Below, piece by piece: positions 1-41,490 of a stretch of DNA of 41,490 nt. Under the pieces are notes generated by a model. That model ran no database searches and was not told the DNA's origin. It worked only from the letters and a program-made list of their open reading frames with translations. The position numbers were made by a program, and so were the translations under genes. The stretch spans positions 1 through 41,490 of the forward strand of contig JAEZJH010000582.1 in the NCBI GenBank assembly GCA_023436385.1, in the 5' to 3' direction. The stretch comes from Pseudomonadota bacterium. GTDB lineage: Bacteria; Myxococcota; Myxococcia; Myxococcales; Vulgatibacteraceae. Every line of letters starts with the position of its first letter. Position 1 is the stretch's first letter.

Positions 1-127
1 ACCCGCGTCGTCTCGAACGTCGCCGTGCTCACCGAGGGCTGGGACTGCCCGGCCGTCGAGGTCTGTATCCTCGCACGCCCCACGCTCTCCGTGGGCCTCT
101 ACCTGCAAATGGTCGGGCGGGTGTTGC
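1..127. repeat. Left copy of the exact 127-bp terminal direct repeat (identical to 41364-41490)
   Basis: Direct comparison of both contig ends: acccgcgtcgtctcgaacgtcgcc...ggtcgggcgggtgttgc occurs at both. Confidence 0.95.
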
Positions 128-567
128 GTCCAAGTCCCGGCAAGGCCCAGGCCCGGATCCACGACCACGCGGGCTGCATCCTGCGGCACGGGCTCCCCGA
201 CGAGGATCGCAACTACTCGCTCGACGCGGACGTGCGCTCGCCTGCGGCGAAGGAGAAGGCGCCCGGGGTGCGCCGCTGCAAGGCGTGCCTCGCCGTCTAC
301 GCGAGCGACCTCCCGGCCTGCCCGGTGTGTGGGGTCGCGCCTGTCGTGAAGCAGAGACGGATCCAGGAGGTGGATGACGCTGCGGTGCAGGCCGTCCGCC
401 TCGAGGAGATCCGCCGGGTGGAGGCGCCGGTAGAGGTGCGGCGCCGGTATTTCGAGCAGCAGATGGAGCTGGCGAAGTCGCGTGACTACCGGCCCGGGTG
501 GGCCGCTTTCCGATACAAGGCGCGGTTCGGCGCATGGCCTCCGCGCGAGTGGGGGGTTGCGGCATGA
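1..567 (+). CDS. SF2 DEAD/DEAH-box helicase, C-terminal part (continues from 40530..41363 across the circular junction)
   Basis: TEGWDCP and QMVGRVLRP (helicase motifs V/VI) plus a C-terminal CxxC...CxxC zinc ribbon (CKACLAVYASDLPACPVCG). Same frame as the ORF left open at the right contig end once the 127-bp overlap is removed. Stop TGA at 565-567. Confidence 0.9.
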   Translation, partial: TRVVSNVAVLTEGWDCPAVEVCILARPTLSVGLYLQMVGRVLRPSPGKAQARIHDHAGCILRHGLPDEDRNYSLDADVRSPAAKEKAPGVRRCKACLAVYASDLPACPVCGVAPVVKQRRIQEVDDAAVQAVRLEEIRRVEAPVEVRRRYFEQQMELAKSRDYRPGWAAFRYKARFGAWPPREWGVAA

Positions 568-992
568 GTCGAGTTTCCGTTGATGAGTTCAACGAGGCGA
601 TGGCGGCGTCCGCGAGCCCGGGTGATCGGGTGGTATCGCTTCCCATGCCCAACCCGACCCCCGCGCGCGAGCCGCGCTGGCAGTCGCGGGACCTGTGGTG
701 CGAGCGGACCGATCGGTGTCTCTCCGTCGCGGAGCGCTCGAGCTGGGCGGGCCTGTCGTGCCTCGAGTGCCCCCTCTACGGCCAGGGCCAGGCCGCCCAC
801 GACGCGCGCCTCGAGGCCGAGACGCGCGGCCCCGGCCCGCTCGCCGGGATCCCCGAGGAGCCGCGCTACCAGGGGCTCAAGGCGTTCGACCGGATGCTGG
901 GGAAGATCCTCCGCAAGCGCGGTGGGGTGGGAATGGCGCAGGTGATCAACCTCGAGTGCCAGGTGGCGGCGGCGAGGAGGGGGAGGGAGTGA
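564..992 (+). CDS. Hypothetical protein with a 4-Cys domain (WCxRxDxCL...WxGLSCxxC)
   Basis: ATG at 564 overlaps the helicase stop (ATGA). High GC3. The Cys motif is paralogous to the C-terminus of the 39820..40533 product. Confidence 0.6.
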   Translation: MSRVSVDEFNEAMAASASPGDRVVSLPMPNPTPAREPRWQSRDLWCERTDRCLSVAERSSWAGLSCLECPLYGQGQAAHDARLEAETRGPGPLAGIPEEPRYQGLKAFDRMLGKILRKRGGVGMAQVINLECQVAAARRGRE

Positions 993-1324
993 CCCGCCCC
1001 AAATCCGAAGCCACCATCCTCCGCGAAGTCCTCCTCGCCGTCGGCTCCCGGCCCGACTGTCTCGCCATTCGCCGTTCGGTGGGCACCGCCCGCGACCCGC
1101 TCACCGGCCAGGTGTTGCGCTTCGGGCTCGAGGGCGAGGCGGATATCGAGGCGATCGTGCGAGGCGGGCGCGTCGTCTTCCTCGAGTGCAAATCCGCGAC
1201 CGGCACCCAGCGCCCGGCCCAGCGCGCGTTCCAGGCCCGCGTCGAATCCCTGGGCGCCGCCTACCGGATCGTCCGGTCGGCAGAGGAAGCCATCCAGGCC
1301 GTCGAGGAGGTCATCGCTTGCTAG
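989..1324 (+). CDS. VRR-NUC domain nuclease
   Basis: GTG at 989 overlaps the upstream stop (GTGA) and follows GAGGAGGGGGAGGGA. EADIEAIV...VVFLECKSATGTQRPAQRAF matches the VRR-NUC D..E.K core as I recall it. Confidence 0.7.
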   Translation: MTRPKSEATILREVLLAVGSRPDCLAIRRSVGTARDPLTGQVLRFGLEGEADIEAIVRGGRVVFLECKSATGTQRPAQRAFQARVESLGAAYRIVRSAEEAIQAVEEVIAC

Positions 1325-3447
1325 CCATCACCATCGGCGCCGGGCGGCGCAATCCGCGCGGCCGGCGCCTCCCCCTCGAGCCACAGGTGCCGCCCGCCCG
1401 CGCCCTGGCGGAAGCGCTAGCGAGGCAGCCCGCGAGCAAAGAGGCGTGGTGGAGCCCGCATCTGTGGCAGGGCGAGCACCGCAAGCAGGACGGGTGGGAG
1501 GGCGCGTCGGCCATCGCCATCGACCTCGACTACCACGACGCCGCCGGGACGCATACGGAACCGCCCGCCGAATCAGTCAGGGCGCTGCAAACCCTCGCGG
1601 CCACCGGAGCCCTGCCCGGCTCCCTGCTGCATCTGACGCCCCGCGGGGCGCGGCTGGTGTTCTGCCTGCCAGACCTCGCCGCCGACCGCGAGCGGTGGGA
1701 GGGCGCGGCGCGGGAGGCCGGTAGGCGGGTGGCCGCGGCGATCGGCAGCGCCTCCGGCTACCGGGTGGATCCGGCGGTTCTGGTCGATACGGCGCGCTTC
1801 CTCTACTCGCCCCGGGCCAAGGTGGATGGGAAGGCCAGAGACGCCGCGGTCCAGGTGCTGCGCGACGAGCCCTACACGCTCGAGGAGCTCCAGCCGGCCG
1901 ACACCGAGCCCCCCGCGCCGCCCCAGCCGAAGCCGGTAGCCGTATCCCTCGAGGATGCCATCCAGCGCTACAACGCCGACCACGCGCGCGAGTGGCCGAA
2001 GTCGGACGGGGACTGCCCGGCCTGCGGTCACAGGCGGTGTTTCGCGCGGCTCCCATCCGATCCATCTCGCTGGGTCTGCTTCTCGTCTTCCCACTCGCAG
2101 CCCGGCATCCAGGCCAACAACTGCCACCACGGGGACGCGCTCGACCTGGACGCCTACACCCAGTCCCTCAAGCCCGCCGAGCTGCTGCGCCGAGAGGGCT
2201 ACCTCCCCGCCGCACGGCTCGCCCCCGCGCCTCCGGCCGAGGCTGGAACCGCTGTCGGAACCGAATCCGCGACCCAAGACCCCGCCCCGCTCACCTACGG
2301 CAAGGGCTACGCCACCGTCGTTCAGATCCTCCGGCACGACTCCCGGGTGATCCCCGAACCCCTCGAGTGGAACGAGATGCTGTGCTCGCCCACCATCGGC
2401 GGCGTCCCGGTGGAGGACTCGACAGTGGGCGTCATCCGCGAGCGGATCGAGTGCTACTGCCGGGATTCCAAGGGCAAGCCGCTCCGGCCGTCCGCGGCCG
2501 ACATCACGATGGCCATCGACCAGGTGGCCCAGGAGCACCGCTACCACCCCGTGGCCGAGTACCTCCGGTCCCTCCGTTGGGACGGGCTCGAGCGGATCTC
2601 GCTCGTCGCGCCGGACGTGCTGGGGGTCAAAGACTCCGAACTCGCCCAGTTCATCCTGCGCCGCTGGTTCATCAGCGCCGTAGCCCGCCCGCTCGACCCG
2701 GGCTGCAAGGTCGATACGGTGTTGATCCTCAAGGGCTCCCAGGGCGCGCTCAAGTCCACCTTCTTCGCCACCCTCGCCGGGCCGGATTGGTTCGCGGACA
2801 CGGCGATCGACATCGGCAACAAGGACGCCCTGCTGATCCTCCGGCGCGTCTGGATCCTCGAGTGGGCCGAGCTCGAGGCGATGTCCCGAGCCCGGGACGC
2901 GGGCGCCGTCAAGGCGTTCCTCTCCTCCCGCTCCGACACCTACCGGCCGCCGTTCGGGCGCCGGGTCGTGGACGCCAAGCGGCACTGCGTCATCGTCGGC
3001 TCGACCAACGAGGACGATATCCTCTCCGACTCCACCGGGAACCGGCGCTACTGGGTCCTCCCCGTGCCGGGCCGCATCGACACCGCCGCGCTCGCACGCT
3101 GGCGCGACCAGCTATGGGCGGAAGCCGTCCACCTTTACCGAAGCGGCGAGCGCTGGTGGCTGACGCCAGACGAGGAGGCGGTCATGGAGGAGGCCCAGGC
3201 GCACTACCTGCGCTCCGATCCGTGGGAGGAACTGATCGGCGCGTGGCTTTCCAGGCGCGACCACTTCACCCCCCTCACCACCTCCGAGGTGCTGGACAAG
3301 GCCCTCCGCAAGCCCGAGGGGCAGTGGACCTCGGCCGACCAGCGCCGGGTCGCCAGCGTCCTCCGGGCTCTAGGGTACGAGTCCCGCACCGAGCGGGACG
3401 CCGGTGGAGGCCGGGCGCGCTGCTGGATCCGCAGGGCCACGGGCTGA
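1318..3447 (+). CDS. Bifunctional primase-polymerase / VirE (D5-like) NTPase replication protein
   Basis: TTG at 1318 lies 8 nt after GAGGAGG (alternative start GTG 1387). AIAIDLDYHD is a prim-pol acidic motif; CPACGHRRCF is a zinc finger; ILKGSQGALKSTF is a Walker A; WILEWAELE and GSTNEDDILSDSTGNRRYWVLPV are typical of VirE/D5 C-terminal NTPases. Confidence 0.8.
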   Translation: MLAITIGAGRRNPRGRRLPLEPQVPPARALAEALARQPASKEAWWSPHLWQGEHRKQDGWEGASAIAIDLDYHDAAGTHTEPPAESVRALQTLAATGALPGSLLHLTPRGARLVFCLPDLAADRERWEGAAREAGRRVAAAIGSASGYRVDPAVLVDTARFLYSPRAKVDGKARDAAVQVLRDEPYTLEELQPADTEPPAPPQPKPVAVSLEDAIQRYNADHAREWPKSDGDCPACGHRRCFARLPSDPSRWVCFSSSHSQPGIQANNCHHGDALDLDAYTQSLKPAELLRREGYLPAARLAPAPPAEAGTAVGTESATQDPAPLTYGKGYATVVQILRHDSRVIPEPLEWNEMLCSPTIGGVPVEDSTVGVIRERIECYCRDSKGKPLRPSAADITMAIDQVAQEHRYHPVAEYLRSLRWDGLERISLVAPDVLGVKDSELAQFILRRWFISAVARPLDPGCKVDTVLILKGSQGALKSTFFATLAGPDWFADTAIDIGNKDALLILRRVWILEWAELEAMSRARDAGAVKAFLSSRSDTYRPPFGRRVVDAKRHCVIVGSTNEDDILSDSTGNRRYWVLPVPGRIDTAALARWRDQLWAEAVHLYRSGERWWLTPDEEAVMEEAQAHYLRSDPWEELIGAWLSRRDHFTPLTTSEVLDKALRKPEGQWTSADQRRVASVLRALGYESRTERDAGGGRARCWIRRATG

Positions 3448-3731
3448 CACGGATGCACGGATGTGACACGGATGCCGAGCGACCATCCGTGTCAGGCTTT
3501 TCCATTGTGTTTTCATTGGCTTGGACGATTCTGACACGGATACACAGATGATCCTACCTATGGAGGAGAATATGAAGAGGAGAGGGGGGAGGTACGCACG
3601 CGTTAAGCGCGTAGAGGGCACTTTCATCCGTGTATCCGTGTCAGAAGCCGCCAAGCCATCGATATCTCTTGTCATTCCGCGACACGGATGCCCCTCGACC
3701 ATCCGTGTCGCATCCGTGTCTATCCGTGTCA
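3445..3731. repeat. Iteron-like array of about 11 copies of tGACACGGATgc in both orientations around a low-GC, purine-rich core; candidate origin of replication
   Basis: Forward copies at 3445, (3456 partial), 3464, 3532, 3680. Inverted copies at 3484, 3625, 3635, 3699, 3711, 3721. The low-GC stretch 3495-3530 and the polypurine run 3562-3592 lie between the copy clusters. No credible ORF. Confidence 0.6.
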
Positions 3732-3741
3732 GGAGCCCCCG

Positions 3742-4140
3742 ATGCGCGTGACCATACGCCCGGACGGGGCGCGGACGTTCCCCTCCGTCGAGTCGGCGCT
3801 GCTGTTCGCGCTTTCCTTCTCGCCCTCGAGAGGCATCGACTACGCGGGCGTCTCCCTGCGCGACAACGGCCACCAGCAGCGCGAGCTGCTCGAGCTACGG
3901 GGGCGCGTGCTGGCGTGCCTCTCTGGCCTGCCTGCCCCCATCCGCCAGGCCCTCTGCGACCGCACCACGGGGCACTCCTTGGCCCACTGCGCCCGGGTCG
4001 CGCGCGTGCGCGCCTGCCACGTCGGCGCCGTCCTGGCCGATGCGCGGGCCACGCTCGCCTATCGGATGCGGCTGGCCGGGCTGCTGCCCCCCGCTTGGGG
4101 TTATCTCGAGGCGCCATCGAACCCGGTGTCCGAGGATTGA
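3742..4140 (+). CDS. Small DNA-binding regulator, sigma-70 region-4-like HTH (possible late-gene regulator)
   Basis: ATG at 3742 lies 6 nt after AGGAG. LSGLPAPIRQALCDRTTGHSLAHCARVARVRACHVGAVLADARATL resembles ECF-sigma region 4. Sits directly upstream of the packaging genes. Confidence 0.45.
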   Translation: MRVTIRPDGARTFPSVESALLFALSFSPSRGIDYAGVSLRDNGHQQRELLELRGRVLACLSGLPAPIRQALCDRTTGHSLAHCARVARVRACHVGAVLADARATLAYRMRLAGLLPPAWGYLEAPSNPVSED

Positions 4141-4367
4141 CGGGAACGACCGGCTGGGGTATGGACAGGATCGTTGATTCGTGCGCCCGGGGCCGAGAGG
4201 CTGCCGGGCGCGGTCGTTCCTAGGGGCCAGCGTCACCGCCCCACCGCCGGCTCCAGCCGGCACCTCCCGCCGCACACCTCGCCAGGACCCAGCCACACGC
4301 CACCGCCCCGCCTCGCGCGCGGCTCCCTCCCCCGAGGCCGGGGCGGGCGCGGTGGGGTGATGGAGCC

Positions 4368-4802
4368 ATGATGCCCACCGCCGCCCCGCGCGTGTGCTCG
4401 TACCGCGGCTGCACGCGACTCACAGACGGCGGGTCGCGTTGCTCACTGCATCCCTACGAGCCGAGGCGGGAGCGGACGCGGCAGGACCGCCGCTACGACG
4501 CCGAGCGGGGCAGCGCGAGCGAGCGCGGGTACGACGGTGCGTGGCAGCGACTACGGGCTGTCGTCCTGGCCGAGGAGCCGCTGTGTCGCGCGTGTCGGAG
4601 TCGAGGACGACGGACGCCGGCCACAGAGGTCGACCACATCGAGCCGATCGCCAGCGCACCCGCAAGGCGGCTGGACCGGGCCAACCTCCAGGCGCTGTGT
4701 CACGCCTGCCACATAAGCAAGACCCATGCCGAGCGTGCTGCGCAAGGTTTGCGGGAGGCGCAAAAGCTGCGCGCGACCCGGCCCAGAGGGGGGGGCGGCT
4801 GA
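4368..4802 (+). CDS. HNH endonuclease (packaging-associated)
   Basis: EVDHIEPI...NLQALCHACHISKT HNH core with an N-terminal Cys cluster. Classic position in front of terS/terL. Confidence 0.9.
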   Translation: MMPTAAPRVCSYRGCTRLTDGGSRCSLHPYEPRRERTRQDRRYDAERGSASERGYDGAWQRLRAVVLAEEPLCRACRSRGRRTPATEVDHIEPIASAPARRLDRANLQALCHACHISKTHAERAAQGLREAQKLRATRPRGGGG

Positions 4803-4924
4803 AAGGCTGGGGTGGGGCAGAACTGACCGCGCGGGTGAATTCGACTCGGATACGTGGCAGTCCGGCCGCAAATTTTGCGGTTGATGCTGCTCATGGCGCA
4901 AGTCCTGCGCATATGGTGACGTGA

Positions 4925-5404
4925 ATGGGCAAGCGCGGACCGCACCCTCTGCCACGCGACGTCAAGCTCGAGCGCGGCACGTTCCGCTCCTCCCGCGAAC
5001 GCGACGGCGCGGCGCCACCGCCTGCTGGCGACGTTCCACCGCCGGCCGCGCTGTCGGGTCGAGCGCTGGCGATCTTCGGCGAGTTGGTCGAGGAGATGCG
5101 TGACGCCGGCACGCTCTCCCGCGCCTACCGGCGGACCATCGCGCACCTGGCGCGGATCGAGGACCGGGCCGAGAGCATCCGCGAGGAGATGGCCGGGCAG
5201 GAGCTTATCCGCGAAGTCGAGAACACGAACGGCGTGCTGGTCCCCAAGACCAACCCGTGGCTCGCGCAGCTCCTGGAGCACGAGAAGGAAGCTCGCCTGC
5301 TCTACGACGTGTTGGGTCTAACCCCGCGCGGCATCGTCCGCGCTCCGAAGACGCGCAAGGCCGAGACCGCCGCCGCCAATCCGTTCGCCGCGTTCGCGGT
5401 GTGA
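4925..5404 (+). CDS. terS: Terminase small subunit (P27-like)
   Basis: The N-terminal GKRGPHPLP...KLERGT and TNPWLAQLLEHEKEARLLYDVLGLTP match the P27-family small terminase pattern. Position between HNH and terL. Confidence 0.8.
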   Translation: MGKRGPHPLPRDVKLERGTFRSSRERDGAAPPPAGDVPPPAALSGRALAIFGELVEEMRDAGTLSRAYRRTIAHLARIEDRAESIREEMAGQELIREVENTNGVLVPKTNPWLAQLLEHEKEARLLYDVLGLTPRGIVRAPKTRKAETAAANPFAAFAV

Positions 5405-5408
5405 GAGT

Positions 5409-7052
5409 GTGAGAGACTACGCAGCCATCGCCACGCAGTATGCGCGCGACGTGGTGGAGGGGAAGATCCTCACCGGCCAGTTGGTCCGCGCCGCGTGCCA
5501 GCGCCACCTAGACGACCTCGAGCGCGGCGTCTTCATGTTCGACGCATCCAGGGCCGCGCGGGTCTGTTCGTTCATCGAGGCGTGCCCGCACGTCAAGGGC
5601 GAGTGGGCGAAGCGCCGGGAGCTGATCAAGCTCGAGCCCTGGCAGGTCTTCGGGTGGGCGTCGGTGTTTGGCTGGGTGCGGGCAGACGGAACGCGCCGCT
5701 TCCGCCGCGTCTACTGGGAGGTGCCGCGCAAGAACGCCAAGAGCACGATGGCGTCTAGTGTCGGGCTCTACTGCGCGAGCGCGGACGGGGAAGAAGGCGC
5801 CGAGGTGTACTGCGGCGCAACCACCGAGCAGCAGGCGTGGGAGGTGTTCCGGCCCGCGAAGCAAATGGTGGAACGCACCGCGGCGATGCGCGAGGCGCTT
5901 GGCCTGGAGGCGTTCGCGGCGTCCATCCGCCAGGACCGCACCGGCTCCCGCATGGAGCCGATCATCGGCAAGCCTGGCGACGGTGCCTCGCCGTCCTGCG
6001 CGATCGTTGACGAGTACCACGAGCACGCCGACTCGACGCTATACGACACAATGCAGACGGGCATGGGCGCGCGTCGGCAGCCGCTGCTGATCGTGATCAC
6101 GACGGCCGGCGTTGACCTCGCCGGCCCGTGCTACGCCGAGCACCTGGCGGCCCGCAAGGTATTGGAAGGCGCCGAGCAGGACGATGAGCTTTTCGCGCTG
6201 ATCTACACGCTCGACGACTCCGAGGATTGGACGACCGAGGCCGCGCTCTGGAAGGCGAATCCGAACGCCGGGGTCAGCGTTTCGATCGACTACCTGCGCT
6301 CGTCGCAGCGCGAGGCGGTTCGGAATTCGAGCAAGGCTGGGACGTTTCGGACTAAGCACCTCAACCAGTGGGTGACGGCTCGTTCGCCGTACTTCAACCT
6401 CGAGCGGTGGAAGGCCGCGCCGAGGTGTTCGCTGTCCGAACTCTCCGACTGCGAAGCCATCGTCTTTCACGACCTGGCGTCGAAGAAGGACCTTGCGGCG
6501 CGCCTGCTGGTGGCGAAGCGCGACGATGGCACGTATGCGGTCGTGCCGAAGTTCTGGCTCCCCGAGGATCTGGTCGATGAGGCGCGGCACGGCAAGTATC
6601 GCGAGTGGCGCGATGCGGGCTGGCTTGCCACCACGCCCGGCAACATCATCGACTTCGCCGCAATCGAGGACGATCTGCGCGAGGTCCGCGAGTCGGTCGG
6701 CAGGCTGGTCGAGGTCGCATACGACCCATTCCAGGCCACGCAGTTCGCGACACGGATGCAGGCCGATGGGTTCCCGATGGTCGAATACGGGGCCACGGTC
6801 AAGAACTTCTCCGAGCCGATGAAGGCGACGGACGCGCTGATCCTTGCCGGCAAGATCGCGCACGACGGCAACGAGGTGATGACGTGGTGCATGAGCAACG
6901 TCGTCGCGCGGACCGACGCGAAAGACAACGTGTTCCCGCGCAAGGAAAAGCCCGAGAACAAGATCGATGGGGCCGTGGCTCTGATTGGAGCCATTGGCCG
7001 CTGGCTCGCCCAGGTCGAAGAGGAACAGGCCGCCGCGTTCGTGCGGCTGTGA
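5409..7052 (+). CDS. terL: Terminase large subunit
   Basis: 547 aa. WQVFGWASVFGW...YWEVPRKNAKST is a Walker A-like ATPase segment; IVDEYHEH is a Walker B; the C-terminal part is nuclease-like. Layout of the Terminase_1 family. Confidence 0.9.
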   Translation: MRDYAAIATQYARDVVEGKILTGQLVRAACQRHLDDLERGVFMFDASRAARVCSFIEACPHVKGEWAKRRELIKLEPWQVFGWASVFGWVRADGTRRFRRVYWEVPRKNAKSTMASSVGLYCASADGEEGAEVYCGATTEQQAWEVFRPAKQMVERTAAMREALGLEAFAASIRQDRTGSRMEPIIGKPGDGASPSCAIVDEYHEHADSTLYDTMQTGMGARRQPLLIVITTAGVDLAGPCYAEHLAARKVLEGAEQDDELFALIYTLDDSEDWTTEAALWKANPNAGVSVSIDYLRSSQREAVRNSSKAGTFRTKHLNQWVTARSPYFNLERWKAAPRCSLSELSDCEAIVFHDLASKKDLAARLLVAKRDDGTYAVVPKFWLPEDLVDEARHGKYREWRDAGWLATTPGNIIDFAAIEDDLREVRESVGRLVEVAYDPFQATQFATRMQADGFPMVEYGATVKNFSEPMKATDALILAGKIAHDGNEVMTWCMSNVVARTDAKDNVFPRKEKPENKIDGAVALIGAIGRWLAQVEEEQAAAFVRL

Positions 7053-7059
7053 GGTTTCC

Positions 7060-7317
7060 ATGCACGTTCTGTGGGGTGTTCGGACCGAGACGACTGCTGC
7101 GGCGGCCGGGACCGCGCTCGCGGTGCCTGCCGGTAGCTACACGCTGACGGTCCGCGGCGAGCCGATCTGGATCAAGCTTGGCGCGTCCATCGCCGGGAAC
7201 GAAGGCACGTACCTCGCCGTGAACACACAATGGCTGGTCGACGTGCCCTCCGACGAGACGTGGTCGATCCGGTCGCCGGGCGCCACGGGCATCCTTGAAG
7301 TGACCCGGGTGGCGTGA
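7060..7317 (+). CDS. Hypothetical beta-rich protein (first gene of the terL-portal insert)
   Basis: ATG at 7060, 8 nt after the terL stop. High GC3. Its end overlaps the next gene's start. Confidence 0.55.
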   Translation: MHVLWGVRTETTAAAAGTALAVPAGSYTLTVRGEPIWIKLGASIAGNEGTYLAVNTQWLVDVPSDETWSIRSPGATGILEVTRVA

Positions 7318-8387
7318 TGCGTCTGGCGATGGATTTGAGGTCGATGCCGCTCCGTGCCGGCGGCTTCTCCCTCCCCCTCCGCACCTCCCTCGTCGGCAGC
7401 GATGGCAGGGTTGCCACCTTCTCCTGCGCATCGAAGGCATGGTACGAGGACGCGACCGGCCGCATCGTCGAGGTCGCCGCCGGTGTGCCCCGCCAGCGCC
7501 CGGACCTCGGGACGCTGATCGAGGAGCCGCGGACGAATCGGCTGCTGTGGTCGCGGGACCTTACGAATGCGGCGTGGGTTGCGACGAGTGCTACAGTGGT
7601 GCGCTGTCACGGGGTTGATGGGCTAGCCGGAACGGCGTCAACTGTCACCGCAACCGCCGCCAATGGTCAGTCGCTCCAGACCATTTCGGGATTGACGTCT
7701 GCGGCGCGTATCGGGTCGGCGTGGATTCGCCGCAGAACAGGCAGCGGGACCGTCTACATCACCAACGGGGCGACTGTTGAGCCGGTCGATGTGGACGGTA
7801 CTTGGCGGAGATTCTTTGTAGCGCGTGCGGCTGCGACATCATTCGTGTTTGGCGTGCGAATAGCCGTTGTTGGTGATGCGGTTGATTTCGATTTCGCCCA
7901 AGTCGAGGACGGAACCTTCCCCACCTCCCCGATCTGGACCGAGGGCACCGCCCTCGCCCGCGCCGCGGACGTGCTCCACATCTCGACCACCGGATGGCCC
8001 ATCACGGCCGGCACCGTGCGCCTGCGCTACCGTGCCATCACCGGGGCCGGTGACGATCCGTGCGTGCTTCTCGACACCCGCGCCGCCGCGCTGTCGCCCG
8101 GGTACATCCTCGAGGTGCGAGCCGGCGGCACCGTGGCGCTCGTTATCGGCGACGGCTCGACGTTCCCGCGCGTCGAGGCGGCACACGGAGGCTTCGAGCC
8201 TGGCCGGCTCATCGAGGCGCGGTGGGGCGTTGGATCCGGGCGGATGACGGTCGGAGCGACCACCGCATCCGGCGCGCTGATCTCCCCAACCGGAAGCGCC
8301 GCGATCGGCTACCTGGGCCGGCGCGTTGATGGCGTGGCTGACGTGTACGCCAACGGATGGATTGCGGACCTGGAGGTTGCGGCGTGA
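7314..8387 (+). CDS. Hypothetical protein with a tail-fibre/lectin-like (ConA/LamG-type) signature
   Basis: 357 aa. NRLLWSRDLTNAAWVATSATV followed by a long beta-strand-like region resembles the N-L-L-x-x-S-E-x-F-x-x-x-x-W start of jelly-roll fibre/receptor-binding domains. Start overlaps the upstream stop. Confidence 0.5.
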   Translation: MMRLAMDLRSMPLRAGGFSLPLRTSLVGSDGRVATFSCASKAWYEDATGRIVEVAAGVPRQRPDLGTLIEEPRTNRLLWSRDLTNAAWVATSATVVRCHGVDGLAGTASTVTATAANGQSLQTISGLTSAARIGSAWIRRRTGSGTVYITNGATVEPVDVDGTWRRFFVARAAATSFVFGVRIAVVGDAVDFDFAQVEDGTFPTSPIWTEGTALARAADVLHISTTGWPITAGTVRLRYRAITGAGDDPCVLLDTRAAALSPGYILEVRAGGTVALVIGDGSTFPRVEAAHGGFEPGRLIEARWGVGSGRMTVGATTASGALISPTGSAAIGYLGRRVDGVADVYANGWIADLEVAA

Positions 8388-8704
8388 CCGCCTACGAAAC
8401 CGTCGCCCTCCCCGTCCTCCCCGACGACGTGTGGCCCGCCGCCTGGGCCGAGGTCCCCGGCGAGCGGTTCACCGTCGACGGCACCGAATACGCCGTGGTC
8501 AGCGTCCCCGCCGGCACCGAGGACGAGCGAATCCGGCGGGACCTGGCGCCGATGACGTGCCTGGACGGGACCATCACCGGCACCGTCGCCGCCACCTGCC
8601 CCCACGCCTGCCCCGGCACGCGCGGGCTGTGGCCGGTGGAGCTGGCTGGGCGGGAGAGCTGCAAGCGGGAGATGGCGTTTCCGACACAGGAGACCGAACG
8701 ATGA
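8384..8704 (+). CDS. Hypothetical protein
   Basis: GTGA start/stop overlap at 8384-8387. High GC3. Confidence 0.5.
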   Translation: MTAYETVALPVLPDDVWPAAWAEVPGERFTVDGTEYAVVSVPAGTEDERIRRDLAPMTCLDGTITGTVAATCPHACPGTRGLWPVELAGRESCKREMAFPTQETER

Positions 8705-8913
8705 AGGCGACGATTCGGAAGGCGAACGGGACCACGATCGAGATCGACGGAACACCGGACGAGGTGGCGTCCGTCATCAAGGCGGCCGGCGACGAGGCCG
8801 CGCCCGTGTTTATCCCGTGGCGAACAGACCAGCACCCGACGCCAGCCCCGTGGGAGTGGACGCCCGGCAAGTTCGTGTTCACCTCCGACGCGACGCGCTG
8901 GCGGATCGGATAG
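8701..8913 (+). CDS. Hypothetical protein
   Basis: ATGA overlap at 8701-8704. High GC3. Confidence 0.5.
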   Translation: MKATIRKANGTTIEIDGTPDEVASVIKAAGDEAAPVFIPWRTDQHPTPAPWEWTPGKFVFTSDATRWRIG

Positions 8914-8921
8914 GTGCCGAC

Positions 8922-9074
8922 GTGAGCGCCCAGCCCGAGCAGTTGTGCCGGTGGGACAACGCCCGCACGCGGCGCACCGAGAAGCGGCGCGCGTCGAGAT
9001 ACGACCGGCGCAAGGCCAAGCAGGACCCGGAGAACGCCCCGCGCCGCCGCGCCTACCGGGGCTGGAGCTACTAG
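8922..9074 (+). CDS. Small basic hypothetical protein (50 aa)
   Basis: GTG at 8922. Very high GC3. Below the ORF-track cutoff when counted from this start. Confidence 0.4.
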   Translation: MSAQPEQLCRWDNARTRRTEKRRASRYDRRKAKQDPENAPRRRAYRGWSY

Positions 9075-9080
9075 CGAGCC

Positions 9081-9464
9081 ATGTCGCGAACCGTCGCCCT
9101 CGCCCTGCTATCGGCGGGGTGCGTGGCGGCGTGCGACCCCGTGCCGCTGCCGGTCGTGTGCGGCGTCAGCGTCGATTGGGGGCCGCAGCCGGCAGACGAG
9201 CCGGGGCTGTGTGCGGCGGTGGAAGCAGAGCCGGCCGGTAGCGATGGCGCGCGGGTCAGCTTCGCCGACGAGATCCGCGGCGAGTGCAGGACCGCGAGGG
9301 AGATCGCCGGCTGCTTCGACCCGGAGTTCGATTGGATCTGGGTGAGGCCGGCTGACGCATTGGAGCGGACCGCGCTGGCGCATGAGCTGAAACACCGGCG
9401 GCTGTGGCTGGAAGGGAAAGACCTCGACTACGCCCACGACGGCGAGATTTGGAGACATCCTTGA
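9081..9464 (+). CDS. Predicted lipoprotein with an HExxH motif
   Basis: MSRTVALALLSAGCVAAC is a signal peptide with lipobox VAAC. HELKH is a possible zinc-binding motif. Confidence 0.55.
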   Translation: MSRTVALALLSAGCVAACDPVPLPVVCGVSVDWGPQPADEPGLCAAVEAEPAGSDGARVSFADEIRGECRTAREIAGCFDPEFDWIWVRPADALERTALAHELKHRRLWLEGKDLDYAHDGEIWRHP

Positions 9465-9721
9465 GCAGCGAGGCCAAGCGCACCTGGGGCTGGATCGCCG
9501 CCGCCGTTGGCGTGCTCACTGCCATCTCGCTGGCCCTGGGGTGGTACGGGGACGCGAAGGCGACGGGCGCCCAGCAGGCGACGATCGAGTTGCGCGTGCA
9601 GATGCTGGAGAAGGGCGCCGAAGCCACTCGCGGCGAGATCCGCGAGATCCGCCAGGACCAGACCGCGATCCGACGCACGCTCGACAGGCTGTGCGCGGTG
9701 ACGCCGGGGTGCAGGGAATGA
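9461..9721 (+). CDS. Membrane-anchored coiled-coil protein (N-terminal TM helix)
   Basis: TTG at 9461 overlaps the upstream stop, with GGAG 6 nt upstream. WGWIAAAVGVLTAISLALGWY is a TM helix, followed by a heptad-like segment. Confidence 0.5.
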   Translation: MSSEAKRTWGWIAAAVGVLTAISLALGWYGDAKATGAQQATIELRVQMLEKGAEATRGEIREIRQDQTAIRRTLDRLCAVTPGCRE

Positions 9722-11043
9722 GCAACATCGACCTCGACACCGACCCCGACCTCGCCGTGTTCCGCGAGAACTGTGCCGCGTACCATCGAGAACAAGCGGC
9801 AATCAAGGCGCGCAACGAGGCCGAGTCGGCGCCGCCATCGAATGCGGCGTGGGCGCAGATGCTTGAGCTATTTGGCGCCGACTCCGTCGCCGGGCCTGCG
9901 GTGACGCCCGAGACGGCGATGCGGACCGCGGCCGTGTTCGCGTCGGTGCGTCTCCTGGCCGAAGCCATCGCCGGGCTTTCGATTCCGGTATACGAGCGCA
10001 CGCCGGACGGCTCCAGGGCCACGGCAAGCAAGGACGCATACGGCGGGATCTGGTGGCTGCTGAATGAGCAGCCGTCGCCAGCGTGGACCGCTGCGAGCTT
10101 TTGGGAGCGCATCGTCACCGACATGTATCTGCGCGGCGACGGGATCGCGGTGATCGGCCGCAAGGGCACGCAGCCCGTGGAGATCATCCCGATTCCGCGG
10201 CAGAACGTGCAGATCGATCGCGTCGGTAGGCGGCTCCGCTACTTCGTGGATTTGAACGCTGACGGAAAGTGGATTGCGCTCGACCAGGACGACGTGTTGC
10301 ACTTTCCTGGTTTCGGATTCGACGGCGTGCGCGGGATGAGCGTCATCCGGCACGCTGCGCTCCAGGCTACCGGCGTGGCTCTCGCGGCCGAGGAGTTGGC
10401 GGCGAAGTTCTTTGCCAAGGGCGCAACGCCGCAGTTTGCGATCGAGTATCCGACCAAGCTCCGCGAGGGCGAGCCTGAGACGCTGCGTGCGGAGTGGGAG
10501 CGGGTGTATGGCGGCGGCTCTGGTAGCTACCTCCCGCTCGTGCTCCAGCTAGGCGCGTCGGTCAAGCAACTCACCCTATCGCCCGAGGACTCGCAGCTCC
10601 TCCAGACCCGCGCCTGGCAGGTGATCGACATCGCCCGTGCGTTCGGCGTGCCCCCGGTGATGATCGGGGAGAACGAGAAGACGAGCAGCTGGGGAACCGG
10701 CGTCGAGACGATCACGCTTGGTTTCCAGCGATACACGCTCAAGGGTCCGATGCGTCGGATCGAGCAGGAGATGAACCGGAAGTTCTGGCCCCGCTCGCTG
10801 CGCTACTTCGTCGAGTTCAACGCGGACGCGCTCCTCCGTGGTGACAGCAAGGCGCAGGCAGATTACTTCCGCGCGGCGCTTGGCGGGGCGCAGGGCTCCG
10901 GGTGGATGAGCCCGGATGAGGTGCGGCGCGTGCAGAACCTGCCGCCGCTGCCGGACGGCAAGGGCGCGTTGCCGTATCTCGTCACGCCGAAGGACACGCC
11001 GGCCGCGAAGCCGGAGGAGAGCACGAATGCTGCGGCTGCTTAA
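9718..11043 (+). CDS. Portal protein, HK97 family
   Basis: ATGA overlap at 9718-9721. AVFASVRLLAEAIAGLSIPVYER...WERIVTDMYLRGDG... is typical of HK97-type portals. Confidence 0.9.
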   Translation: MSNIDLDTDPDLAVFRENCAAYHREQAAIKARNEAESAPPSNAAWAQMLELFGADSVAGPAVTPETAMRTAAVFASVRLLAEAIAGLSIPVYERTPDGSRATASKDAYGGIWWLLNEQPSPAWTAASFWERIVTDMYLRGDGIAVIGRKGTQPVEIIPIPRQNVQIDRVGRRLRYFVDLNADGKWIALDQDDVLHFPGFGFDGVRGMSVIRHAALQATGVALAAEELAAKFFAKGATPQFAIEYPTKLREGEPETLRAEWERVYGGGSGSYLPLVLQLGASVKQLTLSPEDSQLLQTRAWQVIDIARAFGVPPVMIGENEKTSSWGTGVETITLGFQRYTLKGPMRRIEQEMNRKFWPRSLRYFVEFNADALLRGDSKAQADYFRAALGGAQGSGWMSPDEVRRVQNLPPLPDGKGALPYLVTPKDTPAAKPEESTNAAAA

Positions 11044-11743
11044 GCGACCGGATGCGAAGCCGGCGAACATGCGCGTGGTCAACGAGGCTGCGGGCGAGGC
11101 GCACGTCTACCTCTACGACATGATCGGAGAGGACTGGTACGGCGGGATCACGGCCAAGGACTTCGCCGCGCAGGTGCTCGCACTCAACGCGGCGACCATC
11201 CACCTCCACATCAACAGCCCCGGTGGCGACGTGTTCGAGGGGCGGGCGATGGTGGCCGCGATCAAGGCGTGCAAGGCTAAGACGGTGGCCCACGTCGACG
11301 GACTCGCGGCGTCGGCGGCGTCGTGGCTCGCTCTTGCGTGTGATGAAGTGGAGATCACCAAGGGCGCGTTCTTCATGATCCACCAGTCGATGGGGTGGAC
11401 CGTCGGGAACGCGACGGAACTCCACAAGTTGGCCGACACCCTCGAGAAGATCGACGGCACGATCATCGACGACTACGAGGCGGCGACGGGTAAGCCTCGC
11501 GACCAGATCGCAGAGTGGATGGCCGCCGAGACGTGGTTCACCGCCGACGAGGCGATCGAGCACGGGTTCGCGGATCGTCTCGCGCCGGAGAAGGCGGCCC
11601 AGCCGGACAACGCCTGGAACCTCGGCGCGTACAAGCACGCGCCGAAGGCGCTGACGGAGAAGCCGACGAATGCGGCCACGGCGCCGGACCTGGAGCAGGA
11701 AGCCCGTGAGCGCGCGGTGCGGATGATCGAGATGGGCTGCTAG
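11027..11743 (+). CDS. Prohead maturation protease, ClpP-like (S14)
   Basis: HLHINSPGGDVFEGRAM...DGLAASAASWLALACD...FFMIHQS are ClpP-family motifs. Confidence 0.9.
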   Translation: MLRLLKRPDAKPANMRVVNEAAGEAHVYLYDMIGEDWYGGITAKDFAAQVLALNAATIHLHINSPGGDVFEGRAMVAAIKACKAKTVAHVDGLAASAASWLALACDEVEITKGAFFMIHQSMGWTVGNATELHKLADTLEKIDGTIIDDYEAATGKPRDQIAEWMAAETWFTADEAIEHGFADRLAPEKAAQPDNAWNLGAYKHAPKALTEKPTNAATAPDLEQEARERAVRMIEMGC

Positions 11744-11769
11744 GTACACGCAACCAGAGAGACACACGA

Positions 11770-11801
11770 GGGGTCGGCATTGCGCCGGCCCCTTTGCTTT
11801 T
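11770..11801 (+). terminator. Intrinsic-terminator-like hairpin between the protease and capsid genes
   Basis: ggggtcggc/attgc/gccggcccc (9-bp stem with one G-U pair) followed by tttgctttt. Confidence 0.5.
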
Positions 11802-11864
11802 CCGGGCGCGGATGCGTCCCGGTCACACGGGGTGCATCGGGCACCCGGAAGGAGAGAGCAGGGC

Positions 11865-13103
11865 ATGACGATCCAGCAGATGCGAGAGAAGCGGCAGGCA
11901 CTGGCGAAGGAGATCCGAGACCTCCTCGACAATAACCCCGGGGCGAAGTGGAAGGAGAACCCGGAGAATCAGACGAAGTACGACCGCCTGTCGGCCGAGA
12001 TCGCGGATCTCGACGGCGAGATCAAGCGGCACACCGACCAACTCGAGCGCGAGGCAGCGAACTTCGCGTCCAACGTCGCGCACGGCACCGTCACGACGAT
12101 CGACCGCGACGACCCCGAGGCCGAACACAAGCGCATCTTCAACAAATGGATGCGTGGCGGCGACCGGGCATTGAACCGCGAGGAGGTGGATTTCCTCGCG
12201 CGGCGTGTTGCCAGTGGACCGCAGAACACGCTGTCTACCACGGTCCCTGCCGAGGGAGGGCACACCGTCCCGACCACGACCGCCGGGCAGATCATCGCCG
12301 CGCTCAAGGCGTTCGGTGGCATCCGCGAAGCGGCGACCGTGTTCTCGACCGCTGGCGGCGAGGCAATGAACTGGCCCACCGGCAACGCCACCGCGGAGGA
12401 GGGCGAGATCGTCGGGCAGAATGCGCCGGCCGCGAAGCTCGACCCGAGCTTCGGCGTCAAGTCGATCGGTGCGTTCTGGTACAGCTCCAAGGAGATCGCG
12501 GTCCCGAGGGAGCTCCTGCAGGATTCCGCGATCGACATGGAGGCGTACCTCGTCTCCGTGCTCAATCAGCGGATCGGCAGGATCACCACCAAGCACTTCA
12601 CCACCGGCACCGGCGTCGGTCAGCCCGAGGGCCTGGTCACAGCTTCGACCCAGGGCGTGCAGGGCGCTAACGGGCAGACCACCACCGTCACCTACGACGA
12701 CATCATCAAGCTCATCCACTCCGTGGACCCTGCGTATCGCGGCCCCAACTGCCGGCTGATGATGCATGACTCCACTCTCCTCGCGCTGCGTCTCCTCAAG
12801 GACGGGCAGCAGCGGCCGCTGTGGCAGCCGGCCATCACGGAGAACGAGCCCGACCGGATCGCCGGCTACGGGTACATCATCAACCAGCACATGCCGGTGA
12901 TGGCGGCCAACGCGAAGTCGATCCTCTTCGGTGACTTCAGCCGCTACTACATCCGCGACGTGATGCAGGTGCAGCTGTTCCGTATGGAGGACAGCAACTT
13001 CATCCGCAACCACCAGGTCGGCTTCCTCGCGTTCAGCCGTCACGACGGCAAGCTGATGGACGTTGGCGGCGCGGTGAAGCACTACGCCAACGCGGCGGCG
13101 TGA
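11865..13103 (+). CDS. Major capsid protein, HK97 family
   Basis: ATG at 11865 follows GGAAGGAGAG. N-terminal coiled-coil delta-domain-like segment, then an HK97-fold-like body of about 410 aa. Position after the protease. Confidence 0.9.
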   Translation: MTIQQMREKRQALAKEIRDLLDNNPGAKWKENPENQTKYDRLSAEIADLDGEIKRHTDQLEREAANFASNVAHGTVTTIDRDDPEAEHKRIFNKWMRGGDRALNREEVDFLARRVASGPQNTLSTTVPAEGGHTVPTTTAGQIIAALKAFGGIREAATVFSTAGGEAMNWPTGNATAEEGEIVGQNAPAAKLDPSFGVKSIGAFWYSSKEIAVPRELLQDSAIDMEAYLVSVLNQRIGRITTKHFTTGTGVGQPEGLVTASTQGVQGANGQTTTVTYDDIIKLIHSVDPAYRGPNCRLMMHDSTLLALRLLKDGQQRPLWQPAITENEPDRIAGYGYIINQHMPVMAANAKSILFGDFSRYYIRDVMQVQLFRMEDSNFIRNHQVGFLAFSRHDGKLMDVGGAVKHYANAAA

Positions 13104-13105
13104 TC

Positions 13106-13273
13106 ATGGCTCGCGTCCGATTCCTGGTAGCGGTCGCCGGCCACGACGTTTCGATTGCGCCGGGGCAGGTGGTCGAGATGGACGATGCCGCCGCCGTGCT
13201 GTGGTGCGACGGCGTGCGGGCCGTGCGCGTCGAAGAATCGAAGCCTGCCCAGAAGACGCAGCCAAAGAGGTGA
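13106..13273 (+). CDS. Small hypothetical protein (55 aa)
   Basis: ATG lies 2 nt after the capsid stop. Fills the capsid-connector gap. Not in the ORF track because it is under 60 aa. Confidence 0.4.
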   Translation: MARVRFLVAVAGHDVSIAPGQVVEMDDAAAVLWCDGVRAVRVEESKPAQKTQPKR

Positions 13274-13277
13274 CAAG

Positions 13278-13862
13278 ATGGCCCTGGTTCTCACGACCCC
13301 GCCGGCCGCCGAGCCGGTGAGTCTCGCGGATGCGAAACTCCACCTCCGCGTGGACTCGACCGACGAGGACTCGCTGATTTCCAGGGCCATCCAGTCGGCG
13401 CGCGAATACGCCGAGACGTTCACGCGCCGGCAGCTCGTCGCTGCGGCCTACCGGCTGGAGCTCGACCGCGCCCCGTGCTCCGGTAGGTGGGCGGCGATCC
13501 CGATCCCGCGCCCGCCGCTTGCGAGCGTGGAGTCGGTGCGCTACCGCAAGCCGGGCGCTGCCGACTACACCGAGATCGACCCGGCCCGATATGCGGTGGA
13601 CACCGCTTCGGTGCCGGGCCGGGTCATCCTGCTCGACGGGTGGCCCGCGCTCGACACGGAGCGGCCCGCCGCGCTCGTGGTTGAATTCACCGCCGGCACG
13701 GAGCCCGAGGCGGTTCCGGCCGGGATCGTGGATGCGATCCTCGTGATGGTCGGGGATGCCTACGAGAACCGGAGCAGCGTGATCGTCGGCACGGTGAGCA
13801 GCCAGATCGCGCGCACAGCCGACCGGCTGCTGTCGCCGTATGCGGTCGGGGTGATCTCGTGA
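13278..13862 (+). CDS. Head-tail connector protein (gp6-like)
   Basis: VSLADAKLHLRVDSTDEDSLISRAIQSAREYAETFTRRQL is the characteristic N-terminus of gp6-like connectors. Confidence 0.8.
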   Translation: MALVLTTPPAAEPVSLADAKLHLRVDSTDEDSLISRAIQSAREYAETFTRRQLVAAAYRLELDRAPCSGRWAAIPIPRPPLASVESVRYRKPGAADYTEIDPARYAVDTASVPGRVILLDGWPALDTERPAALVVEFTAGTEPEAVPAGIVDAILVMVGDAYENRSSVIVGTVSSQIARTADRLLSPYAVGVIS

Positions 13863-14185
13863 GAGCCGGCCCGATGCATGACCGCATCACCCTCCAGCGC
13901 GTCACCCGCGGCACCGACCCGGCCGGCGGTGTGACCGAGGACTGGCCGCCCGTGGCCACGGTGTGGGCCCAGGTCAAGCAGCTTTCCGCGACCGAGCGCG
14001 CGGCTCGCCCGGCAACGGCCGCCGAGGAGACGCGCGTGTTTCGTGTGCGTGCGGATAGCAGGCTCGCCCCGTCCCCCGGTAGATGGCGGGTGGCGTGGAT
14101 GGGCAGGGCCTACGACCTGTCCGCCGTCGTCGAGGTCGGCCGCGGCGAGGGCTGGGAGCTGACGGGGACGGCGAGGGTGGAATGA
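13859..14185 (+). CDS. Head-tail adaptor / head closure protein
   Basis: RITLQRVTRGTDPAGGVTEDWPPVATVWAQVKQLSATER...FRVR matches the Phage_H_T_join pattern. Confidence 0.8.
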   Translation: MRAGPMHDRITLQRVTRGTDPAGGVTEDWPPVATVWAQVKQLSATERAARPATAAEETRVFRVRADSRLAPSPGRWRVAWMGRAYDLSAVVEVGRGEGWELTGTARVE

Positions 14186-14826
14186 TGGCGACACGCGACG
14201 TGCCGGGGATGCGCGAAGCCCTCAGGGCTTTGCGACGCATCAACGATCGGCTTGAGCGCAAGGCTATCGAGGTCGCCATCTCTGCGGGCACGGCTCGGTT
14301 TCTGCCTGATGTCAAAGCCAAGGCCCCGGTGGACGAGGGCGCCTACCGGGATGCGATTGAGGCAGCTCCGGTCCGAAAGCGGCGCGGTTCGTTTATCGGC
14401 GGCGTCGGCCTCGACCGCGCCAAGCTCTACAAAGCAACCAAGGGCACGCGCCCGCGCAATCTCCCGGAGCTGCTCGAATACGGCCACGCGCTCCGATACA
14501 GGGATGCCGAGGGCCGGCTGGTGGACAACGGAACGGTTGCGGCCAAGCCCCACTGGCGACCCGCTTTCGAGGCGCACGCGGACGAATCCATCGACGTGAT
14601 CCGCGATGCACTCATGGCATTCGTCGTTGAGGTGGCGCACTCCGCGGCCATCCGCGAGAACCGGCTGCGTCGGGGCCTCGCCAACGCACGGCGGTCCGTC
14701 GATGTGAACCTGCAGCGCGCGGCGCGGGCCGAGGCGCGGGGCGACAAGGCCAAGGCCCAGGCGTACCGCGAGAAGGCGCACAAGGCAGAGGGTCGGCGGC
14801 TCAAATACTCGCGCAAGTTGGGGTAG
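14182..14826 (+). CDS. HK97 gp10-like tail-attachment protein
   Basis: ATGA overlap. LRRINDRLERKAIEVAISAGTARFLPDVKAKAPVDEGAYRDAI resembles the gp10 family. Correct position in the module. Confidence 0.65.
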   Translation: MMATRDVPGMREALRALRRINDRLERKAIEVAISAGTARFLPDVKAKAPVDEGAYRDAIEAAPVRKRRGSFIGGVGLDRAKLYKATKGTRPRNLPELLEYGHALRYRDAEGRLVDNGTVAAKPHWRPAFEAHADESIDVIRDALMAFVVEVAHSAAIRENRLRRGLANARRSVDVNLQRAARAEARGDKAKAQAYREKAHKAEGRRLKYSRKLG

Positions 14827-14829
14827 CCC

Positions 14830-15231
14830 ATGACTCTCGAGACAGGACTCCGGGCGCTGCTGGCGTCCGACGCGGGGATCGCCGCGCTCGCTGGCGACCG
14901 CATCCGTCCGCTGTGTCTGGCGCAGGGCGAGGCGTATCCGGCGATCACCTACCAGCGGATCGCAGGCTCGCCCCGCTCCACGCTCGACGGTGCCACCGTC
15001 CGGCTCCGGTCCGTGGTGCAGGTGACGTGTTGGGCCGAGTCGTACCTGGAAGCGCACGCCCTGGCCGACGCTGTGCGCGCCTGCGTCACCGACTACCGGG
15101 GGGCGTGGGGCGCGGTGGAGGTGCTCCGCATCGAGCCGCCCGACGAGCGAGACACGGAGCCGGTAGAGGGTGGAGGCGCCCCGGTCGTGTACGGGGTCGC
15201 GTTGGATCTCACGATTCATCACACGCAGTAA
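14830..15231 (+). CDS. Tail completion/terminator protein (DUF3168-like)
   Basis: LRALLASDAGIAALAGDRIRPLCLAQGEAYPAITYQRI is the DUF3168 signature. Confidence 0.75.
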   Translation: MTLETGLRALLASDAGIAALAGDRIRPLCLAQGEAYPAITYQRIAGSPRSTLDGATVRLRSVVQVTCWAESYLEAHALADAVRACVTDYRGAWGAVEVLRIEPPDERDTEPVEGGGAPVVYGVALDLTIHHTQ

Positions 15232-15243
15232 GGAGGAGTGGAG

Positions 15244-15669
15244 ATGGCATTCAAGGAAGGAACCGGTGTCGGTACGACGCTGGAAATCGAAACCGCTGTA
15301 CCTGGGACGTTCGAGCCGTTGGGGCGGGTGAAGAACATCAGCGGGCCGAACCTCAACGTGAATATCATCGAGAAGAGCACCCTCGATGATGAGTTCGTGC
15401 GGAAGTCCGCTGGCCGCATCGACGGAGGCGAAGTCACGTTCGATCTGGAGCACGATCCCACGGAGACAGGGCACAAGGGAATCGTTGCCAAGATCAAGGG
15501 GCGCAAGGTCCACAACTTCAAGATTGCGCTGCCTGCACCGTGGACCGGGACCACCTTCACGTTCTCCGGGATCATCTCCGGTTTCCAGCCATCGATCGAC
15601 GACCAGGAGATCGCTGCATCCGTGACCATCGCCGTCACTGGCGAGCCCGACTTCGACGAGGCGCCCTAA
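15244..15669 (+). CDS. Major tail (tube) protein
   Basis: ATG lies 7 nt after AGGAGG (the ORF-track GTG at 15238 is too close to the RBS). About 140 aa, beta-rich, with a TP901-1/phi13-like tube protein pattern and position. Confidence 0.8.
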   Translation: MAFKEGTGVGTTLEIETAVPGTFEPLGRVKNISGPNLNVNIIEKSTLDDEFVRKSAGRIDGGEVTFDLEHDPTETGHKGIVAKIKGRKVHNFKIALPAPWTGTTFTFSGIISGFQPSIDDQEIAASVTIAVTGEPDFDEAP

Positions 15670-15672
15670 GCC

Positions 15673-16020
15673 ATGACCAACGCGATCACCGGAGCCGGCA
15701 CCGTGCGTCTCATGGGCCGCGACCTGTCTCTGGTCTACGACCTCGACGCCTGCGACTACCTCTACGACCAGGGGCTCGACCCATGGGGCGACGGACTGAG
15801 CGAGGCACTGAACAAGCGCAAGCCTGGTGTGTATCGCGCCTTCCTTCTCGCCGGCCTGCGGCGGGAGCACCCCGAGATCAAGGCCGAGGAGCTGGGCAAG
15901 CTCCGCGCGCCCGAGATCATGCGCGCGTTCGCCGGCGCCCTTAAGGCATTCACCGCGCAGATGGGCGGCGAGGATGCGTCGGCAAACCCTCTTATGGCGG
16001 GGGGCGCTTCTCCCGCCTAG
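15673..16020 (+). CDS. Tail assembly chaperone (G-like, unshifted product)
   Basis: Position between the tube protein and the tape measure. Ends 15 nt after a G GGG GGC slippery run. Confidence 0.75.
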   Translation: MTNAITGAGTVRLMGRDLSLVYDLDACDYLYDQGLDPWGDGLSEALNKRKPGVYRAFLLAGLRREHPEIKAEELGKLRAPEIMRAFAGALKAFTAQMGGEDASANPLMAGGASPA

Positions 16021-16301
16021 ACCTATGGGCGACGTGCCGGTACGACCTGGGCCTATCGGATGCCGATGCCGGTAGGCTCACGCTGCGACAGATACATGCC
16101 CTGCTTGCGAGACACCGCGAGGCCGAGCGCCGCGCCGACTACCGGAGCGGAGTGCTTGCCTCGCTGATAACTGGCTTCGGCGGCAAGCCCAAGCCGCCCG
16201 GTGCGTTCTTCCCATCCTTGGCCGACACCAGCCGACGCATGGACGCAGACGCGATCTATCGCAAGCTGCTACACATCAGGACCATGTTCGCAAAGGAATA
16301 G
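15673..16301 (+). CDS. Tail assembly chaperone G-T fusion, made by a -1 programmed frameshift at 15999-16005
   Basis: The -1 frame is open from 15945 to TAG 16299-16301 and has no plausible start of its own. It encodes WATCRYDLGLSDADAGRLTLRQIHALLARHREAERRADYRSGVLASLI, which is gpT-like. The heptamer G_GGG_GGC is in the 0 frame. Confidence 0.6.
15999..16005 (+). promoter_or_regulatory. Candidate -1 frameshift slippery heptamer G GGG GGC
   Basis: X XXY YYZ pattern in the chaperone reading frame (codons gcg-ggg-ggc start at 15997). Confidence 0.5.
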
Positions 16302-16305
16302 CCTC

Positions 16306-18603
16306 ATGGCCGTCAAGTTCGGTTCGATCTTTCTGCAGATCGAAGCCAACATCGCGTCCCTAAAGCGCGATATGGACCAGGCGCAGAAGACGATCGCGAC
16401 GGCCGGCGCGAAGCTCGACCGGATCGCGAAGGGCATCGGCGCGGCGATCGGCGGATACATCGGCTGGCAGTCGGTGCGCGCCTTCGCCGGCTTTGTCCAG
16501 GGCGCGCTCGATTCAGCGGACGCCCTGGTCAAGATGTCGCAGAAGACTGGACTCACCGTCGAGGCGTTGTCCGGATTGCAGCACGCCGCAAGCCTGTCAG
16601 ACGTGTCGGTGGAGCAGCTGGCCACCGGGCTCAAGCAGCTGTCGAAGAATGCGTCCGACGCGGCTGGCGGCGCGAAGGAGCAGGCCGAGACGTTCAAGGC
16701 GATCGGCGTCGAGACGCGGGACGCAACCGGCGCTGTGCGTCCGCTCGACCAGCTCCTTGCCGACGTGTCCGACCGCTTCGCGTCGTGGGAGGATGGCGCC
16801 GGCAAGTCGGCCATCGCCATGCGTCTGTTTGGCAAGGCCGGCGCCGACATGATCCCACTGCTGAACGGCGGGTCGGCTGGTATGGCCGAGGCGACGGAGG
16901 AGGCGCGGAAGCTGGGGCTTGTCGTCTCGACCGACACGGCACAGGCCGCAGAGCGATTCAACGACAACATGACGCGGCTCAAGTCGCAGCTCGATGTTGT
17001 CGCCAGGCTGATCGCGGAGGCCGCGCTGCCGTCTCTTGAGCGCGTCTCCGAAGCGATGGTGGACGCGGCAAAGAACGGCGACGAGGCGCGCGAATCGCTT
17101 CGCACGATGTTCGACGGCGCGATCGACACCGCGATGTTTTTCAAGACGCTCCTGGCTGACATCGGTGGCGGAATCGGCGCGATGGCGGCGATGGCCTCGC
17201 AGTTCGAGCTAGGCGATACGTGGGAGCATCCGGCCAAGAAGTTCTGGCGGAACTGGGCGCCGGAGTTCCTGAACTCGGACTCGTCGTGGGCGCGCGCCGC
17301 ACGTATCGACACGATGGCGCAGGAGGACTCGAAGCGGCGCTGGCAGGAGTATTGGGACTTCGTGAGCCGTGGCGGCGCCGCGGCCGTGGCTGCCGGCGTC
17401 GGCGCGGTTGAATTTGTCGGACCGGCCCTCGACCCAAGGACGCACGCGGCTGATGGCACGCGCAAGCGCAGCGCCCCGGTCATCGATCGCGGAGGCAAGA
17501 CCGACGAGCGAGCGAAGCAGCTATCTGCCGCGCTCGAAAGCATCCGTGAGGAAGCGGAAGCGATCGGCAAGACCGAGATCGAGATCAAGCTAGCCAAGCT
17601 GATCGAGATGGGCGCGAACTCGAAGCAACTGGATCTCGCCGCCGTTCGTCTTGGTGCCATCGCCGACGAGGCAAAGCGGCTCGCGGAGTACGAGGCCAGG
17701 GTCGCGGAGCGCGTTGGGGTGTGGGATCAGCTCGCCTCCATCCAAGAGCAGATCGACACCGCCGGCATGGACGAGTACCAGCGCGCCGGCTACGACTACG
17801 CGCTGATGCCGGGGCGGACGGAGGAGACGGACAGGCTGTTCACCGATCGGATCGCGCAGCTCAAGACGGTCAACGAGCAGCTCGACGCGACCAAGGCACG
17901 CACCGAGGCAATCAAGGGGATAGCCACCGATGTCGGCGGCGTCCTTTCGTCGGCCATCGTCGCCCCTCTACAGGATGGGTTCAAGGGGCTGAAGACGTAC
18001 GTGGACATGCTGCGGGATGCGATCGTCCGTCTCGTGCAGGAGATGGCCGCGGCGCTGATCCGAAGCGGGCTGATCAAGCTCCTTTCGACCGCACTCGACT
18101 TCGTGTCGCCGGGCTGGGGCTCCATCTTCGGGCAGGCGGCCGGCGCGGCGAACAACGCCTACACGCAACAGTCCGGCTCCGGCTTCCAACTCGAGTACGG
18201 TACCGGCTGGGGCAACGGGACAACGGCTTACGCTGGCGGCGGGAAGGTGCTTGGCCCCGGCGGTCCCACCTCCGATAGCGTCCGGCTGTGGGGATCGCGC
18301 GGCGAGTGGATGATCCAGCAGAAGGCGGCGGCGCACTACGGCGATCGGGTGATGGCTGCGATCAACTCCATGCGTATCCCGCGGGCCGCCCTCCAGGCTG
18401 TCGCTGCCGGCGGCATGACCGGGATGCCGATCCCAGGGCGCGGCGAGACGCACTACCACTTCGCCTCTCTCGACCCGCTTACCGGGCTCGAGATGATGCG
18501 TTCGGTCGCCGCTCCCGGCCTCGCCCGCCACCTGTCGGACGGCACGGCCGGGCTGCTGCCGGCACACATTCGCGCCGCGACCGCGGCCCCGAGGGCTAGC
18601 TGA
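16306..18603 (+). CDS. Tape measure protein
   Basis: 765 aa, Ala/Gly/Leu-rich and helical, with a C-terminal glycine-rich region. Canonical position. Confidence 0.9.
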   Translation: MAVKFGSIFLQIEANIASLKRDMDQAQKTIATAGAKLDRIAKGIGAAIGGYIGWQSVRAFAGFVQGALDSADALVKMSQKTGLTVEALSGLQHAASLSDVSVEQLATGLKQLSKNASDAAGGAKEQAETFKAIGVETRDATGAVRPLDQLLADVSDRFASWEDGAGKSAIAMRLFGKAGADMIPLLNGGSAGMAEATEEARKLGLVVSTDTAQAAERFNDNMTRLKSQLDVVARLIAEAALPSLERVSEAMVDAAKNGDEARESLRTMFDGAIDTAMFFKTLLADIGGGIGAMAAMASQFELGDTWEHPAKKFWRNWAPEFLNSDSSWARAARIDTMAQEDSKRRWQEYWDFVSRGGAAAVAAGVGAVEFVGPALDPRTHAADGTRKRSAPVIDRGGKTDERAKQLSAALESIREEAEAIGKTEIEIKLAKLIEMGANSKQLDLAAVRLGAIADEAKRLAEYEARVAERVGVWDQLASIQEQIDTAGMDEYQRAGYDYALMPGRTEETDRLFTDRIAQLKTVNEQLDATKARTEAIKGIATDVGGVLSSAIVAPLQDGFKGLKTYVDMLRDAIVRLVQEMAAALIRSGLIKLLSTALDFVSPGWGSIFGQAAGAANNAYTQQSGSGFQLEYGTGWGNGTTAYAGGGKVLGPGGPTSDSVRLWGSRGEWMIQQKAAAHYGDRVMAAINSMRIPRAALQAVAAGGMTGMPIPGRGETHYHFASLDPLTGLEMMRSVAAPGLARHLSDGTAGLLPAHIRAATAAPRAS

Positions 18604-19358
18604 TGCGCGTGCTCACCGACAACCTCGCCGCCAGCGCAACGCTCCTGGGCTCCGGCGGCTCCGCGCTCGCGGCGGCTACCGGATACACCGTGGCATCGCT
18701 CACGGACGGGCGCCTCGACCGCCCGTGGAAATCGCCCACGGCCGGCAGCACGCACCAGATCGTCCTCGACCTTGGCAGCGCGCAGTCGGCCAGCGCCGCG
18801 GCTGTCTTCGACCTGTATGCGCCCGTGTTCCTTAACGGGCGTGTTTCGATCTACACCGGGACTTCTGCCACTGGCCCGTGGACCAAACGTGCCGACCTGA
18901 CAGGCGCCGGCCGGCGCGATTGGGGCGGCACGTTCGCCCCCGTCTCGTCGCGCTACTGGATGGTCGAGTTGTTCTCGCTCACCTCAGGCACGCAGCCAGA
19001 GCTTGGCGAGATCGTGCTGGGCGTGCCGACCGATCTGCCGTGTGCAACCGCGCTGTCTCCGCGTCTCGTGGAACAGGTCGAGACGAATGGCAGCCAGGCG
19101 ACCAAGACGGGCGAGGAGATCGCGTCGTTCGGGATCGCCTGGCCGGTGCTGACGGAGGCCGAGCACGCGGCCCTCATCCTGTTCCGTCGCGCGGTCGGTG
19201 GCGCGCTCAAGTCCTTCGTGCTCTGGCCCCGGCCGGCGAAGGCGGGCGGCGTGTATTTGGTCCGGCTAGCCGCCGGCATCGGATGGAATGAAGACCTTGA
19301 CCTCTACGACGGCGTGGCCCTCGAGGCCACCGAGCTAGCGCGGGTGCTGCGTGGCTGA
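18603..19358 (+). CDS. Minor tail protein (distal tail candidate)
   Basis: ATG overlaps the tape-measure stop (TGATG). Assigned by position only. Confidence 0.55.
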   Translation: MRVLTDNLAASATLLGSGGSALAAATGYTVASLTDGRLDRPWKSPTAGSTHQIVLDLGSAQSASAAAVFDLYAPVFLNGRVSIYTGTSATGPWTKRADLTGAGRRDWGGTFAPVSSRYWMVELFSLTSGTQPELGEIVLGVPTDLPCATALSPRLVEQVETNGSQATKTGEEIASFGIAWPVLTEAEHAALILFRRAVGGALKSFVLWPRPAKAGGVYLVRLAAGIGWNEDLDLYDGVALEATELARVLRG

Positions 19359-19887
19359 TCTACTCCGCAAGATCGAGGTGCGCGGCGGGTCGCGTCCGCT
19401 ACAGTACGCGGTGCGCGACGTGCGCGGCGTCGAGCCGCTTGCCGCAGCGCCGACCGACCGCACCGGGTTCAACGAGGAGGCCGAGTGGACCGGGCGTGCT
19501 GACGCGGCGCTGAACAACGAACACGACGCGGAAGGTAACCACGGCGGGCTCAAGTTTCCGTTCTGCGTCGTCGTCGTGTCGGGCGAACTTGACGCGACCG
19601 TGTATCCGCCGATCATGCGCTGGACTATCGACCATGGCTCCACGCTTCGCGGCGTCACGTACCGGGACGATCCATTTGTGTCGTTCGAAACCGCATCGGC
19701 CTCGACGGTGAAGCTCGCGTTTGCGAGCCCGCCTGCCTTCGGGGATGTGGCGGTGCATGTCGAGGGCGTGAGTCGTCCGGTGATCATGTTCCCATCGTCC
19801 ACCGAGATCGAGTTCGACACGGACTCGCTTGGCGCGCTTCGGAGCAACGGCGGCCATTGGGTGTTCTCGCTCTACGAGGTGGCGTGA
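19351..19887 (+). CDS. Minor tail protein (hypothetical)
   Basis: GTG at 19351 overlaps the upstream 3' end. Inside the tail-tip module. Confidence 0.5.
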   Translation: MADLLRKIEVRGGSRPLQYAVRDVRGVEPLAAAPTDRTGFNEEAEWTGRADAALNNEHDAEGNHGGLKFPFCVVVVSGELDATVYPPIMRWTIDHGSTLRGVTYRDDPFVSFETASASTVKLAFASPPAFGDVAVHVEGVSRPVIMFPSSTEIEFDTDSLGALRSNGGHWVFSLYEVA

Positions 19888-20897
19888 TGCGGGAGCTTCC
19901 AGACTACACGGGGATCGTCGTCGCCCCGAATGACCCGGTAGCGCCCGAGTCGCTGAACCTTCCAAGCCGTTATTCGGAAGCCTTCCGCGACGTGTATGCG
20001 AGAGAGCACCGGGTCGATGACTTCGAGCACTCCGCGCCCCTCGCACCGCAGGCAGTCGCCTACTGCCGATGGGTCGGCAGCAGCTACGAGCTGACCGTCT
20101 CGCACAACGTCGAGTCGGTGATTGCGAACGGCACAGGCGACGTTGTGATCACGCTGTCGGTCGCATCGGCCACTCGCGAGGACTGGTTCCCGATCGTAGC
20201 CATCCAGCGCGTGGACGGCGACAAGCCGGCGATCTGGTGGGAGTACGACGACGGCACGACCCGCGACGTGGACCGCTGCCGGCTCCGGTTCTGCGCCGTC
20301 GTCGGCGGCGACACGACCGACACAATGCCCGACTTCGTGTTTTGGGCATACATGCGGCAGCGCGTGGGCGACGGCGACTCAACGCCGGAAGCAGTGCGCG
20401 ACGTGCGGCAGCGCATCGCCGTGGATGGTGTGGAGAGTGCCGGCCACCGGCAGAAGCTGATCGATTTCTGCGTCTCGCACCGGGCCCGCTGGATCAAGGG
20501 TCACGACAAGGACGCGCGACACTTCCCGCCGCAGTATCCGCTGGCCGCTTTCCAAGTCGCCAAGACGGAAGGCCGATCGAACCTGGGCGAAGTCCTGTGG
20601 CAGCACGGCCCACTCGCCAGCCTCGCGTGGCGCGGCGAAGCCGTGGATTCGCAGGACGATCCATACGTCGCCTGGCAGGTCGCGCAATACAAGCGGTGGC
20701 GGTCGGCGCTGCTGTCGTGGCGCATCGCCAGCGCCGACCCGTACACCAAGGACTTCGCCCCGTGGGTGCGCCGCATCTCGCGCGCCGACGACTACGGGTC
20801 ATGGGCCCGGGGCGGTGGCATCGGCGCGCAGATCGACAGCGCCGCAGGATGGGCTGCGGTGACCGGGATCGGCGTTGTGCTGACGGGGATGCTCTAG
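19887..20897 (+). CDS. Tail-tip associated hypothetical protein
   Basis: ATG at 19887 overlaps the upstream TGA. 336 aa with a hydrophobic C-terminus. Confidence 0.5.
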   Translation: MRELPDYTGIVVAPNDPVAPESLNLPSRYSEAFRDVYAREHRVDDFEHSAPLAPQAVAYCRWVGSSYELTVSHNVESVIANGTGDVVITLSVASATREDWFPIVAIQRVDGDKPAIWWEYDDGTTRDVDRCRLRFCAVVGGDTTDTMPDFVFWAYMRQRVGDGDSTPEAVRDVRQRIAVDGVESAGHRQKLIDFCVSHRARWIKGHDKDARHFPPQYPLAAFQVAKTEGRSNLGEVLWQHGPLASLAWRGEAVDSQDDPYVAWQVAQYKRWRSALLSWRIASADPYTKDFAPWVRRISRADDYGSWARGGGIGAQIDSAAGWAAVTGIGVVLTGML

Positions 20898-21298
20898 ATG
20901 CAGTCGGCCACGCCAGCGTGGTCCCAAGCGCCTTCGCTGCCGTCGGCACGGTAGCGCACCTGGCCGCTGTTGCAGCAAGCATCGTTGTCGATGTGGTTGG
21001 GCCAACAGCCTGGCTTGACGCAGCCGAATAGCTCTGGCTCGTCGTACGCAAGACGGCGGCAGCCGGCCTCCACGCCACCGCAGCAGCACTCGACCACATC
21101 GTTCCCGATGGTGACGGTCGAACGCCCGGTATACCAGCAGAACGTCGTTGGTTTCGTGTCGGTGCAGTAGGTCGCCCGCAGTCCGGTAGATGGGTCCGCC
21201 GTGTAGTCGTAGCAGAACAACGGATCGCCGCGGATGCCGGCCTGGTCCGTGCCGCCACAGGCCGCGACCACCACCGCCGCCAGAATCACCCAGCGCAT
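20894..21298 (-). CDS. Cysteine-rich lipoprotein encoded antisense within the tail module (moron; superinfection-exclusion candidate)
   Basis: ATG at 21298 lies 6 nt after AGGAGG. MRWVILAAVVVAAC is a signal peptide with lipobox VAAC. 12 further Cys residues in the 121-aa mature part. It is one of only two minus-strand candidates, with 23485..23604, in 20 kb of plus-strand late genes. Confidence 0.7.
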   Translation of the reverse strand: MRWVILAAVVVAACGGTDQAGIRGDPLFCYDYTADPSTGLRATYCTDTKPTTFCWYTGRSTVTIGNDVVECCCGGVEAGCRRLAYDEPELFGCVKPGCWPNHIDNDACCNSGQVRYRADGSEGAWDHAGVADCI

Positions 21299-21357
21299 AG
21301 CCATCCTCCTCGCCGGTAGGCCACCGCAGCCAGCCAGAGATTGCAAGGGGAATCCGC

Positions 21358-23505
21358 ATGCCTTCCGCTATCCGCCGCTCGTGGCGCGTCAAAACCCGCC
21401 TCTTTGAAGGTGACTTCTACGACGCCTTCGGCGCGAAGACCACCCACGTCCGGTGGTCCACCGCCCCGTTCCGCCTCGCGGATGGGCCGGTAGAAGGTCG
21501 GCTCGCGGTGACGCCCAGGACCAGCTTCGGGATCGGCGAGGCGGTGTCGAGCGTCCCGGAGAAGTGCCAGGCAACGCTCGAGCTGGACAACCTCGACGGC
21601 GCGCTGACCAGGTACGTCATTGGCACGGAGGCCGGGCCTGGCCAGGAGTACCGCGGCGACTCGCTCCTCAATCTGCGCGGACGGCTCTACGCCTGCTATC
21701 TCCTCGAGGATGGCACCTATGACAAGCAGCCGTTGACGCCCATGCTTGCGTGCTCCGGCTCACCCACAATCACCGAGACGACGATCACCCTGCCGATGGC
21801 GTCGGACGACACGACGATCCTCGGCAAGCCGCGGCCGACTGTGACGATGGGGCAGCTTCGCGGCGTGCCAGTCGTCCAGCCCGGCGACAAGTTCTCGCTG
21901 CACGGTGCCGACCGCGGGTACAACGAGGACTTCCAGGCGCTTGAGCGCGCGCTGTCCGGAAACCTCGATGTTGTGCTCCCCTACGCCTACGGCCGGGTGC
22001 CAGTCCCGTTGATCCCCGCGGACGGCGACGGCAAGCGTCTGTATCTGCTGTTCGCGTCGAAGCACAAGCCGACGCTCTCTGACGCCGCGGAGTGGGACTT
22101 CTTCGGCCCGCCCGCGAAGCGCGACGAGGTGCCGCTCGCGGGGAAGACGGCGACCGAGGAGCGGTTCAAGTCGGCGCTCGTGTCCGCCCAGGTCGAGCTC
22201 GAGGACGACGAGGGTGAGACGCACGCGGTCTGGATCGTGTGGCTGGAGACGACGAGTTCGATCGGGGCCAGGATCGATGACACGATTTGGGCGCTCGCTC
22301 CAGGGACAAACCTTCTCTCTGCGAGCGCCGCCGGCCGTGGACGCGCCACGCCTCCCTCGATCGCGCGGTGGCTGATTGAGGATCTGTCGGAGGCCGGGGC
22401 CGCTGGTGTGGACGTCACCAGCTTCACCGCCGCCGCCAAGGCGCTGCCGCTACCGGACGCATGCGGCGGCCTGGTGCGTGGCGACGGCGACCTCCGCGAG
22501 TTGCTGACACACATCGGCTCCCCGTGGGCGCTGTCGTGGTGGATCGGCCTCGACGACAAGCTCCACGTCGGCGTGCCGGGCCAGTGGAGCGAAGCGGACC
22601 GGGCGGCGATCAAGTCGAGCGACACACCGCACATCACCCCCGCCGACTTCGCCGCTGGCTACGGCGCGCCCGGCTCGTATGCGGAGACGATCCCAGCCGA
22701 CCCTGAGCAGCGCGGGTCCGCCGTCCGCAAGGTGTCGCTCGAGTGGAGCGATGCCCAGCGCGCGGCGTGGCCCGCACACGAACTGCCGCGCTGGGCCCCT
22801 GGCGCGACCGAGCTACCGGTGCAGCCGGGCGACGAGGCGCGGCTGTCGGCGGCATGGCTTTACCCGCCGGCCGCGGTGTCGGTGCTGGCGAGCGGCGGGG
22901 CACGGCGGGTGTTTCCGACGCGGCGGATCACGCTGCACATGCACGACTGGATCGGCGTGCTCGAGCGCCAGTCCATCGTCCTGTTCTCGATGCCGGGGCG
23001 GTACGAGCGAAGGGCGCTGAGGCTGGAACACACTGCCGACGACTCGCGCGAGTACGTCGTGGCCCGCTTCGAAGACTTGGGGCCGACGTCCGCGCAGAAG
23101 CCCGCGCTCTACGACTCGATCGACAACTGGATCGGCCTCTCCCCAACGGCTGGGCAGGGAATCAGCGTCACCGCCGGTAGCGACCTCGTCTGGTTCGGCA
23201 TCGGCGCAGCCGATGACAAGCTGGTCGGAATGCACCTTCACACGCCCGGCGGCACTCCCGGGAACCGCGCCATCGCGCGCCGGATCACGGAGAGGGTAGA
23301 CAGCGCGCAGATGCGCGTCGAGTTCCCGTTCGTGGATACGGAGTCCTTCGTCGGTGTCTCCGGGAAGCCGGTGCTCGACCAGCCGTGGCACATCCTCAAG
23401 TCGCAGGCCAACAAGCCGGCTAACGACACGTACTTGACCGCGGCCGACGAAAGCACCGGCACCTTCCGCGACGGGTCGCCGGGCTTCACGGTGGCCGCCG
23501 GGTGA
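21358..23505 (+). CDS. Large tail-tip / host-specificity-like structural protein
   Basis: 715 aa, the last and largest gene of the tail module. No motif recognised with certainty. Confidence 0.55.
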   Translation: MPSAIRRSWRVKTRLFEGDFYDAFGAKTTHVRWSTAPFRLADGPVEGRLAVTPRTSFGIGEAVSSVPEKCQATLELDNLDGALTRYVIGTEAGPGQEYRGDSLLNLRGRLYACYLLEDGTYDKQPLTPMLACSGSPTITETTITLPMASDDTTILGKPRPTVTMGQLRGVPVVQPGDKFSLHGADRGYNEDFQALERALSGNLDVVLPYAYGRVPVPLIPADGDGKRLYLLFASKHKPTLSDAAEWDFFGPPAKRDEVPLAGKTATEERFKSALVSAQVELEDDEGETHAVWIVWLETTSSIGARIDDTIWALAPGTNLLSASAAGRGRATPPSIARWLIEDLSEAGAAGVDVTSFTAAAKALPLPDACGGLVRGDGDLRELLTHIGSPWALSWWIGLDDKLHVGVPGQWSEADRAAIKSSDTPHITPADFAAGYGAPGSYAETIPADPEQRGSAVRKVSLEWSDAQRAAWPAHELPRWAPGATELPVQPGDEARLSAAWLYPPAAVSVLASGGARRVFPTRRITLHMHDWIGVLERQSIVLFSMPGRYERRALRLEHTADDSREYVVARFEDLGPTSAQKPALYDSIDNWIGLSPTAGQGISVTAGSDLVWFGIGAADDKLVGMHLHTPGGTPGNRAIARRITERVDSAQMRVEFPFVDTESFVGVSGKPVLDQPWHILKSQANKPANDTYLTAADESTGTFRDGSPGFTVAAG

Positions 23506-23604
23506 GCGTGACGCCCAGCCAGACGGCGAACGCAATCGCGCACACGACCAGAAGGCCGCCACCAGCGCAGCCACCAAAGATAGTCAGCGGAGACTGACCA
23601 AACA
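23485..23604 (-). CDS. Small hydrophobic membrane peptide (39 aa), antisense, between the tail and lysis modules
   Basis: ATG at 23604 lies 8 nt after GGGAGG. The product is MFGQSPLTIFGGCAGGGLLVVCAIAFAVWLGVTLTRRPP, with one TM helix. GC3 is lower than in neighbouring genes. Confidence 0.35.
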
Positions 23605-23688
23605 TGTCTCACCCCTCCCGGCTCAGGCCGGCGGCCGGGGAGCGTACCACGGGCGCGGCCGGGTGGGGCCGCGAGAAAGGAAAGCGTC

Positions 23689-24138
23689 GTGCGCCTAACG
23701 CCGCACTTCACCCTCGCAGAGATGACCGTCACGCAGCAGCGCGGGATCGACAACACCCCTGGCCACGTCGAGATCGCGCGGCTGCAAGAGCTTTGCGCCA
23801 CGCTCCTCGAACCGCTCCGCACGCGGTTCGGCGCCATCATCATCACGTCCGGCTACCGGTGCCCGGAACTCAATGCCCGCATCGGCGGCAGCAAGACTAG
23901 CGCGCACATGCTCGGGCTCGCCGCCGACTGCCACGCTTGGGACCCGGCGGTGACGATCGAGGACATGGCCAGGTGGATCGCCGGTAGCGGGCTGCCCTTC
24001 GACCAGGTGATCGATGAGCGGTCGGGCCGATCCCGATGGCTGCACGTCGGGCTGCCGCGCCCGGGGCACACGCCGCGCCGCGAGTGCCTGATCTACCGGG
24101 ACGGCGAATACATGCTCGCGGATTGGGGGAGCCCATGA
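23689..24138 (+). CDS. Endolysin, peptidase M15 (zinc D-Ala-D-Ala / L-Ala-D-Glu peptidase fold)
   Basis: FTLAEM...ITSGYRCPELN...SAHMLGLAADC...WLHV is the M15 H-D-H metal-site pattern. Confidence 0.85.
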   Translation: MRLTPHFTLAEMTVTQQRGIDNTPGHVEIARLQELCATLLEPLRTRFGAIIITSGYRCPELNARIGGSKTSAHMLGLAADCHAWDPAVTIEDMARWIAGSGLPFDQVIDERSGRSRWLHVGLPRPGHTPRRECLIYRDGEYMLADWGSP

Positions 24139-24371
24139 CCTGGAGCGAGCGCATCGAATTGATCGGGCTCGTCGTCGCCGTCGCCTCGATTCTCTGCTCC
24201 GTCGTCAACGCGGCGATCCGTGCGGCGGTCGAGCACGGCTACCGGGTGCCGCGCTGGCTCCTCGTCGTGGCCGCCGCTGCGAACGCGGCGGCGCTGAACC
24301 TCGACAAGGCCGACCAGCTCCGGCGCGGCTACCGCGGGCCGTCGCTGCCGCGGGATCGGGGGCTGCCGTGA
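24135..24371 (+). CDS. Holin candidate
   Basis: ATGA overlap with the endolysin stop. 78 aa, two hydrophobic segments and a charged C-terminus. Confidence 0.55.
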   Translation: MTWSERIELIGLVVAVASILCSVVNAAIRAAVEHGYRVPRWLLVVAAAANAAALNLDKADQLRRGYRGPSLPRDRGLP

Positions 24372-25054
24372 GAGACATACTCCGAACCGCCACCCTCCTC
24401 GCCGCAGGCGCGGTCCTCGCCCTCCTCCTCGCCCGCTCCTGCTCAAGCCCGCCGCCGGTAGTGGTCGATGCCGTGGAGCTCCATCGCATCGAGACGGAGA
24501 GGGCGAGGCTCGCGGAGGAGGTCGCCCGCGAGCACGCGGCGATCGACGCGCGGGCGCGGGAGCTGGCGGGGCTTCCGCTGTACGAGCGGATCGAGGTGCT
24601 GACCGTAAGCGAATCCGCACGGCGGGCCGCTTCCGTAAGCGAATCCGCAAGGGCACCGGCCTTTGATAAGGACGCCGCGCCGGGAGCCGTATCAAAGCCC
24701 GACCGCTGCCGCCCTACCGGCGACGGCCACGCCCTCTGTCCGGAGTGGGTCCTCGACGCGCTGACCCTGCGCCTCGTGAGCGCCGAGGCCGACCGCGACT
24801 CGGCCCGCCTCGACCTCGACGCGGAGCGGGTCTACCGCCGGCTCGACGCGGAGGCGGCGGCGACCCGGGAGGCGGGATACCTCGCCGCCCTCGACGCAGC
24901 GAAGCCGCCGGCAGCGTGGCGGCTACCGGCGGCGGTGGTTTCGGGGGCGGCGGTAGCGGCCGGGGTTGCCGCTGCCATCGCCGGACACGAGCGGACTGGC
25001 GCCGCCATCGGCATCGGCGGGGCGGTGCTGGTGGGGGCGGCGCTCGCGCTCTAG
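24368..25054 (+). CDS. Spanin-like protein (unimolecular-spanin topology candidate)
   Basis: GTGA overlap with the holin stop. N-terminal signal/anchor ending in ...LLARSC, a central Ala/Arg/Glu-rich helical region and a C-terminal TM (AIGIGGAVLVGAALAL). Confidence 0.45.
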   Translation: MRDILRTATLLAAGAVLALLLARSCSSPPPVVVDAVELHRIETERARLAEEVAREHAAIDARARELAGLPLYERIEVLTVSESARRAASVSESARAPAFDKDAAPGAVSKPDRCRPTGDGHALCPEWVLDALTLRLVSAEADRDSARLDLDAERVYRRLDAEAAATREAGYLAALDAAKPPAAWRLPAAVVSGAAVAAGVAAAIAGHERTGAAIGIGGAVLVGAALAL

Positions 25055-25419
25055 CGGCGCGGCTTCCCCGCCGTCCGGATCGGCCCCGTCCTCGGCGGCG
25101 TCTCGTCGCGCTGCTCATAGCGGATCTGGTCGCCGGCACGGCGGGTGACCGCCATCGGACGATCGGCTTGGGTGAGGTGGCGGCGGTTCGCCAGCCAATC
25201 CTCCATGCGCCGCTCCTCCTCTGCCGTCGGCCGTGGCGGCGGCTCCCAGGTCATGGTGAACCGCTCGAGGTCCGCGAGAACCAGCGGCGCGGCATCCTCC
25301 GGCAGCGGCTCCAGCGGCGCAAACGCCTCGGCGACGTACCGCACCCGGTCGAGGTCGGGGTCGAGCCGGAACGCCAGCCGGGCGACGCGCGAACGGCAGT
25401 AGACGATCCGGCTAGCCAT
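25051..25419 (-). CDS. Hypothetical protein
   Basis: Last gene of the leftward arm. Its stop is interlocked with the spanin stop (CTAG). High GC3. Confidence 0.5.
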   Translation of the reverse strand: MASRIVYCRSRVARLAFRLDPDLDRVRYVAEAFAPLEPLPEDAAPLVLADLERFTMTWEPPPRPTAEEERRMEDWLANRRHLTQADRPMAVTRRAGDQIRYEQRDETPPRTGPIRTAGKPRR

Positions 25420-25612
25420 GGTCCACCTCGCCCGTCGGCACCTTGATCGCCTTGAGAAACAGGAGCCCGTGGCCCTGCAGGATCGGTCGCTGGAGCATCC
25501 AGCGACAACCGGGATGGCGCGGCAACAGCATCTCGGCCTCGCCTTGGGTCACAGGGTCGAGGCCCGGCGGGTAGCGGTCGAGGTTGACGATCGCCTTGAG
25601 CACGTCACCCAT
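25412..25612 (-). CDS. Hypothetical protein (66 aa)
   Basis: ATG at 25612 follows AGGAGGAGGGAGAGGGTG. Overlaps both neighbouring genes. Confidence 0.5.
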   Translation of the reverse strand: MGDVLKAIVNLDRYPPGLDPVTQGEAEMLLPRHPGCRWMLQRPILQGHGLLFLKAIKVPTGEVDHG

Positions 25613-25835
25613 CACCCTCTCCCTCCTCCTCCGCCCTCACCATCCGCCCCAGCTCGCCCTGGATCTCCGGGTCGGTCGGCGGCTGCGTCAGCCGCTCCGC
25701 CTCCCGGATGACCACCGCCCGGATCCAGGTCGAGGGCGCGAGGCCGGGACAGGTCGCCTCGGCCGCGCGCTCGACCATCTCCCGCTCCGCCGCGGTGAGG
25801 CGGAGCGAGATGGGGTTCGTCCGGAGGCGGGGCAC
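25605..25835 (-). CDS. Ribbon-helix-helix (CopG/MobC-like) DNA-binding protein
   Basis: RTNPISLRLTAAEREMVERAAEA...STWIRAVVIREAERL is a typical RHH beta-strand plus two helices. GTG at 25835 overlaps the upstream TAG. Confidence 0.6.
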   Translation of the reverse strand: MPRLRTNPISLRLTAAEREMVERAAEATCPGLAPSTWIRAVVIREAERLTQPPTDPEIQGELGRMVRAEEEGEGDG

Positions 25836-26224
25836 TAGCGGGACTCCTCGGCGGCGGGCTCCACCTCCCACTCCCGACACCAGCGCGCGAACGCCTGGTC
25901 GATCTCGTAGGGGTCGGCGGACACCTCCTCATCGAGCGCGTCGGCCGGGACCCAGATGTACGCCTCGTCGTGGTCCGTCGCCTTGACCAGCTCGCCGCGC
26001 CGCTCGACCACCTCGAGCCCGAACGCCGCGCGGGCGGGCTTGACCTCGACGACGCGCAGCTCGCCTTCGGCCACCGGCGCGACCTCGCACATGTCCGCGT
26101 AGCTGTCGTGGCCGGCATCCCGCGCCAGCGCCTCGAGCGCGCCCGCCTCGTCCTCCGCGTGGTACGTGCCGAGGTCCACGCCCGCCCGCTGATTCGTGAT
26201 CCGCCAGCTCTTCATCGTCTCCAT
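25835..26224 (-). CDS. Hypothetical protein
   Basis: ATG at 26224 lies 6 nt after GGAGGGG. High GC3. Confidence 0.55.
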   Translation of the reverse strand: METMKSWRITNQRAGVDLGTYHAEDEAGALEALARDAGHDSYADMCEVAPVAEGELRVVEVKPARAAFGLEVVERRGELVKATDHDEAYIWVPADALDEEVSADPYEIDQAFARWCREWEVEPAAEESR

Positions 26225-26296
26225 GATCCCCTCCGTGGTCCTGCGTGTGGTGATGGAGCGGGAGGTCTGCGGCCCTCCCGCGAGTGGCCGTCCTGG

Positions 26297-26800
26297 CTAC
26301 CCCTCGTAGTCGCTCTGGGCCCGCTCGGCGTCCCTGTACCAGCTCGACCAGGAGGACAGCGACCCCTCGCCAGAGCGCACGCCCTCGGTGGCGCGGGCCG
26401 CGCACGCCTCGCGGTCGAGGCACCGGACCAGCCAGCCGCCGGCCCTGTAGAGCTCGCCCTGGCCCTCGCCGATGTGCCGGCCGCAGCAGGAGCAGGTGCC
26501 GGCGTAGCTATTGCGGCGGACCTGGCGGGGCGCCGGGGCGGCGACCGGGGCGGGCTCGGGCTGCGTCTCGACGGCCGGTGCGGCGGTGCGCGTCACGTAG
26601 GCGCGGATGGCGTCCCGGAGGCGGCTGCGGTTCACCAGCGTCTCGGCCCGCGCGATGGCTGCGTCACGCTCCTCGTCGGTGGCGGCGGTCGTGTAGATGA
26701 CCTCGACGATCTCCGCGACCTCGGCATCCTCGTAGACGTAGCGCCGGTACCCCGCCTTCGGCTCCCGCTGCGCCAGCACCTCGTCGATCGTCCTCGCCAT
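26297..26800 (-). CDS. Hypothetical protein with a C-terminal Cys cluster (zinc-ribbon-like)
   Basis: ATG at 26800 follows GGAGGGGAGCG. GTCSCCGRHIGEGQGELYRAGGWLVRCLDREAC. Confidence 0.55.
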   Translation of the reverse strand: MARTIDEVLAQREPKAGYRRYVYEDAEVAEIVEVIYTTAATDEERDAAIARAETLVNRSRLRDAIRAYVTRTAAPAVETQPEPAPVAAPAPRQVRRNSYAGTCSCCGRHIGEGQGELYRAGGWLVRCLDREACAARATEGVRSGEGSLSSWSSWYRDAERAQSDYEG

Positions 26801-26900
26801 CGCTCCCCTCCGTCGTCGATGGTGGTACTGTAGTGCCTGGCGCTACGGATGGCAAGAGGGCGACTAGGCCCCTGGTGGGGCGTGCCCTTGAGACGGGCTG

Positions 26901-28505
26901 CTAGTATCGCTGTTTCCGTTTGCGGTACGCGCGTTTAGCCGCGATCCCGGTCACCGAAAACGGCATGTTCGGAGGTGCGCGGTCCTTCGGCGAGGACGGA
27001 ACGCCTCCGCGATTTGCGGGCGCGATCCCCCGCAGCTCGACGCGGCCGTCCGGGTGGAGCCACACGCCGTGGACGCCGGGCCGCGGGCAGAGCGCGCGGA
27101 GCACCCGCCGTCGCTCGTCGGGCGTGGCCGCCGCCAGCCGCGCACGGTATGCCTCGAGCACGCTGCCGGCCTCGGCGCTCGCGGTGGTCGCAGTCGCCAG
27201 CTCCTCGATCTGCCGCCGCGCGTCCGCCAGCCGCTCGTCGGCCAGCGCCCGCTCTCCCGCCAGCACCTGGGTCGCGAGGTCGTAGGCCGCGTCCGTGAGC
27301 TGGCCGTGGGACCAGCGCAGCGTGAGTCCGCTGACCTTCCCGTCGAACTCCTTCAGCCGCCGTTCTGCGGCCTCCGCCTCGGCACGCAGCTCGGCCCCGC
27401 GGTCGGCGCGCTTCTGCGGCCGTGCTCGCTCGAGGTAGCCGGGCTCCTCCAGCACGCGCCGCGCCATCCCCCAGACGACCTCCTCGACCCGATCCCGCCG
27501 CCAGCTGTTGCCGCAGCGCTCGACGCCCTTGGCGCGGTAGTGGGGATGGGCGCTCGCGCAGACAAGGTAGGGCGTCCGCGCGCGGCCGACGTTCGACGCA
27601 TGCGCCGGCAGCCCGCAGGCCGCGCACCGGCAGAGGCCGGCGAGCCAGTGCAGGTCGCCCTTGAGGTAGGTCCTGGCCGTGCCCAGCGCCCGCTGCGTGC
27701 GCTCCCAGAGCTCGCGGTCGATGATCGCCGGCACCTGCACGATCCCCCCGGCGTGCCGCCACTCGCCGAGATAGGTCCGCGACCGGAGCAGCGACCAAGC
27801 CCGGCCGTAGGAGATCGGGCGCCCGCGCTTGCCGAATCGGCCCTCGGCGCGCAGTCGCTCCTCCACCTCGCGCGTCGAGCAGCCGGCGGCGGCCAGCTCG
27901 TAGGCGCGGCGCACGGTCGCCGCCTCGTCCTCGACAATCTCCCAGCGGTGGTCCTCGCGGTGGTGGCGCAGGCCCAGCGGGTCCGTCCCGCGCGGCTTGC
28001 GGCCGGCGCGCACCGCGCGGAGGTGGCCGGCGGACGTGCGGGCGAGGATCATGCTCTTCTCGAAGCCGGCGACCCCCGGCCCAAGCATCGTGAACATGAA
28101 GCCTTGCGTGGGGTCACGGAGGTCGATGGTCATGCCGCCGGCCAGAATCTGCACTCCGGCCCGCTTGCAGGTCTCGGCGATCGTCCCCCAGTCCGACAGG
28201 CCTTGCGAGCGACCCAGGCGGTCGAGCGCCTTGACGGCCACCGCATCGAAGCGGCCGGCGGCCACGCCCTCAAGGAGCTCGCGGAAGCGCGCACGGGCGG
28301 CGATCGTCTCGCCGCTGATGCCGGGCTCGACGTAGAGGGTCAGCTCCCACCCGTGGAGCTTTGCCTGCTCCTGGAGCCACGCGACCTGGACCTCGTGAGT
28401 CTCCTCGCGGCGCTGGCCGTCGCTCGACGTGCGGGCGTAGCCGGCCACGCGCAGGGGCGCGCCCTGCTCACGCGGCGGGGCGAGGGTCGGACGGGGCGTC
28501 GGCAT
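26901..28505 (-). CDS. int: Large serine recombinase (serine integrase)
   Basis: LRVAGYARTSSDGQ is the catalytic Ser region. Also present are a resolvase domain, a recombinase domain, a Cys-rich zinc-ribbon region (CRCAACG...C...C) and a C-terminal coiled coil. Start ATG 28505 is preferred (GGAG 7 nt upstream); codons 28538-28506 have low GC3. Confidence 0.9.
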   Translation of the reverse strand: MPTPRPTLAPPREQGAPLRVAGYARTSSDGQRREETHEVQVAWLQEQAKLHGWELTLYVEPGISGETIAARARFRELLEGVAAGRFDAVAVKALDRLGRSQGLSDWGTIAETCKRAGVQILAGGMTIDLRDPTQGFMFTMLGPGVAGFEKSMILARTSAGHLRAVRAGRKPRGTDPLGLRHHREDHRWEIVEDEAATVRRAYELAAAGCSTREVEERLRAEGRFGKRGRPISYGRAWSLLRSRTYLGEWRHAGGIVQVPAIIDRELWERTQRALGTARTYLKGDLHWLAGLCRCAACGLPAHASNVGRARTPYLVCASAHPHYRAKGVERCGNSWRRDRVEEVVWGMARRVLEEPGYLERARPQKRADRGAELRAEAEAAERRLKEFDGKVSGLTLRWSHGQLTDAAYDLATQVLAGERALADERLADARRQIEELATATTASAEAGSVLEAYRARLAAATPDERRRVLRALCPRPGVHGVWLHPDGRVELRGIAPANRGGVPSSPKDRAPPNMPFSVTGIAAKRAYRKRKQRY

Positions 28506-28659
28506 CTGCGGTCTCCGGCAAGAACTCGGATAGGACATCTATCAGGGCGGCCTCCTCCTCGGGAGTCCCCGGCACCTGCACGTAGGCGATCGACACGGCC
28601 GCCCGGCTCCGGTACACGCGGGGCGTCGTCGCCTGGCGCTCGGTCGTCTCTCCGCCCAT
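28468..28659 (-). CDS. Small hypothetical protein overlapping the int start
   Basis: ATG at 28659 follows GGAGGAGGGAGG. High GC3. Its 3' end overlaps the first 38 nt of int. Confidence 0.45.
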   Translation of the reverse strand: MGGETTERQATTPRVYRSRAAVSIAYVQVPGTPEEEAALIDVLSEFLPETADADAPSDPRPAA

Positions 28660-28823
28660 CACCGCCTCCCTCCTCCGTCCGTCCGCCGCACCTCGCGCAC
28701 CGCCGTTTCCACCCAGCGGATCGCGTGCGGCACGCCATCGACCAGCCGCCGCGCCGCGAGGTACAGGCGCTCCAGGGCGAGGTGCCGGCGCCGCTCGACG
28801 AGCACGTATTCCTCGCGGGTCAC
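28659..28823 (-). CDS. Small hypothetical protein (54 aa)
   Basis: GTGA overlap at 28820-28823. TGATG overlap at its 3' end. Confidence 0.4.
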   Translation of the reverse strand: MTREEYVLVERRRHLALERLYLAARRLVDGVPHAIRWVETAVREVRRTDGGGRR

Positions 28824-29047
28824 GGGCTCGCCCACGTCCGGCACTCCGCACCCGGGCAGCGCGCGCCCTCCAGGGCCCCGGCGATCACCCGGTCGTCGGC
28901 GGCCTGCTCGACCAGATCGCGGCACGCGAGACAGGCGGCCGGCGGGCCATCGCGGAAGGCGCTACGGAACCGCGCGGTCCGCAACACAACGAGGCCCGCG
29001 TTGTTGATCTCGTTGTCGGCCGACTCGAAAAGCGGGAGCTGGTCCAT
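28820..29047 (-). CDS. Hypothetical protein (75 aa)
   Basis: ATG at 29047 follows GGAGAGGAGGGAGG. Confidence 0.5.
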   Translation of the reverse strand: MDQLPLFESADNEINNAGLVVLRTARFRSAFRDGPPAACLACRDLVEQAADDRVIAGALEGARCPGAECRTWASP

Positions 29048-29247
29048 CACGCCTCCCTCCTCTCCACCGTGCGCCGCCTCCGCTCCCTCCACGTCCACCA
29101 CAGCTCGTCTCCGGCCATCGTCCCGAACCCGCCCGCGAAGACGCCGGCAATCAGCACGCGGATGGTCTGCGCGTCGTCCACCTGCGCGCCGCCGGCCGCC
29201 CCAAAGAGCAGACCCATGAGCGCGAACACGACCCAAGTATTTCGCAT
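29047..29247 (-). CDS. Small membrane protein (two hydrophobic helices)
   Basis: WVVFALMGLLFGAAGGA and VLIAGVFAGGFGTMAG. Basic C-terminus. Confidence 0.5.
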   Translation of the reverse strand: MRNTWVVFALMGLLFGAAGGAQVDDAQTIRVLIAGVFAGGFGTMAGDELWWTWRERRRRTVERREA

Positions 29248-29822
29248 CACCCCTCCACATCCAGCGCCGCCAGGTACGCCCGCTTTTGCGCGATTAGATC
29301 GTCCATTATGCGCGCGACGGCACCTGGCGCGTCCATCGGGTCGGCCGACGCCGGCAGGCTAACCAGCGCGTTTAGCAAGCAAACCGCATCGATCTTCTGG
29401 CCGCGCATCAGCATCCCGATGGCTGACCGGATCTGGTTCTTGAACCAAGACACATTGGCCCGCTCTGCTCGCCGCCTGGACTTCTTGCTGCCGGACCTAA
29501 GTTGCTTCACCTGGTTCCGTAGGCCGGCAATCTCGGCGCGGGCTTGCATCATGGAATCGGAGCCTGGCGGCACCGGAAGGAACGTGACGACCAGCTCTTC
29601 CTCCGGGTCGAACACGGCGTAGGCATGGGCACCGGCGACGTGGACCCAGGCTTCGACCCGCCTTTCGCCGTTCCCGCGGCGGCCCTCTCCGCCTCCGGCT
29701 GCAAGCGCATCGCACAGGCCGGCGTACTCCTCGATCGGCAAAGCCTGCCCGTACCTCTGCCGGAACCTGTGGGCGGCATGCAGATAGCGCCGCATGTAGC
29801 GGTCGGTCTTGGACTCCTTCAT
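29247..29822 (-). CDS. Hypothetical protein
   Basis: ATGA overlap at 29819-29822. 191 aa. Confidence 0.55.
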   Translation of the reverse strand: MKESKTDRYMRRYLHAAHRFRQRYGQALPIEEYAGLCDALAAGGGEGRRGNGERRVEAWVHVAGAHAYAVFDPEEELVVTFLPVPPGSDSMMQARAEIAGLRNQVKQLRSGSKKSRRRAERANVSWFKNQIRSAIGMLMRGQKIDAVCLLNALVSLPASADPMDAPGAVARIMDDLIAQKRAYLAALDVEG

Positions 29823-30187
29823 GCTTTCTCCCCATCCAGCGCCCGGAGCTTGGCTTTGAGCGCGTCCCTCTCCCGCTCCACCTCGGCCAGTCGGTCGCGC
29901 AACTCGACGTTTCGCGCCCGGACCCGCTTCGCCTCCCACGGCGAGCCCCACCCGAACACCTGCCGCTCGATGTCCTCCATCGTGTCGCGGCAGGCGTCGG
30001 TCAGCCGGTAGGTGTGCGGCGCGATGCCGGGCTCCGCGCGACCGCCCTTGAGCATCATGCCGATCTGCCGGTCCACGTCCTCGCATGGCGCGTCGAGGCG
30101 CTTGGCGATCCAGGTGACCGTGACCTCGCCGCGCCCTCGCTTGCCGGCGGCGTAGAGCGCGGCCATGACGTTGCGCTGCGGGATCAC
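29819..30187 (-). CDS. Putative winged-helix DNA-binding protein with a C-terminal coiled coil
   Basis: VTVTWIAKRLDAPCEDVDRQIGMMLKGG (HTH-like) and ELRDRLAEVERERDALKAKLRAL (coiled coil). Confidence 0.4.
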   Translation of the reverse strand: MIPQRNVMAALYAAGKRGRGEVTVTWIAKRLDAPCEDVDRQIGMMLKGGRAEPGIAPHTYRLTDACRDTMEDIERQVFGWGSPWEAKRVRARNVELRDRLAEVERERDALKAKLRALDGEKA

Positions 30188-30492
30188 GGCTCACCCCCAT
30201 CCAGCGCCAGGAGCGCGGCGATCAGCCCGGCCCGTGCCTCGGTGACGTGCCGCTCCACCGTCACGGCCTCGCACGGCCCGGCCCACGGTCGCGCCGCCCG
30301 CGCCGCCAGCGTGTCCCGGTAGTCCCTCGCCGCCTCGCACACCTCGGCCATCCTCCGCACCCGCTCCTCCCTCGCCTCGTCGCAGTCGGGCGAGCCCTGG
30401 CGGATGCAGCAGCCCGGGAACGCGCCGCCGCCGTGCCAGTAGTCGAGATCGGAGAGCGCCGGACGGTGGCAGAGGGGGCACCTATCGGGCAT
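30184..30492 (-). CDS. Cys-rich hypothetical protein
   Basis: ATG at 30492 lies 7 nt after GGAGG. CPLCH...CC...C motifs. Confidence 0.5.
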   Translation of the reverse strand: MPDRCPLCHRPALSDLDYWHGGGAFPGCCIRQGSPDCDEAREERVRRMAEVCEAARDYRDTLAARAARPWAGPCEAVTVERHVTEARAGLIAALLALDGGEP

Positions 30493-30847
30493 CGCGGGGC
30501 CTCCAATCCGGGCACGGGTCGGCGCTCAACCAAAGCCCGCGCTCGCACGCTTCGTTGCCACACGTCGGGCACTGTCCGTCGCGGTTGCACTCCATGCCTG
30601 GCTTGCGCTTGTTCGGCTCGCGCCCGCTGGGACCGAAGTCGCCCTCCATGCCGCACGGGCACGACACCTTGAGGCGGGTTTCGTGCGTGTCGCCGGGCGT
30701 GAACTTGATCTCGGTGGCGAAGGTGATGTCGGTCCCGTGGCAGATCGGGCAGGCGAACTTGTCGCGGGGCAGTCGCGCACCACGGAAGGCCAGCGCAAAG
30801 AGGAGGGCCACGACCCACCCGACGACGGCGAGGATGGTCGCAATCAT
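30482..30847 (-). CDS. Membrane-anchored zinc-ribbon protein
   Basis: ATGA overlap with the dut stop. N-terminal TM (IATILAVVGWVVALLFALAF) followed by CPICH...CPCG...CPTCGNEAC. Confidence 0.55.
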   Translation of the reverse strand: MIATILAVVGWVVALLFALAFRGARLPRDKFACPICHGTDITFATEIKFTPGDTHETRLKVSCPCGMEGDFGPSGREPNKRKPGMECNRDGQCPTCGNEACERGLWLSADPCPDWRPRDAR

Positions 30848-31275
30848 CGCGTCCCCGTCGAGCCGAATCCCCCGGCCCCGCGCTGCGTCTCGGAAAGCTC
30901 CTCCACCTCGACCACCTCGCACCTCGCTACCGGCGCGATGACGAGCTGGGCGATGCGGGAGCCCCACTCGACGCGGTACGAGACGGACGATCGATTCTCC
31001 AGGATGACGCCCACCTCGCCCCGGTAGTCGGAGTCGATCGTGCCCAGGATGGCGACGATGCCCTCCCGGGACGCGAGCCCGGAGCGCGGCCGCAGCTGCC
31101 CCTCGTAGCCATCAGGGATCTCGACGGCGATGCCGGTGCGGACGGTGCGCCGCTCGCCGGGAGCAATCCAAAGCGTCTCGGCCGCGTGCAGGTCGAGACC
31201 TGCGGCACCCGGCGTCTGGTAGGCCGGGACGGGAAAGCCAGGCACGAGGCACTTCACCTTCAGCGTCGGATTCAT
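30844..31275 (-). CDS. dut: dUTP diphosphatase
   Basis: AAGLDLHA, RPRSGLA, GTIDSDYRGEVGVIL and RGAGGFGSTG are the canonical dUTPase motifs. Confidence 0.92.
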   Translation of the reverse strand: MNPTLKVKCLVPGFPVPAYQTPGAAGLDLHAAETLWIAPGERRTVRTGIAVEIPDGYEGQLRPRSGLASREGIVAILGTIDSDYRGEVGVILENRSSVSYRVEWGSRIAQLVIAPVARCEVVEVEELSETQRGAGGFGSTGTR

Positions 31276-31475
31276 TCCGTCTCCATTTCGTCGGCGGACT
31301 CCCAACACACATCGCCGCCCTCGGCATCGATCGACAGCCACACCCGGGCGCCGCACTCCCCGCACACGGCCTCGTCGCCGTCGCGGAATAGGCCCTGGTC
31401 GTCGCTCCCGATCACGTCCTCGCCGCAGTCGGGGCAGGTGATCCAGGCGCGGACCTGTGGTGGCTTCGAGCCCAC
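31272..31475 (-). CDS. Small zinc-ribbon protein
   Basis: CPDCG...CGECG. Confidence 0.55.
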   Translation of the reverse strand: MGSKPPQVRAWITCPDCGEDVIGSDDQGLFRDGDEAVCGECGARVWLSIDAEGGDVCWESADEMETE

Positions 31476-31477
31476 GG

Positions 31478-31927
31478 CTAGTCCTCCCCCGCGAGCGCGG
31501 CGCGGGCGATGGATTGCGCCTCGGCTGCGTAGGTGCGCCCGTCCGCGATCCTCTCCAGCGCCTCCCGGTAGCGGGCGGCCTCGGCGCGGGCCTTATCCCG
31601 CTCCCGCACCAGCCGGCACGCCTCCTCGACGCCGCATTCGCAGGAGCGGATGGTGAGGGTATCGTCCCTTTCCCTTTCCGCCCTCGCGGCCCGCTCCTCG
31701 GCGGCGGCGAGGCGGGAGCGGAGCTGCGCCACCTCCGCGATCGCAACGTCGGCAGCGCAGACCATGCAACCGTCGGGGTCCAACTCGTCGTCGATGCAGC
31801 CGGCATGGCGGTGCGTCTTCATCACCTCCACCAACAGACCGTCGAGGATGCCGGGGCCGGTGTAGCGTTCAAGCAGGTCAGCGTCTCGTTCAGGGCTGCG
31901 TGGCATCGGATCCAAGGGCTCCATCAT
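31478..31927 (-). CDS. Hypothetical protein
   Basis: 149 aa. High GC3. RBS GGGGAGGGA. Confidence 0.5.
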   Translation of the reverse strand: MMEPLDPMPRSPERDADLLERYTGPGILDGLLVEVMKTHRHAGCIDDELDPDGCMVCAADVAIAEVAQLRSRLAAAEERAARAERERDDTLTIRSCECGVEEACRLVRERDKARAEAARYREALERIADGRTYAAEAQSIARAALAGED

Positions 31928-32145
31928 TCCCTCCCCGCCAGCGCGGCGATGGCGTCGGCTGCGCCGTGCATCGATCCGGCCCGCAACACCCCCTCGGCCT
32001 CCCGCAGCGCGGCGGCGCGGGCGTCACGGGCGGCGGCGCGGAGGGCGGCGAGGATGTCTCGCTGCAACTCGCTACCGGTCTCGTCCCACACGAGTCGCGC
32101 CCTCTCCTCCACCGTCAGCCCCGGCTCCTCCCACGGATTACCCAC
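31924..32145 (-). CDS. Hypothetical protein (73 aa)
   Basis: GTG at 32145 lies 7 nt after GAGGAGG. Confidence 0.45.
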   Translation of the reverse strand: MGNPWEEPGLTVEERARLVWDETGSELQRDILAALRAAARDARAAALREAEGVLRAGSMHGAADAIAALAGRE

Positions 32146-32374
32146 GAGCCACCTCCTCGCACTCGTGGCTGTCGCGGCACGTCTCACACATCCCGTCGGC
32201 GCCGCAGTCGTCGCACCCGCTCACGTCGCGCTCGGGGATGAGCGTGCCGCACGTCTCGCACGGCGTCGTCGCGGGCTCCTGGCAGTCGTGCCGCCCGCAC
32301 TTCTCGCAGACCGACCGCGCCATGTGATACGGCGGGACCCACACGACGGAGCCGTGGCAGAACTTGCAGATCAT
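32138..32374 (-). CDS. Cys-rich zinc-finger protein (78 aa)
   Basis: ATGA overlap. CKFCHG...CEKCG...CETCG...CDDCG...CETC. Confidence 0.55.
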   Translation of the reverse strand: MICKFCHGSVVWVPPYHMARSVCEKCGRHDCQEPATTPCETCGTLIPERDVSGCDDCGADGMCETCRDSHECEEVARG

Positions 32375-32721
32375 CGCCCCACCTCCACCGCGGCGAGGGC
32401 GCGGCGGGCGGCCTTGATGTCTCCGGCTCTCACGCGGATGTGCAGGTCGATCGCGTCGTCGTTGAAGATGCCAGCCCACCCGCCGACAGGCTCGCCCATG
32501 TAGCGGGTCAGCACCGCGAGCGAATCCGCCGCGTCGAGCAGAGCCGGGAGCGCGTTCACGGCGGCGGCGAACAGCTCCGCGTCCTCACCGCAGCGCGTCG
32601 AATACACGTCGAACAGCCAGCCCTCGGCGTCGCACTCGACGCTGTATCCGTCCGCCCCGACCCGCACCGGCCCCGGCGTCGCCTCGGCCAGCATCTTCCG
32701 CAACGTCTCGATCTGGTTCAC
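32371..32721 (-). CDS. Hypothetical protein
   Basis: GTG lies inside the conserved junction cassette (GTGA overlap at 32718-32721). Confidence 0.5.
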   Translation of the reverse strand: MNQIETLRKMLAEATPGPVRVGADGYSVECDAEGWLFDVYSTRCGEDAELFAAAVNALPALLDAADSLAVLTRYMGEPVGGWAGIFNDDAIDLHIRVRAGDIKAARRALAAVEVGR

Positions 32722-32942
32722 GTCTCGCTCCCGGGGCGCTTGGGCCAGTTGTCGGCGACGCGCGCGTTCAGGGCGAAGGGCTGCGAGACCTCCAGGGCCA
32801 CGGTGAACGCGGGCCACGGGTGCGCTTCGCACGCCTCCCGGAATCGCTCCATCGGTGGCTCGTAGAGATCCGGCATCTCGGTGATGGTCCGTTCGTCGGT
32901 CTGCCGGTTGATTACGTAGAGGATGTAGCGGTCACGTTTCAT
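32718..32942 (-). CDS. Hypothetical protein (74 aa) ending in RPGSET
   Basis: ATGA overlap at 32939-32942, within the junction cassette. Confidence 0.5.
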   Translation of the reverse strand: MKRDRYILYVINRQTDERTITEMPDLYEPPMERFREACEAHPWPAFTVALEVSQPFALNARVADNWPKRPGSET

Positions 32943-33136
32943 TTCTCGCTCCCGGGGCGGCGGGCCGGATCTGTGCCGTCCGCAGAAACGACCGCCACCA
33001 CGCGCCTGGTGAAGGACCAACACGTCGTGCAGTAATAGGTCTCGCGCTGCGTCAGCCCGCACGTGCCCCGCACCTCGGGGCGCTGGCCGGACCAGTGCTG
33101 GCATCGCTCGCAGCGCGGCATCTCGTCGACTCTCAC
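32939..33136 (-). CDS. Small zinc-ribbon protein (65 aa) ending in RPGSEK
   Basis: GTGA overlap at 33133-33136. CERCQ...C...CTTC. Confidence 0.5.
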   Translation of the reverse strand: MRVDEMPRCERCQHWSGQRPEVRGTCGLTQRETYYCTTCWSFTRRVVAVVSADGTDPARRPGSEK

Positions 33137-33996
33137 GTCTCGCTCCCGGGGCGGCGGAAGTGCGAATGGTCGCGACAGGAGCGGCACGGCTCCTGCGTGG
33201 TCAGCAACAGATGGTCGATGCAGTTGCCGCAGTGGCGACCGTCGCCATCGTCGGGATCAAGCCGCCTCCCGCCCGCGTCCGGCTGCCACTCGCCACCCAG
33301 CCACTCCTGGTGCGGAGACTCGTGCCCGGCGGGCCTGTCGCAGATGCCGACCATCCCGCCACGGTAGGCGAACGGCGCGTCGCACCGCCTCCCGCCCGCG
33401 TCCGGTGGGGGCTGGGGTGCCGTCACCGTCCCCGCCTCCGTCGCGGCGGGCACCGGCTCCGGGGAGGCGGGAGGGGTGGGCTTGTGCTCGGCGCACTCGC
33501 GGGGCGCGTCTTTGTCGGCCCAGTACGCGCCATCCTTGCCCTTGCAGACGCACCACCTATCGCCCTTGGGCGATGGCCCGCCGTTATGCAGACAGCCGGT
33601 GCAGGTGACGAGCGCTGGCGCTGGTCCTGGGGAGGCGGACGGGGTGCGGAGGGGGTGGTCGTGCGGGAGGAAGTCGCGGAGGCTGCCCGTGTGGCCCGCG
33701 ATCGTCGTCGCCATGACGGCCAGTTCGTTGGCGCGCGTCCGGTAGCGCTCGACGGTCCTGGGGTTGCTCCCTGGCGGGAAGTGCCCCATCGACTCGCGGT
33801 ACTCCTTCTCGAACTGCCACAGGAATGCAACGCAGTCGGCCCGCTCCTCCTCCCGCACCGCCCGCTCGTGGTCCGCGAGGCCGGAGCGGAGGCGGGTGGC
33901 GAGGGCGCGATGGTTCTTGACCGTCATCGTGAACTGGCCGTCGAAGCGGTCGATCACCTGCGCCGCCTCCTCGACCGTCTTCGGGTACGCGCTCAT
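33133..33996 (-). CDS. Hypothetical Cys/Pro-rich protein ending in RPGSET
   Basis: ATGA overlap at 33993-33996. Contains an internal 21-nt direct repeat (33262-33282 and 33385-33405). Confidence 0.55.
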   Translation of the reverse strand: MSAYPKTVEEAAQVIDRFDGQFTMTVKNHRALATRLRSGLADHERAVREEERADCVAFLWQFEKEYRESMGHFPPGSNPRTVERYRTRANELAVMATTIAGHTGSLRDFLPHDHPLRTPSASPGPAPALVTCTGCLHNGGPSPKGDRWCVCKGKDGAYWADKDAPRECAEHKPTPPASPEPVPAATEAGTVTAPQPPPDAGGRRCDAPFAYRGGMVGICDRPAGHESPHQEWLGGEWQPDAGGRRLDPDDGDGRHCGNCIDHLLLTTQEPCRSCRDHSHFRRPGSET

Positions 33997-34328
33997 CGCT
34001 CCCACTCCCTCACGTCAACCACCGTCACCGGAAACGCGCCGCGATGCGACGAGCCGGGCGGCACCGCGACGAATCTGGCATCCACCACGTAGCCGCCGCG
34101 CACCGGGACCTTGCGCCACCACTCGCGCGCGGGCGGCTTCGGGGCCGGGTACGTGCCCGCGCCGCCAAGGTCGGTGCGGCCCTCGACCTCTGCCGCAACA
34201 AGCGCCGCCATCACGTCGAGCGGGATGTCGTGGCCGCGCACGTAGAACGCACACGGCCCCTCGCCGTCCTGGCCGTACGTGACATCAAGAGGCCAGTCCT
34301 CGACCGTCTGCGGGTAGGTGTCAGCCAT
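33993..34328 (-). CDS. Hypothetical protein
   Basis: ATG at 34328 follows GGGAGGCGATCG. Confidence 0.5.
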   Translation of the reverse strand: MADTYPQTVEDWPLDVTYGQDGEGPCAFYVRGHDIPLDVMAALVAAEVEGRTDLGGAGTYPAPKPPAREWWRKVPVRGGYVVDARFVAVPPGSSHRGAFPVTVVDVREWER

Positions 34329-34680
34329 CGATCGCCTCCCTCGCCGCCTTCACCGCCGCCTGCGTCGAGGGGGAGAGGTCGGCGCGGATGCCGGTCGCGG
34401 AGCACGCTTCGCACGGGATCGGAATGACGATCGGGCTGCCGTCGTGCTCGTTGCCAACCACCTCCGGGTTCCGTCCGTCCTCGCAGTGCGGGCACCTCCC
34501 CGCCTCGACCAGCGCCTTACGGAGGGCGTCGATCTCGTCGGCGGCTTCGGGCAGGACTCCGTTCCCGACCGCCTCCAGGAGACCGTCGTAGTGGGCCCCG
34601 GTCAGCCCAGATCCGCGCAGCCCGTCCTTCTGCACCGTGCGGATCGTGAAGGCGATCTCGCGCAGTCCGTCAGTCCGCAC
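34321..34680 (-). CDS. Hypothetical protein with CxxC...CxxC
   Basis: GTG at 34680 follows GGGAGGTGGCCC. CPHCEDG...CEAC. Confidence 0.45.
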   Translation of the reverse strand: MRTDGLREIAFTIRTVQKDGLRGSGLTGAHYDGLLEAVGNGVLPEAADEIDALRKALVEAGRCPHCEDGRNPEVVGNEHDGSPIVIPIPCEACSATGIRADLSPSTQAAVKAAREAIDG

Positions 34681-35125
34681 GGGCCACCTCCCGGGAGAGC
34701 AGGGCGCGGGCCCGGCGGAGGTCGCCAAGCGTGTGGCCCTGGTAGAGCCGATCGCTCTCGGCGCCGCACTCCTCGCACTCCATGCCGTCGTCGGCGCAAG
34801 AGAAGACGAGGGCGTCATCAGGGACAGACGTGGCCCACTCGTCCACCTCTTCCGCGAACGGCCTCAGCGCCTCCCGCAACCGCTCGACCTCGGCCTCCAG
34901 CCCCGCGATCCGCGCGCCCTCGTCGGCGTGCTCGGCCACGATGCCGGCGATGGTGCGGTCGCCCATCTCGCCGTCGCGCTCGACCAGGGCGGTGAGGCGG
35001 GCGACCTCGGCGCGGAGGCGGTCGATCTCCCGGGCGCCCTCGCGGACCACGGACGCGCTGAACCACATGCCGCGACGCTGCTCCTCGTGATTGGCGACCC
35101 CTCGCAACCGCTCGGTGATATCCAT
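34670..35125 (-). CDS. Hypothetical coiled-coil protein
   Basis: ATG at 35125 follows AGGAGGAGGGGG. Confidence 0.5.
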   Translation of the reverse strand: MDITERLRGVANHEEQRRGMWFSASVVREGAREIDRLRAEVARLTALVERDGEMGDRTIAGIVAEHADEGARIAGLEAEVERLREALRPFAEEVDEWATSVPDDALVFSCADDGMECEECGAESDRLYQGHTLGDLRRARALLSREVARAD

Positions 35126-35274
35126 TACCCCCTCCTCCTGCACTCTCTCCGCAGCCAGATCGGCGACACGAGCCGCCGGCTCCTGCCGCACTCCACCGTC
35201 ACCAGCCCGCCGGCCACCGCCACCACCAGCCAGCGGCGCCGGCCGTCGTGCCAAATCGATCCCGTCTCGACCAT
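35125..35274 (-). CDS. Small hypothetical protein (49 aa)
   Basis: ATG at 35274 follows GGTAGGAGGCGGCG. Its TAA overlaps the next ATG (TAATG). Not in the ORF track because it is under 60 aa. Confidence 0.35.
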   Translation of the reverse strand: MVETGSIWHDGRRRWLVVAVAGGLVTVECGRSRRLVSPIWLRRECRRRG

Positions 35275-35330
35275 CGCCGCCTCCTACCGGCCCGCCCCTC
35301 CGGCGAGAGGAGCGGACCGGGCAGATACGG

Positions 35331-35828
35331 CTAGAAGGGGATGTCATCCTGCGGGCGAGTCGGCCGGGCGGCGGGCTGCGTCTGCCCCATGCCGGCAGCG
35401 GGCGCGGCGCGGCGACCGGGCTCGAGGCCCATGATCTTCCCTCGCAGGCCGGCGGCGAACGAGGCGAGCTTGTCGCCCGTGACCCGGTTCGCCATCGCCA
35501 TGCCGCCCAGGGAGTTGACCCACTTCACCTTGGTCTGGATTCGCCCCTGGTACTCCTCGTGCTCGACAACGATCTGCACCTCGCGCTGGTCGAGCCCGCC
35601 GCCGTTGTTGTCCAGCTCGGTGATGTCGGAACCCTGCCACCCCATCGCCCGGAGCGCCTTGAGCGTGAACTCGAGCGCGCCGTCCGTGAAGTATCCGTAG
35701 TAGGTGATGTAGGTCCCGGGCTCCTGGTCGAGCAGTTCGAACACGACGCCGATCTGCATCGTCCCGGTCCCGGCCTCTCCGACTCCCCACTCGACCGCGC
35801 GAGCGCGGTGCTTGCCTGCCTCGATCAC
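35331..35828 (-). CDS. Single-stranded-DNA-binding-type protein (DUF669-like) with a bacterial-SSB-like C-terminal tip DDIPF
   Basis: Sits directly downstream of the Sak4-like ATPase, as DUF669 genes usually do. A Gly/Pro/Ala-rich linker leads to the terminal ...PQDDIPF. Confidence 0.6.
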   Translation of the reverse strand: MIEAGKHRARAVEWGVGEAGTGTMQIGVVFELLDQEPGTYITYYGYFTDGALEFTLKALRAMGWQGSDITELDNNGGGLDQREVQIVVEHEEYQGRIQTKVKWVNSLGGMAMANRVTGDKLASFAAGLRGKIMGLEPGRRAAPAAGMGQTQPAARPTRPQDDIPF

Positions 35829-36787
35829 TTCGTCACCTCCACCTTCGATTGCAGCCAGTTGAGCAACTGCGCCAGCTTCACCGCGTCGTTGCCCGCCTTC
35901 TCGAGCGCTTCGATCGCCCGGTCCCCGAACTCACCGGCATCCGCCGCGAGCGTCTCGATTTCCGCGCGGAGCTTCGCGGGGTCGGCCACCTGGCCGGACC
36001 GGACGGCAGCGAAGAAGTCGGGCCAGGAGAGCGGCAGGCGCTCCGGCAGCGAGTAGCGGTTCTTGGCGTCCCATGCCGCGGAGTGCGTCGTATGCAGGAG
36101 CCGCGCGCCGGTCGAGACACCGCGGACACGCTTGGTTTTCTCGTTCTTCGCGGCGATCGTCTCGTAGTTCGCGAAGAGGACCGCATCGACCCACTCGCGG
36201 AGGAGCCCCGCGGCCTTCGCGTGGAGCTTCATCTCGTAGCGGTCGTAGTCCTCGTCCATCGGGTTCTTGAACGTCTTGAGCCAGGAGTGGGCGAGCAAAA
36301 CGATGTGCATCTGCTTGGCCCGGCGAAGCGCCTCGAGCGAGGCCAGCAGGATCCGCCACTCGTCCACCGCGGCGATGTATCCCTTGCCGAACCCGAAGTC
36401 CTCGATGTTCGCCTTGCCGCCCTTCCGGCAGACCTCGGCCCAGACCAGCGGCTCGAGCCAATCGAGCGTGTCGAGCACCAGGGTCTTGAAGTCGTGGTCC
36501 GCAGCGGTGAGGTCGCGCACCGCCTCGACCGCCTCGGAGAAGGACTCGGGCTGCGGGTAGCGGGCCACGTCGAGACAGCCGGTCCCGTCTTCCGCGCCGA
36601 TGAAGATCGGATTCGGAGCGTTCGCGCCGAAGGTGGACTTGCCCACGCCCTCGACGCCGTAGAGGAGCACGCGGACCGGCGCGGCCTGGACGCCCCGGGT
36701 GATGTTCGCGAGCGTCATGCGGCTCGGCTTGGCCGGTAGTGGGGGCTGCTGCTGGGGCTGCTGGGTGCGCTGCTGGGGGAGTGCCAT
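35825..36787 (-). CDS. Sak4-like RecA-family ATPase (AAA_24)
   Basis: VLLYGVEGVGKSTFG is a Walker A and TLVLDTLDWLE a Walker B. Phage recombination-module context. Confidence 0.8.
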   Translation of the reverse strand: MALPQQRTQQPQQQPPLPAKPSRMTLANITRGVQAAPVRVLLYGVEGVGKSTFGANAPNPIFIGAEDGTGCLDVARYPQPESFSEAVEAVRDLTAADHDFKTLVLDTLDWLEPLVWAEVCRKGGKANIEDFGFGKGYIAAVDEWRILLASLEALRRAKQMHIVLLAHSWLKTFKNPMDEDYDRYEMKLHAKAAGLLREWVDAVLFANYETIAAKNEKTKRVRGVSTGARLLHTTHSAAWDAKNRYSLPERLPLSWPDFFAAVRSGQVADPAKLRAEIETLAADAGEFGDRAIEALEKAGNDAVKLAQLLNWLQSKVEVTK

Positions 36788-36789
36788 CG

Positions 36790-37743
36790 TTACGCTCCAA
36801 GCTCGGGGTGGACTTCCTCGAGCTTCCGAAAGAGGGTGGGGTCATCGAGCGAGGCTTCGCCCGTGCAGGCAGGGAAGAACGAACACGTCCCGAACCGACA
36901 GCACGCCTCGGGGTTGCGCGGGTGCCGGCCGGTGAGCTGCGACTCGCGGATCTGCCGGGCCAGGTCCCACCGATCGTGCCGGGCCTCGTCGAGCTCCAGG
37001 TCGAGCCGCGTCACCTCGCCGCGCTGGTAGTAGCGGGTCGGGTCCTCGGCCACGGCCTCGGCCAGCCGGGCCTGGAACTCGGCGGGGGTTTCGTCGGCGT
37101 CACGCTGGTTCGCGTAGAGGGTGCCGTCCTTCTTGAACTTGCGCTGGTCGGCCGGTGTCGCCAGGTAGGGCCGCAGCGCCGGCTTCCGCAGCACGTCGTA
37201 GAGGCAGGCTTCCACGTTGAAGCCAAGCGAGGCGGCACCGTCGAAGTAGAGGCTCACCTGGCCGTCGAGACGCAGCCGCTTCCAGTAGTCGCTGCCGATC
37301 CCGATGTCCTCGGAGGTGGTCTTGTGCTCGACCAGGATCACCCTACCGGCCATCCTCACCACCGCATCCACCTTGCCGGCGAGGTCGAAGGTCTGCGACT
37401 CCCGGCCGGTGTCGGGGTTGATGAGAGAGCAGCGGAACTGCGACTCCACCGCCAGCGTCTCGAACACCTCGCCGCCCCACCGCTCGTCGTAGCCGCAGAG
37501 CAACACGGTGGCGCGGGCGAGGTCGAACGGGTCGGCCGGCTCGGCGTTGATCGCCGCGAGCGCGTCGGTGAGGCGGGCATCGGGGGCGGCGGTGAACCAC
37601 GCCTCCAGCCCGCGGTGGATCAGCGAGCCGAACCGGAGCGCGTCCTGCTCTTTCACGGCCCGGTAGCCGCGGTTGTATTCGAGGTCGTGCAGCCGCTGGC
37701 AGGCGCGGACGGCGCGGAGGCGGCTGTGGGTGAGGAGCTGCAT
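36790..37743 (-). CDS. PD-(D/E)XK exonuclease, Cas4/RecB-like, with C-terminal Cys cluster
   Basis: DLAGKVDAV...ILVEHKTT is a D..ExK core. C-terminal CCRFGTCSFFPAC plus an N-terminal Cys (RACQ) fit a Cas4-type Fe-S arrangement. ATG at 37743 lies 6 nt after GGAG. Confidence 0.75.
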   Translation of the reverse strand: MQLLTHSRLRAVRACQRLHDLEYNRGYRAVKEQDALRFGSLIHRGLEAWFTAAPDARLTDALAAINAEPADPFDLARATVLLCGYDERWGGEVFETLAVESQFRCSLINPDTGRESQTFDLAGKVDAVVRMAGRVILVEHKTTSEDIGIGSDYWKRLRLDGQVSLYFDGAASLGFNVEACLYDVLRKPALRPYLATPADQRKFKKDGTLYANQRDADETPAEFQARLAEAVAEDPTRYYQRGEVTRLDLELDEARHDRWDLARQIRESQLTGRHPRNPEACCRFGTCSFFPACTGEASLDDPTLFRKLEEVHPELGA

Positions 37744-37838
37744 CGTCTTCTCCATAAGGGTTCGGACCCGGCACGGGACCATCCCGCCGCTCCTGGCGCT
37801 CCCGGGGGTGGGGGAGGCCGGGTCCGTAAATCGAAGAA

Positions 37839-37985
37839 CTAGCGGTACTTGGTCCGCTTGCAGCGCCGGCACGTCGCGACAAGCAGCTCGACCTCGTGCG
37901 GCCAGCGTTCCCGGTGCGTCGAATAGGTGCCGCCGCAACGGCAACGCCCGATCAGCCGGAACCAGCAGGACATGAGGAGGGCCAT
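37839..37985 (-). CDS. Small Cys-rich protein (48 aa)
   Basis: TGATG-type overlap with the upstream stop. CRCGG...CRRC. Confidence 0.4.
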   Translation of the reverse strand: MALLMSCWFRLIGRCRCGGTYSTHRERWPHEVELLVATCRRCKRTKYR

Positions 37986-38179
37986 CACGGCACGCTCCTC
38001 TTCTCGCCCTCGCTCGCCAGGGCGTGAAGAACCAGCGTGTTGCCCCACGCCTCGATCAGCTTCTCGAGCGCGATGGCTTCGGCCTTCCGGTCGGCGGCGG
38101 TCGCCAGCGACATCAGCCGGGCGCGGATGTCGTCCTTGATGCTCAACGAGGCGTCGAGCGCGTCGAGCGTGTAGCTCAC
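37985..38179 (-). CDS. Hypothetical protein (64 aa)
   Basis: GTGA overlap at 38176-38179. Confidence 0.45.
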   Translation of the reverse strand: MSYTLDALDASLSIKDDIRARLMSLATAADRKAEAIALEKLIEAWGNTLVLHALASEGEKRSVP

Positions 38180-38364
38180 GACTGCATCCTCCGCGCCGCC
38201 AGCTCCTGCGCCGCGTCGAGAGCGCTCGCCACGCCCGCCTCGTAGCAGCGGGCGCGGATCCGCGTCAGCAGCTCGCGCGCCGCCTCGCGGTGGACGGCCG
38301 GGACGAGCAACAGAAGCGCGTCGTTCGGCGTCCTGGGCTGTTCGATCCTGGGTTCCACGGACAC
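38176..38364 (-). CDS. Hypothetical protein, first gene of the leftward early operon
   Basis: GTG at 38364 or, better spaced from GGAGG, GTG at 38358. Confidence 0.45.
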   Translation of the reverse strand: MSVEPRIEQPRTPNDALLLLVPAVHREAARELLTRIRARCYEAGVASALDAAQELAARRMQS

Positions 38365-38544
38365 ACCTCCCCCGGCCCCGGCGATCCGGGGTCTTCTCTG
38401 CGTTCGACTGCTGGGGAATCGACCTCGACTAGCCTGCCGCTCGCTCCCGCCCCGCCCGGCCGTCCGGCGACTAAGAAGTCGCCGGCTCTTTCAACCCTCC
38501 GCCCCGCACTCCGACCCGCGGCGGTTTGGTAGCGAACGCCCCGG

Positions 38545-38574
38545 AACATACACACGAACGTGTGTGCTCGTCAA
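38545..38574 (-). promoter_or_regulatory. PL-like early leftward promoter: TTGACG, 18 nt, TATGTT
   Basis: The reverse complement of 38545-38580 reads gcgcgcTTGACGagcacacacgttcgtgtgTATGTT. Confidence 0.65.
38550..38565. promoter_or_regulatory. Operator OL: perfect 16-bp palindrome ACACACG-AA-CGTGTGT inside the PL spacer
   Basis: Perfect 7+7-bp inverted repeat. The same half-sites recur at 39417-39432. Confidence 0.65.
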
Positions 38575-38610
38575 GCGCGCGACGGCCAGCCTCTCATGCG
38601 GGCGTATTTG

Positions 38611-38826
38611 CTAGGGCTTTGCGGAAGGCTCGGCCAGGAAGGCGGCGAGCTCGACCCGGGCCATCTCGACGCGGCGCGCGGTTGCGGCTGCGGTGCTGGC
38701 TCGGGCCACGTACAGCGTCCCGTCGAGATAGGTGGCACGCAGACCGTAAAGCGGCCTGCGGACGATTACGACGGGGATCGCATCGACTCCATCGGCGGCG
38801 ACAGCTCGAGCGGCGGCAACACCCAC
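38611..38826 (-). CDS. Hypothetical protein downstream of the repressor gene
   Basis: GTG at 38826 follows AGGGAGG. Good GC3. Confidence 0.45.
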   Translation of the reverse strand: MGVAAARAVAADGVDAIPVVIVRRPLYGLRATYLDGTLYVARASTAAATARRVEMARVELAAFLAEPSAKP

Positions 38827-38927
38827 GGACCCCTCCCTGGCGATGTACCGGGGAGCGTATCATTCGGGGCCGACATCGGGCGTTCGCCACCCGACGTTCG
38901 GTCCAAATCGTGGGATGGGCGCCCTCC

Positions 38928-39335
38928 CTACCGTCGTCCCTTCTCGGAACGGTAGAGAATTAAGAGCGCCCCGTAGGCCGCAGCGGAGGGCGTGGAGCCC
39001 AGGAAAAGCGGAGCCCGGCGCAGGGCGGCCTTCTCCTCGTCGGAGCAATCCTGTCCGGCCGCCGACGCCAGGAACACCCGGAGGGCCGGCGGCTCGTCGG
39101 TCGGCGCGATCAGGTCATCGACCGACAGCCCGAAGGCACTGGCGAGCCCGGCGATCGTCTTGGTAGCGGGGCGCTGGCGCTCGCCCCGCTCGATCATCGA
39201 GACGTGCTGGTAGGTCTTAAGACCCGCACGCTTAGCCAGATCCAGCTGCGACCAGCCGCGCGCCTCGCGCTCCGCCTTGACCCTGCGCCCGAGCGCTTTG
39301 GGGTCCACGGCCGGGCTGTCCCCCTCGGTTCCCAT
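38928..39335 (-). CDS. CI-like repressor, XRE-family HTH
   Basis: LGRRVKAEREARGWSQLDLAKRAGLKTYQHVSMIERGERQRPATKTIAGLASAFGLSVDDL is a canonical XRE HTH. Divergent from the cro-like gene. Alternative start ATG at 39365. Confidence 0.8.
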   Translation of the reverse strand: MGTEGDSPAVDPKALGRRVKAEREARGWSQLDLAKRAGLKTYQHVSMIERGERQRPATKTIAGLASAFGLSVDDLIAPTDEPPALRVFLASAAGQDCSDEEKAALRRAPLFLGSTPSAAAYGALLILYRSEKGRR

Positions 39336-39406
39336 GCCGCGACCGTATGTGATCCGACCCCCCATCTCAACGTAAACGTCCGTGTTCCTTCGGCTATTCG
39401 GTGTGC

Positions 39407-39436
39407 TCGCCAGGCCACACACGATCGTGTTAGAAT
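39407..39436 (+). promoter_or_regulatory. PR-like early rightward promoter: TCGCCA, 18 nt, TAGAAT
   Basis: tcgccaggccacacacgatcgtgtTAGAAT. The -10 lies 27 nt upstream of the cro-like GTG, with GGGAGG in between. Confidence 0.55.
39417..39432. promoter_or_regulatory. Operator OR: ACACACG-AT-CGTGTTA (12 of 14 half-site positions match OL) inside the PR spacer
   Basis: Same half-sites and 2-nt centre as 38550-38565. Contains the perfect 12-bp core ACACGATCGTGT. Confidence 0.6.
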
Positions 39437-39463
39437 CCGGGGCATTTCGGGAGGAATCCGACA

Positions 39464-39823
39464 GTGCCCTGCAATCCACTTCGTGCGTGGCTTGACTCCT
39501 CGGAGGTGTCGGCGGCGGACCTTGCCGCCCGATGCTCGCGCCTGGATCGGCGGCGAGTAACGCCCCAACAGGTCCACAACTGGGCGCGCGTGCGCTGCCC
39601 ACATCTGGCCACTCGCCGTCTTCTCGCCCGCGCCACTCGCGGAGCCGTTCCGCTGTCTGCATGGCCTGTCCCCCCGAGCGACCGCGCCTGCGATCACCCT
39701 ACCCATGAGACGCATGGGGGGCAGCGATCCCCTTCTGCCGATCGGGCTGCCGGTGTTGGTCGGGGGGTGGGGTCCGGCAGGGGTATTGACGGTGCTGTGC
39801 CGGCCGGGGGTGAGGCGCCATGA
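39464..39823 (+). CDS. Cro/YdaS-like HTH regulator
   Basis: GTG lies 9 nt after GGGAGG. VTPQQVHNWARVRCPHLATRRLLARATRGAVPLSAW matches the YdaS/Cro pattern (V..W....P......IE.aT.G.V). Stop overlaps the next ATG (ATGA). Confidence 0.6.
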   Translation: MPCNPLRAWLDSSEVSAADLAARCSRLDRRRVTPQQVHNWARVRCPHLATRRLLARATRGAVPLSAWPVPPSDRACDHPTHETHGGQRSPSADRAAGVGRGVGSGRGIDGAVPAGGEAP

Positions 39824-40533
39824 CCGGCCACCCCGGGACCCGCCCCGTCACCCCCGGCGAGCGCGACCGCGCCCTCTCGATGGTCGAGGCCGGGTGGTCG
39901 CTCGAGGATATGCGAGCCGCGCTGGGGCGCTCGCGATCGTGGTGTCACTCGATCCGCAAGCAGGCGCGAGCGGGCGCGCGATCGATCCCTGGTGTATCGG
40001 CACACGAGGAGCGCGAGATCGAGCGGCTGACGCGGCTGGGCTACTCCGCGCCGTGGATCGGCTGGATCCTCGACCGCGACCCCACGGAGATCATCCGGCT
40101 CCGGCGGATGCGGGGGTGGGTTGCCGACCCGGCGCAGCCCCGGCGCACGCATCATCCGCCGGTAGGCGTGCTGCCGTGGGGGCAGTGGGAATCGCAGACG
40201 TTCGCGGCCAAGCAGGCGCGACAGACGCCCAAGCGTGTCGCGCTGCCGGTGATCCGCGATACGTCAGACCCGCTACCGGTCGAGGCTTCGAGACGAGAGG
40301 CCCCGCGCGAGCGCGACATCTGGTGTCGGCGCGCGGATGCGTGCCTCGACCTCGTGATCGCCCACAACGAGCGGGTCGGCGTCGACTCGCGATGGGAGGG
40401 CTTCTCCTGCCGGGCGTGCTCGATTCGTGGCACCGACCAGGAGGACACCGCCGGGCGGCTGCGGGGCCTCGCCCTCGCCCGGGAATGGCTCGAGACGCGG
40501 CAGGGACGGCCCGACCACGGGGGCGAGGAGTGA
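39820..40533 (+). CDS. DNA-binding protein with two HTH-like segments and a C-terminal 4-Cys domain
   Basis: TPGERDRALSMVEAGWSLEDMRAALGRSRSWCHSIRK and EEREIERLTRLGYSAPWIGWILDRDPTEIIRLRR. The C-terminal DIWCRRADACL...WEGFSCRAC is paralogous to 564..992. Confidence 0.55.
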   Translation: MTGHPGTRPVTPGERDRALSMVEAGWSLEDMRAALGRSRSWCHSIRKQARAGARSIPGVSAHEEREIERLTRLGYSAPWIGWILDRDPTEIIRLRRMRGWVADPAQPRRTHHPPVGVLPWGQWESQTFAAKQARQTPKRVALPVIRDTSDPLPVEASRREAPRERDIWCRRADACLDLVIAHNERVGVDSRWEGFSCRACSIRGTDQEDTAGRLRGLALAREWLETRQGRPDHGGEE

Positions 40534-41490
40534 GCCGCCAGATCCTCCGGCCCTACCAGGCCGACGCCCTTGAGGGGATCCGCGAGGAGCTGCGCGGCGG
40601 GCGGCGAAGGGTGCTGCTGGTGTCGCCTACCGGGAGCGGGAAGACGACGATCGCCGCGGAGATGGTGCGGTCGGCTGTCTCGCGCGGGAACCGGGTCTTG
40701 TTTCTCGCCCACCGCAAGGAGCTGATCGACCAGTGCTCCGCGCGGCTCGACGGGTGCTCCGTCCCGCACGGCGTCATCATGGCCGGGCACCCCAGGTATC
40801 AGCCTCTCGAGCCGGTGCAGGTGGCTTCGATTCCGACGCTGGTTCGGCGCGAGCCACCCCCGGCCGATCTGGTCGTGTTGGACGAGGCGCACCACGCCCG
40901 CGCGCGCACCTACGAGCGGATCCTCGAGCACTACCCGAGGGCGCCGGTAGTGGGGCTGTCGGCTACGCCCTGGCGCATCGACGGCAAGGGCCTGGGCGAG
41001 CTGTTCGAGGCTGTCGTCGTCGCGGCGCGGGTGCGATCGCTGATCGAGGCCGGGCACCTCGTCTCATACAGCGGCTTCGCCTACGACCATCCGTCGCTCG
41101 CTTCGGTGGACAAGCGGGGCAGCGACTACGACCAGCGCGGCCTCGAGCTCGTCATGGGCGGGCGCAAGCTGATCGGCAACATCGTCGGGCAGTGGCAGAG
41201 ACACGCCTCGAACGCACGCACCGTCGTCTTCGCCTGCACCGTGGCCCACAGCAGGGAGGTGGTCGAGCGCTTCCGGGCCGCTGGCGTCACTGCCGAGCAC
41301 CTGGACGGCGAGACACCGAAGGAGGAGCGGGCGGCGATCCTCGCCCGTCTCGCCTCGGGCCGAACCCGCGTCGTCTCGAACGTCGCCGTGCTCACCGAGG
41401 GCTGGGACTGCCCGGCCGTCGAGGTCTGTATCCTCGCACGCCCCACGCTCTCCGTGGGCCTCTACCTGCAAATGGTCGGGCGGGTGTTGC
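40530..41490 (+). CDS. SF2 DEAD/DEAH-box helicase, N-terminal part (runs off the contig end and continues at 1..567; about 466 aa in total)
   Basis: GTG at 40530 overlaps the upstream TGA. LRPYQ is a Q-motif region, SPTGSGKT is motif I and LDEAHH is motif II. No stop before 41490. Confidence 0.9.
   Translation, partial: MSRQILRPYQADALEGIREELRGGRRRVLLVSPTGSGKTTIAAEMVRSAVSRGNRVLFLAHRKELIDQCSARLDGCSVPHGVIMAGHPRYQPLEPVQVASIPTLVRREPPPADLVVLDEAHHARARTYERILEHYPRAPVVGLSATPWRIDGKGLGELFEAVVVAARVRSLIEAGHLVSYSGFAYDHPSLASVDKRGSDYDQRGLELVMGGRKLIGNIVGQWQRHASNARTVVFACTVAHSREVVERFRAAGVTAEHLDGETPKEERAAILARLASGRTRVVSNVAVLTEGWDCPAVEVCILARPTLSVGLYLQMVGRVL
41364..41490. repeat. Right copy of the exact 127-bp terminal direct repeat
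   Basis: Identical to 1-127. Confidence 0.95.

Follow-up and report, generated by a model that had tools for sequence, protein, structure and literature searches.

The origins of the staphylococcal pathogenicity islands (SaPIs) contain 6-12 iterons directly 3' of the rep gene and an AT-rich centre flanked on either side by two or more iterons that face opposite ways on the two sides; Rep reads these origins with its C-terminal winged helix (PMC9371898). The origins of the PICIs are of the same design (PMC6092414). An experimentally supported precedent is the origin of Streptococcus thermophilus phage Sfi21, annotated as a 302-bp non-coding phage-inhibitory element; such an origin design has earlier examples in staphylococcal pathogenicity islands and in dairy streptococcal phages. 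SF3-type helicases acting directly 3' of their own gene are also described for SCCmec Cch2 and for pRN1 ORF904 (PMC7581432; PMC4234260), and an analogy to SV40 large T antigen and papillomavirus E1 has been drawn (PMC7581432).

The window analysed here, a stretch of 41,490 nt, holds the complete circular genome of a temperate siphovirus of ~41.4 kb and ~70% GC with a serine integrase. Comparison with the systems above indicates that positions 3444-3732 are very probably the replication origin of this phage, of the self-loading SF3 initiator-helicase type (SaPI/PICI and Sfi21-like). An earlier note on this DNA had read the iterons, together with an unwinding element and the initiator next to them, as an origin, and this reading is upheld by the homology of the upstream protein to Rep1, its predicted winged helix, the SaPI/PICI layout, the related loci and Sfi21.

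Twelve copies of the iteron GACACGGAT(G), nine of them exact, lie within 3444-3732. A search with the 10-mer GACACGGATG, in which up to 2 mismatches were allowed, placed forward sites at 3446, 3454 (2 mismatches), 3465, 3533 (1 mismatch), 3541 (2 mismatches) and 3681, and reverse sites at 3484, 3625 (1 mismatch), 3633 (1 mismatch), 3700, 3711 and 3721 (1 mismatch). The positions given earlier for 11 copies are correct to within 1-2 nt, but the total is 12, the degenerate copy at 3541 having been overlooked. The cluster reported there is real and non-random: when the whole 41,490 nt were scanned, the exact 9-mer GACACGGAT was found nine times in 3446-3730, a span of ~290 bp, and once in the remaining genome (6749). 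The array fills the gap between two genes exactly as had been noticed, with the stop codon of the primase-helicase (TGA, 3445-3447) inside site 1 and the last copy adjoining the ribosome-binding site of the next gene (AGGAG, 3731-3735, then ATG at 3742). In CRISPR arrays, direct repeats of ~23-50 bp alternate at regular intervals with unique spacers, whereas the repeats here are 10 bp long, occur in both orientations and are spaced by 8-141 bp, and the earlier dismissal of a CRISPR array was correct.

Six sites on the left (>>> < >>) mirror six on the right (<< > <<<) about a dyad at 3587/3588. On the left, an outer tandem pair on the forward strand (sites 1-2, 3444-3463), which contains the helicase stop, is followed by a palindrome formed by site 3 (forward) and site 4 (reverse) at 3464-3494, with 11-bp arms and a 9-bp spacer (inverted repeat I13, direct repeat D2), by a T-rich, low-GC spacer of the left half-origin (3495-3530) and by an inner tandem pair on the forward strand (sites 5-6, 3531-3550). 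The central low-GC core of 74 bp (3551-3624), presumed to be the melting region, holds the dyad centre and a purine-rich stretch. On the right, the inner tandem pair lies on the reverse strand (sites 7-8, 3625-3644); it is followed by a palindrome of site 9 (forward) and site 10 (reverse) at 3679-3711, with 12-bp arms and a 9-bp spacer (inverted repeat I9, direct repeat D2), and by an outer tandem pair on the reverse strand (sites 11-12, 3711-3732) that abuts the AGGAG. Relative to 3587.5, the left site centres fall at -137, -129 and -118 (forward), -99 (reverse) and -50 and -42 (forward), and those on the right at 42 and 50 (reverse), 98 (forward) and 117, 128 and 138 (reverse). Ungapped global self-complementarity around 3587 gives only a modest signal because the spacers differ, and the symmetry of the array is a property of the sites and not of the sequence. 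The two-fold symmetry of the 12 sites about 3587.5 does not appear in the earlier note. A small ORF hidden in the core (RBS-like GGAGGAG and an ATG, 3561/3573; 59-63 aa) was considered and rejected, as it is absent in the related loci L168, L169 and L171 and in Sfi21; a frame resembling it was seen only in L174, the nearest relative.

The lowest GC of the genome had been assigned to this region, and it is found here at every scanning width used: the 36-nt minima are 3497-3532, which the left spacer overlaps, and 3541-3576 (each 38.9%), the 100-nt minimum is 3484-3583 (45%) and the 300-nt minimum is 3444-3743 (55%), in a genome of ~70% GC. The reported 31-nt polypurine run is a genuine purine-rich stretch, but three T residues interrupt it; no uninterrupted purine run in the genome exceeds the 19 nt of 3574-3592, and the most purine-rich 40-mer is 3559-3598 (82.5%). 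The core is partly conserved with L174. A purine-rich core as a general trait of the family was rejected, given a mean core purine content of 0.53 across the relatives. The cumulative GC skew, put forward earlier as a check, reaches its detrended minimum at 4333, ~0.6 kb past the array, which is weakly supportive but confounded by transcription, and its raw minimum at 39704. In phages, GC skew mostly follows transcription.

The gene that ends in the array (1318-3447, forward strand) encodes a 709-aa VapE-family SF3 helicase, Rep-like and with a primase-like N-terminal half, as assigned with Pfam, phmmer and Foldseek. The product matches PF05272 at 4.6e-79, and its only phmmer match among solved structures is that of SaPI1 Rep1 with DNA (PDB 7PDS, 1.6e-32). 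The AlphaFold2 model (mean pLDDT 90.5) returned the same structure as the top Foldseek match (3.6e-25, TM 0.67-0.70, 453/454 target residues), and the upstream protein is, from sequence and modelled fold, homologous to SaPI1 Rep1. The Prim-Pol domain PF09250 is present in some of its homologs, the closest of which (P0003, 63% identity) is encoded on a contig that ends 13 nt past the stop. A C-terminal winged helix (residues 635-705, encoded by 3220-3432, forward strand) is predicted from the model, with helices at 635-646, 655-662 and 672-684 and strands at 687-693 and 699-705, in blocks of pLDDT 85-95; the putative recognition helix H3, residues 672-684, reads SADQRRVASVLRA, and its residues 4-6 are Q675/R676/R677. 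Either this protein or the product of 3742-4140 had been named as a candidate binder of the iterons, and only the former half of that proposal is retained: the upstream helicase, through its C-terminal domain, is the likely binder.

The downstream gene (3742-4140, forward strand) is a 132-aa ORFan that adjoins the origin and lies outside the conserved origin module. No homolog of its product was found among 5.8 billion protein clusters, nor a Pfam or PHROG match, nor similarity to the syntenic genes of L168, and a single-sequence structure model was of low confidence (pLDDT 51). Among the relatives the gene that follows the array is unrelated, for example a Dam methylase in L005. The suggestion that the array autoregulates the downstream gene is unsupported, since the gene is an ORFan and differs in the relatives. 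Nevertheless, given that the array sits at the boundary between early and late genes, it may have an additional transcriptional role.

The resemblance to the SaPI and PICI Rep-ori pairs is close: a Rep-type SF3 helicase is followed immediately 3' of its gene by the origin, a C-terminal winged helix is predicted, the fold alignment covers the entire Rep1 chain, and 6+6 sites with inner pairs facing one another (>> and <<) enclose the GC minimum of the genome. The initiator is a homologous VapE-type SF3 helicase and the 12 sites fall within the published 6-12, while the fusion of primase and helicase in one 709-aa protein is like SaPI5 and unlike SaPI1. There are further differences: iterons of 9-10 bp here compare with 5-6 bp there, the centre, at 45% GC in a genome of 70% GC, is AT-rich only in relative terms, and the element is a full 41-kb temperate siphovirus, not a satellite of 10-15 kb. 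Assignment of the element to the PICI/SaPI satellites was rejected, as it carries its own virion module (TerS, TerL, protease, major head protein, adaptor and tape measure).

The origin of Sfi21 is that of a bona fide temperate phage and, as in the window, starts at the 3' end of an SF3 helicase/primase gene, with the helicase stop inside the first repeats, the last repeat adjoining the ribosome-binding site of the next gene and a DEAH helicase encoded upstream. Its sites follow the grammar of the window array: +/-38 and 46 bp for the inner pair, ~90-128 bp for the outer sets. However, Sfi21 has GGTTAC as its motif and a core that is AT-rich in the full sense, and the helicase belongs to the sister DUF5906 + Pox_D5 branch (Pfam) with a separate Prim-Pol gene; pairwise BLAST of Sfi21 orf382 against the 709-aa protein found no similarity.

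Other systems share fewer features with the window. P4 alpha is likewise a single polypeptide with primase and SF3 helicase parts and, at its C-terminus, a winged helix that binds the origin and recognises short repeated octamers, but it belongs to another SF3 subfamily, and the P4 origin is bipartite (ori and a distant crr) and not placed directly after the alpha gene. In the SV40 T and E1 systems, too, an SF3 helicase serves as initiator, short sites in inverted pairs stand next to easily melted DNA and a double hexamer is loaded; these initiators carry their DNA-binding domain, which has another fold, on the N-terminal side of the helicase, the viruses are eukaryotic and the sites are far fewer. 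ORF904 of the archaeal plasmid pRN1 is a fused primase-helicase; for Cch2, which acts together with a separate primase, no more than three direct iterons are reported, and neither system is reported to have the 6+6 mirror layout. The iteron theta plasmids (RepA, pi, TrfA) have tandem direct repeats of 17-22 bp, a one-sided AT-rich element and a winged-helix initiator that is not a helicase; in these plasmids and at the lambda origin, which lies inside the O gene, repeated initiator sites stand beside an unwinding element and host DnaB is recruited. The iteron-plasmid class was rejected for the window, where the sites are 10 bp long, in both orientations and symmetric and the adjacent protein is a helicase.

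The array was compared across 111 dereplicated related loci, in which a cluster was called where an exact 8-mer occurred in at least 6 copies anywhere in the locus. Dense repeat clusters were found in 48 of the 111 loci, and all but two of these (46/48) have their centre +70 to +465 nt from the 3' end of the helicase gene (chance expectation 13%, p about 5e-38); by this simple detector, about half of the relatives have no exact-8-mer array. Site grammar and spacing are kept to within ~4 bp in L047, L121, L169, L172 and L005 with differing motifs, and, as in the window, the final site in relatives adjoins the start of the following gene. L005 has Dam and Terminase_6N, L167, L168 and L171 have Terminase_2, and the window has HNH and Terminase_4: in these loci the array travels with the helicase as downstream genes and terminase families vary. 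A megablast search with 1000-6000 as query matched none of 50,697 phage records, and an exact IMG/VR scan for the 29-bp palindrome pattern found none; no close DNA relative was therefore usable for comparison.

On the origin reading, the following mechanism is suggested. The early operon would express the 709-aa primase-helicase encoded directly upstream of the array, whose C-terminal winged-helix domains would read the 10-bp iteron GACACGGAT(G). The 12 iterons would act as two mirror-image half-origins of six sites, each with three outer tandem sites, an inverted site that pairs with the third as a palindrome, and two tandem inner sites at distances of ~42 and 50 bp from the dyad. One hexamer would be loaded on each half-origin, and the matching of six sites to six subunits is our own suggestion. 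The two hexamers would melt the low-GC core, the 74 bp that separate the inner pairs, each would encircle one strand and travel outward 3'->5', and the N-terminal primase-like domain would make the primers, so that initiation would probably be bidirectional.

Given its position, it is possible to read the array instead as an operator, at which a phage regulator, perhaps the 132-aa downstream product, controls the late operon or its own gene. The array does lie between the replication and packaging modules, its final three sites abut the ribosome-binding site and ATG of the next gene, and the abutment of the last site on a gene start recurs in the relatives. This reading is nevertheless unlikely: the ORFan has no recognisable DNA-binding domain, relatives that keep the array carry unrelated genes in its place, such as the Dam methylase of L005, a search of the region for sigma-70-like promoters came up empty, a promoter/terminator consensus scan of 3300-5000 returned nothing inside the array, and the motif appears to track the recognition helix of the helicase. 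The same covariation with the helicase domain counts against a cos/pac packaging signal at which the small terminase subunit would bind the repeats, comparable to the R sites in lambda cosB. Such a signal would accord with the HNH, TerS and TerL genes ~1-2 kb onward and with the multiple oriented repeats in the cosB regions of some phages; however, the array stays beside the helicase across three terminase types and at variable distance from the terminase, and in HNH-dependent cos phages the cos site usually adjoins HNH/TerS, where 4803-4924 is a separate candidate gap, which makes a packaging signal scarcely credible.

A transcription terminator or structured RNA that ends the early operon, with the palindromes as RNA hairpins, could be suspected from the fold of the first palindrome (-19.9 kcal/mol), which is followed by GGCUUUUCC, and from that of the whole centre (-68 kcal/mol, z=-8). 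These energies are a trivial outcome of the inverted repeats, the terminator scan was empty within the array, an Rfam scan of 3000-4500 at E<=1 gave nothing, A-tracts stand in place of the T-tract in L174 and L167, and what is conserved is the geometry of sites on duplex DNA and not base-pairing, all of which makes an RNA element very unlikely. A search of the window for tRNA and tmRNA found none. The inverted symmetry and repeated subterminal motifs also recall transposon ends, as if a miniature mobile element, or a recombination site, carrying subterminal inverted repeats had been inserted in the intergenic gap. However, the array is single-copy in the genome, with no target-site duplications and no other copies, the integrase is 23 kb distant, and distant genomes have arrays of fixed geometry and lineage-specific motifs at the same position; an inserted element is vanishingly unlikely.

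The origin reading, by comparison, gives an uncultivated temperate phage of high GC, one without close relatives in phage databases, a probable origin with a matching initiator, and shows SaPI/PICI-style origins to be common among full-size phages. For the window alone this is a solid annotation and no surprise. The conserved geometry and changing motifs of the relatives offer a simple rule for finding origins beside VapE/D5-type helicase genes and a natural data set on how a winged helix reads an iteron. In L174 (56% identity) the recognition helix shares xxDQRRVAS with the window protein and the iteron is GGGACGGATG, with an identical two-base difference in every copy. In other relatives, helices with E-N-R/K pair with CCATC and most with x-M-R pair with ..ACC(T). 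In a partial Mantel test, motif correlated with C-terminal domain at r=0.12 and p=0.02 when the ATPase core was controlled for, and the reverse test gave p=0.22; family-wide covariation is weak at this r, and many divergent helicases have a CCCTACCT-type motif. Among the relatives, the iteron sequence co-varies with recognition-helix residues, which indirectly supports specific binding of the iterons by the helicase.

This raises the possibility, a rather doubtful one, that the 6+6 layout is a general 'double-hexamer landing pad' on which each winged helix takes one iteron, with helix residues 4-6 as an iteron code. The code proposed would assign Q-R-R to ..ACGGATG, E-N-R/K to CCATC and x-M-R to ..ACC(T). 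If this were true, origins and initiator specificities would be predictable from sequence in thousands of uncultivated phages, and a layout described as unique to PICIs would be a widespread phage replicon, probably borrowed by the satellites. In the landing-pad reading, the layout is kept to within a few base pairs across lineages whose motifs are unrelated and across both the VapE and the D5/DUF5906 helicase branches.

The iteron array at 3444-3732 is very probably best explained as a phage replication origin recognised by the winged helix of an SF3 primase-helicase whose gene lies just upstream. Twelve matches to GACACGGATG lie within it, six in each orientation, and the exact 9-mer occurs nine times in the array against once in the remaining 41 kb; the earlier note had placed the copies correctly to within 1-2 nt but had counted about 11, missing a degenerate copy at 3541. 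The arrangement, which had been described as irregular, is instead one of two mirror-image half-arrays of six sites each, with no scatter: relative to a centre at 3587.5 (> forward, < reverse), the site centres fall at >-137, >-129, >-118, <-99, >-50 and >-42 on the left and at <42, <50, >98, <117, <128 and <138 on the right. Each half-array comprises three tandem sites with a period of about 10 bp, the third of which forms a 29-bp palindrome with an inverted site (3465-3493 and 3681-3709, 90% identical), then a gap of about 50 bp and an inner tandem pair, and the two inner pairs bracket a 74-bp core. As had been noticed, the stop codon of the VapE-family gene sits within the first copy and the last copy touches the AGGAG-N6-ATG of the next gene; the GC minimum of the genome falls inside the array for windows of 36 to 300 nt. 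Three T residues break up the reported 31-nt polypurine run, although the longest purine run of the genome (3574-3592) and its most purine-rich 40-mer (3559-3598) are both located here. The array contains no Rfam family, tRNA, consensus promoter or consensus terminator; its palindromes can fold as hairpins, necessarily so, and the T-tract after the first palindrome is not conserved in relatives.

The candidate initiator, the 709-aa product of the gene at 1318-3447 (+), matches the Pfam family VapE-like (4.6e-79), and the one solved structure that it matches in sequence is 7PDS (E=1.6e-32), which according to the depositors' paper is SaPI1 Rep1 with bound DNA. An AlphaFold2 model (44 homologs, mean pLDDT 90.5) predicts a helix-helix-helix-beta-hairpin, the topology of a winged helix, at C-terminal residues 635-705. 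Comparison with the PDB by Foldseek placed the six 7PDS chains on top (E about 1e-25, TM 0.65-0.70 normalised to target, 453/454 target residues aligned), followed by poxvirus D5/E5, NrS-1, ASFV PrimPol and SaPI5 PriRep. Given that Prim-Pol and PriCT domains are detectable in some close homologs, primase-helicase is a fair label. The N-terminal half (1318-2500, +) has no Pfam match; it is modelled confidently and carries a CxxC...C..H zinc-type motif (DGDCPACGHRRCF...). In the aligned part of the relatives encoded at L002 and L005 there is an EGxxD Toprim-like motif, suggesting that the same helicase has been joined to different primase modules.

The Reps of SaPIs are both initiators and helicases and read iterons via the winged helix of their C-terminal domain; their origins consist of 6-12 iterons directly downstream of the rep ORF, with an AT-rich centre and at least two iterons per side in opposed directions, and two hexamers are thought to load, one per side (PMC9371898). 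Gram-negative PICIs have the same origin organisation, with functional tests (PMC6092414), the SCCmec helicase Cch2 binds iterons downstream of its own gene (PMC7581432), and pRN1 is described as requiring 166 bp downstream of its primase-helicase gene (PMC4234260). At the level of sequence, every feature of a SaPI/PICI-type origin is found in the array, and the putative window origin would be a further case of this already known type; the six sites per half-origin may match the six subunits of a hexamer. A precedent is provided by phage Sfi21, in which an 'origin of replication, 302 bp non-coding region, phage inhibitory sequence' is annotated at 34487-34784 (GenBank AF115103), overlapping the 3' end of orf382, a 'putative primase', and the element behaves as an infection-activated origin (evidence summarised in PMC6356513). 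Orf382, for which BLAST finds no similarity with the window protein, differs from it in belonging to a sister SF3 branch (DUF5906 + Pox_D5) and in being preceded by a separate Prim-Pol gene. Nevertheless, the Sfi21 origin shares the site grammar of the window array, with GGTTAC sites at about -128 to -90, outer sites at 92-126 and, on either side of an AT core, inner pairs at +/-38 and 46. As in the window, the stop codon falls within the first repeats, and the RBS is next to the last one.

Relatives of the window protein (35-52% identity) were compared at 165 loci from IMG/VR, metagenomes and genomes, plus eight closer loci obtained via exact-protein look-ups. Within 450 nt after the stop codon, at least five copies of an exact 8-mer occur in about 70 of 156 loci, against mostly 2-4 copies in control windows of the same loci. 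A position-agnostic scan found a cluster of at least six copies in 48 of 111 dereplicated loci, and all but two of these (46/48) have their centre between +70 and +465 nt past the point where the helicase match ends, against 13% expected by chance (binomial p about 5e-38). Motifs vary widely from locus to locus (GCCCTACC, GATCCAAC, TGACTACA, GCTACACC, GTGGTAAC and others), and the grammar >>> < >> / << > <<< (halves around the centre) recurs with nearly superimposable spacing. At L047, where the motif is unlike that of the window and core identity is 42%, the sites lie at >-136, >-128, >-118, <-95, >-51 and >-43 and at <43, <51, >95, <118, <128 and <136; L121, L172, L168, L169 and L005 are similar in grammar and spacing. 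This precise conservation of the 6+6 geometry, across phage lineages with different motifs and two SF3 branches, was less expected. Median core length is 64 nt, and core GC averages 11 points less than that of the adjacent gene, being lower in 29 of 36; purine richness is not general among the cores. At L005, a Hyalangium MAG, the first repeat likewise holds the stop codon and the last lies directly against the next start codon. At the close relatives L167 (7095-7148), L168, L169 and L171, the last ~55 nt of the VapE ORF hold the first three or four iterons, so this DNA, which encodes protein tails (...PQNKEVGQ, ...ENKVGT), is both coding and origin sites. About half of the relatives are without an exact-8-mer cluster: the iterons of these relatives are either shorter or more degenerate, or else the origin is at another place. 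No array follows the VapE gene at L002 (43% identity, 7359-7600), where the next ORF starts within ~17 nt. Only at L049 and L057 is the densest cluster off the helicase 3' end, at about +2.2 kb and about -4.2 kb from it respectively; L057 has in addition a six-copy array in the usual position.

A packaging site or an operator for the downstream gene is a much less likely reading of the array, and the autoregulation of that gene suggested in the earlier note finds no support. The upstream synteny of SF2 helicase, VRR-NUC and VapE is retained in the close clade. Downstream of the array lies an ORFan in the window, a Dam methylase gene at L005 and genes for various small proteins at other loci, and the terminases vary between Terminase_6N, Terminase_2 and HNH + Terminase_4; these changes argue against both a downstream-gene operator and a packaging site. 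The reading as an origin, which the earlier note had favoured, is supported by the SaPI/PICI features, the position of the arrays in relatives and the Sfi21 layout.

With ATPase-core identity controlled, motif similarity follows C-terminal-domain identity across 38 loci with a partial r=0.12 (permutation p=0.02), the reverse partial test giving p=0.22, which weakly suggests that this domain may determine specificity. The recognition helix, the third of the predicted winged helix, is SADQRRVAS in the window, with iteron GACACGGATG, and SGDQRRVAS at L174 (56% identity), with GGGACGGATG; the two arrays are collinear, and all copies differ by the same two bases. DEM(A/V/Q)V relatives have TGCCCAAC or GTCCCC types, E-N-(R/K) helices have CCATC at three loci, and x-M-R helices have ..ACC(T) in most. 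This pattern, in which kinship is not controlled, is suggestive of the co-evolution expected between recognition helix and site.

Given that its first 127 nt recur at its end (1-127 repeated at 41364-41490), the window is a circular assembly; it has a GC content of ~70% and is a complete temperate siphovirus. Its genes specify small and large terminase, HNH endonuclease, head protease, HK97-type major head protein, head-tail adaptor and tape-measure protein; those for a serine integrase, a Sak4-like annealing protein and a PD-(D/E)XK nuclease are among the genes that run leftward at 25051-38364 (-). The helicase/primase operon runs rightward from 38992 (+), out of a divergent region at ~38.4-39.0 kb that presumably acts as the lysis/lysogeny switch. 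The two ends of the window divide the SF2 helicase gene (C-terminal part 25-567, +), and after it come a VRR-NUC-like nuclease gene (+), the VapE-family gene, a 294-nt gap, the 132-aa ORFan (3742-4140, +), HNH (4368-4802, +), TerS (4925-5404, +) and TerL (5409-7052, +). For the ORFan, 5.8 billion protein clusters yielded no homolog, and it matches no family; the structure modelled from its sequence alone is of low reliability (pLDDT 51), and the C-terminal half of the protein looks helical. On the de-overlapped circle, cumulative GC skew, which the earlier note had proposed as a check, has its detrended minimum at 4333, not at a gene-orientation change, and its detrended maximum at 23082. Since skew follows transcription and the raw minimum lies at 39704, the skew is only weakly supportive of an origin.

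In HNH-dependent cos phages the cos site is usually between HNH and TerS; here that gap (4803-4924) holds the palindrome CCGCAAATTTTGCGG (4866-4880) and, at 4843, a one-mismatch iteron copy, GACTCGGAT, which is probably there by chance. Within the array, an RBS-like GGAGGAG and in-frame ATGs (3561, 3573) open a frame of 59-63 aa (3561-3751, +) that runs from the core across the right-hand iterons, its TGA overlapping the start of the next gene. This small ORF is absent from L168, L169, L171 and Sfi21, and a similar one is present at L174, with 'GRY' in common.

Follow-up and report, generated by a model that had tools for sequence, protein, structure and literature searches.

Known exclusion lipoproteins at siphophage tail tips

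Exclusion lipoproteins have been found beside receptor-binding genes at the tail tips of siphophages (PMC9586334, PMC12685063, PMC11990801, PMC13164509). The gene for T5 Llp is adjacent to and downstream of the pb5 receptor-binding gene, and Llp jams FhuA from the periplasm (PMC9586334). Rtp45, a protein of about 6 kDa, acts likewise on LptDE (PMC12685063), and Cor, an outer-membrane lipoprotein encoded next to the tail tip J gene, blocks FhuA (PMC13164509). In small siphoviruses, receptor-binding proteins and exclusion factors are both encoded beside the central fibre hub (PMC11990801). The locus described here carries a lipoprotein gene between the last two tail-tip genes of a phage genome. 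The gene has accompanied one tail-tip module for a long time, although the module can do without it.

The phage genome and its host

The window, by which we mean the whole stretch of 41,490 nucleotides that was analysed, is a temperate siphophage-like genome from a metagenome with a GC content of 69.6%. A direct repeat of 127 bp at its termini suggests that the genome is probably complete and was assembled as a circle. The phage carries a serine integrase. Genes for replication, packaging, head, tail and lysis, including those for VapE, TerS, TerL, portal and an HK97-type capsid, run on the plus strand from about position 1 to 25054, and a block of minus-strand genes, to which a large serine recombinase belongs, extends from 25051 onward. 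The tape measure (16201..18603, plus strand) was assigned by PHROGs and Pfam matches, and is followed on the same strand by p252 (18603..19358) and p172 (19351..19887), two genes of the tail-tip module that travel together with the lipoprotein gene. Next come two plus-strand tail-tip genes of no known family; 'p340' (19887..20897; 336 aa), which converges with the lipoprotein gene, and 'p720' (21358..23505; 715 aa), which diverges from it and is the final tail gene ahead of the lysis cassette. This cassette includes a small, single-domain M15_3 endolysin (23689..24138, plus strand), and its last gene encodes an N-terminal signal or transmembrane segment together with a C-terminal transmembrane segment, a spanin-like layout. 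No tRNA gene was found in the window.

The capsid and TerL have their nearest relatives, at 44-52% identity, in phages of Halomonas, Ralstonia, Vibrio, Bordetella, Burkholderia, Pseudomonas, Psychrobacter and others. When capsid relatives were sought in species-representative genomes, all 18 belonged to Proteobacteria, including Massilia, Ralstonia, Methylobacterium, Sphingomonas and Enterobacteriaceae, and the tail-tip module was shared by none of these relatives. Since the nearest relatives of the head genes are all proteobacterial, the host probably has an outer membrane; together with the single-domain endolysin and the spanin-like gene, they make a high-GC diderm, probably proteobacterial, host likely. 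With such a host, the lipoprotein would be situated in the periplasm or the outer membrane, where its ten or more cysteines can be oxidised.

An antisense gene between two tail-tip genes

The lipoprotein gene occupies 20894..21298 on the minus strand, with its stop codon at 20894..20896, and was obtained both as an open reading frame and by independent gene calling on the ENA copy of the sequence. It encodes 134 amino acids including the signal peptide, and the protein starts MRWVILAAVVVAAC. A Shine-Dalgarno sequence, AGGAGG, lies at 21305..21310 (read from 21310 to 21305 on the minus strand), separated by a 6-nt spacer from the ATG at 21298, and a GGAGG-type site occurs at the same position in all seven relatives inspected. 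At the other end, the CTAG palindrome at 20894..20897 contains two convergent stops, namely the TAG of the lipoprotein gene (20896..20894) and that of p340 (20895..20897); this overlap of 4 bp is seen in six of the eight lineages that carry the gene at this position, including L002, L004, L006, L007 and L009. On the promoter side, a divergent intergenic region of 59 bp (21299..21357) contains the ribosome-binding sites of both the lipoprotein gene and p720, and a promoter for the lipoprotein gene, if there is one, can be located only in this region or within the 5' part of p720.

Several features establish that this open reading frame is a genuine gene under selection at the protein level. First, it fills the one gap left between plus-strand genes, that from p340 to p720, and in the gene calls on the ENA copy nothing else in the tail and lysis region runs on the opposite strand; the other minus-strand open reading frames within the first 25 kb all overlap plus-strand genes. 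Second, its frame is the only one that is open in all seven lineages examined, and its GC3 of 0.82 is close to the 0.84-0.88 of its neighbours. Third, identity at codon positions 1, 2 and 3 is 0.62, 0.60 and 0.51, so that third positions are the least conserved, and different codons are used at 37% of the identical aligned residues. Contig pairs with identical proteins, taken from different samples, were also identical in DNA, and therefore no dN/dS could be obtained. Another minus-strand open reading frame, at 13082..13423, shows a gene-like codon pattern but was rejected as a shadow of the plus-strand head genes, with one of which, a head-tail connector gene, it overlaps.

The product is predicted to be an exported, lipid-anchored protein. 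According to PROSITE PS51257, a lipoprotein signal consists of a basic n-region, an uncharged h-region and a lipobox of the form {DERK}(6)-[LIVMFWSTAG](2)-[LIVMFYSTAGCQ]-[AGS]-C. The query fits this pattern with its signal peptide and lipobox, MRWVILAAVV-VAAC (21257..21298, minus strand), in which Cys14 is the predicted lipidated residue. Ten of the 11 family members match the pattern, all have Lys or Arg within the first seven residues, and P0002 is a member without the lipobox Cys. PROSITE expects this Cys at residue 15-35; counting from the ATG at 21298, the start that is well spaced from the Shine-Dalgarno sequence, places it at residue 14, and counting from the in-frame ATG at 21304 places it at residue 16. 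In the relatives it lies at residue 14-16 and is followed by Gly-Gly. The mature proteins of the family are acidic (pI 4.05-4.65) and of 9.5-13.3 kDa, that of the query being about 13 kDa.

The original prediction, a well-supported minus-strand gene with a strong ribosome-binding site (AGGAGG, 6 nt, ATG), a lipoprotein signal and a stop interlocked with that of the upstream tail gene, is thus borne out in these respects, the gene being the only opposite-strand call among the tail and lysis genes. Its claim that the GC content is lower than in the flanks, by contrast, does not stand. At 65.9%, the GC content of the open reading frame compares with 67.2% and 69.1% for the genes on either side and with 0.63-0.75 for 400-nt windows of the surrounding sequence; a foreign origin on grounds of GC was accordingly rejected, the composition being within the local range.

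A small family without known homologs

In a word-indexed single-sequence search of 5.8 billion proteins, the query matched only itself. Nine small relatives came from an exhaustive phmmer search of 1.84 billion representative proteins, and one more from a profile search. All ten are metagenomic, are 106-140 aa long and share 34-46% identity with the query. Two long phmmer matches, P0009 and P0010, were judged spurious, as tandem-repeat proteins that match only a 20-residue Cys/Trp motif. No match to the lipoprotein was found in Pfam (E up to 0.1), PHROGs, NCBIfam or PADLOC, nor by a profile search of PDB sequences. Searches of 50,697 phage genomes with the region, the lipoprotein and p720 (blastn and tblastn) also gave nothing, the region remaining without any match at the nucleotide level. 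Locus searches for the lipoprotein family, p340 and the L013 fragment in viral contigs, and for p720 in genomes, viral contigs and metagenomes, returned no relatives. The family would thus comprise about 11 members among 1.84 billion representative proteins and matches no known family in these databases; the original prediction had not recognised the sequence either.

Beyond the lipobox Cys, the query has 12 cysteines, including CCC and CC clusters. Ten of them are invariant or nearly so in the alignment (29, 45, 54, 71, 80, 93, 98, 108, 109 and 133 of the query), and Cys72 and Cys73 are peculiar to the window phage, only the first Cys of the CCC cluster being conserved. The earlier count of 12 further cysteines with CCC and CC, described as enough for about six disulfides, was right, but only 10 of the 12 are conserved and no other member has the CCC cluster. 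The domain also contains the alignment motifs FCWWTGR and IDNDPCC.

A predicted disulfide-locked domain

An AlphaFold2 model built on the 11-sequence alignment has a mean pLDDT of 86. Residues 15-22 (21233..21256, minus strand), with pLDDT below 50, are predicted to be a disordered tether, which is variable in length in the alignment and longer and Gly/Asp/Ser-rich in the relatives. Residues 29-134 (20897..21214, minus strand) form a globular, Cys-rich domain in the model, with pLDDT of 92-96 per 10-residue block from residue 30 onward; as modelled, this domain is all-beta, with about 11 strands and about 11 kDa, and sits on the tether. That ten cysteines are kept invariant or nearly so points to an oxidising compartment, and the domain is probably locked by five or six disulfides. 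One pairing is suggested by the 106-aa variant of L004, which is without the C-terminal hairpin and has lost both Cys108 and Cys133; because the two were lost together, Cys108 may well pair with Cys133.

The structure prediction and Foldseek comparison that had been proposed thus gave a confident all-beta domain and no fold match. Foldseek against the PDB yielded no meaningful match (best E 0.86, TM <0.2), and the same held for the PDB and BFVD taken together (best E about 0.9, TM <0.25). The PDB copy that was searched extends to April 2026 and postdates the Llp and Rtp45 complexes. The fold, not found in the PDB or BFVD, is probably new.

Conservation and dispensability of the gene

The gene is antisense between homologues of p340 (~340 aa) and p720 (~720 aa) in eight lineages, namely the window, L002/L003, L004/L005, L006, L007/L008, L009/L010, L011 and L014. 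Upstream of it, the module of tape measure, p252 and p172 (16201..19887) shows synteny in L002, L004, L007, L009 and L011. Between lineages, the lipoprotein is 33-50% identical and the flanking p252, p172, p340 and p720 are 41-62% identical; as this divergence is similar to that of the flanking genes, the lipoprotein gene has been inherited with the tail-tip module throughout the divergence of these phages. The rest of the genome is mosaic. The capsids of the window and L002 share only 23% identity despite their common tail-tip module, and the integrases of the module carriers differ, with a serine recombinase, a tyrosine integrase, or no Pfam match. Co-variation of the lipoprotein with p340 and p720 in a mirror-tree comparison, which is underpowered, was weak (r 0.48 and 0.24).

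The module can also do without the gene. In L013, which comes from the same sample as the window, a p340-like C-terminus and its stop are separated by 9 nt from the start of p720, and no lipoprotein gene is present. In L012, three small co-directional genes lie upstream of p720, again with no lipoprotein gene. In a neighbour-joining tree of p720, L013 and L012 nest among lipoprotein-bearing lineages. Conversely, in L015 the family member P0004 is antisense between a 57-aa open reading frame and a GH19 endolysin, in a rearranged setting with the lysis cassette adjoining. The 57-aa frame has a p720-like C-terminal tail and is preceded by a 15-residue endolysin remnant. Since the tail occurs without the gene (L013 and L012) and the gene without an intact adjoining p720 (L015), the gene is accessory and not structural.

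It had also been proposed that the gene is a moron inserted into the tail-tip module. It is indeed an accessory gene, present at this junction in eight lineages and absent from the same junction in L013 and L012, and the tape measure is just upstream; however, the distinct composition of a moron was not found, and the notion of a recent or foreign insertion is not supported, given the shared position in eight lineages, the neighbour-like divergence and the indistinct composition, and with no promoter or terminator detected. A consensus scan for sigma-70-like promoters and intrinsic terminators over 20300..21900 found none, a result to be read with the reservation that the consensus may not suit a 70%-GC host. 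Conserved upstream motifs, TTCCCCTTGC, TAGGCT and CTTGAC, were considered as promoter elements and rejected, as they are explained by p720, which diverges from here and contributes its ribosome-binding site and the codons of its N-terminus. As for different cargo at the same position in related phages, which it had been suggested to survey, eight lineages keep the same family; L013, for its part, has the 3' end of an unrelated, convergent antisense open reading frame directly after p720, with six Cys in 49 residues and a GC3 of 0.86.

Proposed function and alternatives

By analogy with the systems described above, we give about an even chance to the reading that the protein is a superinfection-exclusion lipoprotein, periplasmic or outer-membrane, that is linked to host-recognition genes. 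The original prediction had likewise pointed to superinfection exclusion or receptor masking, for which the analogy is with known lipoproteins whose genes adjoin those for receptor binding (PMC9586334, PMC12685063, PMC11990801). Because the gene is on the strand opposite to the late operon, its independent expression is probable, and transcription would take place from the prophage or early in infection, independent of the late operon. The signal would be cleaved before Cys14, with processing by Lgt, LspA and Lnt, and the Gly at +2 would probably direct the protein to the outer membrane through Lol sorting, as the rule in E. coli is that Gly at this position leads to outer-membrane sorting. 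DsbA would form five or six disulfides in the periplasm, and the domain may then bind the envelope receptor or the entry machinery that the phage itself uses. Phages with the same tail tip would be excluded from the lysogen or the infected cell, and progeny would not be lost on debris.

Some observations count against exclusion. Known exclusion lipoproteins have ~6 kDa, about half the size of the mature protein, which has no sequence or fold similarity to Llp, Cor or Rtp45, and one member, P0002, lacks the lipobox Cys. The lipoprotein co-varies only weakly with the tail genes, and the scan for promoters and terminators was empty. An identification of p340 or p720 as the receptor-binding protein was not achieved; PDB profile searches with both found nothing useful, and the AlphaFold2 model of p720 was so poor (pLDDT 45) that a fold search on it was uninformative.

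It is also conceivable, with a rather low probability, that p720 is flanked by a slot for antisense, Cys-rich exported proteins, filled by the lipoprotein family in most lineages and by the unrelated Cys-rich gene in L013, and that the family, with a new fold locked by disulfides, prevents phage entry in another way or through another target than Llp, Cor and Rtp45 do, for example as a surface-exposed receptor mask or a tail-tip inhibitor.

Three other functions have to be weighed. First, the protein might be a Bor-like factor for lysogenic conversion or host fitness, acting in adhesion, in resistance to stress or serum, or by inhibiting a periplasmic enzyme. This is unlikely, although it would suit a gene that runs against the late genes in a temperate phage, is dispensable, and is retained in L015 beside an apparently rearranged or decayed tail-lysis junction. 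Conversion cargo usually varies among relatives, whereas here one family keeps the same slot in eight lineages at 33-50% identity and, among 1.84 billion representative proteins, occurs outside the tail-tip module only in L015.

Second, exclusion might be directed at the incoming phage rather than the receptor; from the periplasm, the lipoprotein would bind proteins of the superinfecting phage's tail tip, or its tape measure, or inhibit them. Such activities are known, as T4 Spackle inhibits the gp5 tail lysozyme and TP-J34 Ltp blocks the tape measure. Its strict linkage to the tail-tip genes, with which it has diverged in parallel, speaks for this, as do the joint travel of lipoprotein and tail-tip module across mosaic genomes and a rigid, binding-type domain on a tether. 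The protein, however, has no homology to Sp or Ltp, co-varies only weakly with p340 and p720, and is kept in L015 without an intact p720 adjoining, and we consider this target unlikely as well.

Third, an envelope protein for tail-tip maturation, or for outer-membrane release or lysis, would fit a gene that is embedded among structural genes with tightly packed, overlapping stops and that lies immediately upstream of the lysis cassette in L015. Such a role in morphogenesis or release is nevertheless very unlikely, since the gene is on the strand opposite to all the late genes, is absent from L013 and L012 despite their intact p720, and encodes an exported lipoprotein, which is an unlikely partner for tail assembly in the cytoplasm. 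Finally, that the frame is no gene at all, having opened by chance in 70%-GC DNA or as the shadow of a plus-strand gene, has almost no chance of being right; long spurious frames are plentiful in the window and GC1 is barely above GC2 (0.59 vs 0.56), but no plus-strand gene covers the region, the lipobox and cysteine pattern is conserved in ten relatives, the frame is the only one open across lineages with substitutions biased to synonymous ones, the Shine-Dalgarno sequence is conserved, and the domain is modelled with a pLDDT of ~95.

Comparison with known systems

Few phage exclusion factors are understood at the structural level. The receptor-blocking lipoproteins belong to these few, and all those known are tiny proteins of coliphages. 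If the superinfection-exclusion reading is true and the present protein does the same job, a disulfide-rich lipoprotein of 11-13 kDa without a recognisable fold would broaden this class. The lipoprotein could also be used as a bait for the receptor of an uncultured phage group, and the presence and absence variants L013, L012 and L015 are natural controls, within the practical limit that phage and host are known from metagenomes only, in about a dozen contigs. The gene has long been kept, in an unusually stable antisense position, inside a tail-tip module of phages of high-GC, probably proteobacterial hosts.

Lambda Bor is encoded by a small lipoprotein gene that lies against the late operon by the lysis genes and is expressed from the prophage; Bor is a member of the Bor/Iss family and makes the host resistant to serum. 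The window gene likewise encodes a small lipoprotein and runs against the late operon in a temperate phage. However, its product has no Bor-family homology, there being no match to any Pfam family at E up to 0.1, and the gene is tied to the tail-tip module.

Cor of T1, phi80, N15 and HK022 is also a lipoprotein encoded in the tail region (PMC13164509), but the window protein has no PHROG or Pfam match and differs in size and cysteine content. Rtp45 is an exclusion lipoprotein of small siphophages whose gene is found at the tail tip, in the receptor-binding region beside the central fibre hub (PMC12685063, PMC11990801); the window protein shows no similarity to it, and its gene is antisense between two tail genes, whereas genes of the Rtp45 type come after the receptor-binding gene. 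With T5 Llp, the protein would share its nature as a phage lipoprotein encoded beside a tail-tip gene, its predicted periplasmic, outer-membrane-anchored location and the proposed disabling of the phage's own receptor. It differs in having no sequence or fold similarity to Llp, in its mature size of ~13 kDa and its 10-12 Cys, and in belonging to a temperate phage, T5 being lytic. Phage exclusion lipoproteins linked to tail-tip genes are a kind already known; the window protein may act in the same manner, but it belongs to none of the known families.

Probable Genome Completeness and Modular Mosaicism

The termini of the window carry a 127-bp exact direct repeat (1..127 and 41364..41490), and this contig probably represents an entire phage genome of about 41.4 kb, assembled as a circle. 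On its plus strand, four tail-tip genes (18603..23505) lie 3′ of the tape measure gene and encode proteins of 251, 178, 336, and 715 aa, none of which has a match in Pfam, PHROGs, NCBIfam, PDB sequences, or 50,697 phage genomes. Only about 7-9 relatives of the largest, p720, were found among 5.8 billion proteins, and this module is essentially undescribed. Despite the common tail-tip module, the capsid proteins of the window (11832..13103) and of the related metagenomic contig L002 (18891..20129) are only 23% identical, and the integrase types also differ, being a serine recombinase in the window vs. a tyrosine integrase in the related contig L004. The picture is one of strong modular mosaicism, in which the tail-tip block and the antisense lipoprotein gene travel as one unit.

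Variation in and around the Lipoprotein Gene

Among the natural variants of the lipoprotein family, P0002 may be secreted or remain uncleaved instead of being lipidated, because Phe replaces the lipobox Cys. Two further members, P0012 (L004 10001..10321) and P0005, are without the C-terminal hairpin, and P0012 has lost two of the conserved cysteines, Cys108 and Cys133, together.

The member P0004 lies in a rearranged setting on the contig L015 (1..1817), where the 15 N-terminal residues that are left of an M15 endolysin, a stop, a 57-aa ORF with a p720-like C-terminal end, the antisense lipoprotein gene, and a GH19 endolysin gene follow in this order. This arrangement suggests recombination or decay around a lipoprotein gene that was kept.

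In L013, a relative that has no lipoprotein gene, a different convergent ORF begins 8 nt past the p720 stop (2315..2464, minus strand). The contig covers no more of it than the final 49 residues (AQCEANCLDV...YWQERW), which include six Cys, with a GC3 of 0.86, and show no kinship to the lipoprotein family; this ORF may be an alternative cargo adjoining p720.

Other Predicted Envelope Proteins

A candidate second lipoprotein gene is found directly 5′ of the portal gene (9081..9464, plus strand). Its 127-aa product, which begins MSRTVALALLSAGC, contains several Cys and an HExxH-like motif, HELKH, and has no match in PHROGs or NCBIfam.

The final gene of the lysis cassette (24368..25054, plus strand) encodes a 228-aa protein with no family match; past the GH19 cassette, L015 shows a weak match to its N-terminus. 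It consists of an N-terminal signal or TM segment (LLAAGAVLALLLARSC), an Ala/Arg/Glu-rich centre, and a C-terminal TM segment. Its layout resembles that of a unimolecular spanin, which would fit a diderm host.
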